Positions 1-64,000 of a DNA stretch of 64,000 nt are shown here, piece by piece. The stretch comes from Pseudomonadota bacterium (GTDB lineage Bacteria; Pseudomonadota; Alphaproteobacteria; Rhizobiales; Hyphomicrobiaceae). The number at the start of each line of letters is the position of its first letter. Within the stretch, counting starts at the first letter, position 1. A model generated the notes under the pieces. That model was not told the DNA's origin and ran no database searches. It was given only the letters and a program-made list of their open reading frames with translations. The translations under genes and the position numbers were made by a program. The stretch spans positions 30,885-94,884 of the forward strand of contig JBCBRH010000009.1 in NCBI GenBank assembly GCA_039819785.1, given 5' to 3'.

Positions 1-24
1 AGTGATGGGTGCCGTTTCCGACAT
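1..24 (-). CDS. 5' end of an unidentified gene running off the left edge (first 8 codons MSETAPIT)
   Basis: Minus-strand ATG at 24..22, preceded by AGGAG (plus coordinates 35..31) with a 6-nt spacer. Only 8 codons are visible, so the product is unknown. Confidence 0.3.
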
Positions 25-124
25 GGAATACTCCTGGGGCAGGATAGAAAAATGCCCTGTTTCTGAACTTCACCACTCGACCTGCCGTCTCGAATAGAAC
101 GCTGGATTGGCGGCTAAGGGGCGA

Positions 125-2644
125 CTACTCGGCGGCCTGACGTGGTGGCTCAGCCGTTTCAACACCGCGTGCGTTATGACCAGGTTGCAGATAATTGGGC
201 CGCAAGGCGTCAGGGTCGAAGTGATCAACGGCGATGACTTTTGCAACCAGCTGTTCGAGTTCGCGCAATTGGTCTGCTTCCTGTGAGGTGATCACACCCT
301 TATTGACCGCTTCGGCGAACCAATCCTCTCCGTGGTAACGGCGTACGACACCTTTGCGCACGGCCTTTTCGAGCCGCTTTTCAGCGTCTTCAGCCGCGAT
401 GACTTTGGTGAAGGTCACCTCCAAGAGGCCAGTCACGTCGTTGACGTCATTTGACACAAACATATCGCGGGTAAGCCGGTCGCGCGTCGCTGTCGGAGCC
501 AACACGAGTTTTCCAACCGCGCGGCCAAGTTTGTCGGACGCAGGAGCATAGTGACGCCCCAGCGGGAAGACACACGCGCGCATCAGCCACCTGGCTGGCG
601 TGATCGGGAAATTGGAGATTGCCGCCATCAACGCTTCCTGGACCCGGAACAGACCGTTGCGGGCAGCCAATTCGACCACGACGCGGTCCTCTTTTGGATA
701 ACCATCGTCCTCGTAGCGTTTGAGGACGCACGAGACCAAATACAGCTCCGACAAAGCATCCGCGAGCCGACCGGTAATCCGCTGCTTGGTCTTCAGCCCA
801 CCACCCAGTGTGGCAACAGTCAGATCCGCCACCAAAGCGAAATTCCGGCTTTGCCGCGTAAGCTGTTGATACCAGCGTTCAGCCTCAGCATTTGCACCCG
901 GTGCTGGCGCGAACCGGCCACCAGAAATGTTGTGCCAGAACGCACCGCAGACATTGCTGACGGCATAACCAATGTGGCCTGTGAACGCGTCCTCGAACGC
1001 AGCAAGTCCGGCTTCCCGGTCCGGGTTCTGGGCCGCCTGAATCTCACGATACAAATAGGGATGTGACCGTAGCGCGCCCTGGGCAAAGGTGATCAGCGTC
1101 CGGGTCAGGATGTTGGCACCTTCGACCGTGATGCCAATGGGCACAGCCTGATAGGCGGCCTGGATGTAGTTCGATGGACCATCGCAAATCGCCTTGCCGC
1201 CATGAACGTCCATGGCATCAGCCACACATTGGCGCATGCGTTCGGTGGTTTGGTATTTCATCAACGCCGAGATGACCGAAGGCTTTTCACCGGCACTCAC
1301 CATGGAGGCTGTCACGGAGCGTGCGGCCTCATTGACATAAGCGTTCTCGGCAATCCGGACGATTGCTTCCTCGACACCCTCCATACGCCCGACAGAGAGA
1401 CCGAATTGCTTGCGGATACGCGCATACGACGTTGTATGTCGCAACATCGTCTTGGCACATGCCGTGGCTGAAGCTGGCAATGAGATGGCCCGGCCCGCCG
1501 CCAGACACTCCATCAACATGCGCCAACCCTGACCGACCATCTCCTCACCACCGATGATCCAATCCATCGGAATGAAAACGTCTTCACCCCAGTTCGGGCC
1601 ATTGGGGAACATCGCGCCACACGGCAGATGCCGTCGTCCGATGTTCACCCCAGGATGATCCGTAGGAATCATGGCAACCGTGATGCCCACGTCTTCGGTC
1701 TCACCCATCAGGTTGTCGGGATCGAACAGCCGGAACGCCAGCCCGAGGAGCGTCGCCTTGGGCGCCAGTGTGATGTAGCGCTTATCCCACGACAGCCGGA
1801 CACCCAGCGTTTCGCGGCCGTCATGCATGCCCTTGGCGACATATCCGACATCGCGCATCGTGGCAGCATCCGACCCTGATGTGGGTCCGGTCAGCGCGAA
1901 GCAAGGCACCTCCTGCCCCTTGGCGAGGCGCGGCAAATAATGTGCTTTTTGATGTTCAGTCCCATACTTTTCAATCAGCTCGCCAGGACCCAGCGAATTC
2001 GGCACCATCACAATGATCGATACATCGGGCGAGCGCGATGAGACCTTGCCGAGGATCAGAGACTGAGCCTGGGCCGAAAACCCAAGACCGCCGTGCTCCT
2101 TCGAGATGAGCATCCCCAGAAAGCCGTTGGCCTTGATGAAATCCCAGATGTGATCGGGCACTTCGCGGTCATTATGACGGATCTGCCAATCATCAATCAT
2201 CGCACACAGCTGTTGCGTGGGCCCGTCCAGAAAGGCGCGTTCTTCATCCGTGAGTTCGATCGGTGCAACCTTGCGGAGCTTTGCCCAATCGGGTTGGCCC
2301 GAAAATAGCTCGGCATCAAAACCGACGGTGCCGGCATCAAGGGCCTGCTGCTCTGTGCTCGATACCTTTGGGAGTACCTTGCACACGATGCCGAAGGCCG
2401 GCGCGACGAGAGTTGCCCGCCGGACGGACGGAATCGCGATCACACCCAGGATTACAGGAACGATGTAGCCCATGAGACCGAAAACCGTCGGCCATTGTGC
2501 AGACAACCGACCATCGGGCAGGCCGGACTGCCAGGCAAACACGAACCCCGCAGTCGCCAGCGCCCACGCCCACAAAGGCGCCCGATTGACGCCGAGTGCC
2601 AGCAAAACGGCACATCCAGCAACACTCGTCAGGATCTCGCCCAT
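125..2644 (-). CDS. fadE: Large FadE-type acyl-CoA dehydrogenase with N-terminal membrane helices
   Basis: 839 aa. Hydrophobic N-terminus followed by ...KVLPKVSSTEQQALDAGTVGFDAELFSG..., as in E. coli FadE. ACAD core includes LTGPTSGSDAA. Size matches the FadE class (about 810-840 aa). Confidence 0.9.
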   Translation of the reverse strand: MGEILTSVAGCAVLLALGVNRAPLWAWALATAGFVFAWQSGLPDGRLSAQWPTVFGLMGYIVPVILGVIAIPSVRRATLVAPAFGIVCKVLPKVSSTEQQALDAGTVGFDAELFSGQPDWAKLRKVAPIELTDEERAFLDGPTQQLCAMIDDWQIRHNDREVPDHIWDFIKANGFLGMLISKEHGGLGFSAQAQSLILGKVSSRSPDVSIIVMVPNSLGPGELIEKYGTEHQKAHYLPRLAKGQEVPCFALTGPTSGSDAATMRDVGYVAKGMHDGRETLGVRLSWDKRYITLAPKATLLGLAFRLFDPDNLMGETEDVGITVAMIPTDHPGVNIGRRHLPCGAMFPNGPNWGEDVFIPMDWIIGGEEMVGQGWRMLMECLAAGRAISLPASATACAKTMLRHTTSYARIRKQFGLSVGRMEGVEEAIVRIAENAYVNEAARSVTASMVSAGEKPSVISALMKYQTTERMRQCVADAMDVHGGKAICDGPSNYIQAAYQAVPIGITVEGANILTRTLITFAQGALRSHPYLYREIQAAQNPDREAGLAAFEDAFTGHIGYAVSNVCGAFWHNISGGRFAPAPGANAEAERWYQQLTRQSRNFALVADLTVATLGGGLKTKQRITGRLADALSELYLVSCVLKRYEDDGYPKEDRVVVELAARNGLFRVQEALMAAISNFPITPARWLMRACVFPLGRHYAPASDKLGRAVGKLVLAPTATRDRLTRDMFVSNDVNDVTGLLEVTFTKVIAAEDAEKRLEKAVRKGVVRRYHGEDWFAEAVNKGVITSQEADQLRELEQLVAKVIAVDHFDPDALRPNYLQPGHNARGVETAEPPRQAAE

Positions 2645-2764
2645 CGGGGCCTCCTACAAATGAGAACAGATGCCAGACCCGCAATTCAGCATTTTCAAAG
2701 GCATACCAACAGCGGACAAGGCCAATCCAATCACTTCGGTATAGCGGTGTTCGGTTTAGAGTTG

Positions 2765-2782
2765 GTTGACGTTTACGTCAAC
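2765..2782. promoter_or_regulatory. Perfect 8+8 inverted repeat GTTGACGT-TT-ACGTCAAC, candidate operator in the fadE / CDGSH divergent intergenic region
   Basis: Read directly from the sequence. Lies 121-138 bp upstream of the fadE start codon in a 496-bp non-coding gap. The regulator is unknown. Confidence 0.4.
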
Positions 2783-3140
2783 TTCCGCAGCAACGTACCC
2801 AGCCTCCCGGTTATGCCTGACATGGGTCAGTGTGGCGGTTTCCGTTTGGTTAGGATTTGACATCAAATGGGATCGCCATCCAGTAACAATAGTGCATGTG
2901 CCTGTGCAAAACGCAGCGACGAAGCCAACCAACGCAGGACCGATGCTCCTTGGGAAGTGGTGGTGCCTCGGCCAACTGCAGGGCTTACGAACAAATGGCT
3001 CCAGCACCTGCCGGCTCAGACCCGCAGCGAAAAACTGCTTGAGAGCATTTGCCCATTTGGTCTCTAGTCGCTAAATCAACCCAACTCTGAACCCCTGGCG
3101 AAACCGGACCTCAATCCAAACTCAGAAGGAAACGTCTCAA

Positions 3141-3383
3141 TTGGCTGAAGATCCAGTTGTTGCCCAGACCGGCCCCTATCAAGTCGAACTTGAAGAAGGC
3201 AAAGCCTATTTTTACTGCCGTTGCGGTCGATCGGCCCGCCAGCCCTTCTGCGACGGTGCGCACAAAGGAACCGGCATCGATCCTATGCGGTTCGTGGCTG
3301 AAAGCTCCGGCACGTTTAACTTATGCGGTTGTAAGGACACGGACGACGAACCGTTTTGTGATGGCTCGCACAACGTCCTTTGA
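3141..3383 (+). CDS. CDGSH iron-sulfur domain protein (two CDGSH motifs, mitoNEET-like)
   Basis: 80 aa with two copies of the C-x-C-x(n)-C-D-G-[SA]-H signature: CRCGRSARQPFCDGAHKG and CGCKDTDDEPFCDGSHN. Confidence 0.85.
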   Translation: MAEDPVVAQTGPYQVELEEGKAYFYCRCGRSARQPFCDGAHKGTGIDPMRFVAESSGTFNLCGCKDTDDEPFCDGSHNVL

Positions 3384-3688
3384 AACTGACGGGCTTGCCG
3401 AGATCACGGGGTGTGGAGACAGCCCCGTCTGACGACACCTCGCACACCAGGGCAGGGGCCGGATGATAAGCCAGAGATGGCTGGCTTTTCGCCATTGTGA
3501 TGCTTGGATCGGCAATTGCCCTACACCTGAGCCACAATGCGGGGATGAACTGTGCGTGCCCCCTAGCGGTTTGGCGCGCGTTGCTTAAGGTGGCGGATCT
3601 ACTCCGGGTGATACGCGTGCTCCGTGTATCTGTCCGAGGCATGGAACGGGCAACAAACACCGAACGGCGAAGAGCTTTAAACCGCACG

Positions 3689-4603
3689 ATGGACTATTTT
3701 CTCCAACAACTCGTCAACGGCATCACGCTGGGTTCGGTCTACGGGCTGATCGCCATCGGCTACACCATGGTCTACGGCATTATCGGCATGATCAACTTCG
3801 CCCATGGCGATGTTTTCATGGTGTCCGTATTCATCGCTATGATCGTATTCTTGCTCATCACCTCGATTTTCGGGGCTATCGGCATCGGCTTGGCGCTGAT
3901 CATGGTGCTCGTGATTGGCATGGCGCTGACTGCGCTGTGGAGCTGGGTGATCGAACGCATCGCGTACCGGCCCCTGCGTGGTTCCTTTCGCCTCGCGCCC
4001 CTCATTTCGGCCATTGGCATGTCGATCTTTCTGGTCAACCTTGTTCAGCTCATCCAGGGCCCGCGCAACAAGTCAGTGCCGCCATTGTTGGACGGCGGTG
4101 TCACCATCCCAATCGGTTCCGGCGATATCACGATCGCCTACAAGCAGCTTCTCATCGTGGCATCGACGGCATTTCTGCTCACGTGCTTCTGGTTCATCGT
4201 CCAACGCACATCACTCGGGCGCGCGCAACGGGCCTGCGAACAGGACCAGAAAATGGCAGCCCTCCTGGGTATTGACGTCAACCGCACCATCTCGCTGACG
4301 TTCATTATGGGAGCGGCCCTCGCTGCCGTGGCGGGCGTTATGTACATGGTTCAGTACGGCGTCGTGAACTTTGCCGACGGTTTTGTCCCCGGCGTGAAAG
4401 CGTTCACCGCAGCCGTGCTCGGCGGTATCGGCTCCCTTCCAGGAGCCGTCTTGGGCGGCTTGCTGATCGGGCTGATTGAGACGCTCTGGTCGGCCTATTT
4501 CTCGATCGACTACAAGGATGTGGCAGCGTTTTCGATTTTGGCGATCACGTTGATTTTCATGCCATCCGGCATCCTCGGCAAACCTGACGTTGAAAAGGTC
4601 TGA
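3689..4603 (+). CDS. livH: Branched-chain amino acid ABC transporter permease LivH
   Basis: [41 protein letters not shown]... is the canonical LivH N-terminus. I moved the start to the ATG at 3689; the track ORF starts at 3497 with a non-LivH-like leader. Confidence 0.9.
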
Positions 4604-6039
4604 TGCCAATGGATGCGCCAACACCTTCAAAACCGGACGATGGTGCAACCGAATCCGAGGTTCTCGAACAGACCCAACCGCCGTTTTCAGCGCGCGTCCT
4701 GCCAGCATTGAAGGATGCCGCGTTGACCGGGCTTGTGGTGCTAGGCCTCTGCACGCCCATCGTCATGTTCCTGACACGGCAGGATTTGAACACCCAGCGC
4801 CTCGTCCTCGATCCGCGCTACGAACTGGTCGCCTCACTGGTGGCCATCGCCGTGACGGCCCGACTGTTCTGGCTGTTGTTCCGGACAGAAATCGCAGCGG
4901 CTGCCGCATCGGGTTGGCAGGCCATCGCCACCACATCCGCGCCCGCAGCGGACTATGCGCACCAGTTCAAGATCGCAGGTCTGTTGATCCTGCTGGCCTA
5001 TCCATTTCTGGCAGTCGCGTTGGCCGGGCCCGGCGGCGCACTCAAATGGATCGACAATTACGGCATCCAGATACTCATTTACGTGATGCTCGGATGGGGC
5101 CTAAATATTGTTGTCGGGTTGGCCGGGCTTTTGGACCTTGGCTATGTCGCATTTTATGCCGTAGGCGCCTATTCGACGGCACTGTTGACCACACACTTCG
5201 GATTCTCGTTCTGGATCTGCCTGCCGCTGGCCGGCATCTTCGCAGCGTTCTGGGGCATTCTGCTCGGGTTTCCCGTCCTGCGACTCCGGGGCGATTATCT
5301 CGCAATCGTGACGCTTGCCTTTGGCGAGATCATACGGCTCGTGCTGATCAATTGGACAGAGGTGACCGGTGGCAGCGCCGGCATCTCAGGCATCACGCGG
5401 CCTTCATTTTTCGGCCTTCCGTTCAATGCATCCGATAGCGGTTTTGCAGCCTTCTTCGGGCTGGAATTCACACCGCTCCATCGTTTGTTCTTCCTATTCT
5501 ATCTCATACTCGCCCTGGCGTTTCTCACCAACTTTGTGGTTGTCCGATTGCGGCGTCTACCTCTCGGGCGGGCGTGGGAAGCTCTACGGGAAGATGAAAT
5601 CGCCTGCCGGTCACTCGGCATCGACACCGTCATTACCAAGCTTTCGGCCTTCTCCATTGGGGCCATGTTCGGCGGATTTGCTGGCGCGTTTTTCGCCGCT
5701 CGCCTTGGCTTCATTTCACCCAAGTCGTTTGAGTTCATGGAGTCTGCCGTCATCCTATCCATCGTCGTTCTTGGCGGAATGGGGTCGCAAGTCGGCGTGG
5801 CGATTGCCGCCGTCGTGATGATCGGTGGAACTGAAATCCTCCGAGAGCTCCAATGGATGAAGGCCTTCCTCGGCCCATCCTTCGACCCCACGCATTACCG
5901 GATGCTGATCTTCGGACTTGCCATGGTCGCAATGATGATCTGGCGGCCGCGCGGATTGATTTCCCGTCGCGATCCATCCGTGTTTCTGCACGAACGAAAA
6001 TCAATTTCCGGCAGCATGGTCAAAGAGGGCCACGGCTGA
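4603..6039 (+). CDS. livM: Branched-chain amino acid ABC transporter permease LivM
   Basis: Polytopic membrane protein with LivM-type motifs ([40 protein letters not shown]). Its start overlaps the livH stop (ATGA-type coupling). Confidence 0.9.
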
Positions 6040-7007
6040 TGTCGGCCACCTCGACGAACAGCCGGACAGGCGGCCAGAACCACGGGCAACAGCCGCAACC
6101 CGGTGTCGTACGCCCACCCCTGCTCTCGGTCTCGCACCTGACCATGCGCTTCGGCGGTCTGCTTGCCGTCAATGACCTGTCTTTCGAAGCCCGCAAGGGT
6201 GATATCACCGCCCTGATCGGCCCGAACGGGGCGGGTAAAACCACCGTCTTCAACTGCATTACCGGGTTCTATAAACCAACCAGCGGACGCATCGCGCTAG
6301 CGCGTGGCCAGAGTGCAACCTATACCGCCATCGATCAGTTGACCCGCACCGGCAAACGCCACACGGCCAGCCACGACGGTGGGGTGTTCCTGCTGGAACG
6401 GATGGGCGACAGCGAGATCACCGCCAGGGCGAAAGTGGCCCGGACGTTTCAGAATATCCGGCTGTTCACCGGTATGACGGTTTTGGAAAACCTAATTGTC
6501 GCTCAGCACAACGAGCTCCATCACGCATCCGGCTACGGCATCCTGGGCCTCATCGGCGCACCAAGCTTCAAACGGGCGGAGGCCGAGGCGATCGACTTTG
6601 CCGCCCACTGGCTGGAAAAAACCGGACTGATCGCGCGCGCCGATGATCCAGCCGGTGACCTACCCTACGGTGACCAGCGCAGGCTTGAGATCGCACGCGC
6701 CCTATGCACAAAGCCAGCGCTCCTGTGTCTGGATGAACCCGCCGCCGGACTGAACCCGAAGGAAAGCCAGGATCTCAACACGCTATTGCGATCGATCCGC
6801 GATGAGACGGACACATCCTTGCTGTTGATCGAACACGACATGAGCGTCGTCATGGAAATTTCCGACCACGTGATCGTGCTGGAGTATGGGATCAAGATTT
6901 CAGATGGCAGCCCAAGTGCGGTGCAGAATGATCCCAAAGTCATCGCGGCCTATTTGGGCGTCGAAGACGATGAAGTTGAACAGGCGGAAGCGGAGCTCGA
7001 CACATGA
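6039..7007 (+). CDS. livG: Branched-chain amino acid ABC transporter ATP-binding protein LivG
   Basis: Walker A GPNGAGKTT, signature LPYGDQRRLEIARAL, Walker B LLCLDEPAAGL. The ATG at 6039 overlaps the livM stop (cTGATG). The longer track ORF from 5853 lies inside livM. Confidence 0.9.
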   Translation: MSATSTNSRTGGQNHGQQPQPGVVRPPLLSVSHLTMRFGGLLAVNDLSFEARKGDITALIGPNGAGKTTVFNCITGFYKPTSGRIALARGQSATYTAIDQLTRTGKRHTASHDGGVFLLERMGDSEITARAKVARTFQNIRLFTGMTVLENLIVAQHNELHHASGYGILGLIGAPSFKRAEAEAIDFAAHWLEKTGLIARADDPAGDLPYGDQRRLEIARALCTKPALLCLDEPAAGLNPKESQDLNTLLRSIRDETDTSLLLIEHDMSVVMEISDHVIVLEYGIKISDGSPSAVQNDPKVIAAYLGVEDDEVEQAEAELDT

Positions 7008-7774
7008 GTGATGCCGTTGAAGCCGGACCTCAAACAACGATCGCGCAAGCACCTGAGCCCATGTTGGATATACGCAACGTGACCACGTGCTATGGCAACA
7101 TCATTGCCTTGCGCGGCGTTGACCTCCATGTCCATCGCGGTGAGATCGTGACCCTCATCGGTGCAAACGGCGCAGGCAAATCCACGCTGATGATGACCAT
7201 CTTCGGCAATCCCAGAGCGCGGGAAGGTCAGGTGATTTATGAGCGTCAGGACATCACGCAGATGCCGACCCATCACATCGCCCGGCTGAGCATTGCCCAA
7301 TCCCCCGAAGGCCGGCGGATCTTTCCGCGCATGACGGTTCTCGAAAACCTGCAAATGGGCGCAGCACTGATCGGCAAAGAGCACTTCGATGAAGACCTGT
7401 CCACGGTCACCACGCTGTTCCCACGCCTGAGAGAGCGTCTGTCGCAACGCGGCGGCACCCTGTCTGGCGGCGAGCAGCAGATGCTCGCCATTGCACGTGC
7501 ACTGATGAGCAGGCCAAAGCTCTTGCTCTTGGATGAACCGTCTTTGGGCTTGGCCCCCATTATTGTGCGGCAGATCTTCGAAGCGATCCGCGAATTGAAT
7601 GCCCGCACCGGGCTCACGGTCTTTCTTGTTGAGCAGAACGCATTTCACGCGCTGAAGCTAGCTCACCGCGGCTACGTCATGGTCAACGGGCGAATTACCA
7701 TGAGCGGAGAAGGCCAGGACTTGCTGCATCGTCCAGAAATCCGTGCGGCTTATCTGGAAGGAGGCCGTCACTGA
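7004..7774 (+). CDS. livF: Branched-chain amino acid ABC transporter ATP-binding protein LivF
   Basis: Walker A GANGAGKST, signature LSGGEQQMLAIARAL, Walker B LLLLDEPSLGL. The start ATG overlaps the livG stop (ATGA). Confidence 0.9.
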   Translation: MSDAVEAGPQTTIAQAPEPMLDIRNVTTCYGNIIALRGVDLHVHRGEIVTLIGANGAGKSTLMMTIFGNPRAREGQVIYERQDITQMPTHHIARLSIAQSPEGRRIFPRMTVLENLQMGAALIGKEHFDEDLSTVTTLFPRLRERLSQRGGTLSGGEQQMLAIARALMSRPKLLLLDEPSLGLAPIIVRQIFEAIRELNARTGLTVFLVEQNAFHALKLAHRGYVMVNGRITMSGEGQDLLHRPEIRAAYLEGGRH

Positions 7775-8130
7775 TGTTTGATGTGATCTACCCAACCGGG
7801 CCATCTGGCCTTGCTGTCTTTATCCTGGTCACGGTTCTCATCGCCGGCGCTGCCGCATTTGCTACGGGTCGCGCCATCGCGCGCCAATGGAAACCGATGC
7901 TGCAATTGGTGGCTTATACGTTCCTGCTGGCGCTGGTCGCGCGATTTTTGCAGTTCGCGCTTTTTAACCAGCCGTTTTTGGACCCTCGGAACGTTGGCGT
8001 AGACTTTGTCGTCTTGCTGATCATCGCGCTGATCGGCTTCAGAATGGCGCGCACCCGTCAGATGGCCGGACAATATCCTTGGAAATTCAAAGCGAAAGGG
8101 CCTGTGACGTGGACAGAGCGAGGCTCGTGA
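7774..8130 (+). CDS. Small integral membrane protein translationally coupled to livF
   Basis: 118 aa with three hydrophobic helices. Its ATG overlaps the livF TGA (cTGATG). No motif recognised. Confidence 0.55.
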   Translation: MFDVIYPTGPSGLAVFILVTVLIAGAAAFATGRAIARQWKPMLQLVAYTFLLALVARFLQFALFNQPFLDPRNVGVDFVVLLIIALIGFRMARTRQMAGQYPWKFKAKGPVTWTERGS

Positions 8131-8326
8131 AAGGGACGAAGTGGTCGGCGCGACCCTGAGACCCTGCCCAACGATAGAACCGCTTAAGCCTTGATTGCCG
8201 CCGAATTCAACGTCACAACTCACCGGTAACGGACAAATGCCACGTCCTGATCATCATACCCCGGTTATCCGGCCCTCTGGCCTTGTCGGCCCTGCAAATC
8301 CGAACGGACAACTTTAAGGAGACACC

Positions 8327-9475
8327 ATGCGCAGATCGACCACTCGAAGCTGGTTTGCAATCGCACTCGCCAGCATCAGTTGTGCCGCGCTCGCCGCCTG
8401 CGGCGACAACGGTGGAACACCCGCTGCTGAAACCGTCAAGATTGCCGTAGCAGGCCCCCTGACGGGACCCAACGCTGCATTCGGCGCACAGCTTAAAAAC
8501 GGTGCGGTGCAGGCCATTGAAGACATCAACGCAGCCGGTGGCATCAACGGCAAGCAAGTCGAACTCGTCTTCGGAGACGACGTGTCCGACCCCAAGCAGG
8601 GCGTGTCGATTGCCAACAATTTCGCAGGTGAAGGCGTCAAGTTCGTCATCGGGCACTTCAACTCGGGCGTCTCAATCCCAGCATCTGACGTCTACAATGA
8701 GAACGGCATGATGATGATCACGCCAGCCTCGACCAACCCGACGATCACCGAACGCAATATGTGGAACGTATTCCGTGTCTGCGGTCGCGATGATCAGCAA
8801 GGTACCGTCGCCGGGCGTTACATCGCCGACAATCTGGCTGACAAGAAAATCGCAATTGTCCACGACAAGACGCCCTACGGCAAAGGACTGGCGGACGAAA
8901 CCAAAAAAGCGCTGAATGAAGCAGGCATGCAGGAAGTCGTCTACGAGGGCATCAACACCGGCGAGAAGGACCTTTCAGCTCTGGTTTCAAAGATCAACGA
9001 CGCCGGTGCCGAGATCGTCTACTTCGGTGGTGTACATACTGAGGCTGGATTGCTGGCGCGTCAGCTGCGGGACCAGGCCTCCAGTGCAGTGCTGATGTCG
9101 GGCGATGGCATTGCGACTGATGAGTTTGCCTCGATTGCAGGACCGGCTGCTGAAGGCACGTTGATGACGTTTGCACCGGACCCACAAAAACGCCCCGAGG
9201 CTGCATCTGTTCTGAGCAAGTTCACAGAAAAAGGCATCAAACCGGAAGCCTACACGCTGTACTCCTACGCAGTTGCCCAAATTATCAAGGCGGCGGCTGA
9301 AAAGGCCGGTTCTGAAAAGCCGAAGCAGGTTGCAGAAGCCATGCGAACAGGTGGCCCGTTCAATACCGTCATCGGCGACATTAGCTTCGATGCAAAGGGC
9401 GACGTGACCCGCCTCGACTACACGATGTACACTTGGCAAAAAGAGGGTGAGCGCATCACCTATATCGAAAACTAG
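8327..9475 (+). CDS. livK: Leu/Ile/Val-binding periplasmic protein (type I PBP) of the Liv/Bra transporter
   Basis: Lipoprotein-like signal (IALASISCAALAACG), then VKIAVAGPLTGPNAAFGAQLKNGAVQAIEDINAAGGINGK..., typical of LivJ/LivK/BraC. Confidence 0.85.
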   Translation: MRRSTTRSWFAIALASISCAALAACGDNGGTPAAETVKIAVAGPLTGPNAAFGAQLKNGAVQAIEDINAAGGINGKQVELVFGDDVSDPKQGVSIANNFAGEGVKFVIGHFNSGVSIPASDVYNENGMMMITPASTNPTITERNMWNVFRVCGRDDQQGTVAGRYIADNLADKKIAIVHDKTPYGKGLADETKKALNEAGMQEVVYEGINTGEKDLSALVSKINDAGAEIVYFGGVHTEAGLLARQLRDQASSAVLMSGDGIATDEFASIAGPAAEGTLMTFAPDPQKRPEAASVLSKFTEKGIKPEAYTLYSYAVAQIIKAAAEKAGSEKPKQVAEAMRTGGPFNTVIGDISFDAKGDVTRLDYTMYTWQKEGERITYIEN

Positions 9476-9554
9476 GCCCGTAAGTGAGGTGCCGGTAACA
9501 AGCCAAGGCTTCTACAAGGCTTCTGACTGTGACCAACGACAAGACGAAACACGC

Positions 9555-9589
9555 AAAGGCGCCCTGCAAACGGGGCGCCTTTTTGGTTT
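9555..9589 (+). terminator. Rho-independent terminator after livK
   Basis: AAAGGCGCCC-tgcaaacg-GGGCGCCTTT stem (7 G:C plus 3 A:T pairs) followed by TTTTTGGTTT. Confidence 0.7.
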
Positions 9590-10794
9590 CCCGGTCCTGG
9601 CGGTTATTTGGTGGCATCGCGCTCGTGGCCAGCCTCGCCAACCTTGCGACTGCGCTGGCACACCAAGTCAACAAAGCGCCGCTGGTCATTGTGGCCGGGC
9701 CGGTCGAGGGCCGCTACGCGAGTTTGACGCATGCAACACGGTCCGGCGTACAAGCCGCGATCACGGCATGTCAGAACTGGACTACCAATCTCAAATCCGC
9801 ATCGCGATTGAGCCATTGCGCACGCGTCGAAACCGTTGCGCACGCCTGTGAAACCGGTCGCGATGGAGCCGATGGTTTTGACGAAAAGCTTTTGCAGATC
9901 ATCGCCCGCAAGCCCCAACTGGTCATCGGTCACCCCTGCGATCAAGCTGCACTGAAAGCTGCTGAAGCCTACCAAGAGACAGGCATCCCATTTGTCGCCG
10001 TCGGCGTGCGTGACCCGGGTTTCTGGGCGAGCGGAGGTGTGGCCACGCGCCATGCCATTGGTGCAAACCGCAACGATGAATCCGGTGCTCTACTGCTGCA
10101 AGCACTGCGGGGTATTCAATCCAAAGATGGGGAGTGTTTCCTTGCCATTGCCCATGATCAAACCCGTCGCAACCGGGCCCGGTTGCGGCAGTTGAATTCA
10201 CGAATAGAACGGTTGGACGTCGAGGGCATGCAGTGCGATCGCGTGAACGTCGTCCGGACGCTGCGCATCAAGGCATCACAGCTTAGCTACGATCGAGGCG
10301 CTGCGGCACTTACCAAAAGTGCCCCGGACGCGATTCTGCTTCTGACGTCACCAATCGAGGGCGGGTCTCTCATCCGATCCCTGGCAGCGATTGGGTATAC
10401 AGGCCGCGTGGTGGGACCACCTGAATGGATCGCCGAAGAGATATGGAGCACGGGTCAGCCCAGGACCGACCGACGCGCGATCGAAATCGCAAGTGCGCTC
10501 CCACTGTTTACACCGTTCTCGGAGCGTTTAAGGGACAATCAAGCGTTCGCAACGTTGCCGAGCGTAAAACAACGTGTTCAAAAAGCAATTGAAGCCTGGC
10601 TGAATAAAGACCGGAATGGGCATAGGGGATTGTCGGAAAACGAGATTCCGAATGCTGATGAATTGGAACTGGAAATGACTTCAAAAAGCAATTGGGCGGG
10701 ATTGCTGCAGTGCGATGGTGTCTGGAGCGCAAATGGTTGCGCGACGGAAAACCATCATCCCGACGAATACAAAGCGCCCGCACCAATCAAATAA
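9583..10794 (+). CDS. Divergent periplasmic-binding-protein-like secreted protein (LivK-like fold suspected)
   Basis: Signal peptide (LVSRSWRLFGGIALVASLANLATALA), then alternating beta-alpha pattern with weak LivK-like stretches (LVIGHPCDQAALKAAEAYQETGIPFVAVG). The track start at 9529 would put the livK terminator hairpin inside the CDS, so a TTG at 9583 is more plausible. Confidence 0.4.
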   Translation: MVSRSWRLFGGIALVASLANLATALAHQVNKAPLVIVAGPVEGRYASLTHATRSGVQAAITACQNWTTNLKSASRLSHCARVETVAHACETGRDGADGFDEKLLQIIARKPQLVIGHPCDQAALKAAEAYQETGIPFVAVGVRDPGFWASGGVATRHAIGANRNDESGALLLQALRGIQSKDGECFLAIAHDQTRRNRARLRQLNSRIERLDVEGMQCDRVNVVRTLRIKASQLSYDRGAAALTKSAPDAILLLTSPIEGGSLIRSLAAIGYTGRVVGPPEWIAEEIWSTGQPRTDRRAIEIASALPLFTPFSERLRDNQAFATLPSVKQRVQKAIEAWLNKDRNGHRGLSENEIPNADELELEMTSKSNWAGLLQCDGVWSANGCATENHHPDEYKAPAPIK

Positions 10795-10940
10795 GTTGGT
10801 GCACCGCCACGTAGCGGGTCACTAAACCACACGTCTTTGAACGTGCAGGAAGTCTGAAACCGAACGATGAAACGGTCTCACAATCTGGCCAACCAACGAG
10901 GCGGTCTGAACCTCAGTTAGAAGGCCGATCCACAGCGTCC

Positions 10941-11138
10941 TCAGCGACCCTGGCTGGCGCAGAGACATTCGACTTGCATGGCCTTTTCAAGACGGTGCAG
11001 GTCTTCGGGGATTTCATCACCAGCAGCCTCGTGGCGAAGAATTGTCTGCCGGACAAGGGCGTAACCCTCACGCGGATCATCAATTTCTTCAATGATGTCG
11101 TTCAATTCAACCAGTTCAGCCTGGACATCTTCGGTCAT
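10941..11138 (-). CDS. Small acidic hypothetical protein (65 aa)
   Basis: ATG preceded by a purine-rich GGGAAGGGA box. No recognisable motif. Confidence 0.3.
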   Translation of the reverse strand: MTEDVQAELVELNDIIEEIDDPREGYALVRQTILRHEAAGDEIPEDLHRLEKAMQVECLCASQGR

Positions 11139-11600
11139 TTGTAAATCCCTTCCCTAGGATCGTCGAGATCGCCCACCGGTCTTGGCCGGTTTGGCGAGTT
11201 TACCTGAGTCTTTCACGTCTGGCCGTTATGGCGTTTCCTCAAAAAGCTGTTTGCACGCTTTGAGAAGCGCCCAGGTCACTGTAGTCAGTCATTCTGGCCC
11301 AATGGATCTGCGGACCAGTATCATTTGTGTCTCTCGCACTGACCTTCAAGGTATGGCGATCAACAATTTTACTTCCGGTTGCGCTTCGTTGTTCCGATGT
11401 GCGGCAATTCAATGTCCCAAAGACGTCAACCACAGCTCACATGAGCGGGCAGCGACTTTGAGCGCGTTGAGCGATCGAAACAACACAGCCGTTTGGCGTA
11501 TGCAAAACAAACGCCATCGGACTTAACGCCATACCTCGAGTTTGCGCCTGAAGATTTAACCCTTCGTGTATCACCAGCCACAGCCGCTCCAATCCAATCA

Positions 11601-12638
11601 ATGGCCACCATGACACAATCCACAAATAGCGTTTGCGACATAAGCGGCATTGCCGTTGGTCATGCCCACGATGCGGCGATGGGTAGCGGAGTGACCGTGC
11701 TCCTGCCGGATGCCCCAGCCGTTGCCGCCGTCGACATTCGCGGTGGTGCACCAGGCACCCGTGAAACAGATGCCATCTCCGGCCGCGGCATCGTGGAACA
11801 CGTCCACGGGTTGGTGCTATCGGGCGGGTCGGCATTTGGCTTGAGTGCGGCTTCGGCGGTGCAGCAATTCCTGGCGCAGCAGGGCCGTGGGTTTGAAATC
11901 GCCGGCCTCCATGTCCCGATCGTGCCCCAGGCCATTTTATTCGATCTGCTTGTCGGTGATCGCGCGACCTCGCAAGACCCGATGCAGTATTTCGAGTTGG
12001 CAAAGGCCGCGTGCCAAAACGCTGGAGCCGACAAAGCCGAATGCGGGAACTGGGGCGCAGGCTTTGGTGCCACAACCGCCAATCTGCGCGGAGGGCTGGG
12101 CACCGCGTCCTACCGTTTGCACTGCGGTAGAACGATAGCAGCCATTGTCGCTGTCAATGCGCTCGGCTCCGTGACGATGGGAAAGACCGCACACTTTTGG
12201 GCGCACCCCTTGGAACGAAGCAACGAATTCGGTGGGCTCAGCGCTCCAAACGCCTGGAACGCGGAAGAAGATGCGACATCCGATCTCAAGGGTGCTCACG
12301 ATGATCGCGACGTCCCCATCAACACAACAATCGGCGCCGTTGTAACTGACGCTGCACTCGGCCAACAATCGTGTCAGCGCATCGCGGCCATGGCGCATAC
12401 CGGGCTGGCCCGGGCAATTCACCCTGTCCACACACCGCTGGATGGGGACACGATTTTCGCAATGGCCACCGGCACCCAGCCGGCACCTTCAAGCGCCCAC
12501 GATCTAGCGCGGTTGGGCGCAGCAGGGGCTGATTGTATGTCTCGGGCCGTGGCACGGGCAATTTACAGCGCAGCGCCAACCCCTGCAGGATGGGACGCCC
12601 CGCCCTCATATGCTGAGCGCTACGGTCACGGTGATTGA
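11601..12638 (+). CDS. P1/S58 family peptidase (DmpA/BapA-type aminopeptidase)
   Basis: SGIAVGHAHD, LSGGSAFGL and NTTIGAVVTDAAL match the DmpA/Ntn self-processing family. The start is placed at the ATG giving MATMTQSTN...; the track ORF begins at 11493. Confidence 0.8.
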   Translation: MATMTQSTNSVCDISGIAVGHAHDAAMGSGVTVLLPDAPAVAAVDIRGGAPGTRETDAISGRGIVEHVHGLVLSGGSAFGLSAASAVQQFLAQQGRGFEIAGLHVPIVPQAILFDLLVGDRATSQDPMQYFELAKAACQNAGADKAECGNWGAGFGATTANLRGGLGTASYRLHCGRTIAAIVAVNALGSVTMGKTAHFWAHPLERSNEFGGLSAPNAWNAEEDATSDLKGAHDDRDVPINTTIGAVVTDAALGQQSCQRIAAMAHTGLARAIHPVHTPLDGDTIFAMATGTQPAPSSAHDLARLGAAGADCMSRAVARAIYSAAPTPAGWDAPPSYAERYGHGD

Positions 12639-12786
12639 AGCGAACCGTGCCATTTGTTAGACGCTGCACGTCGTCGTTGTCGAGGCGGACCCCCATCTCA
12701 CAAATGCGGCCTGCCTCGTTCCTTGTCGGCTTTGCCTGTTTCCTGCTTCTGGCTTCGCCTTCCCGCTCACATCTGGACCCTCACAC

Positions 12787-14094
12787 ATGATCCCCCGCTA
12801 TTCCCGTCCGCAGATGACCGAAATCTGGACACCTGAGACCCGCTTTCGCATCTGGTTCGAGATCGAGGCTCACGCAGCGTCCGCCATGGCGGAACTGGGT
12901 GTCATTCCTCAGTCAGCGGCAGATACCATTTGGGAAAAAGGTGGGCAGGCCACGTTCGACATCGCACGCATTGACGAAATCGAGCGCGAGACCAAACACG
13001 ACGTCATTGCGTTCTTGACCCACCTTGCCGAACACGTTGGCCCCGAAGCCCGCTTCGTGCACCAGGGCATGACGTCATCGGACGTATTGGACACCTGCCT
13101 TTCAGTTCAGTTGAGCAAGGCAGCCGATATCATCCTGGAAGACATCGACAGGCTGCTGGAAGCGCTGAAAACGCGCGCATTTGAACACAAGACGACGCTG
13201 ACGATCGGGCGCAGCCACGGGATCCATGCAGAGCCCACCACATTCGGCGTCAAGCTGGCTTATGCCTATGCCGAGTTTGCCCGCTGTCGCGAACGCACGG
13301 TCGCAGCGCGCAAAGACATCGCGACATGCGCACTGTCAGGCGCGGTTGGCACGTACGCGAATATTGACCCGCGCATTGAAGTCTACGTTGCGGATAAACT
13401 TGGCCTCACACCGGAGCCTGTTTCAACGCAGATCATTCCGCGTGACCGGCATGCGATGTTTTTTGCAACCCTGGCGGTTATCGCATCCTCAGTGGAACGA
13501 CTGGCTGTCGAAGTTCGCCACCTGCAGCGCACCGAAGTGCTTGAGGCCGAAGAATGCTTCTCGCCCGGGCAAAAGGGATCATCGGCGATGCCGCACAAGC
13601 GCAACCCTGTCCTGACGGAGAACCTGACCGGGCTGGCGCGGATGGTGCGGGCCTATGCACTGCCTGCAATGGAAAACGTGGCGCTGTGGCATGAACGGGA
13701 TATCTCGCATTCCAGCGTCGAACGCATGATCGGCCCTGATGCAACCATCACGCTCGACTTTGCGCTGGGCCGGCTGGCCGGTGTCATCGAACAGCTGGTG
13801 ATCTATCCCAACCGCATGCTGGCCAATCTGGATCGCCTCGGCGGGCTCCATAACTCGCAACGCGTGTTGCTGGCATTAACCCAGGCAGGGCTCAGCCGGG
13901 AGGATAGCTACCGGTTGGTGCAACGCAACGCCATGAAGACCTGGAACGAGGGTAAGGACTTTCTGGCTGAGTTGAAGTCCGACGCAGACGTAACAGCCGC
14001 AGTCCCCGCCAAGGACCTCGAAGCGATGTTCGACATCGGCTATCATCTCAAGAACGTCGATACCATCTTCGAGCGGGTGTTTGGGGCCGCTTGA
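12787..14094 (+). CDS. purB: Adenylosuccinate lyase
   Basis: 435 aa. MIPRYSRPQM...IW N-terminus and the fumarate-lyase signature GQKGSSAMPHKRNP. Confidence 0.95.
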   Translation: MIPRYSRPQMTEIWTPETRFRIWFEIEAHAASAMAELGVIPQSAADTIWEKGGQATFDIARIDEIERETKHDVIAFLTHLAEHVGPEARFVHQGMTSSDVLDTCLSVQLSKAADIILEDIDRLLEALKTRAFEHKTTLTIGRSHGIHAEPTTFGVKLAYAYAEFARCRERTVAARKDIATCALSGAVGTYANIDPRIEVYVADKLGLTPEPVSTQIIPRDRHAMFFATLAVIASSVERLAVEVRHLQRTEVLEAEECFSPGQKGSSAMPHKRNPVLTENLTGLARMVRAYALPAMENVALWHERDISHSSVERMIGPDATITLDFALGRLAGVIEQLVIYPNRMLANLDRLGGLHNSQRVLLALTQAGLSREDSYRLVQRNAMKTWNEGKDFLAELKSDADVTAAVPAKDLEAMFDIGYHLKNVDTIFERVFGAA

Positions 14095-14125
14095 AGCCTC
14101 ATCATCCAGCTCAGGAGCGTGAGCG

Positions 14126-14734
14126 TTGCGCCTTTCAGACCTCGATATCGTCATCGTTCCCGGTTGGTCCAGTTCAGGGCCGGATCACTGGCAGACCCGA
14201 TGGGAAACCAAGTTCAAAACCGCGCGACGCATCGAGCAGGCGGATTGGATTGCGCCCAAGAAGCATGACTGGGTGAGTGCCATCGAAACCGAGTTGCGCC
14301 GCCACACAACACCCACGCTGGTGGTTGCCCACAGCCTCGGCGTGGTTGCCGCTGTTCATGCACTGGCGGAGTTGGGTGACGAGGCCGCAAACCATGTGCA
14401 TGGCGCTTTCCTGGTGGCACCGGCGGATGTCGAGAACGCCGACAAATGGCCGGTGACGCGGGGGCATACCTTCATCGACCATGGGCCTGGCTTCGCGCCC
14501 ATCCCGATGGCGCCCCTGACCGTACCGTCAGTAGTCATCGCCTCGGGCAGCGACCCATACTGCAGCCTCGAACGCGCCAAAGCTCTATCACAAGCTTGGG
14601 GTTCGTCGTTCGTGGAGGCTGGAGATGTCGGTCATATCAATGTCGACAGTGGTCATGGACCCTGGCCCGAAGGCCTGATGCGGGTTGGCTGGTTCCTCAA
14701 ACAGATCGAGGAAGGTCAACCAACCAGGCATTGA
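14126..14734 (+). CDS. RBBP9/YdeN-family alpha/beta serine hydrolase
   Basis: IVIVPGWSSSGPDHWQTRWE N-terminus and nucleophile elbow VAHSLG. About 200 aa, as in the family. TTG start. Confidence 0.75.
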   Translation: MRLSDLDIVIVPGWSSSGPDHWQTRWETKFKTARRIEQADWIAPKKHDWVSAIETELRRHTTPTLVVAHSLGVVAAVHALAELGDEAANHVHGAFLVAPADVENADKWPVTRGHTFIDHGPGFAPIPMAPLTVPSVVIASGSDPYCSLERAKALSQAWGSSFVEAGDVGHINVDSGHGPWPEGLMRVGWFLKQIEEGQPTRH

Positions 14735-14897
14735 AGACGCGGACGGCAAAAAGGGGGTCTGGGCAATCACACGCTAACTTTTCACTGTTCGTGGTGCCGG
14801 CACGCTCGCCGTTTAGCAAACGGCGAGCGGCGCATATTGTGCGTTCATCCAGCCAAACCAAACCGCTGCGTGCCTATCGACGAGAACGATCCGCGTC

Positions 14898-15224
14898 TCA
14901 CCCTTTGGAAGATTCAATCTGGGCGACGGCTTCGGCAAGAAAGTTGACCATGACCTCGCGCAGTTCTTGATCTGACACCTCCACGCCCTTTGCGTCCAGA
15001 TCGGCGCGGACCTTGCGGAACACATCGTCATCACCGGCTTCTTCCAGATCAGCGCGACGAACCTCTTTCTTGTAATCGGCTACCGCGTCCCCGGTAATTC
15101 CAAGTTTCTCGGCGACCCATTCACCAAGCAGGTTGTTGCGGCGGGCCTCAGCTTTGAATTTCAGGTCCTGATCATGCGCGAATTTTGCCTCAAACGCCTT
15201 CTCGCGCTCATTGAACGTCGCCAT
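14898..15224 (-). CDS. DUF1476 protein (F1-ATPase inhibitor zeta-subunit family)
   Basis: MATFNEREKAFEAKFAHDQDLKFKAEARRNNLLGEWVAEKLG is the family hallmark. The ATG at 15224 has GGAG 7 nt upstream. Confidence 0.8.
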   Translation of the reverse strand: MATFNEREKAFEAKFAHDQDLKFKAEARRNNLLGEWVAEKLGITGDAVADYKKEVRRADLEEAGDDDVFRKVRADLDAKGVEVSDQELREVMVNFLAEAVAQIESSKG

Positions 15225-15638
15225 CGAATTTCTCCATCTGGGAACGTTGATTTCCTCAACGCTCTTCTTTTGTACCATAAAACCAATTTACCACACCCTG
15301 TGCCTTGGCAAACACAACGGCTGCGGAACCAGCCAACGCGCAGCATCGATTAACCACGTCTGTCCCATAAATCAACGCGAGAACCGGTGCGAACGGCTTT
15401 CATCGCGCAAGTGGTAAGATCGTTTTCAAACGGCCCTCGCGTTAACATTGTCCTGCGCGGGCTGTTCGGCTAGGGTCCGGCTTCTGAAATCAGCCCGACA
15501 TGCTTTCAGATAAATCGTATGTGCACCCCCGGAAATTCTAGCCGACAGAGCTGAAAATCGAGCGGTGTCAAAGGGCTGAACCACCCGATGTGACAACAGT
15601 TAAGACATGGCATGAGCAGCATTCTCAAGGGACCCGGA

Positions 15639-16430
15639 ATGAACAGGCGCCGCCGCATTTACGAGGGCAAGGCTAAGGTACTCTATGAGGGTCCCGAGCC
15701 AGGCACCCTCATCCAACACTTCAAGGACGATACGACAGCCTTCAACAACGAAAAACACGACATCATCGAAGGCAAGGGCGTCCTCAACAATCGCATTTCC
15801 GAGCTGGTTTTTACACGTCTCGGTGAAATCGGTGTGCCAACGCATTTCGTGCGCCGCTTGAATATGCGCGAGCAGCTGATCCGCGAAGTCGAGATCATTC
15901 CGCTTGAGGTCGTCGTTCGCAACGTCGCAGCCGGTTCGCTGGCAAAGCGGCTTGGCCTGGAGGAAGGCACCCAGCTTCCGCGGTCGATCATCGAGTTCTA
16001 CTACAAAGACGACAAGCTCGGCGACCCGATGGTGTCCGAAGAGCACATTACAGCGTTCGGATGGGCAGCCCCTCAGGAGATCGACGAGACGATGCAGCTT
16101 GCGCTGCGCATCAACGATTTCCTGGTTGGGCTCTTCCTCGGCATCGGGATCCGGTTGGTGGATTTCAAGGTCGAGTTCGGCCGGTTGTGGGAAAACGATC
16201 AGATGCGGATCTTGCTGGCCGATGAAATCAGCCCGGACAGCTGCCGTCTGTGGGACATCAAAAGCGGCGAGAAGCTTGATAAGGACCGCTTCCGGCGTGA
16301 CCTGGGCGGTGTGCTCGAAGCTTACCAGGATGTCGCCAAGCGGCTCGGGATCCTGAATGAAAATCGCCCGCCCAAAGGCGTCGGTCCCGTGCTCGTTGCG
16401 TCGAACACGGACGATGCCAAAGCGGATTGA
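15639..16430 (+). CDS. purC: SAICAR synthetase
   Basis: [18 protein letters not shown]..., [32 protein letters not shown] upstream of the ATG at 15639. Confidence 0.95.
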
Positions 16431-16454
16431 TAAACTGCAAAGTCTTTACAAGAT

Positions 16455-16489
16455 GGCGCTGGTTCAGCATTGATCCAGCGCCTTTTTTT
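16455..16489 (+). terminator. Rho-independent terminator between purC and purS
   Basis: Perfect 8-bp stem GGCGCTGG/CCAGCGCC, 12-nt loop, then TTTTTTT. Confidence 0.7.
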
Positions 16490-16516
16490 GTAAAACCACC
16501 CAACCGGGACCACCAG

Positions 16517-16759
16517 ATGAAAGCGATCATCAAAGTCACCTTGAAAAACGGGGTCCTCGACCCGCAGGGCAAAGCTATCCAGCAGGCGCTGGGCGGGCTC
16601 GGTCTCTCGGGCGTGGATGAGGTACGGCAGGGCAAGTTGATTGAAATGAACCTTGCGACGGGCAACGAGGATGAAGCCCGCGAACTGGTCGAGAAAGCTT
16701 GTCGCGACCTGCTGGCGAATACCGTCATTGAAAACTACACCTACGACATTCTGCCCTGA
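16517..16759 (+). CDS. purS: FGAM synthase subunit PurS
   Basis: 80 aa, MKAIIKVTLKNGVLDPQGKAIQQALGGLG... Start moved to the ATG at 16517; the track ORF begins at 16427, spanning the terminator. Confidence 0.9.
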   Translation: MKAIIKVTLKNGVLDPQGKAIQQALGGLGLSGVDEVRQGKLIEMNLATGNEDEARELVEKACRDLLANTVIENYTYDILP

Positions 16760-16886
16760 GGCATCGGTCAGGTTGAGTGATCAAACCACTTGGGCGGGGC
16801 GAAGATCAGTTGAACGACGTGCGATGCGGCCCCACACACACTGCGAGCTTGCACAATCACAGTTTTTCGAAGTTTGGAGAATGATT

Positions 16887-17657
16887 ATGACGCGACCTTG
16901 GGTCTTGAGATCAGGGTTGGTTTCGAAGGCAAGCCTAGCGGCTGCGCTCGTCATATTGGTCACGCCTGGAGTGACCGTGGCAGAGACACCCGATGGTGTT
17001 CAGGCCTCAGCTTTGCTGTCTGATGTGGCCGATGGCAGTGACCTGTTGATCGCGTGCCAGACAACCGCACTCGCCATGAACACATCGCCGTTCAAGTCCT
17101 CACAAGGCACCATCACCATTCGTGTGGTTCTCGATGGCACAGAGGACGGAAGACGCAAAGGCAAGTGGTTCGTCGCCGATATCGGCACCAACCACGACCA
17201 GTCGTTTGCCGTGGCCGCGCGCAATAGCTGCAAGGACGGGTGTACACTCCGGCTCGCCAGCCCACCGCCCAAGGCCGCGAATGAGGCAGCAGCCGCCAAT
17301 CAAGGGGCTTCACCACGCCCCGGCACCCCAAACCCGCCAGCCACCCAACTGGAGTTGTGGGACCCCAACCCCATGGGGATCGACAAGCTCAACCCCGATC
17401 AGACATTGACGATCGCTACGTTCAAGCTGCCATCATTTGATCTGAAGGCCTCGAAGTTCGAGGGTCGGGCGCCGTTGATTTTTGAACAGGGTCAATGCGA
17501 ACGCATCGCCGCCCTGCCGGCAGCAAAAACCGAAACCGCGCCGGACACAGGGGCAAAGCCATCCGAACAGTCGGGGGCCAATCCGGACCCGCAGGACAAA
17601 CCCGACACAACGCCGAAAGCCACCGCCGAACCCGCAAAAGAGGCCGCCAAGCCATGA
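16887..17657 (+). CDS. Secreted hypothetical protein with Pro/Ala/Lys-rich tail, inserted between purS and purQ
   Basis: GGAG 7 nt upstream of the ATG at 16887. Signal peptide (...[18 protein letters not shown]), four Cys, C-terminal low-complexity tail. The stop overlaps the purQ ATG (ATGA). Confidence 0.5.
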
Positions 17658-18361
17658 ACCGGATCAGCGTCATCGTCTTTCCCGGGTCCAACTGTGACCG
17701 CGACGTGAAGGTTGCATTCGAACGCGTCACGGGCGCGAAGGTCCAGATGGTGTGGCACGGAGAAAGTACCGTTCCCGACTGCGATATGATTGTGCTTCCA
17801 GGCGGGTTCTCGTATGGCGACTACCTGCGCTGCGGGGCGATGGCCGCTCATTCACCCATCATGCGAGATTGTGTGAGAAAGGCCCGCGAAGGCACACCGC
17901 TCCTTGGCATCTGCAACGGCTTCCAGATGCTGCTCGAAACCGGCCTGCTGCCCGGCGCACTCATGCGGAACGCATCGCTGAAATTCATCTGCCGCGACAT
18001 TCATTTGACGTGTGAAAACACTGAAACACCGTTCACTGGGGCCTACCGGCGCGGTGAAACCATTCGCATTCCCATTGCACACCACGACGGCAACTACTTT
18101 GCCGATGAAGACACCCTGAAGCGCCTTGAAGGCGATGGGCGGGTGGTGTTTCGTTATTGCGATGCAAGCGGACAGGCGACCGCTGCTGCCAACCCCAACG
18201 GCTCCCAGCGCAACATCGCCGGCATCTGTTCTGCAAACGGCCGCATCGTCGGGATGATGCCCCACCCTGAACGGCTGTATGAACCTGCACTTGGCGGGAC
18301 GGACGGCCGCCGTATTTTCGAAAGCGCTGCGTTGTTCATGGCGCAGACGGCTCTGGTTTGA
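17654..18361 (+). CDS. purQ: FGAM synthase glutaminase subunit PurQ
   Basis: [27 protein letters not shown], catalytic [15 protein letters not shown]. Confidence 0.95.
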
Positions 18362-18393
18362 CCACGAAACCACGGGCGCATCGCCCATGGACA

Positions 18394-18431
18394 AAAAAAC
18401 GGCGGCCCACCTTTCAAAAGGTGGACCACCG
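18394..18431 (-). terminator. Intrinsic terminator for the minus-strand gene ending at 18468
   Basis: Imperfect GC-rich hairpin (CGG.GG.CCAC / GTGG.CC.CCG, 9-nt loop), followed on the minus strand by T7 (plus-strand A7 at 18394-18400). Confidence 0.5.
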
Positions 18432-18467
18432 CATAACTCACACAGACTGTCAGTCGTGACGTTCGGA

Positions 18468-18845
18468 TCAGTTCGCTTTGTAGGCGACGTTCAGGACCGG
18501 ACGCAATTCAATGGTTTTGGCCGTCGCACTACACTTGAATGCGACCGCATAACCATAACCGTCAGCCATCTTGAAGGATTTTCCCGGAGCGATGTCCACG
18601 TTGACCCGGGTCGGGTTCCAGTCTTTGGCAGAATATCTGGCATCGGACGTTGAGAACGTCGCTTTGCACTGCCCGTCTCGTGACAGAAAATAGACCATGG
18701 TCCGCTTGAGACCGATGTCCAAGCTCACGCCATGACCCTCCTTCAGCACACTGGCAAATGCTGGCTGTTGCGCCGTAGCTGCCTGCGTTGAAAGTGCGAG
18801 GACCGCTGCTGTAAGCGCGATCGAACACGTTTTTAGGACTGTCAT
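18468..18845 (-). CDS. Small secreted hypothetical protein
   Basis: AGGAG 9 nt upstream of the ATG at 18845. Signal peptide MTVLKTCSIALTAAVLALSTQAATAQQ. Beta-rich, two Cys. Confidence 0.45.
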   Translation of the reverse strand: MTVLKTCSIALTAAVLALSTQAATAQQPAFASVLKEGHGVSLDIGLKRTMVYFLSRDGQCKATFSTSDARYSAKDWNPTRVNVDIAPGKSFKMADGYGYAVAFKCSATAKTIELRPVLNVAYKAN

Positions 18846-19082
18846 AGTAATCGTCTCCTGTTCTACGGCGCGGCTAAAGCAACTGGTGTCCGCGCCATAA
18901 TCGGTCAACAAAGATGGCAACGCCCCTGCACCACACAGAGGCGAGCGGCTGACCGTCATCGAACGATACAGGGAATTGTTCGAAGCTTGCAGCGCTATTG
19001 CTGCACCGCAGCAATGCACCATCATCAGCGCGGTTTGGACGCAGAAATCTTAAACGATTTCTCAACGTCGTAACGTGTGCGC

Positions 19083-19610
19083 CTATTCAACGCCAGGCCC
19101 GAGTTTTACGGAGTTTTTCAAACCACCACCGCCCATAAACACCGCCAGAATCCGAACGGGTTTATCACCGAGGTTTTGACCATCGTGGGGTGTCCACATG
19201 GCTTCCATCAGACTGTCACCAGTCCGGTACACGCGCTGGCCATGACCCTTGTAGGTCACCGTCAGTTCGCCTTCGAGCATATATCCGAACAGTGGGACCT
19301 CGTGAAAATGCCAACCGGTTTCCGCTCCAGGCGGCATGGTAACGATAACCGCTGTGATTTTCGCATCGCCGTCGTTTGGGTATGTAATGGGCTGGTCAAG
19401 GACGGTCTTGGTGGTCGACAACAGCTTTTCCAATGACGCTTTGGGCTTTGCTAGAGCCTCTCGTTGAACACCACCCGGATTGGCAGGCTCGGACTTCGCC
19501 GCCGTAGGAGACAAGGCCAAAGCCGCGCCACTCACCCGAAGCTGCTCAAACCCGAGCACCATCGCCCCGCCTAAGACCGCCCCTAGACCCAGACCAATGA
19601 TCGCTTTCAT
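19083..19610 (-). CDS. Cupin-domain protein with N-terminal signal/anchor
   Basis: C-terminal half has the cupin pattern (PGAETGWHFHEVPLFGYMLEGELTVTYKGHG...EAMWTPHDGQN). Hydrophobic N-terminus. Confidence 0.6.
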   Translation of the reverse strand: MKAIIGLGLGAVLGGAMVLGFEQLRVSGAALALSPTAAKSEPANPGGVQREALAKPKASLEKLLSTTKTVLDQPITYPNDGDAKITAVIVTMPPGAETGWHFHEVPLFGYMLEGELTVTYKGHGQRVYRTGDSLMEAMWTPHDGQNLGDKPVRILAVFMGGGGLKNSVKLGPGVE

Positions 19611-19747
19611 TCCACCCCTCCTGTAGCCGCTTCATTTGTGGCCAGTCACGCTGCCGACAGCCTGCTTCCATCTCTCATCAGACATAGGCGACACCTGCTG
19701 ATGAACCGGGTATAAGCGGGGCGTCCCCAACAACTTAAGCGCATCAG

Positions 19748-21967
19748 ATGACCACCGAATCACTCGTTAAACCTACCATTTCTGAGCAGACCGTGGCCGA
19801 GCACGGCCTCAAGCCGGACGAATACAAGCGCCTGCTTGAGATCATGGGGCGCGAACCAACACTGACAGAACTTGGAATCTTCTCGGTGATGTGGTCTGAG
19901 CATTGCTCCTATAAGTCGTCACGCATTTGGCTCAAGACGCTGCCGACAGACGGGCCGCAGGTCATTCAGGGGCCAGGTGAGAACGCGGGCGTGGTGGACA
20001 TCGGCGATGGCGATGCAGTCGTCTTCAAGATGGAGAGCCACAATCACCCCTCCTACATCGAGCCCTATCAAGGCGCAGCAACCGGCGTCGGTGGAATTAT
20101 GCGCGACGTCTTCACCATGGGCGCGCGCCCGATCGCAAACCTGAACGCGCTGCGCTTTGGGTCACCAGATCACGCCAAGACCCGGCACCTCGTCTCAGGC
20201 GTCGTTGCCGGCATCGGTGGGTATGGCAATTGTGTTGGCGTTCCAACCGTCGGCGGTGAGACGAATTTCGACGCGGGCTACAACAACAATATACTCGTCA
20301 ATGCCATGTGCATCGGTTTGGCGAAAGCTGACAGCATCTTCTACTCGGCAGCAAAAAATCCAGGGCTGCAGGTGGTGTACGTCGGCTCCAAGACGGGCCG
20401 GGACGGAATCCACGGTGCCACAATGGCGTCCGCTGAGTTTGATGAAAACTCAGATGAAAAACGTCCAACGGTTCAAGTCGGCGATCCGTTCACCGAAAAA
20501 CTGCTCATCGAAGCGTGCCTGGAGTTGATGGCAACCGACGCAATCGATGCGATCCAGGACATGGGTGCCGCCGGCCTGACGTCATCGACAGCCGAGATGG
20601 CAGACAAGGGTGGAACCGGCATTGAGCTGAACCTTGATGATGTTCCCCAGCGCGAAAGCGGCATGACGGCCTACGAGATGATGCTGTCCGAAAGTCAGGA
20701 GCGGATGTTGATGATCCTGCGCCCCGGCCGGGAAGCCCAAGCCGAGGCGATCTTCAAAAAGTGGGGGCTCGACTTTGCCGTCATCGGTCGAACGACTGCA
20801 ACGGGCCGAATGGTTGTTCGGCATAAGGGCGTGGTTGAAGCCGATATCCCCGTGGCATCCCTGGCCGACAGTGCTCCGCTGTATGATCGCCCTTGGCGGG
20901 CCACAACCCCGCCAAAGGCCCTTCTGGCCGAATGGGTCCCGCCGCCAACCACCGGTGTCTTGCCGACGTTGAAGGACATGATGGGCAGCCCGGCCCTCGC
21001 CTCGCGGCGATGGATCTGGGATCAGTACGACCACATGGTCATGGGCGATACGATCCAAAGACCAGGCGGCGATGCCGCTGTGGTGCGCATCCATGGCTCG
21101 AACAAGGCGATCGCGGCGACATGTGACTGTACGCCCCGCTATGTTCAGGCAGACCCCGCAATGGGCGCCAAACAAGCTGTCGTCGAGACATGGCGAAACC
21201 TTATAGCCGTCGGCGCCAAGCCGCTCGCGATCACCGACAACCTGAATTTCGCGAGCCCGGAGCGCCGCGAGGTGATGGGGCAGATCGTCGGTTCCATACG
21301 GGGCATGGGCGAAGCCTGCCGCGTTCTTGATTACCCCGTCGTTTCAGGAAACGTGTCACTCTACAACGAGACCAACGGCGTTGGCATTCCACCCACACCT
21401 GCGATCGGCGGCGTCGGAGTGCTCCACGATTACCGCCAGTCAGCCGATATGGCGTTGAAATCGGTCGGCGGGTTGCTGATCTTGATCGGTCGCGAGCAAG
21501 GCTGGCTCGGCCAAAGCCTCTATCAGCAGCATGTTTCGCGCAAGCTTGAGGGCGCGCCGCCCGCCGTCGATCTGGCGGATGAATTAAAGGCCGGGCACCT
21601 TGTCCGGTCACTTATTAACGAAGGCAAGACCAACACCGTGCACGATTGTTCCGATGGCGGCTTGCTCGTCACGGTGGCGGAAATGGCATTGGCGGGTAAT
21701 ACCGGTGTCGAACTGTTCCCCTATGAAGGCAAACTGCCAACACACGCGGTTTGGTTCGGCGAAGACCAAGGGCGCTATGTGCTTGAAGTCTCACCCGACT
21801 CCGCAGAGCAGATTGCACGGCGTGCCCGGCTTCTTGCTCTACCGGCCCGCATCATAGGCCGCGTTGGCGGAGATCACATTAAACTGGCCGGTGAAACAGC
21901 CCTACCGCTGTCGGCTTTGCGGAAGGCGCACGAAAGCTGGTTGCCTGATGTGATGGGTGGCGCCTGA
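19748..21967 (+). CDS. purL: FGAM synthase subunit PurL
   Basis: 739 aa. [34 protein letters not shown], small-PurL architecture. Confidence 0.95.
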
Positions 21968-22019
21968 GCGGCGCCTGAGGGTCAGCCGGGGACTTGACCC
22001 CGACCCTTCTGCGCGCGAC

Positions 22020-22295
22020 ATGACAGACTTGAATTCAACAAAGGACACGAACCTAATGCCCATGGAAGCTGGCGAAATCGAGCGCTTGATCAAAGACGCC
22101 CTTCCCGATGCGGAAGTCGAAATCAAGGACCTTGCCGGCGATGGCGACCATTACGCCGCCCACGTCATCTCGGCATCCTTCAAGGGCAAATCCCGCGTCC
22201 AGCAACACCAGATGATCTACGCGGCACTCCAGGGAAACATGGGCGGTGTTCTGCACGCGCTCGCACTCACCACCGCTGCCCCCAAAGAACAATGA
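22020..22295 (+). CDS. BolA family protein
   Basis: ...DGDHYAAHVISASFKGKSRVQQHQMIYAAL... is the BolA core. The start is uncertain: ATGs at 22020, 22056 and 22062. Confidence 0.85.
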   Translation: MTDLNSTKDTNLMPMEAGEIERLIKDALPDAEVEIKDLAGDGDHYAAHVISASFKGKSRVQQHQMIYAALQGNMGGVLHALALTTAAPKEQ

Positions 22296-22377
22296 CGCCC
22301 AGCCGTTGACCATTCAGCAGCCAAGGGCCACTTTAAATGCCAATCAGTTGGCGCGTTGACGCATTCGAAAGGACGAA

Positions 22378-22731
22378 ATGATGAGCGAACAAGAGGTCCA
22401 GGACTGGATCCGCAAGCAGGTTGCATCGAACGATGTGGTTCTATTCATGAAGGGGACCAGCAAGTTCCCACAATGTGGGTTTTCCGGCCAGGTGACGCAG
22501 ATCCTCGGCTATGTCGGGGTCGACTACAAAGACATTAACGTGCTGGACGACATGGCCGTGCGCGATGGCATCAAGGCGTTTTCCAACTGGCCGACAATCC
22601 CGCAGCTTTACGTAAAGGGCGAGTTTGTGGGTGGATGCGATATTATCCGTGAGATGTTCCAGGCTGGCGAACTGGCTGACCTGCTCAAGGAAAAAGGCGT
22701 CCCCTTCGACAATTCGAAGATGACGGCCTAA
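22378..22731 (+). CDS. grxD: Grx4-type monothiol glutaredoxin
   Basis: VVLFMKGTSKFPQCGFSGQV (CGFS active site), WPTIPQLYVKGEFVGGCDI. Confidence 0.9.
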   Translation: MMSEQEVQDWIRKQVASNDVVLFMKGTSKFPQCGFSGQVTQILGYVGVDYKDINVLDDMAVRDGIKAFSNWPTIPQLYVKGEFVGGCDIIREMFQAGELADLLKEKGVPFDNSKMTA

Positions 22732-22918
22732 TCGGACGTCGCCGGGCTTAGCCGCGTATCCATGCAGTTAACGCTGAACGCGACGCGATTGTCTTTTGTG
22801 CGGAGCGCGCGCAAACCGCCCTGCAACGGACATATCCGCACTATTCAATTATACTCAACGCGGCCGGAGCCTCCCAGCTCCGGCCGTAACCGTTTCGATC
22901 CATCCGGACCCTTGTCAC

Positions 22919-24004
22919 ATGCGCCTTGGCGGACGCCGATTTCTGTTGAGCCTCGCAATCCTCGGGGCCTCGGTGTGTCTGGCGCTTGGCATCACGCTGC
23001 CGGTGATCAAGCTGACGAAGTATGTGTTTTGGGAAACACAGCACTCGCTGCTATCGACGGTTGAAGTGCTGCTGCGCGATCAACAATGGTTTCTCGGCCT
23101 GACCGTCTTGATCTTTTCAATCATCTTTCCAGTTTTTAAGCTGCTGTATCTACTGTCCATTTCAACACTACCAGCCGTTGAGATCCGTCGTCAGCGCTGG
23201 CGATTGCGTGCGATCGAGTGGCTGGGCAAATGGTCCATGCATGACGTCCTGGTGCTGGCGCTGATGATCTTCTTCATCAAGAGCCAGGGCTTGTACGATG
23301 CGACAAGCGTCAACGGCGTCTATTTCTTCACTGCTGGAATTGTCTTGATGATCCTGGCCTATGCGTGGCTGCCGGATGTCGCGCAGTCAGGCACACAGGC
23401 CATGCGGGAGGAGGACGCGCTGAGCGGGCCCGATGCTGCGATCGTGGCGCCGGCATCGACCTTTCGCAACTTCGTCCTAAGCTTCCTCATCATCGTTGCG
23501 ACGGTTTTCTTTGCACTCGGCGTCATTCTTCCAGTGATCCGCTTTACCACCGTCTATGTTTGGACGGCCGAGCACTCCATTGCGACGATCATCTACGCGC
23601 TCTATCAAAACGGCGAACTGTTCTTGTGTACTGTCCTTTTTATCTTCTCGATCCTGTTTCCATTCCTGAAGCTGTTTTATCTGCTGACGCTGGTCACCTC
23701 GCCTGATGTGACCACGGAGTTCCGTCGCAAGTCCATCAACACCATGGAGTGGCTGGGGCGCTATTCCATGACCGATGTCATGGTGCTGGCGCTCATTATC
23801 TTTTACGTGAACTCATCGGGTTATACGGAAGCCGTCGTGCAACCTGGCGTCTATTTCTTCGCCGCGAGCGCGCTCATAACAATGCTGGCCTACGGTTGGG
23901 CCAACACGACGAGGCCAAAGCCTCGAAAGGGCCAGCGGGCCCAGTCAACGCCCGCGAACGCAACCGCCGGCGAGCCGGCCAGCAACTCGACTTTGCCAGC
24001 TTAG
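22919..24004 (+). CDS. PqiA-family integral membrane protein (two tandem PqiA repeats)
   Basis: Two homologous halves (LGITLPVIKLTKYVFWETQHSLLSTV...IFSIIFPVFKLLYLL / LGVILPVIRFTTVYVWTAEHSIATII...IFSILFPFLKLFYLL, each followed by EWLG[KR][WY]SM.DV.VLAL). Start placed at the ATG at 22919. Confidence 0.7.
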   Translation: MRLGGRRFLLSLAILGASVCLALGITLPVIKLTKYVFWETQHSLLSTVEVLLRDQQWFLGLTVLIFSIIFPVFKLLYLLSISTLPAVEIRRQRWRLRAIEWLGKWSMHDVLVLALMIFFIKSQGLYDATSVNGVYFFTAGIVLMILAYAWLPDVAQSGTQAMREEDALSGPDAAIVAPASTFRNFVLSFLIIVATVFFALGVILPVIRFTTVYVWTAEHSIATIIYALYQNGELFLCTVLFIFSILFPFLKLFYLLTLVTSPDVTTEFRRKSINTMEWLGRYSMTDVMVLALIIFYVNSSGYTEAVVQPGVYFFAASALITMLAYGWANTTRPKPRKGQRAQSTPANATAGEPASNSTLPA

Positions 24005-24211
24005 AGGCAGACGCCACGGATTGCATGGCGTGCACCTTGGAGTGCCGCCTCTGTTCCAAACGGAACACCGTTCACCGGCCGCCTTGCGTATCACCATCAG
24101 CCTCTGCTCCTGCACTTTCGGCTTCCGCATTTGAAAAACGATGCCGGGCTCACGTGTGGCCGTCCTCGCGCAACGGTCCCAAGGAGCGATGGTTAGTGAA
24201 AGGCAACAAAA

Positions 24212-25186
24212 ATGAACAAGCCAGAACCACGCTATCTGCCCCACAAGAGCAGTCGATTGTTTCTGACGGACGGTGGCCTTGAAACCGTTCTCGTCTTCCA
24301 AAAAGGCATCGAGCTGCCAAGCTTCGCTTCGATTGTCCTTATGAAAACGCCGGAAGGGCGCGACTTCCTCAAGGCGTACTTTGAACCGTTTGTGGCGATC
24401 GCACGGGCCACAGGCTGCGGTCTCATTCTGGAAAGCCCCACATGGCGTGCGAGCCCGGATTGGCAGACGGCCGTGGGCTTTTCAAACCTCGACCAATTGG
24501 CGGCAGCCAACGCTGCTTCAATCGCGTTGCTTGATGAGGTGAGACAAAGCCTTGAAACACCGGCAGCCCCCATGGTGATCTCAGGTTGCATTGGCCCACG
24601 AGGCGACGGGTACACGCCGGACACCGTCATGACAGCCAATGAAGCCGAGGCATATCACGCATGGCAGGTCAGGGTGTTGAAGGATGCTGGAGCCGATCTG
24701 CTCAGCGCGCTCACACTCACCACAATCAATGAGGCCGTCGGGCTCACGCGCGCTGCGAAGAAAGCGCATATACCGGTCGCCGTCTCGTTCACGATCGAAG
24801 TTGATGGCCGTTTGCCAAGCGGACCGACACTGGGTGAAGCGATTGCAGCGGTCGATGAGGCAACAGGCTGTGCACCGGCATACTTTATGATCAATTGCGC
24901 GCACCCGGACCACATCGCCCAGACCCTTCGATCGACCGGACCGTGGATCGAACGAATCAGCGGGATTCGAGCCAATGCATCCCGGTGTTCACATGCGGAG
25001 TTGGATGCCTGCGAGAAACTGGACGACGGTTACCCCATCGAATTGGGCCGCCAGGTGGCTGACCTGCGCACCATTTTCCCGAACTTGATCGTGATGGGCG
25101 GCTGCTGCGGGACGGATTATCGCCACATCGCAGAAATTGCGCGAGCTATGATGACCCCTACGCAACATCAAGAGGCGGCAGCTTGA
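24212..25186 (+). CDS. Homocysteine S-methyltransferase family protein
   Basis: LTDGGLETVLVF N-terminus, INCAHP and GGCCGTD zinc-ligand motifs of the Pfam S-methyl_trans family. Confidence 0.8.
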   Translation: MNKPEPRYLPHKSSRLFLTDGGLETVLVFQKGIELPSFASIVLMKTPEGRDFLKAYFEPFVAIARATGCGLILESPTWRASPDWQTAVGFSNLDQLAAANAASIALLDEVRQSLETPAAPMVISGCIGPRGDGYTPDTVMTANEAEAYHAWQVRVLKDAGADLLSALTLTTINEAVGLTRAAKKAHIPVAVSFTIEVDGRLPSGPTLGEAIAAVDEATGCAPAYFMINCAHPDHIAQTLRSTGPWIERISGIRANASRCSHAELDACEKLDDGYPIELGRQVADLRTIFPNLIVMGGCCGTDYRHIAEIARAMMTPTQHQEAAA

Positions 25187-25213
25187 ACGCGGTCGAACCC
25201 ACGTCGTCGATAC

Positions 25214-25254
25214 AAAAAAGAGCGGGGACCGATCGGGTCTCCGCTCTTCTTGTT
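25214..25254. terminator. Bidirectional intrinsic terminator between convergent genes (homocysteine methyltransferase / rpsD)
   Basis: A6-GAGCGGGGACC-gatc-GGGTCTCCGCTC-TTCTTGTT: an 11-bp stem (one G:T) flanked by an A-run and a T-rich run. Confidence 0.65.
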
Positions 25255-25315
25255 CAGATCTACAAACCCTCGCGTAGCCATTGAGGCGCAAAGCGGTTGC
25301 AGTCAGCCAATGGCC

Positions 25316-25933
25316 CTATCGTGAATAGAACTCGACCACAAGGTTGGGTTCCATCGTCACGGGATAAGGGACATCCGCAAGGGTTGGGATGCGCACGTAT
25401 CTCGCCGTCATCTTGGTTTCGTCAACGTCAAGATAGTCTGGAACGTCGCGCTCAGCCGATTGCATGGCTTCCATAACGAGCGGCAACTGCCGGCTTTTTT
25501 CACGGACTTCAACGACGTCATCGACACCGACGCGATAGCTGGGAATCGTAACCTTGCGACCGTTAACGAAGACATGTCCATGGCTGACGAACTGGCGCGC
25601 AGCGAAAACGGTGGGTACAAACTTGGCGCGGTAGACGACGGCGTCAAGACGACGCTCCAGAAGACCGATCATCAGCTCACTCGTTGAGCCCTTCAACCGA
25701 ACCGCTTCTTTGTATGTGCGCAAGAACTGACGTTCGGTGATGTTGCCGTAGTAGCCCTTGAGCTTCTGCTTGGCGCGCAACTGCTGACCGAAATCAGACA
25801 GCTTGCTCATGCGCCGATCACCGTGTTGGCCAGGGCGGCTCTCGCGCTTGTTGAACGGACTTTTCGGTCGACCCCAAATGTTTTCGCCCATACGGCGGTC
25901 GATTTTATGTTTGGCGCGAATGCGCTTCGTCAT
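25316..25933 (-). CDS. rpsD: 30S ribosomal protein S4
   Basis: [30 protein letters not shown]... and the S4 RNA-binding domain [38 protein letters not shown] 7 nt upstream of the ATG at 25933. Confidence 0.95.
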
Positions 25934-26098
25934 GTTAGCACTCCGAAGATGAGAAGGATCATGGATGTGATCGCGGAGCGCCCCCTCCTTTGCCGGAACG
26001 ATCATCGTCCCAGCCGACAGGTCGAACGGCTCGCAGCAACAAGGACGAACCTTGAAAACATGCCATGAGTGTTTCAACCACGGGTGCGCAAGAAATCA

Positions 26099-26121
26099 GC
26101 GCGGGCCTTTTCGACCCGCGC
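26099..26121 (-). terminator. Hairpin, possible terminator of the gene ending at 26222
   Basis: Perfect 7-bp stem GCGCGGG/CCCGCGC, 9-nt loop, followed on the minus strand by TGATTTCTT. Confidence 0.4.
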
Positions 26122-26221
26122 TAACTCGTGTTGGATAAGCAGAACAACCTGTTTCGTCAAGCCCAATCCGGACCAGTACGCCAGGCATCTCGCCCGACCT
26201 GAGCCCTGATTTAGGCGGGTC

Positions 26222-26806
26222 TCACTGCTGTGTCGCAGCAGGCCGTTCGCTCTCTGCCTTGGCGAACTTCGGCCCGTTGTTGACGTAAGCGACGATAATT
26301 TCCCTAACTTTGGACTTTTGCTCGTCGCTGCATGTGGCAGCCTTCGCGGCGCTCTCGTCGATCTCGACTTCCTTGTCGCCTTGCTTTTCGACAATCCGCA
26401 CCTTGCCGGTCAACAGCATAACGGTCGTCAGATGCAGCTGGCTGATGTAGACCATCTGCTGCTCGGTCCACTTTTTCTTCAAGCCCTCGCGATACATCAG
26501 TGTGCGGTAGTTTAGAACCTGCTCATTGATGAGGTCGCAGCGTTGCGCGTGGGCCGACATCCGGCCAACGCGGATAACTTCGCGGGCCACATCCAACGGC
26601 ACCACGATTTCCTCTTTCTTGGTCTTGTCGATCGTGATCGTCTTGCCGTTTGGCGGCGTGAACTGTCCCGGGACAAGGCTCCACGCGTATTCCATGAATT
26701 TGCGTGCCGAGCTTTCACTCAACTGTTCCGCCTGCGCTGGAACAACCATTCCCGCCACGACCAGGGCACCGATGATGTGACCCTGAATTCGCCTATTGAT
26801 CCGCAT
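26222..26806 (-). CDS. Periplasmic hypothetical protein
   Basis: Signal peptide (IIGALVVAGMVVPAQAEQ), Lys/Glu-rich mature part. No motif recognised. Confidence 0.5.
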   Translation of the reverse strand: MRINRRIQGHIIGALVVAGMVVPAQAEQLSESSARKFMEYAWSLVPGQFTPPNGKTITIDKTKKEEIVVPLDVAREVIRVGRMSAHAQRCDLINEQVLNYRTLMYREGLKKKWTEQQMVYISQLHLTTVMLLTGKVRIVEKQGDKEVEIDESAAKAATCSDEQKSKVREIIVAYVNNGPKFAKAESERPAATQQ

Positions 26807-26988
26807 CTCCCATTAGCCCCTATGTGTCTCAACGGTTATTGTTTTATATCCAATCCCAGCATTTCAGCTGCCGATTGACTAGCCGTGTGCACTTCGACCC
26901 AAAACCCTAAGTCCTGTCCCACCACACCCGTTCGGCGGTCATCGCTCTGCTCAAAACTTGGCTTGAATAAGGCAGCAATCCAATGCGT

Positions 26989-28311
26989 TCAGGAGCCTTT
27001 CGCCGAGCCTCTTCGAAGCGTGGCCACGATACCACGCCATGTTCTCACTTCTTGGGACGTCAAAGTCATTCGGGTCAACATGGTTCGCAGGTTTTTAACG
27101 ACTGAAGGGCGGCGATGCTGCGGCGCAAAAAACTCAGCATCATCCAGCGCAGCTTCCAGATGCTCAAACAAACCGACCAGTTCGGCTTTCGTGGCCGGAA
27201 CATCCTTCCCGATCTTAAGCCCTTCAGATATTGGCTTTTCCAACGATGTGACGCGCCCGAGGCTATAGCGGTCGGTGGTCAGCATGAAGGCATACCCCAT
27301 CAACAAGACGGCCTGAGCAAGGTTTAACGAAGCAAAACGACTGTCGACCGGGATCATCACCAAGGCGTCGGCTTCGGCCAGCTCATCGGACGACAGTCCG
27401 CTGCTTTCGCGGCCAAACAACACACCGCACCGTTGTCCACTGGCAATACGCCGGCTCATCTCCTCAGCTGCCTGCTGCGGGGTCATGACGGGTTTGCGAA
27501 GGTGCCGCTGGCGCGCTGTGGTTGCACAGACCCACTGCAGGTCACCCACGGCATTGGTAACAGCGCCATGCGATGAGCCTGCATCGATGATGAAATTCGC
27601 GCCGGCGGCAGCCACGCGGGCTTTTTCGTTGGGCCAGCCATCGCGCGGGGCGACCAGCCTCAGATCATCCAGACCAAAGTTGCCCATGGCTCGTGCGACC
27701 ATGCCGATGTTATCGGCAAGTTGTGGCTCAACAAGGATAATCGCAGGCGTCTCGCCAACGCCGGCAAGCGGGTTGATGTTCTGACCCGTCTTGGGCAGGC
27801 CGTGACGGAGCTTCCGCAGAACCCGGCGCGCAAGATACCAGGTCTCCCGGCCCGACCACCCTTGCGTAAACGCGTCCATGTCCGCGAACGTACGTTTTGA
27901 TGACCCGGACCCATTGATCACAGCAACTTCACGCGTGAGCCGGATTTCAGCGTGATCAGCAATGAAATCCTGGATGGAGTGATGCCCAAGCTGCTTTGCA
28001 CGCATGCGGCAACCGGGGCAGGTGACATGATCGGCCTCGCACCGCCGTTCCGCGCAATAGACCAGGGCTGCATCAAGTTCATCATGATTGAGAACGGCAC
28101 CAAAGTCGCCTTCTTCGAGCCTTGAGACCGGCACATCCCGCAGCTTGAACACCAAGTCACCGAGGATCTGATCGCCATCCGGGGGAGGGCCGCACACAGT
28201 TGGCACCCGCCAGCCATCGCGTTCGGCGCACCTGACGATCGTTTCCGAGCCGGATTCTGGGCCAATCTGAGATGCTTCCGAGCCTACGGCGTGTTCAGGT
28301 TCATCATCCAC
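26989..28311 (-). CDS. SpoU/TrmH-class RNA 2'-O-methyltransferase (TrmJ-like) with about 145-aa N-terminal Cys-containing extension
   Basis: C-terminal 290 aa: AIILVEPQLADNIGMVARAMGNFG, VLFGRESSGLS, IPV...ASLNLAQAV (SPOUT motifs). The N-terminal part carries C-x4-C-x7-C-x2-C. An internal ATG at 27879 would give a conventional-length protein. Confidence 0.7.
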   Translation of the reverse strand: MDDEPEHAVGSEASQIGPESGSETIVRCAERDGWRVPTVCGPPPDGDQILGDLVFKLRDVPVSRLEEGDFGAVLNHDELDAALVYCAERRCEADHVTCPGCRMRAKQLGHHSIQDFIADHAEIRLTREVAVINGSGSSKRTFADMDAFTQGWSGRETWYLARRVLRKLRHGLPKTGQNINPLAGVGETPAIILVEPQLADNIGMVARAMGNFGLDDLRLVAPRDGWPNEKARVAAAGANFIIDAGSSHGAVTNAVGDLQWVCATTARQRHLRKPVMTPQQAAEEMSRRIASGQRCGVLFGRESSGLSSDELAEADALVMIPVDSRFASLNLAQAVLLMGYAFMLTTDRYSLGRVTSLEKPISEGLKIGKDVPATKAELVGLFEHLEAALDDAEFFAPQHRRPSVVKNLRTMLTRMTLTSQEVRTWRGIVATLRRGSAKGS

Positions 28312-28468
28312 AGCGATCTAGCGCGTCCTTTTTGATGCGGGTGCGTTCCAAGTCCCGATTAGCCCAATCGACGCATTGTTGCCAGGAAGTCTCATATGTA
28401 GGTTGCGCGCAGTCCGGCAGTCGCACACGTCGCCGCACTGCTCCCTCCCAGCATTTCCGAGGTCTCCT

Positions 28469-29692
28469 ATGCAGAAAATCAAGGTTGAAGGTACGGTCGT
28501 CGAGCTCGACGGCGATGAGATGACACGGATCATCTGGCAGTTCATCAAAGACAAGCTCATCCATCCCTATCTGGATGTGAACCTTGAATACTATGACCTC
28601 GGTATCGAATATCGCGACAAAACCGATGATCAGGTGACGGTCGATGCAGCCAACGCCATTCGCAAACACGGCGTCGGTGTCAAATGCGCCACCATCACAC
28701 CCGATGAAGCGCGTGTGGAGGAATTCGGCCTCAAGCGGATGTATCGTTCGCCCAACGGCACGATCCGGAACATTCTAGGCGGTGTTATTTTCCGCGAGCC
28801 GATCATCTGTTCCAACGTCCCGCGCCTTGTTCCAGGCTGGACGCAGCCGATTATCGTCGGACGTCATGCCTTCGGCGATCAGTATCGCGCGACCGACTTT
28901 TTGTTCCCCGGCAAAGGCAAGCTGACGATTAAGTTCGTAGGCGAAGACGGCGAAGTGATCGAACGCGAAGTGTTCGACGCCCCAGGCTCCGGTGTCGCCA
29001 TGGCGATGTATAACCTGGACGAATCCATCAAGGACTTTGCCCGCGCCTCCCTGAACTACGGTCTGCAGCGCGGCTACCCTGTCTACCTGTCGACCAAGAA
29101 TACGATCATGAAGGCCTACGACGGGCGCTTCAAGGACATCTTCGAAGAGATCTATCAGGCTGAGTTCAAAGCCCAGTTCGACGGAAAAGGCATCATTTAC
29201 GAGCACCGTTTGATCGACGACATGGTGGCCTCGGCGATGAAGTGGTCGGGCGGCTATGTGTGGGCTTGTAAGAACTACGATGGCGATGTGCAGTCTGACA
29301 CTGTCGCACAAGGATTTGGGTCACTCGGGCTCATGACCTCCGTCCTCATGACCCCAGATGGCAAAACGGTCGAGGCAGAGGCCGCGCACGGTACGGTGAC
29401 GCGCCACTATCGCGAACACCAAAAGGGCAACGCGACATCGACGAACTCGATCGCATCGATTTTTGCATGGACCCGTGGCTTGGCGCATCGGGCGAAGCTG
29501 GACGACAATTTGGCCCTGGCCACATTCACCCAGGCACTCGAGCAGGTGTGTATCCGAACCGTCGAAAGCGGGCACATGACCAAGGACCTCGCCTTGCTGG
29601 TCGGCCCCGATCAACCGTGGCTCACAACCATGGGCTTCCTGGAAAAGGTCGACGAAAACCTGCAAGCAGCACTCGAAGCGAAAGCTGCCTGA
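28469..29692 (+). CDS. icd: NADP-dependent isocitrate dehydrogenase (eukaryote-like homodimeric type)
   Basis: [23 protein letters not shown]..., [35 protein letters not shown] before the ATG at 28469. Confidence 0.95.
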
Positions 29693-29919
29693 CGGCGGCC
29701 CACATCAATCAGGACGAATGCAGGCTAGGAAAAACGCAGGCTGCCAGAACACGACCTTTTGGCGGCCTGCCCCCTCGGCGCGCCCTCACAGCATCGATAC
29801 CGGGGCGTTCGCGAGGCCCGCAGCGAGCAAGACGGCTTTCGCCGGTTTCGGGATCTGACGGAACACGCGAGGCGTTTAGGTCTTTACACTCTGGCTGTGG
29901 TAACCGACTAACGCTAAGC

Positions 29920-30726
29920 CTACGGCACTTCATCAGCCCAGACGCGAAAGCTCTCAAGGGTGTTTGGGCCGAATGTTGTCACCATGGCCACGTCGGCAGC
30001 ATCGCGCCCACGCGCAATGAGAATACGCCCAGCCCGCAGCGTATTGTTACGCGGATCAAACGTGATCCACCGTCCGTCGAGATAGGCTTCGAACCACGCC
30101 GCAAAGTCGCCGGGGGGATAGGGCTTCGGCGTCCCCACATCACTGAGATAGCCCGTGCAATAGCGGGCCGGTATGTTAAGGGCGCGGCAAAAGGCGACCG
30201 CGAGGTGCGCGTAGTCCCGGCAAACACCGACACCTTCTTCATAGGCCTCGGCAGCCGTTCGTGTCGGGCGCGCCTGCAGATAATCGAACGCGATATGCTC
30301 GTGGACAAAGTCGCAGATCGCGCGGACGCGGCCCAGACCCGGCTCAGCCTTGCCAAACAGCTCCCAGCTCATGTCGAGCATCTTGTCGCTCTCGCAAAAA
30401 CGGCTGGCGAGCAGAAAAAGGACAGCATCATTGGGCAGGTCTTCGACAGGAACCTGCCCCGCCTTCTGCGGTACGGGATCAGCAAGCCCGGTATCACGGA
30501 TCGTAGTATCACTGGAAATAACAACACGACCGGCTGGCGCAACCACGCGGCTACACCAGTTACCGAAGTGGTCGCGGTAACCATCGACAAGCGACGTTGG
30601 CTGCATGACAATGTGATCAGCGCCGATAAGATCGCTGACGCGTGAATGATGGACATTCAGCATCAAAAGGCACGGTGTAGGATTGGCAAACTGATAGGTG
30701 AACTCGTAGCCGATCTGAAGATGCAT
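29920..30726 (-). CDS. Transglutaminase-like cysteine peptidase family protein
   Basis: 268 aa. GVCRDYAHLAVAFCRALNIPARYCTGY (catalytic Cys context), then the FAAWFEAYLDGRWITFDP region typical of the family. Confidence 0.8.
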   Translation of the reverse strand: MHLQIGYEFTYQFANPTPCLLMLNVHHSRVSDLIGADHIVMQPTSLVDGYRDHFGNWCSRVVAPAGRVVISSDTTIRDTGLADPVPQKAGQVPVEDLPNDAVLFLLASRFCESDKMLDMSWELFGKAEPGLGRVRAICDFVHEHIAFDYLQARPTRTAAEAYEEGVGVCRDYAHLAVAFCRALNIPARYCTGYLSDVGTPKPYPPGDFAAWFEAYLDGRWITFDPRNNTLRAGRILIARGRDAADVAMVTTFGPNTLESFRVWADEVP

Positions 30727-30942
30727 GGCGTGACCTCGCTTTCAAGCGACGACCAAAATCATCCTCGCGCGCTCAGGCGTAGCACATTGCGCTCATGATC
30801 TGGAGCGGAATAGGCACGGAGTAGGGATCGCACGCCGCCCGTCGATCCACCCACCGATGCAGCGGGCAACCAGACGCCCTGAAAGCGCCAGCAACCGTCG
30901 CACCCTACGAGGACTGGCATCGTCCAGAACGACAATCGCTCT

Positions 30943-31503
30943 TTATTCGCTTTTCGATTTGCTCTTGGCTTGAAAGTCGCGTTGCTGATCAAGAACATAG
31001 AGCGTGAGTGCTGCAAGCTCGGGCGTCTGCCACCCCAGTGGTTCGGAATCCATAGTCACGACGAGACATAGCTGAACCATCTCATCGGCGGTCACCTGAT
31101 CCATCCCCGCACGCTTCGCAGCCATGCCAACCGCATGCGGGTAGGGCTCCAAGAAAGTCTTTTCATACGCCTCGTATTTGAAATGGCAAGACTTGCATGT
31201 CAGGCCATTCTCACTGAGCTTCAGGCTATCAAACAGCTTCTCGCCCTGTTTCAAGGCGGCCGCCTGATCGCTCAGTTCAATCAGGTTTGACCCACTGGGC
31301 CGCGTCACGGTGGCCGGGTCGACCTTCTTGCCTGCAGCCATCAAAGGCGTTGTGACCAGGCCAAACCATAAGCCGCCAATCACTGCCACAAATGCATATA
31401 CGCCCGCACCGAGATACGCAGGCCGTTTACGCTCGGCACTTTTGTTTAAGGCATTTAGCGCTTTAGCACCGTGCCTCGTGGCACGCATTGTCTGAGCACG
31501 CAT
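30943..31503 (-). CDS. Membrane-anchored mono-haem c-type cytochrome
   Basis: One TM helix (GAGVYAFVAVIGGLWFGLVTTPLMAA) and a single CKSCH haem-binding motif. The ATG at 31503 has AGGA 7 nt upstream; the track ORF starts at a GTG at 31554. Confidence 0.55.
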   Translation of the reverse strand: MRAQTMRATRHGAKALNALNKSAERKRPAYLGAGVYAFVAVIGGLWFGLVTTPLMAAGKKVDPATVTRPSGSNLIELSDQAAALKQGEKLFDSLKLSENGLTCKSCHFKYEAYEKTFLEPYPHAVGMAAKRAGMDQVTADEMVQLCLVVTMDSEPLGWQTPELAALTLYVLDQQRDFQAKSKSKSE

Positions 31504-31584
31504 GGTCGGGTCCTGATCACAAAGGTCTGCTGAAGAAAAAGTCCGGGAAGACACGCCAACGACGTTGTCGGAAAAGGGCGCGTC

Positions 31585-32049
31585 TTAACCGAACATGCGC
31601 GCGAAGAACCCTTTCTTCTCAGCAGGCGGTGTTGCAGCGACGACTTCATCGGCAGCCGCCGTCATAACGCCCTGGAGTGTCGTGTAAGTCGTGACCCAGG
31701 CCTCTTTGACATCCGGCGTGAAATCATCGCCGAGACCCTTTTCGAGCGTATAGATCAAGGCTTCACCGACGGGCTTGTACTGCTCGTTTGTGACACCGTA
31801 CCCAACGTGCTTGCGCCCAAGGTCTTGGACAGCGGGAATGATCGTATCGACTTGATGCAGGCTACCAACAGCAGTACCCAGCATTGCCATCAGCTTGCCG
31901 CCTTGCTCACTCATGTCCTCTGGAAACATGGGGCGGACCTCGGGTGCGATTTCGAACAACCGCGTATAGAAAATATCGGCAGCCTGTGGCGCGATTGGAA
32001 CGACCTTTTGAAAGCTGTCCTGCACCAGTTTGACCTGTTCGGGCGTCAT
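31585..32049 (-). CDS. Single-domain globin (sensor/protoglobin-like), cytoplasmic
   Basis: MTPEQVKLVQDSFQKVVPIAPQAADIFYTRLFEIAPEVRPMF... and ...LGRKHVGYGV (proximal His context). No signal peptide. Strong GAGGAGG RBS. Confidence 0.75.
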   Translation of the reverse strand: MTPEQVKLVQDSFQKVVPIAPQAADIFYTRLFEIAPEVRPMFPEDMSEQGGKLMAMLGTAVGSLHQVDTIIPAVQDLGRKHVGYGVTNEQYKPVGEALIYTLEKGLGDDFTPDVKEAWVTTYTTLQGVMTAAADEVVAATPPAEKKGFFARMFG

Positions 32050-32139
32050 GATGACCTCCTCATCTTTTTGAAAAATTCGTTTCAGATCACGAAGCGTTCA
32101 CTGCGGGAAAGCCTGACGCCTTCCCGCAGTTTTGAGTGC

Positions 32140-32721
32140 TCAGTTCACCATTGGAATGCGGATCACAACGCCGCCCATGACATCACCGACTTTGAAGTCT
32201 GTACGTGGTGTGTCTTTGTGGTTGTTGTGGCAGCTGGCGCAGACTTTTGCGACGGCGACATCGGCGTACACGGCTGTGAAGTACTTGGTTCCACCAAGCG
32301 TTTCTTCGCCGTAATAGTTTTCACCTTTGTTGTCGTTGACGAATTTCAGGCCAGCTTTTTCAACATCGGTGCGTGGTGCGTTCTGCTTGTTGATCGGCCA
32401 CAGTGACTGCAGTGAGTAGCTGAACTTGTCCGTCTTGTCGGCCACGTGCTCGGCACCGAAACGGAACATCTGTGCTGGCAGCGGCAGAGCCGAATCATCG
32501 TCGAAGTGCTCGGAAGCCTTGATGACTTTCTCTTTCGCAGCCAGGCGCTGAACCACTTTTTTGGTATAGACCGTCCGGTCTGCAACCATGACCGCAATCA
32601 GCATGTCGGCAACGTCTTTGTACTCGACACCCTTCGCCGTCACGTTCGCAACCGCACCACCAGCCAGCACCGTGCCGGCGGCAAGTGCCGAAACCATAAG
32701 TGTCTTTGTCAGCTTCATCAT
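32140..32721 (-). CDS. Secreted DUF3365 (Tll0287-like) haem c protein
   Basis: Signal peptide, SLWPINKQNAPRTDVEKAGLKF... and a single C-terminal CASCH motif, as in the DUF3365 PAS-like haem family. GGAG RBS. Confidence 0.65.
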   Translation of the reverse strand: MMKLTKTLMVSALAAGTVLAGGAVANVTAKGVEYKDVADMLIAVMVADRTVYTKKVVQRLAAKEKVIKASEHFDDDSALPLPAQMFRFGAEHVADKTDKFSYSLQSLWPINKQNAPRTDVEKAGLKFVNDNKGENYYGEETLGGTKYFTAVYADVAVAKVCASCHNNHKDTPRTDFKVGDVMGGVVIRIPMVN

Positions 32722-32769
32722 TTTCGAACTTCTCCATCTTGTTGAACTTGGATCTTCAGCGCGCTGGCT

Positions 32770-34191
32770 TTACTTTGCCCCTCGGTCCTTGAGGCGCTTC
32801 ATGACCCAGTCGATGCTTTCGATATGAGCAGAGGGGCGCCCATCGAAATTCTTTTTCACGAGTTCTTTGTCGGCCAACGCATCAATCGCGAAGCCCAACC
32901 CGTGGCAGTCCATGCAGACACTGCGGATCATCTTTTCGTTCGGCCGCAGGTTTGCGTTTTGGTTGTGATTGGTGACGAGGACTTCGTCATATCCCGTCTC
33001 GTCCTCCATCCAGGTGCGCGGCATATGGCAGGTGGCGCAGCTCACTCCGCTGCCCTTCGGCGCCGTGCCGGCCGCTTCGGCCTGGAACAATTTGTGATGC
33101 TTGGAGCCTTCGTAGGCTTTGGTATGATCATCGTCATGACAGGACATGCACGACGTCACCTTTGCCTCTGCGGTGTCGAACGTGTGCGCGCTATGGCAGC
33201 TGTTACATGTCAGCTCGGTATGAGGTTCGATCTTGGATTGCATCGGCAGTCGCGCCAATTCAGTCCGCATTGGTGGAAGCGCTTTTTCACGGAAGATACC
33301 AAACGGACCTGCCGTTTGACTACGCATGCCCTCAGCGAGCCGCATGCCGTGCTTGCCCTTCAGCCATGTCGCCGTCTCTTGCGCATGACAGCTGGCACAC
33401 GATGTATGATCAGGCTTAGTCACCCAGTTGGCCTTGATGTCTTCGGCTGTCTTCTGCTCTGGGGCATGGCATCCCGAACAATTGACGCCTGCTTCTGCAT
33501 GGGAAGTGGCAAGCCATTGCGACATGACCTTTTCATCACCTGAATGAGCTGCTGGTGCATCGGCCTGAGCCGCAGTAGTCAACGGTTCGCCGACAGGTTC
33601 GAATTCGATCTCCTGGCGGGCAACGAGCTTCACAAGCGGCTTTTCTTTCAGCTCCGGTTTGGTCGCATGCTTTTCGAGGAAGTCTTCGTAAAGGGCGGTG
33701 TTGTCATGATAATTGTGACAGCCAGCGGTGGCGCAGGTCGCAAATGAAAGATCCTTGTGGCTGGGCCGGTTCTTCCCGACATCCTCATGGCACAGCGCGC
33801 AGTAGTCCTCGGGAAGCGTCACCCCCATGGCATGCGTCACGTCCGGCTTATGTTCGGTATGACAGGTGATGCACTTCGTGGCCTCCAGCTTTTCGAGCCG
33901 GTCGGCATTGCGCGGGTCACGGAACTTCTTGATGGGATGAGAATCTTTCGAAGCCGCCAAGTCGGCGGCATGACACCCATGGCAGGTTTTCTCGATCACC
34001 TCGGGCCCACCAAACGCTGTTGTGTGGCAGGCGCTGCAGGCCAGCTCAATCTGGTGATGCCCGCTCGTCGTCTCTCCGATCAACAGCATGGCGCGGCTGG
34101 GCCCGCCAAACAGCATACCGGCCATAAGCACACTCCCGCCGCTGACCGTCATAACGATCCAAAGAAGCCAGAGTTTTGTCGTGCGCGTCAT
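32770..34191 (-). CDS. Membrane-anchored multihaem (11 sites) c-type cytochrome
   Basis: N-terminal hydrophobic anchor. Ten CxxCH motifs (CSACH, CHGCH, CITCH, CALCH, CSGCH, CASCH, CNSCH, CMSCH, CATCH, CMDCH) plus one CX4CH (CATAGCH). The GAGG RBS overlaps the upstream stop codon. Confidence 0.85.
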   Translation of the reverse strand: MTRTTKLWLLWIVMTVSGGSVLMAGMLFGGPSRAMLLIGETTSGHHQIELACSACHTTAFGGPEVIEKTCHGCHAADLAASKDSHPIKKFRDPRNADRLEKLEATKCITCHTEHKPDVTHAMGVTLPEDYCALCHEDVGKNRPSHKDLSFATCATAGCHNYHDNTALYEDFLEKHATKPELKEKPLVKLVARQEIEFEPVGEPLTTAAQADAPAAHSGDEKVMSQWLATSHAEAGVNCSGCHAPEQKTAEDIKANWVTKPDHTSCASCHAQETATWLKGKHGMRLAEGMRSQTAGPFGIFREKALPPMRTELARLPMQSKIEPHTELTCNSCHSAHTFDTAEAKVTSCMSCHDDDHTKAYEGSKHHKLFQAEAAGTAPKGSGVSCATCHMPRTWMEDETGYDEVLVTNHNQNANLRPNEKMIRSVCMDCHGLGFAIDALADKELVKKNFDGRPSAHIESIDWVMKRLKDRGAK

Positions 34192-34200
34192 TCACGTGCC

Positions 34201-36282
34201 TCAGTAGAAATAAACGGTCAGGATGTGAACGGCCAGAAGTGGCGGCAGCGGCCAGAACGCGATGAGGTGCATCCAGAAAGATGCTGTCCTCAGTCGCGCG
34301 GCACTCTGCGGGGCATCAAACACACGGTGTTCCAGCGCGGTCGCAGCTCCCGCAACGGCACCGGCCAACGCCAACCCCAGAAACGACAGCATCAGCCACA
34401 TGTTGAGATTTGACCCGAGCCTGAAACCGGTGTGCGCAAACAGGGCAACCAACGCGATAACCCCGATCGCCGTATGTGCCGTGCGCCAGCTTGAGAAACT
34501 CCCAAGCTTTGTGAAAGACAATCGCTTGCGCAATGACAGCACGGCAGCCAGGACCGACAACGCCAAAAGCGTGTAACCGCTCACCTGTTTGGTGTAACTA
34601 TCCAGGAACAACAGATCGGCCCAACTGCGCTCATCGATTGCAACAGCTGTCGGAACAGCTGGAGAAAACAGCGTGATCGCGGCAGCCAGCGCGGTGAGAA
34701 CAGACAGCAACGTGAGTGTCCGCCACCAAGCGACGGGTTCACGCGGCACGGGCGCTTCAAGCAACTCGCCGATGTGGATTTTACAAGTCCCGCAGACGGT
34801 CGATGCGCCTGTATCCCGCTTGACGTCATCCAGGCTGACAGCGCCCACAGCGATACAGTCACCGATCTGCCCTCGCGTCACACCGGTGCAATTGCACACC
34901 GTTGCGGTACGCGGCCAATCCTTGACGCTCTTGGGTTCGGTTTTCGGCCAAACGAGTCCCGTTGTCGCGAACCGCCGCGCCTGCCAGGGATAAATCACAC
35001 CACCGGATTTGACTGTCTCCTGAATGCGCGCAAGTTCGGTCCAGTCCCCCAGTGCGATGGCTCCGACAAGTCGATATCGCTTGAACACGAGACGGCGATA
35101 AATCCCGTTGACCTCATCTTCGAACACAACGCTATTCAGGTCCCGGCGCTGGTCCAGCTGCTCAACATCGCCCGTGCTGAAAACATCGGTCCCGACGATC
35201 TTGAGTTTCGTTGCCAGCACTGACCCGCCGTAGGCCGCTTTGCCTTCAGGCCGCCGGTCCGTGATGTGCTGAACAGCCGCGATGGCCTGCTCAAAGCCAG
35301 GCCCGACCAAACCGTAAATCTGGTCTTCAAATTCGGCGCATTCCCCGACTGCATAGATATTGGGATCGCTGGTCAGAAGAGTGTGATCGACTTTAATGCC
35401 ACGACCAACCGCAAGTCCGATGTCGCGTGCCATCTCCATGTTGGGACGAATCCCAGTGCAGATGATGGCCGTGTCGCAAATAACTGGGTCCCGGCCAGCC
35501 AGCTCGATCGCCTCGAGCCGGGTCTGGCCCGTAAATGCGGTAACCCGCGTCCCCGTCAGAACATGCAGCCCCATCTTTTCGACGGCTGCCTTCAGACCAT
35601 CCCCACCAGCGCGATCAAGCTGACGCGCCATCAGGTGATCTTCATGTTCGATGACGTAGGTCTCAACGCCCCGATCCGCCATTCCGCGGGCAGCTTCCAG
35701 GCCCAGAAGGCCACCACCGACAACAACGCATTGGCGTGAGCGGAATGAGCGTGCGAGTAACTTCTCGACATCATCGAAATTACGGAATGTGAATACGCCG
35801 TCGAGATCTCTGCCCTCAATCGGCGGCACGTGCGCGCGCGATCCCGTCGCGATGATCAGCTTGTCGTAAGTAAACTGACGACCGCGATTTGTGGTGACGG
35901 ATTTTCGCTCGCGATCGATGTCGACGATACTCGTGTTGGAGTAGAGCGATACCTTTCCATCGCCTGGAAATTCCAGCGACTGTTCAACCTGACCGAGTTG
36001 CACATCGCCGCTCAACAGCGGTGTCAGCTTTACGCGGTTATAAGGTTTCCACCGCTCGGCATTGAACAAAACGACATCGCACCCGGCACGGGACAACTCC
36101 TGCGCAGCACGAATACCAACAGGTCCACCACCGATAACGATGACCGGTGCAACAACTTCGACCGTTTCACTCGACGTATCAGCTGAAGCGTCACTGTAAT
36201 CGTCTGCTGGGGCAACAACGTCGCTGCGCTCCGCGACAGGGTCCACGTCGGCGAGCGGTCGCTCCAATAGGTTCACGGTCAT
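34201..36282 (-). CDS. NirB-like FAD/NAD(P)H oxidoreductase fused to a BFD-type [2Fe-2S] module and a C-terminal bis-His membrane domain
   Basis: VIVIGGGPVGIRAA and CVVVGGGLLGLEAA dinucleotide folds, AVGECAEF, C-x-C...C-x2-C (CNCTGV...CGTCK), then about 5 TM helices containing two H-x13-H pairs. Start placed at the ATG at 36282; the track ORF runs to 36408. Confidence 0.8.
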   Translation of the reverse strand: MTVNLLERPLADVDPVAERSDVVAPADDYSDASADTSSETVEVVAPVIVIGGGPVGIRAAQELSRAGCDVVLFNAERWKPYNRVKLTPLLSGDVQLGQVEQSLEFPGDGKVSLYSNTSIVDIDRERKSVTTNRGRQFTYDKLIIATGSRAHVPPIEGRDLDGVFTFRNFDDVEKLLARSFRSRQCVVVGGGLLGLEAARGMADRGVETYVIEHEDHLMARQLDRAGGDGLKAAVEKMGLHVLTGTRVTAFTGQTRLEAIELAGRDPVICDTAIICTGIRPNMEMARDIGLAVGRGIKVDHTLLTSDPNIYAVGECAEFEDQIYGLVGPGFEQAIAAVQHITDRRPEGKAAYGGSVLATKLKIVGTDVFSTGDVEQLDQRRDLNSVVFEDEVNGIYRRLVFKRYRLVGAIALGDWTELARIQETVKSGGVIYPWQARRFATTGLVWPKTEPKSVKDWPRTATVCNCTGVTRGQIGDCIAVGAVSLDDVKRDTGASTVCGTCKIHIGELLEAPVPREPVAWWRTLTLLSVLTALAAAITLFSPAVPTAVAIDERSWADLLFLDSYTKQVSGYTLLALSVLAAVLSLRKRLSFTKLGSFSSWRTAHTAIGVIALVALFAHTGFRLGSNLNMWLMLSFLGLALAGAVAGAATALEHRVFDAPQSAARLRTASFWMHLIAFWPLPPLLAVHILTVYFY

Positions 36283-36547
36283 TGGCCACCGCGCACATCT
36301 AGGAGCGTGCGTCGAGAATAATAACTCTTGGAAAGTGTAAGTGGGACTGCAGTCATTCCGCCTCCAACCATAAAGCCAACGCATCGATGTCAGCGCACGC
36401 ACGGGCATGAGAGCCTGAGTACGCGGGCGCTTTTAATCAGCGTGTTAGGTTTTGGCGGCGTTGCCAGTGTTCAGCCCAACATTGGGCCACACATGAGCGC
36501 AGTAGCGAAGCGCTGCACATTCTCGTATGGCGAAAATCGTGCCAGTT

Positions 36548-36593
36548 TTGATTAACCGATTTTAATCAGTGAAATCATTGGACTAACCAATGG
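36548..36593. promoter_or_regulatory. Two inverted repeats in the AT-rich region upstream of the haem/flavin operon
   Basis: TGATTAA-ccgatt-TTAATCA (36549-36568) and CATTGG-actaa-CCAATG (36576-36592). They lie between the methyltransferase stop (36730) and the flavoprotein start (36282). Confidence 0.35.
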
Positions 36594-36729
36594 TTCGTTG
36601 TGGTTGAAACACATTTGACCGCGCGAGAAATAAGCAGAATCTGGCAGTGAATGATTGGATTTTGTGCGGCTGCATAATAGAGCTTCCCCGTTGGTCGGAG
36701 AAAAGTTCAGAGTCGGTCAACCGCTCAAC

Positions 36730-37641
36730 CTAAGGCGAACTGACCGTCGTTCGCTCAACAACGAGCTTATTCACCGGCATCGAAAAACGGCTCCTTCCTG
36801 CTGAGCCTTGGCCGGCGAAGAAAGCCTCTAGGTCTTCCAGCATCTGCTGGTGAAATTCCGGCGACAACACAAACGAAGCATAGAAAAATCCTGCAGCCTC
36901 GCGTGCCAGAACATCAGATGTTGCGCTCAGCCTGAGAACGGCCGGTTTGATTCTGACTTCATCACCAGCAAAGGAAGCAGCAGCAAGCGCCATCAGAGCC
37001 TGTGCCGTCCGAACGCGCCGATCTCCAAGATCAATGGCGCCGTAGTCCGGATACTCCCTTTGAACGGCGCGATAGATAAGGTCGTGGATATCAGCATATC
37101 CAGGCGCGGTTGAAGCATCGCCGTCTACAATCGCGGCAAAGACCCCACCGGGCTTGAGCACGCGTTTGACTTCAGCGAGCACAAGAGGAACGTCATCCAT
37201 CAGCGTCAACGCCCAATGGCACAGCACCACATCAATGCTGGCATCGGCAATGAACGGCAAGCTCTGGGCCACACCCTCATGTAAACCGATACTGGCATCC
37301 GGCAGCCGAGCGCGCGCAAGCGCAAGTTCCTCGGCGCTCATATCGACACCCATGAGTTTCAGGCGCGATCCAAAGCGTTGATCACAGATCTCGAGAAGCA
37401 CGCCGCTACCACACCCAAGGTCCAAAACGGTTTGATGTCTTTCGGGATCAATACAGTCCGCCAGCAACTCATAGCTGTTGCGCCCCTCGTGATCCCGGCA
37501 TTGCGACGCGCATGATTCCGTAAAACCCGCATTGTCGCGATGGACCGCTTTGAGATGGTCACACAGGTTCTCATGCGATGGCTGCTCACCACGCCGCAGA
37601 CTTTGCGTCCAGCGGGTGTCGATATTCGGTCTTTCGTTCAT
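36730..37641 (-). CDS. Class I SAM-dependent methyltransferase
   Basis: Motif I VLDLGCGSG, post-I MGVDMS, motif II/III DVVLCHWAL...LKPGGVF. Confidence 0.75.
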   Translation of the reverse strand: MNERPNIDTRWTQSLRRGEQPSHENLCDHLKAVHRDNAGFTESCASQCRDHEGRNSYELLADCIDPERHQTVLDLGCGSGVLLEICDQRFGSRLKLMGVDMSAEELALARARLPDASIGLHEGVAQSLPFIADASIDVVLCHWALTLMDDVPLVLAEVKRVLKPGGVFAAIVDGDASTAPGYADIHDLIYRAVQREYPDYGAIDLGDRRVRTAQALMALAAASFAGDEVRIKPAVLRLSATSDVLAREAAGFFYASFVLSPEFHQQMLEDLEAFFAGQGSAGRSRFSMPVNKLVVERTTVSSP

Positions 37642-37695
37642 ACGTAAAAAGGTTCCAGTTCAACGCGACGACGCGCGCGCGTTCGGATGAGTGCG

Positions 37696-38970
37696 TTATG
37701 GCAAGACCAATGGACGTGTCAGCGAGGGTGGCGACTTCGGCGTCGCAAGCACCGGTAAAAGCGCGGCAAAAACAAGAGACATAGCTACGAGATAGGCGCA
37801 CATGACAACGAACTGCGTCTCCAGTCCGATGCCAAAATCGATCAGCCAGCCCATCAGGCCTGGGGCGACCGCAGTCGAGACGACGAGCAAGGCGACACTT
37901 AAGGATCGGATCGCGCCGAGATGCCGGGTGCCATAGAGCTCAGCCCATAAAGCACCAAGAATGATCGTCGCCCCGCCAGCCGTTGCCCCCATCAGGATCA
38001 TAAAAACCGGTGCGGCATAGACCCCATCGGCGAAACCCGCGACCGCCAGACCGCATGCCAGCGGCAACAGATAGAACGGAAGCAAGGCCGCAGTGCCGTA
38101 TCGGTCAATCAGCCAGCCAAAACCAAGCGCCACCATACTGGCACTGAGTGCATACAAAGGATAGCACGCCGCAAACATCGCAAGCGTCCAGGCTTTCGTC
38201 TCAACCAGATGAACCTGATGGAACAATACACCAGTGATCATGAACGGCGGCGCCAGGATGCCGGGCAACAGCCCATAGAACCGAAAATCGCTGAGGACTT
38301 GTCCCCGCGTCCACGACTGTGGTTCAGCGGCATTGTCGTCGGTTGACGCGCTCTGCTGCGGCTGATCCAGCTTGCGCGCACGAACGGTTTGACCCAGCCA
38401 ATACACCGCTGGTACGACCAGCAAAACGACACCTAACGCAGCACCCAACCAAATGTCGCGCCACGTGAGCACTGTCAGAAGAACGGCCACCAGGATCGGG
38501 AGCAAAGCCTCACCAGCTGGAAAGCCCAGTGTCGAGACACTCAGCGCCCGGCCGCGCTCAGCAGAAAACCAACGTCCCATCGCCGTCATCATAACGTGAC
38601 TGAGAAGACCTTGGCCGAACAGTCTTAAACCAAAAAGCGCGAGACAAAGCAGGGTCACCGAATGCGTGCCCGCCATGAGCACAGCGCACCCGCCAAGCCC
38701 AAGCAGTGTCATGATGCTCAGCATTGGCAAATCAAACCGATCCGCCAGCTTGCCAAGCCACAACAACGCAAGCCCACTGGTAAGCGTCGCAGCGGTATAG
38801 ATCGCGCCAAAGGTGCCATGCGTGAGAACAAGATCGGCTCGGATTTGTCCACCAAACAGCGCGATAAAATAGGTTTGACCAAGACTGGACGCAAACGCGA
38901 GCATAAACCCAAAACCCAACGCTGGCCCAGCGTGCTTCAGAAACGGCAAGGTGCGCAAAGCTACCATCAA
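37696..38970 (-). CDS. MFS transporter
   Basis: 424 aa, about 12 TM helices, MFS loop motif GKLADRFD between TM2 and TM3. Confidence 0.85.
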   Translation of the reverse strand: MMVALRTLPFLKHAGPALGFGFMLAFASSLGQTYFIALFGGQIRADLVLTHGTFGAIYTAATLTSGLALLWLGKLADRFDLPMLSIMTLLGLGGCAVLMAGTHSVTLLCLALFGLRLFGQGLLSHVMMTAMGRWFSAERGRALSVSTLGFPAGEALLPILVAVLLTVLTWRDIWLGAALGVVLLVVPAVYWLGQTVRARKLDQPQQSASTDDNAAEPQSWTRGQVLSDFRFYGLLPGILAPPFMITGVLFHQVHLVETKAWTLAMFAACYPLYALSASMVALGFGWLIDRYGTAALLPFYLLPLACGLAVAGFADGVYAAPVFMILMGATAGGATIILGALWAELYGTRHLGAIRSLSVALLVVSTAVAPGLMGWLIDFGIGLETQFVVMCAYLVAMSLVFAALLPVLATPKSPPSLTRPLVLP

Positions 38971-39059
38971 TCCGCTCGCACGGTTCGAACGAGTGTCACC
39001 ACGACAATGCAGACGCCATCACGTGGCAAGCCTAGCGGATTGAACATGATCAATAGAGG

Positions 39060-39914
39060 TCAACGCTTCAGGAAGAAAAGCGAAACATGCTGCTGAAACC
39101 GCCAATCGGTCTCATTCGCACACGTATCCAAATACGGCCCTGTCACTGGGTTGGACTGCATCGCTTCCAGGCTGATGGTGTCATCGAACAAACAGCGTTG
39201 GAGATAACCTTCGACCTCATCGCGAGCCGTTTTCGGCGCACCATTTTGGTATGAGATCTGCTTGACCTCAAACGCAACCCCAAGTCTTTCCAGCGCATCC
39301 GCAATCTGTTCCGCACTGGAATAGGGAACGCCTTGGCCGGACTTAAAGCCCGTAAGATAGTGCTGATAGAACCGCAGGTAGTGCGCATCTGAGCGCGCAT
39401 GGGCGATAAAGCCCATCCCGCCACCAGCCGCCATCACGTCGACAAAGCGGGTCAGAGCCGTCTCCAGCTCTTTCTCCGGAATCGCATAAAGCGCATGGGT
39501 TGCCCAAACGATGTCAAACACACCTGGGTCACAAGCCAGTTCCTGCAGCGTCACTTCATATTCAGCACCGGCCTGAAACGGAGGCTGCAGCGCCTCCCTG
39601 GCTTCGGCAATGGAAAACCCTGATGGATCAAGCAGAGCATAATCGATCGGCGTGATCTTAGCGTTGCCGATACCGGCATAGGTGCCAAGTGCCACGGGAA
39701 ATTTACCTGACCCGCACGCAACGTCCAGCAGCTTCAAGGGACGCTGACCCACATCTTTCTGACGGTCTTCAAGCCAGGCCCTCCAGTCGACGGCCTCAGC
39801 GAGATGGCGATAGTCCACTGAGGCAAGAGCGTAGAATTTCTCCATTTCCGCACGACTGGCTTCACTCCAATGATCGCAACTTCTCTGAAACGTATCTGAC
39901 ATCCGCTCAGCCAC
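39060..39914 (-). CDS. Class I SAM-dependent methyltransferase
   Basis: Motif I LLDVACGSGKF, then DIVWATHALYAI. The start is either a GTG at 39914 (8-nt overlap with the upstream gene) or an ATG at 39902 (4 nt after its stop). Confidence 0.75.
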   Translation of the reverse strand: MAERMSDTFQRSCDHWSEASRAEMEKFYALASVDYRHLAEAVDWRAWLEDRQKDVGQRPLKLLDVACGSGKFPVALGTYAGIGNAKITPIDYALLDPSGFSIAEAREALQPPFQAGAEYEVTLQELACDPGVFDIVWATHALYAIPEKELETALTRFVDVMAAGGGMGFIAHARSDAHYLRFYQHYLTGFKSGQGVPYSSAEQIADALERLGVAFEVKQISYQNGAPKTARDEVEGYLQRCLFDDTISLEAMQSNPVTGPYLDTCANETDWRFQQHVSLFFLKR

Positions 39915-40914
39915 TCACCGGCCAGCAGATCGGGTTCAGATCAGTGACGGCGAGCCCGCCGGGGGCGACACCTGGAATGAACTTCTCCCAGTCGCCCGAA
40001 ACCATCGTGGGTTGGTCCAGCACACGTGCCCCATCGGCGAAATAAGTATTCGCCAACACGATCCGGCTTTGCGTTGTCCGGTTCCCAGCTGCCGTATGAA
40101 AACACAGATTGTGGTGGAAGCTCACTTCACCCATTTCAAACGGCCCAGCTTCGACAGCAACAGTGTTGGCTTTGAAAACATCTGCGATTTGCCGGTCATA
40201 GCTGGTGTCGAATTTGTTGAATTCGATCGCCTTGACGAGGTCGAAAACACTCAGCGGCTTTGCGAACGCCAACGGCCCCATCGCCACTGGGATCGGCTGA
40301 GCCGGGATCCAAGCCGTCACCACGTCATTTGTTGCCAATGGGAAATGATGGTCGTCGTAATGCCATGGCGTACGGCCGCAACCTGGTTCCTTCGACAGGA
40401 CATTGTCGTGGTAGAGCCTCACGCTTTTGACGTCCAAAAGATCAGCAGAGATTTTGCCAATGCGCGGACTGAGCACGTAGGCTTTGATCAGCGGATTTTC
40501 GAGCCACATCATATCAAGGCTGAAGAACCGCTCCTTCGCACCACCATCAAACTCCGTGTCAAACGCCACCACGAGAAGCCGTAGCAGTTCCTGCCGCAAC
40601 CGGATGACAGCACCAGGCGACAAAACATTTGGCAGCTTGATGAAGCCCTCGTGCCGAAAAGCCTCGCACTGGGCCTGGGTGAGCTCGTAAGGCACCTTGA
40701 GTTCTTCAACGATTTGCGCATCACTTGGCATCGGGATGTCGGGCAGCGGGGGCACATCCACCAAGGATGCCGCTGGCTCGTCAGCGTTATCGGCCAGTGT
40801 AACGTACCAGTCCCACCAGGCTTGATTGTCCTGTTCCCAGGATTGGTTGACGTCCGCCTGGCGAGCATTCTCGCCAACCAGCATCGCGTTTGATTGTGCC
40901 GACTTGTCTGTCAC
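39907..40914 (-). CDS. Phytanoyl-CoA dioxygenase (PhyH) family Fe(II)/2-oxoglutarate oxygenase
   Basis: FRHEGFIKLPNVL, WHYDDHHFP (H-x-D) and distal FHHNLCFH, typical of the PhyH/EctD superfamily. Confidence 0.75.
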   Translation of the reverse strand: MTDKSAQSNAMLVGENARQADVNQSWEQDNQAWWDWYVTLADNADEPAASLVDVPPLPDIPMPSDAQIVEELKVPYELTQAQCEAFRHEGFIKLPNVLSPGAVIRLRQELLRLLVVAFDTEFDGGAKERFFSLDMMWLENPLIKAYVLSPRIGKISADLLDVKSVRLYHDNVLSKEPGCGRTPWHYDDHHFPLATNDVVTAWIPAQPIPVAMGPLAFAKPLSVFDLVKAIEFNKFDTSYDRQIADVFKANTVAVEAGPFEMGEVSFHHNLCFHTAAGNRTTQSRIVLANTYFADGARVLDQPTMVSGDWEKFIPGVAPGGLAVTDLNPICWPVSG

Positions 40915-41080
40915 GGAAAGCTCCTAAGTGGTGCGGTACGCTGCACGGACGACCGAGTATAGCGCATAAGCCGCACAACCAATATGGGGTAGACCGCCTT
41001 ATGTCAGTTGCCTCCGATTTCGAAACAGGCCCGTGACGAACTGAGCCCCGGCGCATGCCAAAAAATAGTCGCGATACGAA

Positions 41081-41764
41081 CTAATCGGGGAAATGAACAC
41101 CGGGTTCACCGGACTGCCAGGGCGGATATTTCTTCATGCTCTCGACAAACAGCTCTGAGCCGACAAAGTCCGCCAGCCACTTTTGAAGCCGCGGCAAGGG
41201 TTGGGCAGAGAACCAGCTCACGTCCACGCGCGCAAACTGGCGCACAAACGGGGCCGTCGCGACATCAGCCAAAGACCGATGCACGCCGAAAAGGAAATCG
41301 TGGTCGGCCAGACGATCCTCCAATGACTGCAGGATCAGCATCACAGCATCCCGGTGCACGACCGGTTCAACACCTGCACCATCGTTCTCATGGGCATAAC
41401 GGTCGGCATATTTGTAGCGATCCAGATGGTGCTTGAATGGACCATCAATGGTTTCGATCACCTTTTGCATGTCCGCCACGTCCACACCGCTTGGCTCCAT
41501 CCAGCCCTCAGGGTCGCACCGGGATAAGGCCCACGTCATGATGTCATAGCTCTCATCAATGACCCGACCATCGGTATCGACAAGCACCGGAACAGTTGCC
41601 TTGAGCGACGCCGCAATCATTTCAGCTGGTTTATTGGACAGCACCACCTCGCGCAATTCGCAAGTCTGGCCGCTCACCCGAAGCGCCATGCGCGCCCGCA
41701 TCGCATACGGACATCGACGAAACGAATAAAGGATCGGTCGGTGGAGAGTTAGTAAGTCAGCCAT
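41081..41764 (-). CDS. Glutathione S-transferase family protein
   Basis: Thioredoxin-like N-terminus LYSFRRCPYAMRARMAL...VPVLV and a helical C-terminal domain. Confidence 0.7.
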   Translation of the reverse strand: MADLLTLHRPILYSFRRCPYAMRARMALRVSGQTCELREVVLSNKPAEMIAASLKATVPVLVDTDGRVIDESYDIMTWALSRCDPEGWMEPSGVDVADMQKVIETIDGPFKHHLDRYKYADRYAHENDGAGVEPVVHRDAVMLILQSLEDRLADHDFLFGVHRSLADVATAPFVRQFARVDVSWFSAQPLPRLQKWLADFVGSELFVESMKKYPPWQSGEPGVHFPD

Positions 41765-41856
41765 CCGGTCTGGCTAACGCAACACGTCAAATGGAGCAAC
41801 GAACATTCACTCAAAAAACGCCGCCGCCAGTCTCATGACGTGCGTGTGCCGATCGG

Positions 41857-42873
41857 TTAGTCCTCACGAAGCGCGCCTTGAAAATGATCGGTCAGCGGTT
41901 TGAGAAAATAGCTGAGAATAGTCCTGTTGTCGGTCTGGATGAACACGTCCGCAGGCATGCCCGGCAGCAGCGCCTTGCCCCCCAGCCGTGCCGGTTCACC
42001 ATTGTTGAGTGCGATACGTGCCAGGTAGTGGAACGTCTCACCCCGCTCATCACTGACGAGGTCAGGCGAGACGTTGATAACAGTACCGGTCAGTTCAGGG
42101 GTGGTCCGTTGATTGAAGCTTGTCAGTCTCACATTCGCAACCTGGCTCTCTCGAACTTGGTCGATCCGGGTCGGATCAATGCGCGCCTCGAGCACAAGCG
42201 TCGCATCCGTCGGCACAATCTGCAAAATCTCCTGTCCCGGCGCGACGACCCCGCCGATCGTGTGGACCGCCAGCTTGTGGACACGCCCTGAAATAGGTGC
42301 ACGCAGTTCCAGTTGAGACTGATCGGTCGATGCGCGTGACAATTCCGATTGCAGCCGGCCAATCTCGCCTTCAAGCTCCGCACGTTCACGCATCGCCGCA
42401 GCCAACTGCTTTCGCGGCACCAGACGCTTTTCTTCCAACATGCGTAAATCTTCCAGTTCCCGTTGCATAAGCTCCAACTGCTCGGTTTTTGCGCGCAGTT
42501 GTGACTGGAGACCATTCATCCGCTCACCGACACGCCCGCCATCCAGCAGGATCAGCGCATCGCCACGTTTTACGCTTTGGCCATCGCGCACATCGATCCG
42601 ACGCACCACACCGCCGTCCAGATGCTGGATGGCCTTGGAATTGCTTTCAACAACGACGGTGGCTTTGGCAACAACCGCGCCACTGATCTGGGTCACCGCT
42701 GCCCAGCCCCCAAGACCTGGAACAAGCAACACAATCGCCAGACCAGCAAAGCGTAGATAGCTGCCGATGCGCTGATCCTCTTTGGCAATGGCCATGCGTG
42801 GATCACGTTGTGCAGCAGAACCCGGACGGGGTCTTGTTGCATCGCGCTTAAGAGCTTGCGAGGTTTGCGGCAT
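41857..42873 (-). CDS. HlyD-family type I secretion membrane fusion protein (short coiled coil)
   Basis: TM anchor, SNSKAIQHLDGGVVRRIDVRDGQSVKRGDALILLD, a coiled coil of about 80 aa, LRAPISGRV, C-terminal RTILSYFLKPL. Confidence 0.85.
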   Translation of the reverse strand: MPQTSQALKRDATRPRPGSAAQRDPRMAIAKEDQRIGSYLRFAGLAIVLLVPGLGGWAAVTQISGAVVAKATVVVESNSKAIQHLDGGVVRRIDVRDGQSVKRGDALILLDGGRVGERMNGLQSQLRAKTEQLELMQRELEDLRMLEEKRLVPRKQLAAAMRERAELEGEIGRLQSELSRASTDQSQLELRAPISGRVHKLAVHTIGGVVAPGQEILQIVPTDATLVLEARIDPTRIDQVRESQVANVRLTSFNQRTTPELTGTVINVSPDLVSDERGETFHYLARIALNNGEPARLGGKALLPGMPADVFIQTDNRTILSYFLKPLTDHFQGALRED

Positions 42874-45535
42874 GATTGGTGGACCTTAAGGGAGCAACGC
42901 TTGTTTTCGCAGCAGATGACTTCGATGCAGCACGTGAGCGGCCCGCAGGCTTCAAGATGTCGTCCTTCGGGCCAAAAGCGGCCTGCCGGCCATCTTTCAA
43001 AACCAGCAGCAAATTGACGTGCTCAAGTGCTTTGCGCCGATGGGCCAGGACGACCACGGTGCTGCCAGCCTGACGTAACGTATCAATGGACTGACTAAGA
43101 GCAGCCTCCCCGTCCTGATCGAGATTGGAGTTGGGTTCATCCAGCACAACAAAGGCAGGCTGACGGTACAGCGCTCGCGCCAGCGCGACCCGTTGCCTGT
43201 GCCCGCCCGAAAGGACTGTTCCACCATCTCCCACCAACGTGTTGTAACCCTCCGGCAGCGCCTGGATCATATCGTGCACATTTGCCATGCGCGCAGCAGC
43301 GATGATGTCTTGCGGAGAGGCCTCAGGGTCAAAGCGCGAGATGTTATCGGCGACCGTCCCGTCAAACAGTTCAACGGCCTGCGGCAGGTACCCGACATGA
43401 CGGCCAAGCTGCTCCGGTGGCCAATGGTGGAGTGCCGCACCATCCAGCCGGACATGCCCTTTCAGCGTCGGCCAGACACCGACCAGCACACGGGCAAGAG
43501 TCGACTTTCCTGATCCACTTGCCCCCAGCACACCCAGCGCATCACCTGGCTCAAGTTGGAAATCCAGCCCCTTCAAGACGGGATCGCGCAGACCGATCGG
43601 ACTGGCAAACAGACCCTCAACCCGGACCTTGCCTTGGGGCGTGGCGAGTGGCAGCCGCGAAGGGCGCACCGGGGCTTCAGTGAACGCTTCCGCCAAACGG
43701 GCATATCCCTGCCGTGTTGTGATGAAGGAGCGCCAATTGCCAATGGCCGTCTCAATGGGTGACAGCGCGCGCGACATGATGATGGACGATGCGATCATGA
43801 TACCAGGCGAGACAATGTTCTGCAGCACGAGCAGCGCACCAGCAGCCAGAACAGCCGATTGCAACAGCAGCCGGAGCGTCTTGGTCATGACAGTGAGGAC
43901 GCCTGAAACATCGGCACCCTTCGTTTGGCTCAGAACTTCATCGCAGTGCGTCGTAAGCCATGCATTGCGATAAACGCGGGCCATGCCCATCGCTTGCAAC
44001 GTTTCACCGCCGCGACGGCCAGCCTCATACAAGCGCTCCCCGTCGGTCGCGTGATGAGCCGCTTCAAGCACAGGTTTGCGCGACAACAGCTCATTCAGGC
44101 TGGATAAGACAACCAGCACCACAGCACCACCCAGCGCAAGTGCACCAAGTGTCCAGTGGAAGACAAACAGCAGCGCAAAATAGAACGGCGCCCACGGCAT
44201 GTCGAAAAACGCTGTCGCACCTGCTCCCGAAATGAACTGCCGGACATTCCGCAGATCTTTCAGCAGCTGCGCCTGTTCAGTGCGCTTGTTTGGCTCACGA
44301 ATGGCAATGGCTGCGTCAAAAACCTGACTGGATAAAAGCCTGTCAATCCGCAAGCCGATGCGCACCAGCAAACGCGAACGGACGGCTTCCAGCACGCCCA
44401 TGAAAACGAACAGTGCGATCGTCAGGCCGAACAACGCGGTAAGCGTCGGAACGCTTTTCGATGTCAACACGCGGTCATAAACCTGCAGCATGAACAGCGG
44501 CCCCGTCAGCATCAGCAGGTTGATGAACATACTGATGACGCCGACCCCCATGAGGGCGCTGCGGCAGGCCTTGCGCACATCTTTCAAGGCATAGGTTTCA
44601 TCTACTGCCGATGCCACATCAGGATCTGTTACATGGCGCGTTTCCGGCTGGCGAGATGAACGAACCGGCCGGTGCCGTTCATTACTCCGCTGCTGCGCCA
44701 CATGGGCATGTAATTGAACACGCGCTCCGGCAGCCTCACGCGGATTGTCGTTGACGGGTGGCATACCGGCAAGGTTGGTGAAGCGCTCAGAGAGCCGCAT
44801 GTGACTTGGGCTTTGCAGCGCCAAACCCGACAAAGGCGGCACACCGGCAGGGAGCGCTTGCGGAAACCCAAGCGGGCTAACATGCGACGGCTGCGACACA
44901 CGCTTGTCAGGGCGCGGCGGGTTTCTCAGATGCATCGGATAACGCGGAGCAAAGCTGCGATAGATGGTGCCAATCATCAGCGTCACTGTGGCCGTAAGCG
45001 TAAACAATACCAGCCATGCAAAGGCAAAGCCCTGATAGAGCGCCACAGCAGGCAGCGCCTGCAAAGCAGGGACAAACGCAACGGCGGTCATGCCGGTCCA
45101 GCATGTCAACGAAGTCACGCCAATGGCAATCGCCCGGAATGTCTCCAGGATGCTGAGGCTGGCTGCGAGTGGGCGCTGCGCTTGCGTCGTCAGCGGCAAA
45201 AGAAACTGCTGCAGCAAAAGCGCATTTAACGAAAGCAAAACCGCCAACCCGAGCTTGAACACAAGTTTCGGGGGAAGGGTTGCCAAGGTGTGCTTGGTCA
45301 CCAGCAGCGCAGACCCGCTCAACAACAGACCGAACAAACCAATCAGAACCAGAGTGTGCGCGAAACTAACGGCTCGCGCCGAGACGGGTGGACCGCGCAA
45401 AAACAACATGCGGGCGCCCAGACCATCACCGATGACGACGCCTGTCAGCGCCATTGCCAAAGCGGCGTAGTGCATGATGACGACAGCTTCGAGCCAGTCG
45501 ACATCAGCGGTCAGGGTAAGCAGGTCTTCAATCAT
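42848..45535 (-). CDS. PrtD-family type I secretion ABC permease/ATPase with about 310-aa N-terminal polytopic extension
   Basis: Core from about aa 315: MFINLLMLTGPLFMLQVYDRVL, Walker A GASGSGKST, signature LSGGHRQRVALARAL, Walker B FVVLDEPNSNLD. The N-terminal 195 aa are TM-rich, followed by a Pro/Arg/Ser/Gln-rich linker. Confidence 0.9.
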   Translation of the reverse strand: MIEDLLTLTADVDWLEAVVIMHYAALAMALTGVVIGDGLGARMLFLRGPPVSARAVSFAHTLVLIGLFGLLLSGSALLVTKHTLATLPPKLVFKLGLAVLLSLNALLLQQFLLPLTTQAQRPLAASLSILETFRAIAIGVTSLTCWTGMTAVAFVPALQALPAVALYQGFAFAWLVLFTLTATVTLMIGTIYRSFAPRYPMHLRNPPRPDKRVSQPSHVSPLGFPQALPAGVPPLSGLALQSPSHMRLSERFTNLAGMPPVNDNPREAAGARVQLHAHVAQQRSNERHRPVRSSRQPETRHVTDPDVASAVDETYALKDVRKACRSALMGVGVISMFINLLMLTGPLFMLQVYDRVLTSKSVPTLTALFGLTIALFVFMGVLEAVRSRLLVRIGLRIDRLLSSQVFDAAIAIREPNKRTEQAQLLKDLRNVRQFISGAGATAFFDMPWAPFYFALLFVFHWTLGALALGGAVVLVVLSSLNELLSRKPVLEAAHHATDGERLYEAGRRGGETLQAMGMARVYRNAWLTTHCDEVLSQTKGADVSGVLTVMTKTLRLLLQSAVLAAGALLVLQNIVSPGIMIASSIIMSRALSPIETAIGNWRSFITTRQGYARLAEAFTEAPVRPSRLPLATPQGKVRVEGLFASPIGLRDPVLKGLDFQLEPGDALGVLGASGSGKSTLARVLVGVWPTLKGHVRLDGAALHHWPPEQLGRHVGYLPQAVELFDGTVADNISRFDPEASPQDIIAAARMANVHDMIQALPEGYNTLVGDGGTVLSGGHRQRVALARALYRQPAFVVLDEPNSNLDQDGEAALSQSIDTLRQAGSTVVVLAHRRKALEHVNLLLVLKDGRQAAFGPKDDILKPAGRSRAASKSSAAKTSVAPLRSTNHAANLASS

Positions 45536-45634
45536 TCAAGGGGTTCGCAATGTATTGAATAAAAGAAACGAGCCTCGCGCTGCCGCCTGTTTTGTGTGGC
45601 AGCAGCGCAAGACCAAACCGCATCACATGTATCG

Positions 45635-48600
45635 TCAACCGACACGCATGCCGTCATCCATGGCGGCATCGGCGATGGCCACATCAGCGATCATCGGTTC
45701 ATCCATAACGGCCGTGATGTCTGCTGGCGCGTCGTCAGTCGCAGGTGCGTCCACGGTGCCAGCTTCCATTTCGGCCATTTCGGCAAGCGCTTGATCGACA
45801 GTTCCAGCCGGTGTCGCCCCAACCCCGGACGTGCCGAGGATTTCGCCAAGCAGGTCACCCTCAAGCAGGTCCTCGATCTCGTCGCGGTCTTCGGCAACAA
45901 CAAGTGTGCCGTCATCCTGGATCGAATAAACCTCTCCTTGGCCGCTGAAGTAGACATGCTCCACATCGCTGACGAGATCCGTCTCTCCAGCGGCATTGGC
46001 AAAGAACAGCCCGCCATCGGAGACCGTGATCGTGTAGTCATCGATCGAGCCCGCGAGCACCATGACATCCTGGCCACGTCCACCATCGATCATGTCATCG
46101 CCAGCCCCGCCGGACAGAACGTCATCGCCAGCACCGCCGTCGAGAAAATCATCGGCCTCGCCACCAACAAGGACGTCTTCACCCCGGTTGCCATGGATTT
46201 CATCTTGACCGACACCGCCGATGAGAATGTCATCACCGAAGTCGCCAGCGAGCAGGTCGTCACCGTCGCCGCCAGCCAAGAGGTCGTCACCGTGACCGCC
46301 TCGGATATCGTCTTCGCCAGCACCTCCGACGATACGGTCATCCCCCCAACTTCCCGCCAGGTCATCTTCGTCAGCCGTTCCAATGAGCAGATCATCACCA
46401 ACGCTTGAAACGTCACTTGCGGGGTTGTCAGCCGACGGGGTCAGCAGTGTATCCAGCAGCGTGGTGTCGCCTGTTGGGGCGTCGGGCGCATCCGGCACTT
46501 CGGGGGTATCCGGGCTGTCCGGCGTATCGGGGACGTCCGGTGTATCAGGGTTTTCATCCGTCGGTGCATCGGGGGTATCCGGCGTATCAGGCACATCTGG
46601 AACCTCCGGAACATCTGGTGTCTCAGGTGTATCTGGAGCCTCAGCCACAGGCACAACATCGTCTGAGCGCATCAATGGCGTGATGGCCTCATCGATCTCA
46701 TCAATAGTTTCGACGATGCCATAAGCGACAGCCGCGTCGGTCGTGTAGTCGGCATCCGTGATGGTGGCATCCAGAACGTTGATCGTTCCAAGCAGATCGA
46801 GGTTGTGGGCACCACCGCCATTCCCCTGGTTTGACCGCAGGTGCAGGACGCTGTCATCGGCAGCCCCATCTCCATCGGCATCCACACCCGTATCGACCTG
46901 ATAAACCTCCGTGGTGTGACCTTCGATTGTGATCTTGTCGCCTTCGTCACGGTTGAAGTCCGTGATCGTGTCGTTGCCAATCCCATCCACCCAGTGGTCG
47001 TGGACATTGTCGTTTTCACCGGCGACACCCATCCAGTCGATGGTGCGATCGTTGTTGACGTGCTGGTTGATGATCTCCTCTTTCCCATTGATAAGTGTCT
47101 GGAACAAGAATTCATCCGCACCCGTGCCGCCCGTCAAAACATCATCAGCTGGCATGTTCGCCTGGGAGGGGTAGAGCATGTTGGTGACCGGATCGATCTC
47201 GGCGTTCGGGTCATCACTTGCGTCATAGTCCTGTGCGATGACAGGCTCACGTCCGTCGGCGCGGCTGATGATGGTGTCATCGCCTGCGCCGCCTGTAAGG
47301 ACGTCCTCGCCGTGCCCGCCATCGAGCACGTCTGAACCAGCCCCCCCTTCAAGAACGTCATCACCATAGCCGCCCATCAGGTTGTCACTGCCATCGCCAC
47401 CGTCCAGGCTGTCGTTACCAGCGCCGCCATCGAGTGCGTCGTCTCCACCGTTGCCGATCAACTGGTCATCACCGACTGGAACAGGCGGTGCCATTGCCAC
47501 AGCACCATCGAGAGCACCCGGCCCGTCCGCTGCCAGTGTTGCGATCTGCTCCGCCGTCAGGTTGTCGGAAGGGGTGTTGCCGCCCCAAAAGCCGACATCG
47601 GCAATCGCACCCTCAAAGTAGTGTTGCAGATCGTCGTTGAGACCCAGTTCGGCCACCGTTCCAGTGTCTTCGGCAATGCGGGTGTTCGCCCCGATGACGA
47701 AGGGTTTGTCGTTCCCGATGACATACGCGCCGGTATACGCGCTCAAGTTGGGCTCCCCATTGCCTTCAACTTCACGAAACGCGCTGTCAGGCAAAGCTTG
47801 GCCATCCAAATAGACGGTCGCCCCAGCGGCCCCGAACGTGACAGCGACGTGGTGCCATTGGCCTTCCTGGACAACCGACTGGTTGGTCTGCCAGGCATGG
47901 TTGGTCCCTTCGCCCTCACCTTCTGAAAGGCGTACCCGCAGCTGTCCATTACCCGCAACGCTGATATGGAAATGCCCGCCTTCGTCAGAGTTCCGCTCAT
48001 CTTTGGCAAGAATGGTTTGCATGCCACCAAGATCATCGGCACGGAACGACGCGGTCACCGTCCCATTCAAGACCTGATAGGAACTGTCATTCGACGCATA
48101 CGCAAACGTGTTCTCACCATCGAACAAGGCAGCTGAGCCACCGTTCGGACCATCGGTCGTGGGAACGTCAGATTGCAGGACAGCAACATTACTGACGAGG
48201 CTGTAGTAACCCGCATCGGAGATATCTCGAGCATCTTCGAACACACCGTTTTCAGCCGTATCGAAGCGCCAGAACGACAACGGCGAATCAAGCGACGCAT
48301 TGCTGTCCGTAAGGGAATCGCCGACCAGTTGATCAGCACCTTCAGTGCCGGTCAGCACATCATCAGCTGCGTCGATAATTTCGACCGGGCGGGTGTATTC
48401 GGCGAATTGCGGTCCAGGATTGGCGTTCAACGCATCGAAATCTACCTCATCTTGAAACGGGTTTTCAGACACGTTGTCGTTGGGGTTTTCATCACGCACA
48501 CCGGTCGGCGCAATGGCTTCATCGATCTGTGAGATGTTCTCGATAACCCCATAAAACACACCGGCGTCAAGTTCGACATCGGACGCCTCGACGCGGTCAC

Positions 48601-49273
48601 CATGAACGATGACGCGGCCCAGTAGGTCATCGTCGTGGGCACCGCCGTTCGCTTGATTGGAACGCAGCTGGATGATCGATTCTTGGTCGCCGTCGCCGTC
48701 CACATCGTCGTATGTGATATCGACTTCCGTGGTGTGGCCATAAGCGATGATCCGGTCGCCTTCCGCCTTGTCATAGTCAGCGATGATGTCGGTGCCGATA
48801 CTGTCTGGCCAATGGTCATGGACTTCGTCGTTTTCTCCGGCCACACCATTACCGGTCCAGTCGATATTGCCGTCCTGATCGGCGTTGCGACGCAGAATGT
48901 CTTCCTTCGCGTTGAGGAGCGGCGTCATAATGAACGTGTCGGCACCCGCACCCCCGATGAGGATGTCGTCAGCAACGAACGGTTGATCCGGATAGATCGT
49001 GTTGGTTGCCGCGTTCACTTCCCCGTCCGGGTCGTTGCCAGCATTGACCTCCTGCCCGATCTCAGGCTCGCCGGCATCAGACGCCGCAACAAGGGCATCA
49101 TCACCGTCGCCGCCTATCAGAAGGTCAGACCCGCGTCCTCCGTCGAGCTGGTCGTTGCCGGCGCCGCCGATGAGCCGGTCATCGCCGTAACCGCCGTTCA
49201 GCACGTCCGCGCCATCTGCTCCAGTCAGCGTATCGTTTTCGACGGTACCGATTTGTGTTTCACCATTCGCCAT
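45635..49273 (-). CDS. Large RTX (hemolysin-type calcium-binding) protein with LamG/ConA-like domain; probable T1SS substrate
   Basis: Three blocks of GGxGxD nonapeptides (aa 13-60, 603-668, 958-1072), a LamG-like region (aa about 330-565), a PD[TV]PE-rich linker and an acidic C-terminus with no Cys. Confidence 0.9.
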   Translation of the reverse strand: MANGETQIGTVENDTLTGADGADVLNGGYGDDRLIGGAGNDQLDGGRGSDLLIGGDGDDALVAASDAGEPEIGQEVNAGNDPDGEVNAATNTIYPDQPFVADDILIGGAGADTFIMTPLLNAKEDILRRNADQDGNIDWTGNGVAGENDEVHDHWPDSIGTDIIADYDKAEGDRIIAYGHTTEVDITYDDVDGDGDQESIIQLRSNQANGGAHDDDLLGRVIVHGDRVEASDVELDAGVFYGVIENISQIDEAIAPTGVRDENPNDNVSENPFQDEVDFDALNANPGPQFAEYTRPVEIIDAADDVLTGTEGADQLVGDSLTDSNASLDSPLSFWRFDTAENGVFEDARDISDAGYYSLVSNVAVLQSDVPTTDGPNGGSAALFDGENTFAYASNDSSYQVLNGTVTASFRADDLGGMQTILAKDERNSDEGGHFHISVAGNGQLRVRLSEGEGEGTNHAWQTNQSVVQEGQWHHVAVTFGAAGATVYLDGQALPDSAFREVEGNGEPNLSAYTGAYVIGNDKPFVIGANTRIAEDTGTVAELGLNDDLQHYFEGAIADVGFWGGNTPSDNLTAEQIATLAADGPGALDGAVAMAPPVPVGDDQLIGNGGDDALDGGAGNDSLDGGDGSDNLMGGYGDDVLEGGAGSDVLDGGHGEDVLTGGAGDDTIISRADGREPVIAQDYDASDDPNAEIDPVTNMLYPSQANMPADDVLTGGTGADEFLFQTLINGKEEIINQHVNNDRTIDWMGVAGENDNVHDHWVDGIGNDTITDFNRDEGDKITIEGHTTEVYQVDTGVDADGDGAADDSVLHLRSNQGNGGGAHNLDLLGTINVLDATITDADYTTDAAVAYGIVETIDEIDEAITPLMRSDDVVPVAEAPDTPETPDVPEVPDVPDTPDTPDAPTDENPDTPDVPDTPDSPDTPEVPDAPDAPTGDTTLLDTLLTPSADNPASDVSSVGDDLLIGTADEDDLAGSWGDDRIVGGAGEDDIRGGHGDDLLAGGDGDDLLAGDFGDDILIGGVGQDEIHGNRGEDVLVGGEADDFLDGGAGDDVLSGGAGDDMIDGGRGQDVMVLAGSIDDYTITVSDGGLFFANAAGETDLVSDVEHVYFSGQGEVYSIQDDGTLVVAEDRDEIEDLLEGDLLGEILGTSGVGATPAGTVDQALAEMAEMEAGTVDAPATDDAPADITAVMDEPMIADVAIADAAMDDGMRVG
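46475..46642 (-). repeat. Short tandem coding repeats encoding (P-D/E-T/V/A)n linker
   Basis: Encodes APDTPETPDVPEVPDVPDTPDTPDAPTDENPDTPDVPDTPDSPDTPEVPDAPDAP. The plus strand reads as reiterated ggtgtatc/ggcgtatc units. Confidence 0.8.
46676..47467 (-). other. Internal duplication copy 2 of the RTX protein (RTX block plus about 195-aa VHDHW module, aa 603-866)
   Basis: Aligns by eye with aa 13-256: ...YP.Q...DD.L.GG.GAD.F....N.KE.I.......IDW.G.AGEND.VHDHW.D.IG.D.I.D....EGD.I...GHTTEV...DGDG...S...LRSNQ.NGG.AH..DLLG... Confidence 0.75.
48506..49237 (-). other. Internal duplication copy 1 of the RTX protein (aa 13-256)
   Basis: See copy 2. Identity is at the protein level only; the DNA has diverged. 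Confidence 0.75.
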
Positions 49274-49630
49274 TGTTTCAGTCTCCTAAAGTGATGGTTG
49301 TTGTGTTCAAGCAAGCCGTTGCGTCAGCACACAGCTTCCCCGTGACCCAGAACCACATGGCGTGGATCAGGTTGTTTTTCGTTTCTGGTTTTCGGTGTCA
49401 GTGGTCTCGGTGAGCCAGCCGTCTAAGCACCATTTCTGCAACTATTGGTTTGTTGGAAACGGTTGGGCGTGCTGACCTCAATCGTCGTTTTGTTCCATGG
49501 ACTGCATCCTTTCGGGGTTGTCCCTCTCCACATCCGCTATGCTGTTTCCAACCGTTGCGGGCCTTGAAAAAGTTTGCGGGGTCCAAGGCGGCTGCCAAAC
49601 CGATGCACCTTGCCTGAACCGCTCCTGGTG

Positions 49631-51208
49631 TTAGTTCACAGCCCCCACACGATGTACGCGCGTTGACCACGTATCTGGTTCTGAGCGCGCCGTGGCGTTG
49701 TAATCTGCTGCGTTGACGGGATCGGCACGATGATCGATCTCCGGCGCGCCGAGGAAACCGTCTCCTCCACCATTGGGCGTGGTTGTGCCCCACCACGCGT
49801 TGCGCACTTGCCGATAGTAAGTTCCTGGATCATACGTCTCAGTCCCAGGCGCCATGCGATCAATCGTCAACTGGCCGGTGGAACGCAGCAGAAGGTATGC
49901 GCCAACGTGATGGTCCCGGGTGGACTGCAGAAGCCGGATGCGTGAATTGATCAGTTCGCGTTCGGCATCGAGAACATCAAGTACCGTCCGCCTGCCGAAC
50001 TCCTGCTCATCACGGACACCCTTCAGCGCCCGCTCACTCGCCGCAACCGCCATCTTGTCAGAGGCGACTTTGGCTTGGGCTGCATTGAACTCGGCCCAGG
50101 CTGCACCCACCGCCTCATCAATACTGCGAACAGCAGCGTGTGCCTCCCGATCCAGCCCCGCAGCCGTGTTCTTGGCCTGACGGATCCGGGCTGAGACTTC
50201 GCCGCCCTGGTAAAGCGGCACCCGCACCCGTCCGAAAACCGAAAAGCCAACTCGATCAACAGAACTTTGCGCATCATTGAAAGACCGGTCATAGCCCGCG
50301 ACAAGACCCGCCTGAGGCAGCAGCTCGCCCCGCGTCTTCCCTATAGCCTGTGTTGCAGCGGCGCGCTTTTCACCTGCAGCAGCAATGATAGGGCTCTCAT
50401 ACAGGGCAATTTCCTGCGCGGTCTCAAGGCTATCAGGGAGCGAAACCGGCAGATGGGGCATCGCAAGCCCCTCCGGCGGGCGTTGCGTAATCCTGGCGAA
50501 CCGCAACTGGCTGATCCGTAGTTGGGCCTTCGACCCGTCAAGGTCGGACTTTGCTGTCGCCACACGTAACCGTGCCTGCTCGACATCCGTCAAAGTGACC
50601 TGCTCGCGTTCAAACTGCTCTTCGATGCCGAGCAGGAAACGCTTTAGCGAATTGAGCGTCTTACGGCGATAAAGAGTGATGCCTTCGTCGCGCAAAACGT
50701 CAAGATAGGCTGAGGCGGTTTGGAACAGAATTTCATTCTCCGCCGCCCGTAGGTCTTCACGCGATGCACGAACGGTCGCCTCAGCTTCTGCGACGGCGTA
50801 GTGTGTTTTGAATCCATCGAACAATGGCTGCTCGATCGTCACGCCATAGCCATAGCTCTCGCTGAATGATGACCCCGGTGATGCGGCAGCCGATGTCCGG
50901 CCCGCGCTGTCGTTGGACGCTCCGCCATAAAAGCCATCGGCATTGACACGCGGCCGGTAGCCGGACAGAGCACGCGAGACGCCATCGTCACTGGCCCGTG
51001 TCTTGTAACGTTCAGCCTGGAGGGAGGCATTGTGGGCATAGGCCGCTGCAAACGCTTCACGAAGACTGACCGCATTCGCAGGCTGACCAAGTGCGACGAG
51101 CGCCATGGCTGCGACGCTTGTCGTTCCCACACTGTAAGAAGCCAATTCGGCTAGGCATCTGCCACGGGACACATGTCCGGGCAATGCCTCTTGAGTGGAT
51201 TTTTGCAA
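49631..51208 (-). CDS. tolC: TolC-family outer membrane channel
   Basis: Signal peptide, then SLREAFAAAYAHNASLQAERYKTRASDDGVSRALSGYRPRVNADG (TolC type I secretion OMP family N-terminus). Two repeat halves and a long C-terminal extension. The start codon is uncertain (TTG at 51208). Confidence 0.85.
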   Translation of the reverse strand: MQKSTQEALPGHVSRGRCLAELASYSVGTTSVAAMALVALGQPANAVSLREAFAAAYAHNASLQAERYKTRASDDGVSRALSGYRPRVNADGFYGGASNDSAGRTSAAASPGSSFSESYGYGVTIEQPLFDGFKTHYAVAEAEATVRASREDLRAAENEILFQTASAYLDVLRDEGITLYRRKTLNSLKRFLLGIEEQFEREQVTLTDVEQARLRVATAKSDLDGSKAQLRISQLRFARITQRPPEGLAMPHLPVSLPDSLETAQEIALYESPIIAAAGEKRAAATQAIGKTRGELLPQAGLVAGYDRSFNDAQSSVDRVGFSVFGRVRVPLYQGGEVSARIRQAKNTAAGLDREAHAAVRSIDEAVGAAWAEFNAAQAKVASDKMAVAASERALKGVRDEQEFGRRTVLDVLDAERELINSRIRLLQSTRDHHVGAYLLLRSTGQLTIDRMAPGTETYDPGTYYRQVRNAWWGTTTPNGGGDGFLGAPEIDHRADPVNAADYNATARSEPDTWSTRVHRVGAVN

Positions 51209-51429
51209 GGCTCAAATTGTCCATCGCATGACTTCAACAAGGCAGGTCGTCCGCTTTGCCGAAGCTCCCTCATCCGATGACGACACTCATCGATCGTAAG
51301 TGTGGTGACAAATTGTTATGCTCGAAATTTCATAACCTTACTCGTATCTGCAAAAATTCATCTGGAAGAGAGCGAGCGCACTTTCTCCCAGATCAGACCC
51401 AAAAAAAGAGCAGGCATCTTCGAAGGAAA

Positions 51430-51930
51430 CTACTCCTTGATGAACCGAGCCTGGATCGCGGCTCCACTCTTGGCCTTGCCTGAAATGACTACCTTGGCAC
51501 CCTTCGGCAGCGGGGCTTCCAATGCGGTTTCCAATTTGCTGCCATCGGCCACGAGATTGAGCATCTTGGTACCAGCAGCGCTCTGCACGACGGCTTTGAA
51601 TGTGGTCCCCGTCACGTCGATCGGTTCGTGGTCCTGGGTGAGATGAAAAACGATGGCTTTGTCTGTCGCCACCATTTCAACCCCATGGTGGGCCGCGGTT
51701 TCAAAATACTGACCACCATGTTTGGGACCATGGCCGGCATGATCATGACCCGAGTGATCATGACCCGAGTGATCATGTTTCTCGCCATGCGCATGGCTCT
51801 TGTCGTGGTTATGCCCAGCGCCATGCTTGTGCCCATCGCCGTGCTTGTGGTCACTATGTGCCAGGGTAATGGATGCCGGGACAGTGACGAGAAGAGCAGC
51901 GGCAAGAGCGAGCTGGAAAGTTTTGAACAT
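51430..51930 (-). CDS. Secreted histidine-rich metal-binding protein
   Basis: Signal peptide, then HSDHKHGDGHKHGAGHNHDKSHAHGEKHDHSGHDHSGHDHAGHGPKH (roughly one residue in three is His), then a beta-rich domain of about 100 aa. Confidence 0.6.
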   Translation of the reverse strand: MFKTFQLALAAALLVTVPASITLAHSDHKHGDGHKHGAGHNHDKSHAHGEKHDHSGHDHSGHDHAGHGPKHGGQYFETAAHHGVEMVATDKAIVFHLTQDHEPIDVTGTTFKAVVQSAAGTKMLNLVADGSKLETALEAPLPKGAKVVISGKAKSGAAIQARFIKE

Positions 51931-51953
51931 GGGTGGTCTCCGTTGATTTGAAA

Positions 51954-54900
51954 TTAGTAAGCTTCGAGTTGACCGGTATGGCGGACCGGAGCGGCATCGC
52001 GTGCATCAATCAAACGTTGCAGAGGCTGCTTGCCGAACCAGAGAAACAATAAGGGTGTCAACACGGCATCAATGAACGTCGCCGTGACAAGCCCCCCGAA
52101 GATCGTGACAGCCAGGGGATGAAGAATTTCCCGGCCCGGCTCATCAGCTGCAATCATGATGGGTACGAGCGCAAGACCCGCCGACAACGCCGTCATCAAG
52201 ACCGGCGTCAGCCGCTCCAGCGACCCGCGCACCACGAGGTCACGCCCGAAGGTCTCACCTTCATAGAGCGCCAGATTGATGTAGTGGCTGATCTTCAAAA
52301 TCCCGTTCCGCGCGGTGATGCCCGCCAGCGTAATGAACCCGATCAGGCTGGCCACCGAAAACGGCAGGTTGAAGATCCACAACGCAGCCACGCTGCCGAT
52401 CAAGCCGAGCGGGATCGACGTCAAGACAATGCCCGCCAGCGTCATCGACTGATACCTGCTGTACAAAACGAGAAAGATGAGCGCCAACGAGATAAATGAC
52501 AAAAGACCAATCGTGCGCGTCGCCTCTTCCTGCGCCTGAAACTGCCCTTCAAGTCGAATACTATAGCCAGCCGGCAACTCAGCCTCGTCAATGACGTCCC
52601 GGATATCGGCGATAATCGCAGCCATATCCCGCTGCCCGTCACCATTCGCCGACACCACGATGCGGCGCTGTTGGTTCTCCCGAAGGATTTGGTTCGGCCC
52701 CTCCGCTTCAACTACCGTCGCGAGGCGATGCAATGGCGCGTATCCCATGGGCGTGGCCACAAGCGCATCACTCAAACCCTGTGTTGAGCGAGCCTCGTCG
52801 TCAAGACGCATCACAACATCAAAGCGACGATTGCCCTCGACAATTTGAGAGACCGTGCGCCCGTTTGTGAGACCAGCCAAGGTGGCTGTGAGGGCTGGAG
52901 GGGTGACGCCGTAAAGAGCGGTCCGCTCATGGTCCGGCACGACTTGCAACTGCGGGATCAACACCTGCTTTTCAGTCTGCAGATCAACAAGTCCCGGAAT
53001 AGAAGACAGCTTGATCTGCATGTCAGCAGCCAAAGTCCTCAACCGATCCAGATCTTCGCCAAACACCTTCAGGGCGATTTGCGCACGCACGCCAGACAAC
53101 ATGTGGTCAAGCCGGTGGCTGATCGGCTGTCCGATCGCGATGACCGCAGGCAAAGCCGAAAGCGTCTCGCGAATGTCTGCATAAACCGCCTCGCGATCAC
53201 GCTCAGTCTTGGCAAGATCGATATCGATCTCAGTGACATGCACACCTTCCGCGTGCTCATCCAATTCTGCCCGTCCAGACCGACGGCCGACAGTCTTCAC
53301 TTCGGCTACGCCCATAACCAAACGCTCAGCAATGGTGCCGAGACGATCAGCTTCACTCAGAGAAATTCCAGGATTGTAGACGACGGAAACAAGCAGTGTG
53401 CCCTCGTTGAAAGGTGGCAGGAACGATCGCGGCAACTGCGTGGCTACCGCGGCTGCAGATACGACGGCGACCACAATACCGGCGATAAGCGCACGCGGAT
53501 GAGCAAACGTGACGTCCAGCAAAGCGCGGTTGCCAGCTTTCAAAATACGCACCAGCCTGGCATCGCCTCGGTCTTGCTGCGGCGTCCTCAACAGGAAGTA
53601 ACACATCACCGGCGTTAACGTGATCGAGGTGGCGAGACTTGCCAGGATCGCAACGATGTAAGCCAAACCCAACGGTCTGAAGAGCTGCCCTTCGAGCCCC
53701 GTCATGGCAAACAACGGCACGAACACCAAAACAACGATTGCGGTGGCATACACGATGCTGGAACGCACTTCGTGGCTGGCATTCAAGACCACGGCGAGCT
53801 TAGGCTGCGGCTGCACGGCTTTGGCATTCTGTTTCAAGCGTCGCAAAACATTCTCGACGCCAACGACGGCGTCATCAACCAACTCACCGATGGCAATGGC
53901 AATCCCCCCGAGCGTCATCGTGTTGATCGACAAGCCGAAAATATCAAACACCACAACGGTGATACAGATCGACATCGGGATCGCGGTGAGCGAGATGAAA
54001 GTCGCCCGCCAATTCAACAAAAACAGGATCAAGACAAACGCGACGACAACAGCGGCTTCAACCAGGACGGACTTCACATTTGCAATCGAGGTTTCGATGA
54101 ACGTGGCCTGCCGGAATTGAACCTGGTCGGCTTTCACGCCATCTGGCATCGTACGTTGGATGGTTTCAAGCGAAGCCTCAACCGCCTGCGTAACAGCCAC
54201 AGTGTCAGCCTGAGGCTGCTTTTGAACACCAATGATCACTGCCTTCCGGCCTTGAAACCCGGCATCCCCTCGCTTCACACGTGGCGCGAACGACACTTCC
54301 GCAACCTGCCGCAGAACGATGGGCTGTCCGTCGCGGACGGTCAGGACAATGTTGTGCAAGTCTTCTAGTCGCGTCGTTCGGCCAATGTTGCGGATCAGAT
54401 ATTCCTGGGCATGCTGATCGACGAAGCCACCGCCAGCGTTGGTGCCGAATCCGCGCACAGCCTCCTCGATCATCGCTGGCGTCACATCAAGTCGCTGCAT
54501 GGCGATGAGATCGGGACTGATCCGATACTGCCGCACTTCACCACCGATCGGGATGACCTGGGCGACACCGGAAATGGTCAGCAACTGCGGTCGGATGACG
54601 AAATCTGCAATCTCGCGCAATTCCATCGGCGAAACGGTCTCGCCCGTGATGGCGATCAACATAATTTCACCCATGATGGATGAGATCGGCCCCATTTGCG
54701 GCTGGACGTTTTGCGGCAGCAAGGCATCAACCGTCGCGAGCCGTTCAGCAACGAGTTGCCGGTTTCGGTAAATGTCGGTGCCCCAATCGAATTCGACGTA
54801 GACGATCGATAAACCGACACTTGAGACCGAGCGGAGTCGAATGACGCCAGGCATGCCGTTAAGAGCGGTTTCCAGCGGATAGGTTACGAGTTGCTCGACC

Positions 54901-55079
54901 TCTTGTGGCGCAAACCCATCCGCCTCGGTGAGCAGCGTAACGGTTGGCCGGTTCAGGTCCGGGAAAACGTCGACTGGCAGCCTTGGCAGGAGATACGCTC
55001 CGTAGGTCGCCAGTAACAGCGAGCCAACGATGACGAACATGCGTTGCGAGAGACTGAGCGCGACGAGAGCCTTGAACAT
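51954..55079 (-). CDS. Heavy-metal-efflux (HME) RND transporter, CzcA/CusA family
   Basis: 1041 aa, 12-TM RND layout. N-terminus [23 protein letters not shown]...[16 protein letters not shown]4 motif [15 protein letters not shown]. Confidence 0.9.
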
Positions 55080-55090
55080 AGCGCGCCCCT

Positions 55091-56911
55091 TCAGCGGATC
55101 TGGTTGACGAGTAGAGCACCCTGCACGATGACTTGATCACCCTGCGCAAGGCCCTTCGTGATCAGGACCCGCTCGCTATCGATGTCCTGAATACTCACTG
55201 CGGACGGGAGGTAGCTTTCTGGCTCCAGCCGTTTGAAGGCGACCATCTGACCGTTAGGCGCCTGCGCGATCGCTCGCCGTGGCAGAACGAGCCCGTTGAC
55301 CGCCTCCCCTCTTTCAATAATCACGTTGACGGGACTGCCAACGCTCAACGCATCGCTGGGACGGTCAAACCGAAACTGCAAAACAGTTGCCTGCTGCTGA
55401 AGCGCCCGACTGCGGCCCACGAACGATAAATCAAAAAACGTATTGTCCGCCAAGCGGGCACGCGCACGGGCATCTGCCAGCACCAGTGTCGGGTCGAACG
55501 AAATGGCCTCGACCCAAAGGCTGGATGGATCAACAATCGAGAACACCGTGTCCGCACTGTCCACCACCTGACCGGCGGCAATGTGGACATCTGTTATGAC
55601 ACCCGTAACCGGTGCCACCAGTTGTTCGTGCGCCGTACGTGAGCGGGTCAGTTGTTGACGCCGCGCATCGAGACCGGCGCGCTCAATCTCCAGATCTTCG
55701 AGACTGGCGGCATTCACGACACCTTTATCGACGAGCGGTTTTTGCCGGGCGATGCGCGCATCCAGGACGGCAATGCGCTGTTCCAAATCACCGGCCGTCT
55801 GGCGCACATCGGAGGCATCAATGGGCGCGAAAGCAGGCTCGACATATGCGAGAACCTGGCCCTTGGTGACCTGCTGCCCCAGCGTCGGCAAGCCCCCGTC
55901 TGCAGGCGTGATCCGTCCACCGATTGTGCTTTGAACAAGCCCTGAACGATTGGGGTCGGCGATGATGCGGCCGATCAATCGCTCAGACCGGCGAACATCC
56001 GTTCGCACCAATCGGGTGGTTCGAATATCCAGAAGACGTTGCGTCGGCTTGGGCAGGAACACGCGCCCATCTGGCAGCCGCCTTGGTGCATCACCCTGGA
56101 TAGCCGTGGCACCGCCGCCGCCATGATCATGACCCGGCCCGGCTGAGGCAACGCCGGCACCCAACACCGTGACCAGCCCCAACAGTGCGATGACAAGGCC
56201 TGCTCGCGCACTCATCAAAGCGCCAATCGCTAAACCGATGACCGCACCGATACCGGCAACAAGCGCGGCATTCTCCGAAACGCGATGCACCAGTGACGAT
56301 TTCAATCCCGCACGCGCAACGAAATCTCGAAGACCGCCGGGGGCCATGGGTTGAGACGTGTCCGCCGCATCATTCCGCGATGTCAGCGTTTGAGCTCCTT
56401 CGTCATCGTGATGATGATCGGCATGGTCATGATCAAAGATTTTTTCTTTGGAGGTGTTGAGGGTGCCCACGAGCAGATCGTTGCCGCCATCGGTTTCAAC
56501 CACGACGATGACGTCATGAACCCCGTGTTGCTCGAGGGCCGACGACACCGCGACATATGTTCCATCGTCCTGCGGTTCGGCTAACTGGGTTTGACCATCG
56601 ATCGTGAGTTCGATTTTCGCGCCAAGCACCGGCGATGTATCGCGAAGCCGGTCGAGGTAGACGGTCAGGCGTCCATCTTTCCAAATGCCGACGAATTCAT
56701 GGCTCTCTGAAACCGCAACAACACGAGGGCTGGCAGGCCCTGCAGCGGTGGCCGGCGCAGCGCCGTGGTCGTGCCCGGGGCCGGCAAGCCCAGCGCAAGC
56801 GGAAAGCGCAAGTATCAAACTGCCGATAGCACCCAGAATGGGTGCACGGGAAACGATAAACATAGGAGTGACCTCTGACGAAGCAGGAAACGGTTTGGCT
56901 TTGTCCGCCAA
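55091..56911 (-). CDS. RND periplasmic adaptor (CzcB-like MFP) with about 270-aa N-terminal extra domain
   Basis: MFP core from about aa 275 (barrel-sandwich/lipoyl LAYVEP...[12 protein letters not shown]). The N-terminal part contains a second anchor helix, a beta-rich domain and [21 protein letters not shown] occurs twice. Confidence 0.85.
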
Positions 56912-56920
56912 GCAAGCGTG

Positions 56921-57418
56921 TCAGAGGTGGAGCTTCGGGGGCCGCTTCAGGGTGCGGCCTGTCGCCCCGTGCATTGCATCATTGCACGGCAGGACGGTCT
57001 GCCGCGTTACAAGGGGGGAATACGGTTTGTCGTAAGCCGCGGGAATTACAAACGTAAGGCAGGTATGTCCAGGATCGATATGCCCGTCTGAAAACAACGA
57101 CAAATGGCTATCGTGATCATCCTGCGGCGAGAATGGAGAGGACCCATCAAGCTCCGATTGTCCATCGTGACGATGGTTATCGTCCGTATGCTCATGATGC
57201 GCGTGGTCATATTGACCAACGGTTTGAACAGGACCGGCACCGTGATGTGCCATGTCGTGGGCATCATGCGGATCAAACAAATGAGCGGCATGCACATGAT
57301 CATGACCGACCAAGCACATACACAGGGCAAACGAAATCAGCGCAGCCAGCAAGCGCCGCGCTTGTCCGTACCTCGTGAAAATAGTGCCTCGTACCGTCAT
57401 AGTCCCATTATCTACCAC
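56921..57418 (-). CDS. Histidine-rich hypothetical protein at the head of the RND operon
   Basis: Hydrophobic N-terminus (LLAALISFALCMCLV), then HDHVHAAHLFDPHDAHDMAHHGAG...YDHAHHEHTDDNHRHDG. The start is uncertain (GTG at 57418 or ATG at 57400). Confidence 0.5.
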   Translation of the reverse strand: MVDNGTMTVRGTIFTRYGQARRLLAALISFALCMCLVGHDHVHAAHLFDPHDAHDMAHHGAGPVQTVGQYDHAHHEHTDDNHRHDGQSELDGSSPFSPQDDHDSHLSLFSDGHIDPGHTCLTFVIPAAYDKPYSPLVTRQTVLPCNDAMHGATGRTLKRPPKLHL

Positions 57419-57565
57419 GGATCATGGGCGTGCGGTGAATTTTACTGTGGTTCAACAATGAAACGGTCTCAACAAGGGTTAACCTGAGGCCATGCGAACA
57501 CAGGCGGGGTCAAGTAAATCGAGCGTCAACGGTCCTTAGGAATTGTTTGCCCCCATATGCGCATA

Positions 57566-57589
57566 CCCGCAGCCAAGGGAGGCTGCGGG
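57566..57589 (-). terminator. Perfect 9-bp hairpin downstream of the Cys-rich protein gene / upstream of the RND operon
   Basis: CCCGCAGCC-aaggga-GGCTGCGGG. There is no T-tract, so terminator function is uncertain. Confidence 0.4.
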
Positions 57590-57629
57590 ATCGACACAAT
57601 CCGTGGGACTTGGTTAGATCAAGCCAGGG

Positions 57630-58061
57630 CTAATTGATCTGGCAGCGATCTTCATATTTGAAACACGCACGGGTGTTGCCGCGGTTGCACTTGCGCTCAA
57701 GCTTTTTGCAGCCAGGCCGGTTCCAAACCTTTTCAGTGGTGAAGCCGTATTTGTTCGTGGCGTAAGGGGCACAGGCATCCGTTTCAGGAATGGGACGAGT
57801 TCCAACAGGACAGGAACTTACCGGAAGTGCATAGCCTCTTGTGCGATTATGAGATTTTTGCGTTGCCAAATTTGCAGCAACGGCCGCGCCAATCACGAGA
57901 CCTGCAAAAAACTTATTGCGCTTAGCTCCTGTTTTATGAACCACTGTCTCGGCTTGTGGGGAAAGTGCTGTGGCTCCGCCAGCCACCATACCGGCATGTG
58001 CCGTGGCTTGAATAGACAAGAACATCGTGCAGGCAGCGAAAATCTGGATCAAAGTTTTCAT
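57630..58061 (-). CDS. Small secreted cysteine-rich hypothetical protein
   Basis: Signal peptide MKTLIQIFAACTMFLSIQATAHA. The C-terminal 70 aa contain six Cys. The ATG at 58061 has only a weak RBS. Confidence 0.4.
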   Translation of the reverse strand: MKTLIQIFAACTMFLSIQATAHAGMVAGGATALSPQAETVVHKTGAKRNKFFAGLVIGAAVAANLATQKSHNRTRGYALPVSSCPVGTRPIPETDACAPYATNKYGFTTEKVWNRPGCKKLERKCNRGNTRACFKYEDRCQIN

Positions 58062-58214
58062 GTTGGCAGGGCTCGCCTTTGAGGACTGGTGGAGAAGCCG
58101 GTCAGCCTTGAGCCCAACCGGTGTGTCTGTCTGACAAACACACCTTCGCAAATGCAGACCGCTGCCGCTGTCACACCAGGAACATCATGAAAACGAGATA
58201 CACCCGCGCATCCG

Positions 58215-59819
58215 TCAGTCGCGCGGTTTGGGCCGGCTAAGCGTGCGTGCAAGAACACGTCCAGCCCCAACCGCTTGCGACAGCACGGTGCGCCAGCTGG
58301 TGCCCTTGTCTGCACCCCGCACGCACCTGAGGAGCTGCGCACTTTTTGCCTCTGGAAGCCGCTCGGCAAGCTTTGCCCACACCACATCGACATTGTAGGC
58401 GGGACGCTCCGGCGCGAGGCTCACGGGAACAATATCGCTGGGCGAAACCTGCAAGTCTTCACCGATGGCAACCAGTGCATCACGGATTGCGCGAGACTTT
58501 GCATCATCTTCGTCCTCGATATCGTAAGGCGGAGCCCAGACGTTGAAGGGTCGCAGACGATCAATGTGGGTTGCCACAAAAACCACCGGAGGCGGGCGGC
58601 GATCCATGAGTTCCGCAAACGCAGATCGCAGTGATCCCAACACATCTGCGTCAAGTGCCCGGTCGGCCCGATTGGACGGCACGACCCAAATGATCAAGTC
58701 GCTGGCCAGGGCGTTTTCAATGATGCGCGCCACATCGACGGCAGGGGTCAGGCCAGGGCTGTCCGTCAACACCACCGCGGGCATACCCGGACGCTGAACC
58801 TCATACCCTTGATAGTCACTGGTGGCGGGTAAACTATCGACGGCGGCCTGAACATCATCTGCCAAGGCGTTGATCAAACTGGTCTTGCCCACCCCCTGCT
58901 GACCGGCAACCAGAAAGCGTAATGGTTCGCTCAGAGCTTGTGACTGGCCCGACCGATCAGCGGCAGTCTGCGCGCTCACATATCCGGCAAGGTCATCATC
59001 CGACACGCGCAGACGGCCACTGTAGAGTTCAATCGCCGCCTGACCGACTTCACGCACATAGGCTTGAGCCAGACGCTTGGCGAGATCTTCGCGCAAGCCT
59101 TCCATGGCCGCCTTGCTCATGCGCTCGCGGATTTCCTGCGTGGCCGCCGCAAGCGGATTAGCCAGCCGCAACACCCGCCACAGGTCATACGCTTTGTTTG
59201 CGACGTCCAGATAAGACCTCCATTTGTAGACGCCCATCACCTGCCCGACGGTCAACCGATCGCCCAGCGGAACATTCTTGATGATCATCGGCCGCAACCG
59301 CTGAGCAATCCGTTCAAGAAGTGACAAGGCTTCAGGCGCCGTAAATTGCCAGATGGCATTCTCATCCGATGGATGCATCTCACGCGCAACGCACTCCACG
59401 GTTCGCAGGCCAAGTGCAATAACGTCCTCACGACTGCCAAGCTGTTTGGGGTCAACATCGAGCGCCAGCACTTCAACCGCCTTGAGGGCCGCGGCCTCCC
59501 GGGGTGTCGGCAGCGAGGTATCGTCAACGGAATGGTGCGCGGCATCAGCCCCGCCGACATCTGAGCGGTCACCCATGCGACCACCCTGGGATGCGGCCGA
59601 GGGCTTTTGCAACGCAACCTTACGAATGCGCGAAAGCAGAGCGGCCCGCCCGGCAAAGACGAGGATCGACAAGACCACGGTGGCAGCCAGCCAGTACGGC
59701 AGGTAACCGTTTTGCCAGAGCCAGAGCCAGCCAAATGGAACGACGCTCAAGACCGGTAACGCAATGACCAGAGCCAGACTGACGAACGCGATCAACGTGG
59801 AGAGGTTATCGCCCTTCAT
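58215..59819 (-). CDS. Membrane-anchored P-loop GTPase (N-terminal TM hairpin, helical domain, GTPase domain)
   Basis: Two N-terminal TM helices. G1 GQQGVGKTS, G3 DSPG, G4-like THID. The start overlaps the upstream stop (ATGA). Confidence 0.65.
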   Translation of the reverse strand: MKGDNLSTLIAFVSLALVIALPVLSVVPFGWLWLWQNGYLPYWLAATVVLSILVFAGRAALLSRIRKVALQKPSAASQGGRMGDRSDVGGADAAHHSVDDTSLPTPREAAALKAVEVLALDVDPKQLGSREDVIALGLRTVECVAREMHPSDENAIWQFTAPEALSLLERIAQRLRPMIIKNVPLGDRLTVGQVMGVYKWRSYLDVANKAYDLWRVLRLANPLAAATQEIRERMSKAAMEGLREDLAKRLAQAYVREVGQAAIELYSGRLRVSDDDLAGYVSAQTAADRSGQSQALSEPLRFLVAGQQGVGKTSLINALADDVQAAVDSLPATSDYQGYEVQRPGMPAVVLTDSPGLTPAVDVARIIENALASDLIIWVVPSNRADRALDADVLGSLRSAFAELMDRRPPPVVFVATHIDRLRPFNVWAPPYDIEDEDDAKSRAIRDALVAIGEDLQVSPSDIVPVSLAPERPAYNVDVVWAKLAERLPEAKSAQLLRCVRGADKGTSWRTVLSQAVGAGRVLARTLSRPKPRD

Positions 59820-61087
59820 TCCTGACCACGTCCCGGTGTCTTGGCGGTAGCGGATGTATGCGTCCCCGCAAGGCCGATGGCATCTTTGAGCGCATCAGCA
59901 TAGGCATTGCGCACATCGCCCGTATCAAACCCGGCAAGAGCGCGGTGCTTCAGATAATACGTGGCCGCCTGGCCGAGTGCGTATGTGGTCGCAAAACTCG
60001 TGGCCGCTGCTGTCGCAGCCCCAATGGTCTGGCCATAACCAGGCACCAATTTCACCACCTGCCGCGCGCCCAAGGACACCAGCAACCGCGACACGACCCC
60101 AACGCCCAGGCAGGCGGCAAATTCGCCCAAGGTGCGCCGGTCCCAAGTGACGCTGAAATGATCACCGACCTGCTTCAGAAGCCGCGCTTGCACGGCAGGA
60201 ACAGCCAACGCCCCCGCAATCGGCACGACATCCACCGCTGCAGCGACCCGCGCATGTCCCACAATCTGCGATCGCAAACGCGAAGCCACACGGTCACCAC
60301 TGGCCGCCTGAAGCGTTTTGAGAGTGGCCACGAGCGCGTCTGGCGCAGACGTCGCAATCTCCTGAAGAAGCGCCTCGCGACCATAGTCCGGTGGGTCAAA
60401 GCCATCTTCCGGTTGCGTAAAATCAATTGCGACAAACGAAAGTGCGCCGCGACCAGGCACCTCCTTGAACAAAGAACGCTGATAGTTGAGCGCACGCATC
60501 AGTTCAGGCAGCGCCGCCTGGGTATCTTCCGCCCTAGGCCCTGCCTCAAGGTCGGGATAAAAAGGATAGGGCAACGGCAACGACCGCCCAGCGGGCAGAC
60601 CTTCATGAAGGCAGGTCTGCGCAACAACTACCGGCCAGTCCGGATGGCGGGCACGGACGGTCTTGATGACATCAACGACAAGGTCCTGTTGCGGGTCCAT
60701 CGCCCGCAAGGTCGCAACGATCAGATGCGCCCGGCTTTCGCATTCCGCCATGTCCTCCGCCGCATCATATCCAGCTTCGCCAAGGCCGCGGGTGTCGAGA
60801 AAGCGGATGAGCGGCGCCTCGGGCGGAAAATCGAAAATCCGGGACGTTCGTGTGCAGGCCTTGAAACCGCTCCCGACTTCAGCGTTGGAAGATTGTGTGA
60901 GCGTTTGAACGATGGACGTTTTGCCAGCCTGAACTTTGCCCAACATCCAAATGACGGGCGCTTCCGCCAACGCTGTTTCCACAATCCTGGCATCTTTGTC
61001 CGGAGCCTCATCAGACGCCATCAGCCGAGCCCAAAGATCGGTCACGCGGCTAAAAACGGTTCGAGTCTCTTGCGCTTGATGCGCCAC
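59816..61087 (-). CDS. P-loop GTPase fused to a DUF697-like membrane-associated C-terminal domain
   Basis: G1 GKVQAGKTS, G3 DTRGLG. The C-terminus AAVDVVPIAGALAVPAVQARLLKQVGDHF...LGVGVVSRLL resembles DUF697 (YcjF-like). Confidence 0.65.
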   Translation of the reverse strand: MAHQAQETRTVFSRVTDLWARLMASDEAPDKDARIVETALAEAPVIWMLGKVQAGKTSIVQTLTQSSNAEVGSGFKACTRTSRIFDFPPEAPLIRFLDTRGLGEAGYDAAEDMAECESRAHLIVATLRAMDPQQDLVVDVIKTVRARHPDWPVVVAQTCLHEGLPAGRSLPLPYPFYPDLEAGPRAEDTQAALPELMRALNYQRSLFKEVPGRGALSFVAIDFTQPEDGFDPPDYGREALLQEIATSAPDALVATLKTLQAASGDRVASRLRSQIVGHARVAAAVDVVPIAGALAVPAVQARLLKQVGDHFSVTWDRRTLGEFAACLGVGVVSRLLVSLGARQVVKLVPGYGQTIGAATAAATSFATTYALGQAATYYLKHRALAGFDTGDVRNAYADALKDAIGLAGTHTSATAKTPGRGQE

Positions 61088-61259
61088 GGCAAATACGTCC
61101 TCGAATGAAAGTGCGGCTCGGCATCAAGACATCTAGCACATAAAGCCTGATAGCTGATCGAGGTTGCGCCAGCGTTCGCCCACGGTCATAAACATCGGGT
61201 CGTTCGAAGCCGGCTTCAAGTGTACCGCAGGGACGGCTGTGTCCCGTCACGCACCCGCG

Positions 61260-61958
61260 CTACGATCCAACAGGCGGGGTCGGCATGATCAACAATTCAT
61301 GCACATCCACACTATCGGGTTGGGTGAGGGCGTAGACCACACCGCGTGCCACGTCATCCGCATGAAGCGCATCGGGCTTTGGATCATCGAAAAACGGCGT
61401 ATCCACCATGCCCGGTTCGATCAGCGTCACCCGGACGCCAGTCCCACGAAGTTCTTCACGCAACCCATAGCCAATGGCCGAAACGGCCCATTTCGAGGCC
61501 GAATACATCGAACCGGGCAACGTTCGGCGCCCTGCCACCGATCCCGTGATCAGCACATGGCCTCTTGAAGCCTTGATGGCTGCCAACGAGGCGCGCAGCG
61601 TATACGCGACACCAAGAATGTTGACGTTGACGATCTGCTGCCAGGACTCGATCGGTGCAGATGAAAAGCCTCCTGGCCGCCCGCCCGTACCTGCGTTGGC
61701 AAAAACGGCATCGATACTGCCAAAGCGCTCAATCGTGTCGGCAACCATCTTTTCTTGCTGACCATAGTCCGTCACATCGCAAACAAAACCGGCTGCATCA
61801 TCACCCAGCTCGCCAACAAGCTTTTCAATCGCCTCAGCCGATCTGGCAGCGAGCGCGACACGATAGCCCGCCGCAATCGCTTTGTGGGCCGTGGCCGCCC
61901 CAATACCCGTTGAGCCACCCGTGATCAGCAGAACCTTCTTATCACTCATAATCTTCAC
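61260..61958 (-). CDS. Short-chain dehydrogenase/reductase (SDR)
   Basis: TGGSTGIGAATA cofactor motif, NAG, catalytic YSASKWAV (YxxxK). Confidence 0.9.
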   Translation of the reverse strand: MKIMSDKKVLLITGGSTGIGAATAHKAIAAGYRVALAARSAEAIEKLVGELGDDAAGFVCDVTDYGQQEKMVADTIERFGSIDAVFANAGTGGRPGGFSSAPIESWQQIVNVNILGVAYTLRASLAAIKASRGHVLITGSVAGRRTLPGSMYSASKWAVSAIGYGLREELRGTGVRVTLIEPGMVDTPFFDDPKPDALHADDVARGVVYALTQPDSVDVHELLIMPTPPVGS

Positions 61959-62186
61959 GACTTTCCTAAATCAATGCCTCGACCAGACTGTGCGAACTGC
62001 CTCTTTGTTTTCAGACAACCCCGCTCCAGCCGCGTCCGACTGCCTCTTGAACCGAAAAACGATTGACGCTTTGGCACCAGCGCCGATCATTTACAGACGG
62101 CTGATCAGTGGTCATAACCCTTCGTTGGGTCCTGCAGTCGCAGGCAAACCTGGCGCAAACGGCCATCCGCACACCAAGAGCACACG

Positions 62187-64000
62187 ATGAGACCTGATAC
62201 ACCACGCACCATTCGCCTGAAGGACTACCGCCCCTCATCTCATGTGATAACGCACGTCGATCTCAACGTCAGCCTCCACCCCACTGAGACGCGCGTCACG
62301 GCGAAACTCAAAATCAATAAGAACCCGGCGAGTTCTCAAAAAAGCAAGGACCTGATCCTCGATGGCGAAGGTCTCGATCTCAAGCACATCGCCATCAATG
62401 GGACCGAACTGACGGGTAAGGACTTCAAGCGATCCGACACTTCCTTGCGGATTGCAAAGGTTCCCGACACTTTCGAACTTACGACAACCGTCATCATCAA
62501 CCCCGAAGCCAACAAGGCGCTTCAGGGGCTTTATCTGTCGCGCGGCATCTATTGCACGCAATGCGAAGCTGAGGGCTTCCGGCGGATCACGTACTTCCTG
62601 GACCGCCCGGATATTTTGTCCACCTACAAGGTACGCATTGAAGCCGAAGCTGACGAGGCCGCCGTTCTTCTATCCAATGGTAATCCGTTGGAGCGTGGAA
62701 CAGTTGCAGGTGGCAAGCGCCATTATGCGGTGTGGCGCGACCCTCATCCCAAGCCGTGTTATCTTTTCGCCCTCGTGGGTGGCAACCTAAGCTCCATCTC
62801 ATCAACGTTCAAAACCATGTCGGGCCGCTCCGTCGATCTCCGGATCTATGTGGAGCATGGCAAGGAAGACCGTGCTGGCTGGGCGATGGAATCGTTGAAA
62901 CGATCCATGACATGGGACGAAGAACGCTTTGGGCGTGAATACGACCTCGACGTTTTCAACATCGTCGCGGTGTCCCATTTCAACATGGGCGCAATGGAGA
63001 ACAAAGGCCTCAACATCTTCAATGACCGGCTGATCCTCGCCTCACCCGATAAGGCCACCGATGCAATCTACCAGTCCATCGAAGGTGTGGTCGCCCATGA
63101 ATACTTTCACAATTGGACCGGCAATCGCATCACCTGCCGGGACTGGTTCCAACTTTGCCTGAAAGAGGGACTGACGGTTTATCGGGACCAGGAATTCTCA
63201 TCCGATATCCGTGTCCGGACCGTCCAACGCATCCGCGAAGTGCGCCACCTGCGCGCTCACCAGTTCCCCGAAGACGCAGGCCCGCTTGCCCACCCGGTCA
63301 GACCCGACAGCTATATCGAAATCAACAACTTCTACACCTCGACCGTCTACGACAAGGGTGCAGAGCTTGTGCGGATGCTGGCAACCATCATCGGCGAAGA
63401 CAGTTTCCGAGCGGGAATGGATCTCTTCTTTGACCGCCACGACGGAGACGCAGCCACAATCGAAGACTTTCTGACCTGCTTTGAAGAAGCAGCCGGTCAA
63501 GACCTCAGTCACTTCAAACTCTGGTACCATCAAGCCGGCACACCTCGGGTCAGATGCCACACAACGCACGATGAAAAACGGCAAAAACTCACTGTAGAAC
63601 TCGAACAGGAAACACCACCTACGCCTGGCCAGAGCAAGAAAAAGCCCGTCCATATCCCCGTCCGTTTCGGACTTCTAAATGCCGATGGCGAAGATCTGCA
63701 CAAGCCCGTGCAGGGAGAACCTGACACGACCTCAGCAGATCTCATTCACCTCACAAAAAAACGCCAGAAATTCGTTTTTGAAGATATCGAACATTGCCCG
63801 GTGGTCTCTCTGTTTCGAGATTTCTCGGCGCCTGTCGTCGTGGATTTCGACCGCAGTGACGCCGATCTCGAATTCCTCGGCACCCACGATTCCGATGGTT
63901 TCAATCGATGGCAGGCAATCAATACACTGGCCACCCGCCTGATTGTCGGACGGATCGAAAAGCTGAAAGGCGCAACCTCGACACCAACACCATCAGGTCT
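62187..64000 (+). CDS. pepN: Aminopeptidase N (M1 family), 3' end beyond the window
   Basis: Not in the ORF track because it has no stop within the window. My own translation from the ATG at 62187 gives MRPDTPRTIRLKDYRP..., exopeptidase motif NMGAMENKGL, zinc motif HEYFHNWTGNR (His codon at 63096) and LKEGLTVYRD. AAGAG RBS. Confidence 0.9.
   Translation, partial: MRPDTPRTIRLKDYRPSSHVITHVDLNVSLHPTETRVTAKLKINKNPASSQKSKDLILDGEGLDLKHIAINGTELTGKDFKRSDTSLRIAKVPDTFELTTTVIINPEANKALQGLYLSRGIYCTQCEAEGFRRITYFLDRPDILSTYKVRIEAEADEAAVLLSNGNPLERGTVAGGKRHYAVWRDPHPKPCYLFALVGGNLSSISSTFKTMSGRSVDLRIYVEHGKEDRAGWAMESLKRSMTWDEERFGREYDLDVFNIVAVSHFNMGAMENKGLNIFNDRLILASPDKATDAIYQSIEGVVAHEYFHNWTGNRITCRDWFQLCLKEGLTVYRDQEFSSDIRVRTVQRIREVRHLRAHQFPEDAGPLAHPVRPDSYIEINNFYTSTVYDKGAELVRMLATIIGEDSFRAGMDLFFDRHDGDAATIEDFLTCFEEAAGQDLSHFKLWYHQAGTPRVRCHTTHDEKRQKLTVELEQETPPTPGQSKKKPVHIPVRFGLLNADGEDLHKPVQGEPDTTSADLIHLTKKRQKFVFEDIEHCPVVSLFRDFSAPVVVDFDRSDADLEFLGTHDSDGFNRWQAINTLATRLIVGRIEKLKGATSTPTPSG

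Follow-up and report, generated by a model that had tools for sequence, protein, structure and literature searches.

Gene content of the locus and the conserved unit

In the window, i.e., the whole stretch of 64,000 nt that was analysed, five closely packed ORFs lie on the minus strand between positions 30943 and 36408 (Table 1). An ORF check bore out the original prediction for the five ORFs, their coordinates and the intergenic gaps of 9, 48, 90 and 81 bp (a GTG start at 31554 would shorten the last to 30 bp), and also for the ribosome binding site of the multihaem gene, whose GAGG just 5′ of the ATG overlaps the TGA stop codon of the flavoprotein gene. The domain identities proposed for the products agree with the Pfam and NCBIfam matches.

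Table 1. Features of the cassette and its leader in the window.
Feature	Position	Strand	Remarks
Sigma-54 type -24/-12 promoter, TGGCACGATTTTCGC	36530..36544	-	GG and GC elements, canonical spacing
ANTAR (NasT-type) target-like dual hairpin, leader	36453..36488	-	P1 and P2
P1 hairpin GGCCC-AATGTT-GGGCT	36473-36488	-	Hexaloop with A at position 1, G at position 4
P2 hairpin TGGC-AACGCC-GCCA	36453-36466	-	Hexaloop with A at position 1, G at position 4
Flavoprotein fused to putative cytochrome b	34201..36282	-	693 aa; alternative upstream in-frame ATG at 36408
NirB-type FAD/NAD(P)H module of flavoprotein	about 35269-36144	-	Pyr_redox_2, 203 bits
Rubredoxin_C-type domain of flavoprotein	35002-35214	-	Pfam match
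BFD [2Fe-2S] domain (Fer2_BFD) of flavoprotein	34756-34902	-	Pfam match
Putative di-haem b membrane domain, DUF4405-like	34204..34740	-	Five TM helices; from translation and conserved His
H603	34474-34476	-	Inferred ligand, cytoplasmic-side haem
H617	34432-34434	-	Inferred ligand, periplasmic-side haem
H672	34267-34269	-	Inferred ligand, cytoplasmic-side haem
H686	34225-34227	-	Inferred ligand, periplasmic-side haem
Membrane-anchored 11-haem cytochrome c	32770..34191	-	473 aa
Secreted single-haem DUF3365/Tll0287-like (sCache_heme) protein	32140..32721	-	193 aa; without axial Cys
Cytoplasmic single-domain globin, flavohaemoglobin lineage	31585..32049	-	154 aa
Membrane-anchored mono-haem cytochrome c	30943..31554	-	Likely start ATG 31503; lineage-specific accessory

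The order flavoprotein-multihaem-DUF3365-globin is kept in 74 of 80 related loci from several orders of Alpha- and Gammaproteobacteria; this includes the flavoprotein-multihaem pair, whose conservation across genomes had been proposed as a check. The five genes had been taken for one unit, and four of them do co-occur, but the fifth was found again in only one of the 80 loci (L003): the conserved unit is four genes, not five, and the fifth is lineage-specific. Its product carries one CKSCH motif and a weak, sub-threshold SoxA/TsdA-type match. A different cytochrome c gene, of class I, lies between the DUF3365 and globin genes in 18 other loci. As anticipated, neither the unit nor its immediate surroundings code for a NapC/NrfH-type quinol dehydrogenase, a bc1 complex, or a molybdopterin, copper or sirohaem protein, the neighbours in the window being methyltransferases, an MFS transporter and a transglutaminase-like protein. 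We found no paper describing the cassette.

The flavoprotein and its membrane domain

The NirB model TIGR02374 (NCBIfam) matches the flavoprotein over model positions 2-469 only, with a score of 389.7 that lies below the NirB cut-off of 578. The AlphaFold model (pLDDT 72) gave ferredoxin/rubredoxin reductases as best Foldseek matches. Orthologues of 640-690 aa share an identical architecture, and the multihaem gene, whose product is membrane-anchored, starts 9-20 bp after the flavoprotein gene in essentially every locus.

The C-terminal 179 residues contain five hydrophobic helices and two His pairs, H603/H617 and H672/H686, forming one Hx13H motif on TM3 and another on TM5. Conservation of these pairs had been set beforehand as a refutation test, and all four His are invariant among 20 full-length orthologues (alignment A1) as well as among 25 divergent homologues of the domain at 35-60% identity (alignment A3). 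The TM2-3 and TM4-5 loops are rich in K/R, which would place the N-terminus and the BFD domain of the flavoprotein in the cytoplasm. The membrane domain occurs in 605 representative clusters, nearly always at the C-terminus of proteins of ~640-690 aa, and the shorter proteins among the matches look like fragments. Elsewhere the module made of BFD and TM domains is joined to NAD(P)H dehydrogenases of the FNR type that carry EF-hand or cNMP regulatory domains, suggesting that the membrane domain has been coupled repeatedly to NAD(P)H oxidation.

For the membrane domain of the window itself, Pfam gave no significant match, and its profile had no match in the PDB. Among 25 family members, weak Pfam matches were obtained to DUF4405 (12/25), Ni_hydr_CYTB (6/25) and Ferric_reduct (3/25), that is, a weak but recurring similarity to DUF4405, prokaryotic cytochrome b561 and Ferric_reduct. 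These three share a di-haem superfamily with the NOX membrane domain, and the view that the system is built from unrelated parts was overstated, given the weak matches. We regard the domain as a putative, divergent DUF4405-like di-haem cytochrome b; haem b binding has been shown for a DUF4405 protein (PMC11334425).

The haem proteins encoded downstream

The multihaem protein consists of an N-terminal TM helix, a five-haem N-domain and a six-haem C-domain, with ten CXXCH motifs and one CX4CH motif, the latter in the N-domain. All 11 haem motifs are conserved in the orthologues. Outside the motifs, exactly 11 His do not vary among 76 orthologues; the N-domain has five of them (H45, H85, H114, H145, H162), the C-domain the other six (H231, H281, H336, H356, H365, H409). 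No CXXCK or other atypical catalytic haem motif was found in it. The protein reads as a bis-His electron wire, and it is from the count of invariant His alone that all of its haems would be taken as bis-His; the structure model (pLDDT 55) was too poor to judge haem packing or an open coordination site.

Some databases label homologues of this protein 'NrfA' or 'nitrite reductase'. The family profile matches NrfA locally, at a haem pair (E 5e-9), the ONR matches are likewise local, and the order of the matching segments is permuted; Pfam gives local MtrC/MtrF-like and DmsE-like matches. Because the haem-pair matches are only local and CXXCK is missing, orthology to NrfA, ONR, Otr, Hao or NapC was rejected, and the protein falls outside the Otr/ONR/Hao/NrfA families, membership of which had been named as evidence against the conduit.

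The third protein, matching Tll0287-like/DUF3365 with 74.6 bits, is the best conserved of the unit (56-88% identity); its Cys are confined to the CXXCH motif, and M85 (in LPLPAQMFR) and H168 are invariant. The DUF3365 family has since been re-defined as sCache_heme. According to published work, a Cys-less, signalling-type member forms a stable Fe(II)-NO complex, and a stand-alone, Cys/His-ligated example does not bind NO. The fourth protein matches Pfam Globin (61 bits) and also the haem domain of the NO-inducible flavohaemoprotein NF009805. Among solved structures it is nearest to 3WFW, 3S1I and 3UBC and then to neuroglobin, Vitreoscilla haemoglobin and flavohaemoglobin, and Y28 (B10 by alignment to Hmp) and the proximal H81 are invariant in 75 orthologues.

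Promoter, leader and genomic context

The strict sigma-54 motif TGGCAY-N5-TYGC was detected in 38 of 79 upstream regions of related loci, at a density of 0.69/kb compared with 0.0095/kb elsewhere in the same loci; a relaxed form is present in 52 upstream regions, and the motif corresponds to invariant columns in alignment A4. Downstream of the promoter, P1 and P2 resemble the ANTAR target motif as defined previously (PMC3369931). In A4 the hairpin positions pair in 97.9% of cells, compared with 24-49% with a slid partner, and P1 shows compensatory changes. Dual hairpins homologous to those of the window were found upstream of 49 of 79 loci, about 9-fold over background. About 14 loci carry an intrinsic terminator that overlaps P2 at its 3′ arm; the window's own lineage has no canonical terminator after P2. 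The promoter together with the ANTAR/NasT-type leader would place the operon in a nitrate/nitrite-responsive nitrogen regulon, a level of control that the original prediction did not include.

About a quarter of the loci adjoin or sit within nasTS, nrtABC or nirB clusters (neighbour counts over 80 loci: nasT 19, nasS 24, nrtA 24, nrtB 19, nirB 4), with the order nasT-nasS-[cassette]-nirB among them; no nas genes lie beside the cassette in the window's own lineage. In three loci (L038, L044, L048) the globin gene is directly followed by one for a complete NirB (914 bits), and hemA adjoins the cassette in five. The 8-kb flanks contain no co-occurring terminal enzyme, and we found neither apbE/flavinylation genes nor siderophore, TonB or Fur-type genes in the flanks, nor an outer-membrane porin-cytochrome partner. 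The hint at N-oxide chemistry in the original prediction is considerably strengthened by the sigma-54 promoter, the ANTAR leader, the nasTS/nrt/nirB neighbours and the published NO binding of Cys-less DUF3365 domains.

Comparison with known systems

Enzymes of the NOX/FRE group, such as SpNOX and cyanobacterial NOX5, have a cytoplasmic NAD(P)H flavoenzyme fused to a membrane domain that holds two stacked bis-His haems b, and export electrons outward, quinone-free and dissipatively. The cassette would share this arrangement and resembles them also in having His pairs on two helices about 13 residues apart and in the weak Ferric_reduct matches of some family members, and the EF-hand and FNR-like modules of its membrane-domain relatives recall NOX5. 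However, the NOX/FRE dehydrogenase is FNR-type and C-terminal, whereas that of the cassette is of the NirB type with two dinucleotide-binding domains, followed by a BFD [2Fe-2S] domain, and N-terminal; the membrane helices number six in NOX/FRE and five here, and O2 or Fe(III) is the direct acceptor in NOX/FRE, in place of an 11-haem cytochrome c partner.

MsrQ, together with the cytosolic flavin reductase Fre, feeds periplasmic MsrP. As is proposed for the cassette's membrane domain, the DUF4405/MsrQ/PepSY_TM proteins are di-haem b membrane proteins that deliver electrons taken up on the cytoplasmic side to redox partners in the periplasm, and among Pfam families DUF4405 best matches the cassette's membrane-domain family. 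They have six TM helices instead of five and flavinylated or molybdenum enzymes as partners instead of c-type haem proteins; the cassette, by contrast, joins NAD(P)H dehydrogenase and membrane domain covalently in one protein.

NirB aligns with the N-terminal 470 residues of the flavoprotein (FAD/NADH, Rubredoxin_C-type and BFD parts), nas-like regulation is common to both, and a true nirB is sometimes in the same operon. The sirohaem/[4Fe-4S] catalytic half of NirB is replaced by the membrane domain; judged from its sequence, the flavoprotein alone cannot be a nitrite reductase. In Bradyrhizobium, whose Flp is soluble, a flavoprotein of the NirB N-terminal type and a single-domain globin (Bjgb) are co-transcribed, as would be the case in the cassette, and protect against NO. 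They belong to narK-bjgb-flp-nasC, a nitrate assimilation operon under NasS-NasT control for which a multihaem or DUF3365 partner is not described, and to such a pair the cassette would add a transmembrane and periplasmic branch. With NrfA, octahaem nitrite reductase and NrfH-NapC, the cassette has in common periplasmic multihaem c-type cytochromes, a probable connection with N-oxide metabolism and the local haem-pair matches. It differs from them in its eleven haems (5+6), permuted segments and lack of CXXCK, and in having no NapC/NrfH-type quinol dehydrogenase, the presumed donor being the fused NAD(P)H flavocytochrome b.

Proposed function and alternative explanations

We infer the cofactors bound, the direction and path of the electrons, a flavoprotein-multihaem complex and a class of substrates from what the sequences show: domain content, conserved ligands and gene order, regulatory elements and genomic associations. 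Transcription would start from the sigma-54 promoter and be gated by the ANTAR/NasT-type leader. NAD(P)H, probably NADH, would be oxidised in the cytoplasm, and electrons would pass through FAD and the BFD [2Fe-2S] cluster to the cytoplasmic-side haem b (H603/H672) and the periplasmic-side haem b (H617/H686), from there to the 11-haem cytochrome c anchored next to the flavoprotein. This would pass them on to the Cys-less sCache_heme protein, which is secreted, and in some lineages also to a mono-haem cytochrome c. The quinone pool would be bypassed along the whole path. The flavoprotein plausibly also reduces the cytoplasmic globin, as Flp does for Bjgb. The outward movement of negative charge implies that such a path dissipates rather than conserves energy, which fits detoxification and does not fit respiration.

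The most likely purpose would be the reductive removal of reactive N-oxides arising from nitrate/nitrite metabolism, NO above all and possibly nitrite or hydroxylamine, with the globin serving the cytoplasmic side and the multihaem/sCache_heme pair the periplasmic side. We give about even chances to this whole reading, a quinone-independent NAD(P)H-to-periplasm conduit within a nitrate/nitrite regulon, probably for N-oxide detoxification. Points against it are the missing nas neighbours and P2 terminator in the window's own lineage, the missing Pfam and PDB matches of the membrane domain, and the stand-alone sCache_heme example that does not bind NO. The conduit proposed originally is partly supported: it is retained as regards the gene unit, the invariant His, the multihaem protein outside known enzyme families and the N-oxide hint, and corrected as regards the fifth gene and the 'unrelated parts'. 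The cassette, conserved and uncharacterised, would represent NOX or MsrQ-Fre logic in a new form.

Sigma-54/NasT control is compatible with an assimilatory role as well as with detoxification. It is the classical signature of nas operons and, with the cassettes inside nasTS...nirB or nrtABC clusters, the local NrfA/ONR-like haem-pair motifs and the database names, it could point to NrfA-like chemistry recruited for assimilation, the multihaem protein, or the sCache_heme protein supplied by it, drawing on NAD(P)H to turn nitrite, NO or hydroxylamine into ammonium in the periplasm. We consider this unlikely, since the multihaem protein has no atypical catalytic haem motif, its eleven invariant His are enough to six-coordinate all haems, the complete NirB of L038, L044 and L048 already covers cytoplasmic nitrite reduction, and the globin is left unexplained. 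Also improbable, to a similar degree, is a NADH:cytochrome c bypass that would deliver electrons, without quinone or bc1, into the periplasmic c-type pool for cNOR, NirS/NirK, NosZ or cytochrome c peroxidase encoded elsewhere, for instance under NO inhibition of the normal chain. Mono-haem c-type cytochromes have indeed been recruited repeatedly (the class-I protein in 18 loci; in the window and L003 another, anchored protein), the multihaem protein resembles a pure wire, and in Bradyrhizobium the control exerted by NasT is reported to extend to nap and nos, genes of periplasmic denitrification (PMC6759348), but it is the sCache_heme protein that is strictly kept as partner, rather than a classical cytochrome c, and the flanks offer no terminal enzyme.

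Reduction of periplasmic or extracellular Fe(III), possibly siderophore-bound, by a FRE/FoxB-type system serving the iron/haem demand of nitrate assimilation would agree with the NOX/FRE-like logic, with a multihaem wire typical of metal reducers and with hemA beside five cassettes. The nitrogen/nitrate-type rather than iron-type regulation, the missing porin-cytochrome partner and siderophore, TonB or Fur-type context, and a globin and an NO-type haem sensor fold left without explanation make it the least probable reading, and a very remote one. It is highly unlikely, finally, that the role of the flavoprotein is purely cytoplasmic, namely the Flp-like reduction of the globin and/or of an assimilatory nitrate reductase, with helices that merely anchor it and co-transcribed periplasmic haem proteins that are an independent sensor or redox buffer. 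The missing Pfam match of the window's membrane domain would suit this arrangement, as would Bradyrhizobium Flp, which nitrate assimilation requires, perhaps as electron donor to NasC, and which protects against NO with Bjgb, both being cytoplasmic roles. A mere anchor, however, would not keep four invariant His in Hx13H/Hx13H di-haem geometry across such divergent homologues, nor recur fused to other NAD(P)H dehydrogenases, and the gene of the anchored multihaem protein follows that of the flavoprotein almost without exception.

Conserved Unit and Gene Order

The original prediction described an operon of five closely spaced minus-strand genes for haem and flavin proteins, and the five open reading frames were present as described (see the table of features), separated by gaps of 9, 48, 90 and 81 bp and with a GAGG overlapping the flavoprotein stop codon. 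The flanking genes in the window are unrelated and encode methyltransferases, an MFS transporter, a PhyH-family protein and a transglutaminase-like protein. Relatives of the flavoprotein number in the thousands; the best 120 show 51–74% identity, are almost all 640–740 aa long and bear no more specific name than "FAD-dependent oxidoreductase" or "nitrite reductase large subunit".

Features of the cassette and its upstream region (window coordinates)
Feature	Position	Strand	Remarks
Flavoprotein	34201-36282	minus	693 aa; longer ORF from ATG 36408 possible, yet orthologue starts lie near 36282
Putative di-haem membrane domain (flavoprotein residues 515-693)	34204-34740		five helices
11-haem cytochrome c	32770-34191	minus	ORF
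DUF3365 protein	32140-32721	minus	ORF
Globin	31585-32049	minus	ORF
Mono-haem cytochrome c	30943-31503/31554	minus	ORF, two candidate starts
Sigma-54 promoter, TGGCACGATTTTCGC	36530-36544		TGGCAC-N5-TTGC-like, GG/GC 10 nt apart, upstream of operon
ANTAR-type dual hairpin	36453-36488		P1 GGCCC-AATGTT-GGGCT, P2 TGGC-AACGCC-GCCA, 6-nt linker

Scanning one genome per species gave 80 related loci, from Hyphomicrobiaceae, Methyloligellaceae, Xanthobacteraceae, Rhodospirillales, Rhodobacterales, Acuticoccus, Roseibium and several Gammaproteobacteria, the nearest relatives of the window cassette being those of Filomicrobium (62–73% identity). The order flavoprotein, 11-haem cytochrome c, DUF3365 protein and globin was kept in 74 of the 80 loci, and with it the flavoprotein–multihaem pair, the conservation of which across genomes had been named as a check; of the six exceptions, three are contig ends and one is an N-masked locus, while in one of the remaining two the globin lies upstream and the other lacks it. 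The co-occurrence expected for all five genes therefore held for four of them only, and the conserved unit consists of these four, since the gene of the mono-haem cytochrome c was found again only in L003; on the same ground we rejected it as a core component. Locus L072 was also discarded as a minimal two-gene variant, because masked runs of N interrupt it.

Promoter, Leader and Genomic Neighbours

Two regulatory elements could be added to the original sequence-only reading. Upstream of the operon the window carries a sigma-54 promoter, and a strict sigma-54 motif was present in 38 of the 79 orthologous upstream regions, a 72-fold enrichment compared to the rest of the loci. Between promoter and coding region lie two hairpins, P1 and P2, whose hexaloops (AATGTT and AACGCC) both start with A and have G as the fourth nucleotide, as in the ANTAR target described as two tandem hairpins of at least 3 bp with A1/G4 hexaloops and a short linker (PMC3369931). 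In the alignment of 18 leader sequences, 97.9% of the pairs were formed versus 24–49% with slid partners, and compensatory changes were seen; homologous dual hairpins occur upstream of 49 of the 79 loci. The element was found only through the comparison of loci: the Rfam scan of positions 30500-37200 at E≤1 returned no family, and no Rfam model detects the ANTAR-type element of the window.

A canonical intrinsic terminator overlaps the 3′ arm of P2 in about 14 loci (e.g., L023, L053, L054, L070, L074, and L080). These loci have textbook ANTAR antitermination leaders, in which the P2 loop and 3′ arm double as the 5′ arm of a strong terminator with a U-run; the L023 terminator (AACGGCGCCTTGC...GCAAGGCGCCGTTTTCATTTT) provides an example. 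After P2 no canonical terminator is evident in the window's own lineage, and the terminator-like site of the window at 36375-36394 is weak and does not overlap P2. Two further repeats were noted in this region, namely a perfect 7-6-7 palindrome, TGATTAA-N6-TTAATCA (36549-36568, minus), which directly adjoins the promoter's -24 element, and the decamer CTGATTAAAA, which recurs around 36441 in the leader, about 120 nt downstream of the palindrome. These may represent an activator, IHF or repressor site.

Concerning the neighbours, nasT (Response_reg + ANTAR) was adjacent in 19 of the 80 loci, nasS (NMT1_2) in 24, nrtA in 24, nrtB in 19, nrtCD in nine and a full nirB in four, with the order nasT-nasS-cassette-nirB in L038, L044, and L048. 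Within the 64-kb window we found no homologue of nasS, nasT, nrt or nirB; promoter and leader are nonetheless kept. As far as sequence can tell, the sigma-54 promoter, the ANTAR-type leader and these neighbours make up the regulatory pattern of nitrate-assimilation operons, and the assignment of the cassette as a conserved unit and a member of the nitrate regulon is well supported. A precedent for NasT-controlled pairing of a flavoprotein with a globin is Flp-Bjgb of Bradyrhizobium: the NasT-controlled narK-bjgb-flp-nasC genes include a flavoprotein of the NirB N-terminal type and a single-domain globin; nitrate assimilation requires Flp, which together with Bjgb also protects against by-product NO (PMC4724949).

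In Rhodobacterales the cassette adjoins genes of a urea/branched-chain-type ABC transporter (L076, 13143-17672; flanks of L062, L067, and L069), with UrtB/D/E-like matches under the cut-offs and a substrate-binding protein of the "urea carboxylase-associated" kind that scored 533 bits. The setting is again one of nitrogen acquisition, although sigma-54 motifs are largely missing from it.

A NirB-Type Flavoprotein Fused to a Putative Di-Haem Membrane Domain

The first gene product had been predicted to be a NirB-like FAD/NAD(P)H oxidoreductase with a BFD-type [2Fe-2S] module, and Pfam and NCBIfam agree: the N-terminal FAD/NAD(P)H module and the BFD-type domain of NirB are both present, with matches to Pyr_redox_2 (203 bits), Rubredoxin_C (69.8 bits) and Fer2_BFD (45.8 bits), and the cysteines of the CxC...CxxC motif (C463, C465, C497, and C500) are invariant. 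The relation is limited to the N-terminal half of NirB, however, as the protein scored 389.7 bits with the NirB model TIGR02374 against a cut-off of 578.35 and covered only model positions 2-469 of 794; for comparison, the true NirB encoded in L044 reached 914 bits. The flavoprotein gave no Pfam match to NIR_SIR (sirohaem/[4Fe-4S]), in agreement with the predicted lack of a sirohaem catalytic subunit, and as a whole protein it does not qualify as a NirB. Foldseek with the model of the whole flavoprotein returned ferredoxin-reductase folds only. The last residue of the NAD-binding strand is acidic (VIEHE), a feature that hints at NADH as the donor.

The C-terminal membrane domain with bis-His ligation was likewise confirmed as far as its five helices and four candidate ligands are concerned. 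The histidines form two pairs, H603/H617 in TM3 and H672/H686 in TM5, each Hx13H, and their conservation, a test named beforehand, proved complete: all four are invariant in the 20 full-length orthologues and in 25 domain homologues at 35–60% identity, while H652, the fifth histidine of the domain, is not conserved. The domain thereby shows the His pattern expected of a di-haem transmembrane cytochrome b, namely two conserved pairs on two transmembrane helices, positioned to bind two haems across the membrane. Because the loops between TM2-3 and TM4-5 are K/R-rich, the N-terminus is expected inside, and this topology together with the His pairs would place one putative haem near each membrane face.

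An exhaustive search located the membrane domain in 605 representative clusters, and nearly always it formed the C-terminal part of flavoproteins of ~640–690 aa; the shorter matches look like gene fragments. The window domain itself had no Pfam match at E≤10. Among 25 family members, 12 matched DUF4405 (best E 6.3e-5), six Ni_hydr_CYTB/prokaryotic cytochrome b561 (best E 7.7e-4) and three Ferric_reduct (best E 4.8e-4). The family profile found no relative among PDB sequences and hit only one transporter, spuriously. A distant DUF4405 protein binds haem b and has been proposed to mediate transmembrane electron transfer (PMC11334425).

The 11-Haem Cytochrome c

The multihaem protein contains 10 CXXCH motifs and one CX4CH, all 11 of them conserved, and Pfam and NCBIfam assign generic multihaem models to it, consistent with the membrane-anchored 11-haem c-type cytochrome originally described. 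Exactly 11 non-motif histidines are invariant over 76 orthologues, five in the five-haem N-domain and six in the six-haem C-domain. With 11 such histidines for 11 motifs, the simplest reading is that the protein would act as an electron wire in which every haem is bis-His ligated. The AlphaFold model was poor (pLDDT 55, pTM 0.31).

Orthology to a known enzyme family had been named as a refuting condition, and the protein is not an orthologue of NrfA, ONR, NrfH or DmsE. NrfA and ONR were rejected, since no CXXCK catalytic haem motif occurs in the protein, the haem arrangement of these families (five or eight) is not the one found, and similarity to NrfA, octahaem nitrite reductases and PDB entries is local, restricted to haem-pair segments in permuted order; the Cytochrom_C552 match is also local, with 23.9 bits just under the cut-off of 24.1. 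NrfH (NapC/NirT/NrfH) was excluded with 16.5 bits versus 134.2 for TIGR03153, at residues 221-250 and thus outside the N-terminal domain, and the decahaem DmsE (DmsE/MtrA) with a local match of 42 bits versus 192.2 for TIGR03508, at residues 215-281.

The sCache_heme Protein, the Globin and the Mono-Haem Cytochromes

The third product, taken originally for a DUF3365/Tll0287-like single-haem protein, matched PF11845 (sCache_heme/Tll0287-like) with 74.6 bits at a gathering score of 24.1 and carries one conserved C-terminal CXXCH (C161, C164, and H165 invariant). It is the best conserved protein of the cassette (56–88% identity). No cysteine occurs outside the CXXCH in the window protein, which excludes the Cys/His axial ligation of the Tll0287-type redox subclass, and the invariant M85 and H168 are candidate sixth haem ligands. 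A search of PDB sequences with the DUF3365 profile gave nothing meaningful. A 2026 preprint re-defined the family as haem-c Cache domains (sCache_heme) and reported that a Cys/His-ligated stand-alone member acts as a redox protein and that another member, which is Cys-less, gives a stable Fe(II)-NO complex. The window protein shares the absence of an axial Cys with this NO-binding member.

The fourth product is the predicted single-domain globin, with a Pfam Globin match of 61 bits and no fused reductase. Y28, which is Tyr B10 by our own alignment to Hmp, and the proximal H81 are invariant in 75 orthologues, and the match to NF009805 covers positions 6-141 only (68 bits versus a cut-off of 432). 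By these features the globin belongs to the flavohaemoglobin lineage, as a single-domain member comparable to Bjgb, Vgb and Cgb. Its C-terminus (31585-31650) is extended by 25 residues, with a tail that looks amphipathic (KKGFFARMFG); the extension is probably not essential, as it is not conserved among the orthologues.

For the mono-haem cytochrome c encoded by the fifth gene we obtained a sub-threshold SoxA/TsdA-type match. Eighteen loci (L037, L042, L053-L055, L058-L060, L062, L064-L067, L069, and L075-L078) encode an additional secreted cytochrome c of class I (Cytochrome_CBB3/Cytochrom_C Pfam) between the DUF3365 protein and the globin, around 12000-12600 of the loci taken with 8-kb flanks, while the window lineage has instead the membrane-anchored SoxA/TsdA-like protein after the globin; the mono-haem partner looks to have been recruited independently. 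In five loci (L037, L053, L054, L055, and L075) the globin gene is immediately followed by hemA, which encodes 5-aminolevulinate synthase (the L075 copy scored 657 bits), a placement that fits a heavy haem demand, which we estimate at about 15 haems per protein set.

Proposed Electron Path and Function

A path from NAD(P)H to the periplasm is a plausible model and the best supported one. Electrons would pass from NAD(P)H via FAD and the [2Fe-2S] cluster to the inner and then the outer haem b, and from there to the 11 haems c; the 11-haem protein could in turn reduce the sCache_heme protein and/or the mono-haem cytochrome c, and the flavoprotein might also feed the cytoplasmic globin through a side branch. 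The opposite direction, from periplasmic donors to NAD+, was rejected by reasoning, as the redox potential and the membrane potential would both oppose it. The outward path is presumably not respiratory, since outward electron transfer dissipates membrane potential.

The two NO-type haem proteins, the nitrate/nitrite-type regulation and the occasional co-existence with NirBD point to the removal of NO, or possibly of nitrite or hydroxylamine, in cytoplasm and periplasm alike as the most likely job of the cassette. Set against this, it is improbable that the cassette would serve periplasmic assimilatory reduction, we give a similarly small chance to an NADH:cytochrome c bypass, and metal reduction appears very unlikely. 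The detoxification reading can be extended, tentatively and with considerable doubt, to a widespread and undescribed "NOX-like" class, in which a complex of the NirB-type flavoprotein/cytochrome b and the 11-haem protein would feed a Cys-less sCache_heme acting as a new periplasmic reductase of NO (or nitrite/hydroxylamine) and, with the globin, provide two-compartment N-oxide detoxification within the NtrC/NasT nitrate-assimilation regulon.

To our knowledge, nearly all electron routes into the bacterial periplasm start from quinols, and we know of direct NAD(P)H-driven electron export only in NOX/FRE-type enzymes, the MsrQ-Fre pair and thiol pathways. If the model is true, the conserved, nitrate-regulated flavocytochrome b with its 11-haem wire would give electrons a new way into periplasmic redox chemistry, and it would be an unrecognised component of the nitrate-assimilation/nitrosative-stress regulon in many Alpha- and Gammaproteobacteria of soils and the sea. 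Three families of unknown function (the DUF4405-like domain, stand-alone sCache_heme/DUF3365 and the 11-haem family) would gain a physiological role, and the cassette would be a compact genetic module for linking reducing power in the cytoplasm to haems that lie in the periplasm or face an electrode.

Comparison With Known Systems

We found no curated family name in the databases and no paper describing the cassette; it is previously undescribed in the literature found, and its functional likeness is to NOX/FRE enzymes and the MsrQ-Fre pair. The individual proteins and domains are related to the N-terminal half of NirB, to DUF4405, to sCache_heme and to Flp-Bjgb, whereas the cassette as a NirB, NOX, NrfA/ONR, NrfH or DmsE system was rejected on the defining feature of each. 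In NOX/FRE an FNR-type dehydrogenase (FAD_binding_6/8 + NAD_binding_1/6) lies C-terminal to a six-helix ferric-reductase domain; in the window flavoprotein, by contrast, the dehydrogenase is of the Pyr_redox_2 type and N-terminal, and the helices are five.

The same membrane domain was also found behind BFD, FAD_binding_6 and NAD_binding_1 modules with EF-hand or cNMP-binding regulatory domains, an arrangement resembling NOX5. Two relatives from outside the window are P0170 (951 aa), with an EF-hand pair, and P0224 (1013 aa), with three cNMP-binding domains; in both, an FNR-type NAD(P)H dehydrogenase module precedes BFD and the putative di-haem membrane domain. They share FAD_binding_6 and NAD_binding_1 with NOX, but N-terminal to the membrane domain, and resemble NOX5 in the logic of their regulation while having the reverse domain order.

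Follow-up and report, generated by a model that had tools for sequence, protein, structure and literature searches.

Results

The locus and its NirB-type gene

The gene under study lies at 34201..36282 (-) of the window, the whole 64,000-nucleotide stretch of DNA that was analysed, and encodes a protein of 693 aa (plus stop codon), in which a flavoprotein resembling the N-terminal part of NirB is followed by a BFD [2Fe-2S] domain and by five transmembrane (TM) helices with paired histidines. The longest open reading frame here is 34201..36408 (-), 735 aa. An identical 693-aa gene call in the database (P0161) and homologue lengths of ca. 650-700 aa support the start at 36282, which gives the 693-aa product. 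A search with the whole protein returned 1253 database proteins at E<=1e-100, and the best 120 of them are mostly ca. 650-740 aa long. The 447-nt intergenic region upstream of the gene (36283..36729 (-)), the presumed promoter/operator, contains inverted repeats at 36573-36595 and at about 36549-36568. No FNR or NnrR box conserved across loci was found in it.

The cytoplasmic part was divided into modules by Pfam searches. A FAD/NAD(P)H module with two dinucleotide-binding folds (Pyr_redox_2, 35269..36144 (-), aa 47-338 of 693, E 8.3e-60; Pyr_redox was also confirmed) contains both Rossmann GxGxxG signatures, which in 735-aa numbering are VIVIGGGPVGIRAA at 89-102 and CVVVGGGLLGLEAA at 227-240; AVGECAEF follows at 353-360. 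The initial annotation had recognized the first signature correctly, but with a span of 88-103. Next come a Rubredoxin_C-type interface domain (35002..35214 (-), aa 357-427, E 1.9e-19) and a BFD-like [2Fe-2S] domain (Fer2_BFD, 34756..34902 (-), aa 461-509, E 7.5e-12), whose cysteines are residues 463, 465, 497, and 500 of the 693-aa protein, i.e., C505, C507, C539, and C542 in 735-aa numbering. These four cysteines (in 54 full-length homologues) and the Rossmann glycines are invariant. Only about 20 residues separate the last BFD cysteine from TM1. A glutamate at the end of the second beta-strand, Glu212, is invariant in flavoprotein homologues, which suggests that NADH is the preferred donor.

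The first ca. 470 residues are collinear with NirB: residues 48-512 match positions 2-469 of the NCBIfam NirB profile TIGR02374, with a score (389.7 bits) below the cutoff of 578.35. The sirohaem half is missing, for Pfam detected neither NIR_SIR_ferr nor NIR_SIR in the flavoprotein, while the true NirB encoded at locus L037 has both domains. The NorW profile gave 161.5 bits against a cutoff of 392, and the Pyr_redox_2 and Rubredoxin_C domains are both present; no rubredoxin gene was found in the flavoprotein operon, either in the list of open reading frames or by Pfam. We conclude that the gene is the NADH-oxidizing front half of NirB fused to a five-helix membrane domain. Among the best 120 of the 1253 database proteins, the only source names are "FAD-dependent oxidoreductase" and "nitrite reductase large subunit". 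The latter label is misleading, because the sirohaem half is missing, a TM domain stands in its place, and the TIGR02374 score is below the cutoff.

The five-helix membrane domain

The TM domain (34204..34725 (-)) has no Pfam family and is a predicted di-haem b cytochrome. The last 195 aa, modelled with AlphaFold2 (pLDDT 90.6, pTM 0.84), form exactly five long helices. All features named in the initial annotation (Rossmann signatures, AVGECAEF, BFD cysteines, five helices, and histidine pairs) are present. As that annotation had claimed, each of two helices carries a pair of histidines 14 residues apart. TM3 (34423..34488 (-), WRTAHTAIGVIALVALFAHTGF, aa 641-662 in 735-aa numbering) bears H645 and H659, and its helix is unbroken over positions 98-120 of the model; TM5 (34204..34278 (-), FWMHLIAFWPLPPLLAVHILTVYFY, aa 711-735 in 735-aa numbering) bears H714 and H728 with a proline kink between them, and its helix spans positions 160-193 of the model with a break at 179-180.

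The four histidines are invariant in all 78 relatives obtained from 80 genomic loci, at 31-72% identity. Among 265 further proteins, H645 and H659 are each conserved in 264, and H714 and H728 each in 262, while a fifth histidine, H694, is present in only 163. This pattern is far beyond chance. In 79 sequences, eight residues of TM3 never vary (W, R, H, G, L, H, T, and G). Two further invariant glycines, G611 in TM2 and G683 in TM4, face the two histidine-bearing helices, an arrangement that repeats the design of helices A-D of cytochrome b. Cytoplasmic loops contain on average 4.4 and 4.0 Lys+Arg residues, versus 1.7 and 1.0 in periplasmic loops, as expected from the positive-inside rule. Loop charges and the five-helix model together place the N terminus inside and the histidine pairs within the membrane, on TM3 and TM5. 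The depths of the histidines pair up, with H645 and H714 near the cytoplasmic face and H659 and H728 near the periplasmic one. From helix periodicity and depth, we infer that the histidine pairs converge on two haem pockets; judging by sequence, the four histidines probably hold two haems b.

An exhaustive search placed 422 representative clusters (50% identity) in the TM-domain family at E<1e-30. No published description of the family was found in the literature. The family is widespread and unstudied.

Search for relatives of the membrane domain

The TM domain of the window protein had no Pfam match at E<=10, and no significant match to either PDB sequences or PDB folds (Foldseek). No NOX, STEAP, or MsrQ structure was present among its Foldseek matches against the PDB, and hhalign against E. 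coli MsrQ (0.1%) and YodB returned probabilities of about 0.1-0.2%. Homology to NOX/MsrQ ferric reductases or to cytochrome b561 was thus undetectable by sequence, fold, or hhalign. The initial annotation had described the protein as an inverse NOX, a description that holds as an analogy of design but not as homology.

Weak Pfam matches were obtained when 79 family members were searched: DUF4405 in 18, Ni_hydr_CYTB in 14, DUF4079 in 11, and Ferric_reduct in six. We take all four to be di-haem b-type cytochrome families, and binding of haem b by DUF4405 has been demonstrated (PMC11334425). All these matches are under the gathering scores (for DUF4405, 10-20 bits versus cutoffs of about 27; best E 0.0019). 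Ferric_reduct (PF01794) reached at best E 0.092 in its six members and did not match the window protein at E<=10. The DUF4405, DUF4079, and Ferric_reduct matches that were inspected map onto the TM2-TM3 hairpin, and only Ni_hydr_CYTB yielded near-full-length, though weak, alignments of the TM domain. FdnI was among the weak Foldseek matches (TMq 0.40). Since there is no significant Pfam, PDB sequence, or fold match, assignment of the domain to a di-haem clan rests on sub-threshold matches.

Genes downstream of the flavoprotein gene

The next gene (32770..34191 (-)) starts 9 nt past the flavoprotein stop codon and encodes an undecahaem cytochrome c of 473 aa with a conserved N-terminal TM anchor (W8, W11, G29, G30, and R33), the first haem motif lying about 20 residues beyond it. 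Ten CXXCH motifs and one CX4CH motif are all invariant, as are 11 further histidines. No CXXCK motif is present in this protein, and no Tyr-crosslink/P460-type feature is evident. All eleven c-type haems could be bis-His ligated, which would favour a wire over a catalytic centre, though a five-coordinate haem among them is conceivable. Profile searches gave local matches to NrfA (2.5e-9), octahaem nitrite reductase (ONR, 7.6e-8), and HAO (2.9e-7), i.e., the haem-packing core that these enzymes share is detectable in the cytochrome. The best Foldseek matches (4qo5, 0.015; HAO, 0.023) came from a model with pLDDT 72 and had low TM-scores of ca. 0.23.

Further downstream, 32140..32721 (-) encodes a periplasmic mono-haem c protein of 193 aa, similar to Tll0287 (DUF3365/sCache_heme, Pfam E 1.5e-20), with a single CASCH motif and no other cysteines. 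It is followed by a gene for a cytoplasmic single-domain globin of the flavohaemoglobin type (31585..32049 (-), 154 aa), identified by Pfam Globin (1.9e-16) and by the NCBIfam Hmp N-terminal domain (6.2e-19), in which the FY..Q..H signature is conserved. The last gene of the apparent operon (30943..31554 (-)) codes for a membrane-anchored mono-haem cytochrome c of 203 aa with CKSCH at residue 120 and a weak, below-cutoff match to Pfam SoxA-TsdA_cyt-c (1.5e-4). This SoxA/TsdA-like cytochrome is common to the window and locus L004 only; at 22 other loci, a mono-haem c of the Cytochrome_CBB3 (c5/CBB3) type is encoded between the Tll0287-like gene and the globin gene.

Conservation of the gene cluster and alternative fusions

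The 80 loci comprise 60 in which the TM domain is fused to the FAD-type reductase and 20 in which it is fused to a GPP34 domain. Their hosts belong to at least five phyla and include Alpha- and Gammaproteobacteria, Verrucomicrobiota, Binatia, and Myxococcota; many are of sulfur- or iron-oxidizing lineages (Sulfuricaulis, Thiogranum, Acidiferrobacterales, and Thiohalocapsa). Among the hosts named in the records are the isolates Pseudolabrys sp. FHR47 and Microbulbifer sp. HZ11 as well as Candidatus Filomicrobium marinum.

The undecahaem cytochrome gene lies directly downstream of the TM-domain gene at 79 of 80 loci, which is every untruncated one; the multihaem neighbour proposed earlier as electron acceptor is therefore an invariant downstream gene. 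The Tll0287-like protein is encoded at nearly all loci and is the most conserved of the cluster (58-90% identity). By clustering, the globin family occurs at 58 of the 80 loci, FAD-type except for L068, and tblastn detected no globin at the 20 GPP34-type loci. NrtA/NasS-type genes are located within 10 kb at about 16 of the 60 FAD-type loci, and NasT at eight. At L037, nrtABC-nirB-nirD-nasA is immediately upstream, and in several genomes the flavoprotein gene adjoins true nirBD-nasA. In the window, no nas genes were found near the flavoprotein gene.

In no related genome does the TM domain stand alone as a protein of some unrelated known function, an outcome that would have spoken against the initial annotation. 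It invariably forms the C-terminal part of a fusion protein that begins with a NirB-type reductase, a BFD+FNR-type NAD(P)H reductase, or GPP34. The checks that the initial annotation had named against itself and that were run (histidine conservation, topology, and the nature of the C-terminal region) thus all supported it. The rare BFD+FNR-type sister proteins have BFD, FAD_binding_6, and NAD_binding_1 domains N-terminal to a TM domain with intact histidines, and carry EF-hand or cNMP-binding domains; the multihaem cytochrome gene comes next, followed in L084 by that of a Tll0287-like protein. The 20 GPP34-type loci still encode the TM domain together with the multihaem cytochrome and the Tll0287-like protein, and no reductase gene lies within 10 kb of them. 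At these loci, therefore, the cytochrome must be able to draw electrons from another source, e.g., quinol or a partner encoded elsewhere.

Discussion

Proposed function

The reading we favour, and consider rather probable, is that the protein is a membrane-integrated flavo-iron-sulfur-cytochrome through which electrons of NADH in the cytoplasm reach the periplasmic side of the inner membrane, possibly for detoxification of N-oxides. NADH would reduce the FAD of the NirB/NorW-type module, and the BFD [2Fe-2S] cluster, ca. 20 residues from TM1, would accept single electrons from it. These would then pass to a cytoplasmic-side haem b (H645 and H714) and on to a periplasmic-side haem b (H659 and H728) within the TM2-TM5 bundle, so that the TM domain would stand in for the sirohaem half of NirB as electron acceptor. 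The outer haem b would deliver electrons to the co-translated membrane-anchored undecahaem cytochrome c, presumably within a complex, and this cytochrome may have electron-transfer links with both the Tll0287-like haem-c Cache protein and the mono-haem cytochrome c. The flavoprotein may in addition serve as reductase of the cytoplasmic globin from the same operon, in the manner of Flp-Bjgb.

It is less certain that the system would act outside the cytoplasm to reduce or detoxify a nitrogen oxide (NO, nitrite, or hydroxylamine). The matches to NrfA, ONR, and HAO profiles, the co-occurrence of the globin, the nas/nrt neighbours, the parallel with Flp-Bjgb, and the NO-sensor properties described for signalling-linked Tll0287/sCache_heme members (bioRxiv 10.64898/2026.02.01.703092) all point to such a substrate. 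A fuller version of this proposal, possible but in our opinion doubtful, is that a new di-haem cytochrome b family and the undecahaem anchor together form a transmembrane wire for an NADH-powered periplasmic multihaem reductase of NO, nitrite, or hydroxylamine. Such a system would in effect combine cytoplasmic NirB with periplasmic Nrf and bypass the quinone pool. Through coupling to the cytoplasmic globin, it would provide nitrosative defence in two compartments while nitrate is assimilated, and Ca2+ (EF-hand) or cyclic nucleotides would gate its sisters, in convergence with the regulation of NOX5/DUOX.

Alternative explanations

NADH-driven export may be right and the nitrogen oxide wrong, in which case we would be dealing with a general NADH:periplasmic-cytochrome-c shunt or with a system for peroxide/ROS defence, metal reduction, or extracellular electron transfer. 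We take this possibility seriously while thinking it somewhat unlikely. A mono-haem cytochrome c is usual in the cluster (c5/CBB3-type at 22 loci, SoxA-like in the window), the undecahaem protein resembles an all-bis-His wire, nas genes adjoin only about a quarter of FAD-type loci, and generic redox roles have been proposed for stand-alone sCache_heme proteins (bioRxiv 10.64898/2026.02.01.703092). On the other hand, the globin is almost restricted to FAD-type fusion loci, the multihaem cytochrome is related to NrfA/ONR/HAO, and nas genes recur in phylogenetically distant hosts. It appears unlikely that the TM domain acts, as FdnI, NarI, or CbcL do, as the subunit of a quinol dehydrogenase or quinone reductase. 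The multihaem protein would then draw electrons mainly from the quinol pool, the flavoprotein being an NADH:quinone reductase or an auxiliary entry point. Periplasmic cytochromes are commonly fed by quinol:multihaem modules, the TM domain and its cytochrome partners persist at the GPP34-type loci without a fused or neighbouring NAD(P)H reductase, and both the only near-full-length weak alignments (Ni_hydr_CYTB, the family of quinone-reactive FdnI/HyaC cytochromes) and the weak Foldseek match to FdnI fit such a role. Yet quinol as the donor is hard to square with the direct fusion of the TM domain to NAD(P)H flavoreductases of two unrelated classes, both of which include a BFD one-electron relay. 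Moreover, the [2Fe-2S] domain directly adjoins TM1, the TM domain revealed no quinone-site motif, and its histidines are arranged two per helix on two helices, whereas those that bind haem in FdnI are arranged 1+1+2.

Electrons could also flow inward, from a substrate oxidized by the periplasmic cytochromes (hydroxylamine, sulfite, thiosulfate, or Fe(II)) via the b haems, 2Fe-2S, and FAD to NAD+ or the globin. Such a direction would suit the local relationship of the multihaem cytochrome to HAO, the sulfur- or iron-oxidizing lineages of many hosts, the SoxA/TsdA-like cytochrome c of the window operon, and the need of the cytoplasmic globin for reductant. We nevertheless judge it improbable: inward transfer opposes the membrane potential and, for most such donors, would be uphill to NAD+; neither a Tyr-crosslink/P460-type feature nor a CXXCK catalytic haem is evident; and the EF-hand/cNMP-regulated FNR variants resemble regulated NAD(P)H oxidases. 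Finally, the five helices could be a haem-free tether of a cytoplasmic reductase that reduces, e.g., the globin or a nas enzyme, with histidines that are structural or bind another metal. The lack of a significant match of the TM domain to any haem-protein family would be accounted for in this way, but we consider a mere tether very improbable, as the four histidines, the two glycines, and the HTGxRLG motif are invariant down to 31% identity, which is unexpected for a simple anchor, the i, i+14 spacing occurs twice and at matched depths, and the multihaem cytochrome gene is invariably next.

Significance

Bacterial periplasmic chemistry is known to be powered by the quinol pool, thiol relays (DsbD), and a few NOX/MsrQ-type haem proteins. 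Across the family described here, cytoplasmic NADH appears to be hard-wired via FAD, 2Fe-2S, and two haems to a periplasmic multihaem chain. If true, this would be a new transmembrane route of electron export and a new haem-binding membrane fold, and thousands of "nitrite reductase large subunit" and "FAD-dependent oxidoreductase" annotations would be corrected. It would also provide the first functional context for the stand-alone form of Tll0287/sCache_heme, which is the commonest one, and for the uncharacterized undecahaem cytochrome. The link with nas and globin genes makes a defence against NO, nitrite, or hydroxylamine on both sides of the membrane testable in cultured hosts, while the EF-hand and cNMP variants would be a bacterial parallel to regulated eukaryotic NOX enzymes.

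Comparison with known systems

The NADPH oxidases NOX2, NOX5, and bacterial SpNOX, which belong to the ferric-reductase-domain (FRD) superfamily (PMC5676040, PMC11564096), share with the proposed system the path from NAD(P)H through FAD and two stacked b haems (here predicted) to the far side of the membrane. Also shared are the location of the histidine pairs on TM helices 3 and 5 of an N-in protein and their i, i+14 spacing (about 13-14 residues in the FRD superfamily), and the EF-hand domains of the sister variants recall NOX5/DUOX. In the protein studied here, however, the domains come in the opposite order, the reductase being N-terminal; a NirB/NorW-type Pyr_redox_2 flavoprotein with an extra [2Fe-2S] relay takes the place of an FNR-like domain; there are five TM helices instead of six; and the acceptor is likely a multihaem cytochrome, not O2. 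The E. coli MsrPQ system with flavin reductase Fre (PMC12525009) likewise connects a cytoplasmic NAD(P)H flavin reductase to a haem-b membrane protein and a dedicated periplasmic redox enzyme encoded alongside. Its components are separate proteins, MsrQ has the FRD fold, shows no homology by hhalign, and also uses quinol, and the partner of MsrQ is a molybdoenzyme. With NirB, the FAD/NADH, Rubredoxin_C-type, and BFD domains are collinear, but here the TM domain stands where NirB has its NIR_SIR sirohaem/[4Fe-4S] half.

Small helical membrane domains in which four central histidines are the most conserved residues have been described as the DUF4405, PepSY-like, MsrQ-like, and FezC group, and FezC, like DUF4405, binds haem b experimentally (PMC11334425). 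DUF4405 is the most frequent weak Pfam match of the TM-domain family, always below threshold, but the group is tied to ApbE flavinylation or ferrosomes and not to a fused NADH reductase and a multihaem cytochrome. In the NrfH/CymA/NapC systems and CbcL-type b/c fusions, an inner-membrane redox protein also feeds a periplasmic multihaem cytochrome of the NrfA/ONR/HAO group; there the donor is the quinol pool, whereas here an NADH flavoprotein is fused to the membrane cytochrome. In the nas operon of B. japonicum, the FAD/NAD(P)H flavoprotein Flp and the globin Bjgb form an NO-detoxification pair (PMC4724949), with nitrate-assimilation genes under NasS-NasT control. By its description, Flp is cytoplasmic and has no membrane or cytochrome partners. 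The loci studied here have gene content of the same kind, with a FAD/NAD(P)H flavoprotein and a single-domain haemoglobin encoded in one apparent operon and with nas/nrt neighbours at 16 of the 60 FAD-type loci.

Gene start and reductase module

The open reading frame of the flavocytochrome (34201..36408, minus strand) is 735 aa long, and its numbering is used for all residues below. The start at 36282 (Met43), chosen in the initial annotation, gives a 693-aa protein. This agrees with the identical database gene call P0161, which is of the same length, and with the homologues retrieved in a database protein search, which are typically ~650-700 aa. The sequence motifs pointed out in that annotation were all recovered in place, at most one residue off: the Rossmann signatures at aa 89-102 and 227-240, the AVGECAEF motif at aa 353-360, the BFD cysteines (C505-x-C507 ... 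C539-x2-C542), and two histidine pairs, H645/H659 within WRTAHTAIGVIALVALFAHTGF and H714/H728 within FWMHLIAFWPLPPLLAVHILTVYFY.

Pfam analysis revealed Pyr_redox_2 (8.3e-60), Pyr_redox, Rubredoxin_C (1.9e-19) and Fer2_BFD (7.5e-12) domains. In NCBIfam, residues 48-512 aligned to the N-terminal 469 positions of the model for NirB, with a score (389.7 bits) that lies under the cutoff of 578.35 because the sirohaem half is absent; after NirB, the next best characterised relative was NorW. The second beta-strand of the NAD fold ends in an invariant Glu, which would favour NADH as the donor. The last BFD cysteine is ~20 residues before TM1, the first helix of the membrane domain.

Conservation and topology of the membrane domain

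A scan for the TM domain, conducted with one genome per species, revealed 108 loci, 80 of which, from Alpha- and Gammaproteobacteria, Verrucomicrobiota, Binatia and Myxococcota, were retrieved for context analysis. When 1.84 billion representatives were searched exhaustively with an HMM of the same domain, 422 clusters at 50% identity scored E<1e-30. Across 79 aligned TM domains, whose identity to the query was 31-72%, H645 and H659 were invariant, and H714 and H728 were kept in 78 out of 78 sequences covering those positions. Residues W641, R642, G649, L656, T660, G661, R663, L664 and G665 were also invariant. Among 265 additional proteins, H645, H659, H714 and H728 were kept in 264, 264, 262 and 262, respectively, while H694, the fifth histidine of the domain, was kept in just 163. 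Also invariant were G611 in TM2 and G683 in TM4.

Modelled with AlphaFold2 (pLDDT 90.6, pTM 0.84), the C-terminal 195 residues form five long helices, as anticipated from hydrophobicity in the initial annotation, with the histidine pairs inside membrane helices TM3 and TM5 and TM3 unbroken through both of its histidines. The mean number of Lys+Arg per loop was 4.4 for TM2-3 and 4.0 for TM4-5, and 1.7 for TM1-2 (net acidic) and 1.0 for TM3-4; the loop charges thus obey the positive-inside rule. If the flavoprotein is cytoplasmic, TM3 and TM5 each cross the membrane in the inside-to-outside direction. This would place H645 and H714 within a few residues of the cytoplasmic face, and H659 and H728 close to the periplasmic one. 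Two stacked bis-His haems would be expected to show such pairing by depth, and convergence of the His pairs is inferred from it together with helix periodicity. Cytochrome b is built on a helix A-D design; the TM domain, in which two His-bearing helices alternate with two Gly-bearing ones, repeats it.

Family of the membrane domain

No Pfam family matched the last ~190-199 aa of the flavocytochrome at E<=10, and no match to a profile of the 79 TM domains was found among all PDB sequences at E<=10. When the TM model (pLDDT 90) was compared with the PDB using Foldseek, generic helical bundles alone were returned, the best being a talin rod (E 0.12); FdnI, a di-haem cytochrome b, appeared at rank 35 (E 4.7, TMq 0.40). 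Alignment of the family profile with E. coli MsrQ and YodB (cytochrome b561) by hhalign gave probabilities of 0.1-0.2%. Membership of the fold in NOX, MsrQ, STEAP, cytochrome b or FdnI is therefore unsupported. A one-by-one Pfam scan of the 79 members produced sub-threshold matches to DUF4405 (18), Ni_hydr_CYTB (14), DUF4079 (11) and Ferric_reduct (6), all of which are presumably families of di-haem b-type membrane cytochromes. The inspected weak matches to DUF4405, DUF4079 and Ferric_reduct fall on the TM2-TM3 hairpin, and Ni_hydr_CYTB covers most of the domain. Binding of haem b by DUF4405, which resembles MsrQ- and PepSY-like cytochromes, was shown experimentally (PMC11334425).

Judged from these profile matches, the TM domain is best described as a putative unclassified distant member, or an analogue, of di-haem cytochrome b families. 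It is not a recognisable member of the NOX or MsrQ families. The initial label of an inverse NOX holds for the shared principle and for the reversed domain order, but not as a statement of kinship, given the hhalign result with MsrQ and the Foldseek result.

Operon structure and partner proteins

In the window, the flavocytochrome gene is the first of five on the minus strand that appear to form an operon. It is followed, after a 9-nt gap, by the gene for an undecahaem cytochrome c (32770-34191) and then by genes for a Tll0287-like (DUF3365) periplasmic haem-c protein (32140-32721), a globin and a mono-haem cytochrome c (30943-31554). Long ORFs on the plus strand opposite real genes (29467-30645, 32824-33543 and 33757-34413) are not genes, since their translations are rich in Arg, Pro and Gly, as is typical of 57% G+C DNA. 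The operon is flanked by unrelated housekeeping and RTX/T1SS genes. The latter include, upstream, a type I secretion set (41857-51208, minus strand) of an HlyD-family adaptor, an ABC exporter, a 1212-aa RTX/Laminin_G protein and a TolC-like OEP, which is unrelated to the finding reported here.

The order of TM-domain gene, undecahaem cytochrome and Tll0287-like gene was essentially invariant in the 80 loci. The undecahaem cytochrome was present in 79 of them, the sole exception being a truncated contig. By clustering, the globin family occurred in 58 loci, all of the FAD type (TM domain fused to the NirB-type flavoprotein) except L068; a tblastn search with the window globin gave no match in any of the 20 loci of the GPP34 type described below. 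Some genomes carry the whole module twice, on separate contigs (L003/L007 of MAG MFD03804.bin.1.101, L064/L072 and L073/L079). Identity of the undecahaem and globin cluster with the uet cluster of Ca. Tenderia was considered and rejected, as the published uet gene set differs.

The undecahaem cytochrome (473 aa) is anchored by an N-terminal TM segment. Its 11 haem motifs, 10 CXXCH and one CX4CH, are all invariant, as are eleven further histidines, and no CXXCK motif is present; the protein thus looks like an all-bis-His wire. Its anchor (residues 1-35) contains invariant or near-invariant W8, W11, G29, G30 and R33, which is unusual for a plain anchor, and the first haem motif starts ~20 residues past it. 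Together these features suggest that the anchor packs specifically against the five-TM domain, on which it may form a sixth helix. Local significant matches of the undecahaem profile were to NrfA (2.5e-9), octahaem nitrite reductase (7.6e-8) and hydroxylamine oxidoreductase (2.9e-7). Foldseek with a mediocre model (pLDDT 72) returned IhOCC (4qo5) at 0.015 and HAO at 0.023.

Within the cluster, conservation is highest for the Tll0287-like protein (58-90% identity across phyla). In Tll0287, the haem is reported to have Cys/His axial ligation. The only cysteines of the window protein are those of its CASCH motif, so it cannot have this ligation. Met or His may serve as its sixth ligand, unless there is none, and the protein may act as a terminal catalyst, a ligand binder or a relay. 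A 2026 preprint recasts the Tll0287 family as haem-c Cache domains, with NO-sensor properties in signalling-linked members and proposed redox roles for stand-alone ones.

The globin is a single-domain protein of flavohaemoglobin type without a signal peptide, and keeps the signature Phe-Tyr (B9/B10), Gln (E7) and His (F8). In the B. japonicum nas operon, the FAD/NAD(P)H flavoprotein Flp and the single-domain globin Bjgb jointly detoxify NO (PMC4724949). At the globin position, L016, from a gammaproteobacterial MAG, carries a 121-aa ORF without a family and a 327-aa [2Fe-2S]+FNR "iron-sulfur-binding ferredoxin reductase" (L016:12689-14037), a second cytoplasmic reductase in one operon. The membrane-anchored mono-haem cytochrome c, encoded by the last operon gene, has a weak SoxA/TsdA-like match and is shared with L004 alone; in 22 other loci, the Tll0287-like gene and the globin are separated by a mono-haem c of the Cytochrome_CBB3/c5 type (e.g. 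L017:9507-9953). These mono-haem cytochromes suggest that the system connects with the pool of soluble cytochrome c.

Other fusions of the membrane domain

In P0088-type proteins (L081:6001-9042; also L082 and L083), three cNMP-binding domains are followed by BFD, FAD_binding_6, NAD_binding_1 and the four-His TM domain. P0128 (L084:704-3559) has EF-hands ahead of the same series. A multihaem cytochrome of 460-520 aa is encoded after both kinds of gene, and L084 also has a Tll0287-like gene. Since NAD(P)H flavoreductases of two unrelated classes, both with BFD as a one-electron relay, are fused upstream of the TM domain, the fusions provide strong "Rosetta stone" evidence, at the level of domain architecture, that the domain would accept electrons supplied by NAD(P)H in the cytoplasm. 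Regulation of NOX5/DUOX has a parallel in the EF-hand variant, and the two sisters look convergent with NOX5/DUOX, as forms of the system gated by Ca2+ or cyclic nucleotides.

In 20 of the 80 loci (L056, L057, L059-L061, L063-L066, L068-L074, L076 and L078-L080), a GPP34 (GOLPH3-like) domain precedes the TM domain. The multihaem cytochrome and the Tll0287-like gene are kept downstream, no reductase was found within 10 kb, and the flanks are not conserved. A P450 was rejected as a general partner, the upstream P450 gene being confined to two related loci (L060 and L076). GPP34-P450, -Rieske and -PotA fusions were recorded in a 2025 paper on bacterial GPP34, from which the TM-domain fusion is absent; the lack of a Pfam model for the TM domain is the probable reason.

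Upstream region and genomic neighbourhood

The 447-nt region upstream of the operon contains two inverted repeats, AATCATTGGACTAACCAATGGTT (36573-36595) and TGATTAAAATCGGTTAATCA (~36549-36568), which may be operators. The upstream regions of 43 loci were searched for an FNR/Dnr or NnrR box, and none was conserved.

Genes of the NMT1-type NrtA/NasS family were located <=10 kb away in 16 of the 60 FAD-type loci, NrtB-like permeases in 14, and ANTAR response regulators (NasT-like) in eight. An ABC ATPase family was found near 19, some of which lack nrt genes. Directly upstream of the flavocytochrome gene, L037:46-8076 contains nrtABC, a true NirB (818 aa, NIR_SIR domains present), nirD and nasA. 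In L036:13427-17063, a NirA-type sirohaem reductase follows the globin, and a CysJ-like flavoprotein is also downstream. In L031:1-7829, NasS, NasT, nrt genes and an Opr-like porin are upstream and divergently transcribed; a porin-like gene of this kind recurs in six loci.

Proposed electron path and alternatives

Electrons would pass from NADH to the FAD of the flavocytochrome, to the BFD [2Fe-2S] cluster, to a haem b held by H645/H714 and to a second one held by H659/H728. From the outer haem they would enter the undecahaem cytochrome c, then the Tll0287-like protein or the mono-haem cytochrome c, and finally some periplasmic acceptor; the flavoprotein may also serve the cytoplasmic globin. 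We regard this architecture, an exporter of NADH electrons to a periplasmic multihaem chain, as reasonably probable. Flow in the reverse, inward direction is a rival reading; redox span and membrane potential both favour outward flow. The b haems might instead have a quinone-coupled role. The GPP34 variant, with no reductase nearby, indicates that the cytochrome can also use another donor, and so keeps a quinol-linked reading alive. A further alternative is that the TM domain, with its conserved histidines, is a haem-free anchor.

The association with nas genes, the relationship of the undecahaem cytochrome to NrfA, ONR and HAO, and the globin make nitrogen oxide (NO, nitrite or hydroxylamine) chemistry the most likely choice. 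An N-oxide function of the system is put forward only tentatively, and its rival is an exporter that delivers electrons to something other than a nitrogen oxide.

Comparison with known systems

In public annotations, members of the flavocytochrome family are named just "FAD-dependent oxidoreductase" or "nitrite reductase (NADH) large subunit", and the undecahaem partner "cytochrome c3 family protein". Full-text literature searches found no description of the NirB-type/TM fusion, the TM domain or the gene cluster. The family matters because it is widespread, uncharacterised and directly testable. Export of NAD(P)H electrons via two b haems is a known flavocytochrome principle, represented by NOX and MsrQ/Fre. 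The flavocytochrome system is new in its membrane domain, its class of reductase with an Fe-S relay, its reversed domain order and its dedicated multihaem partner.
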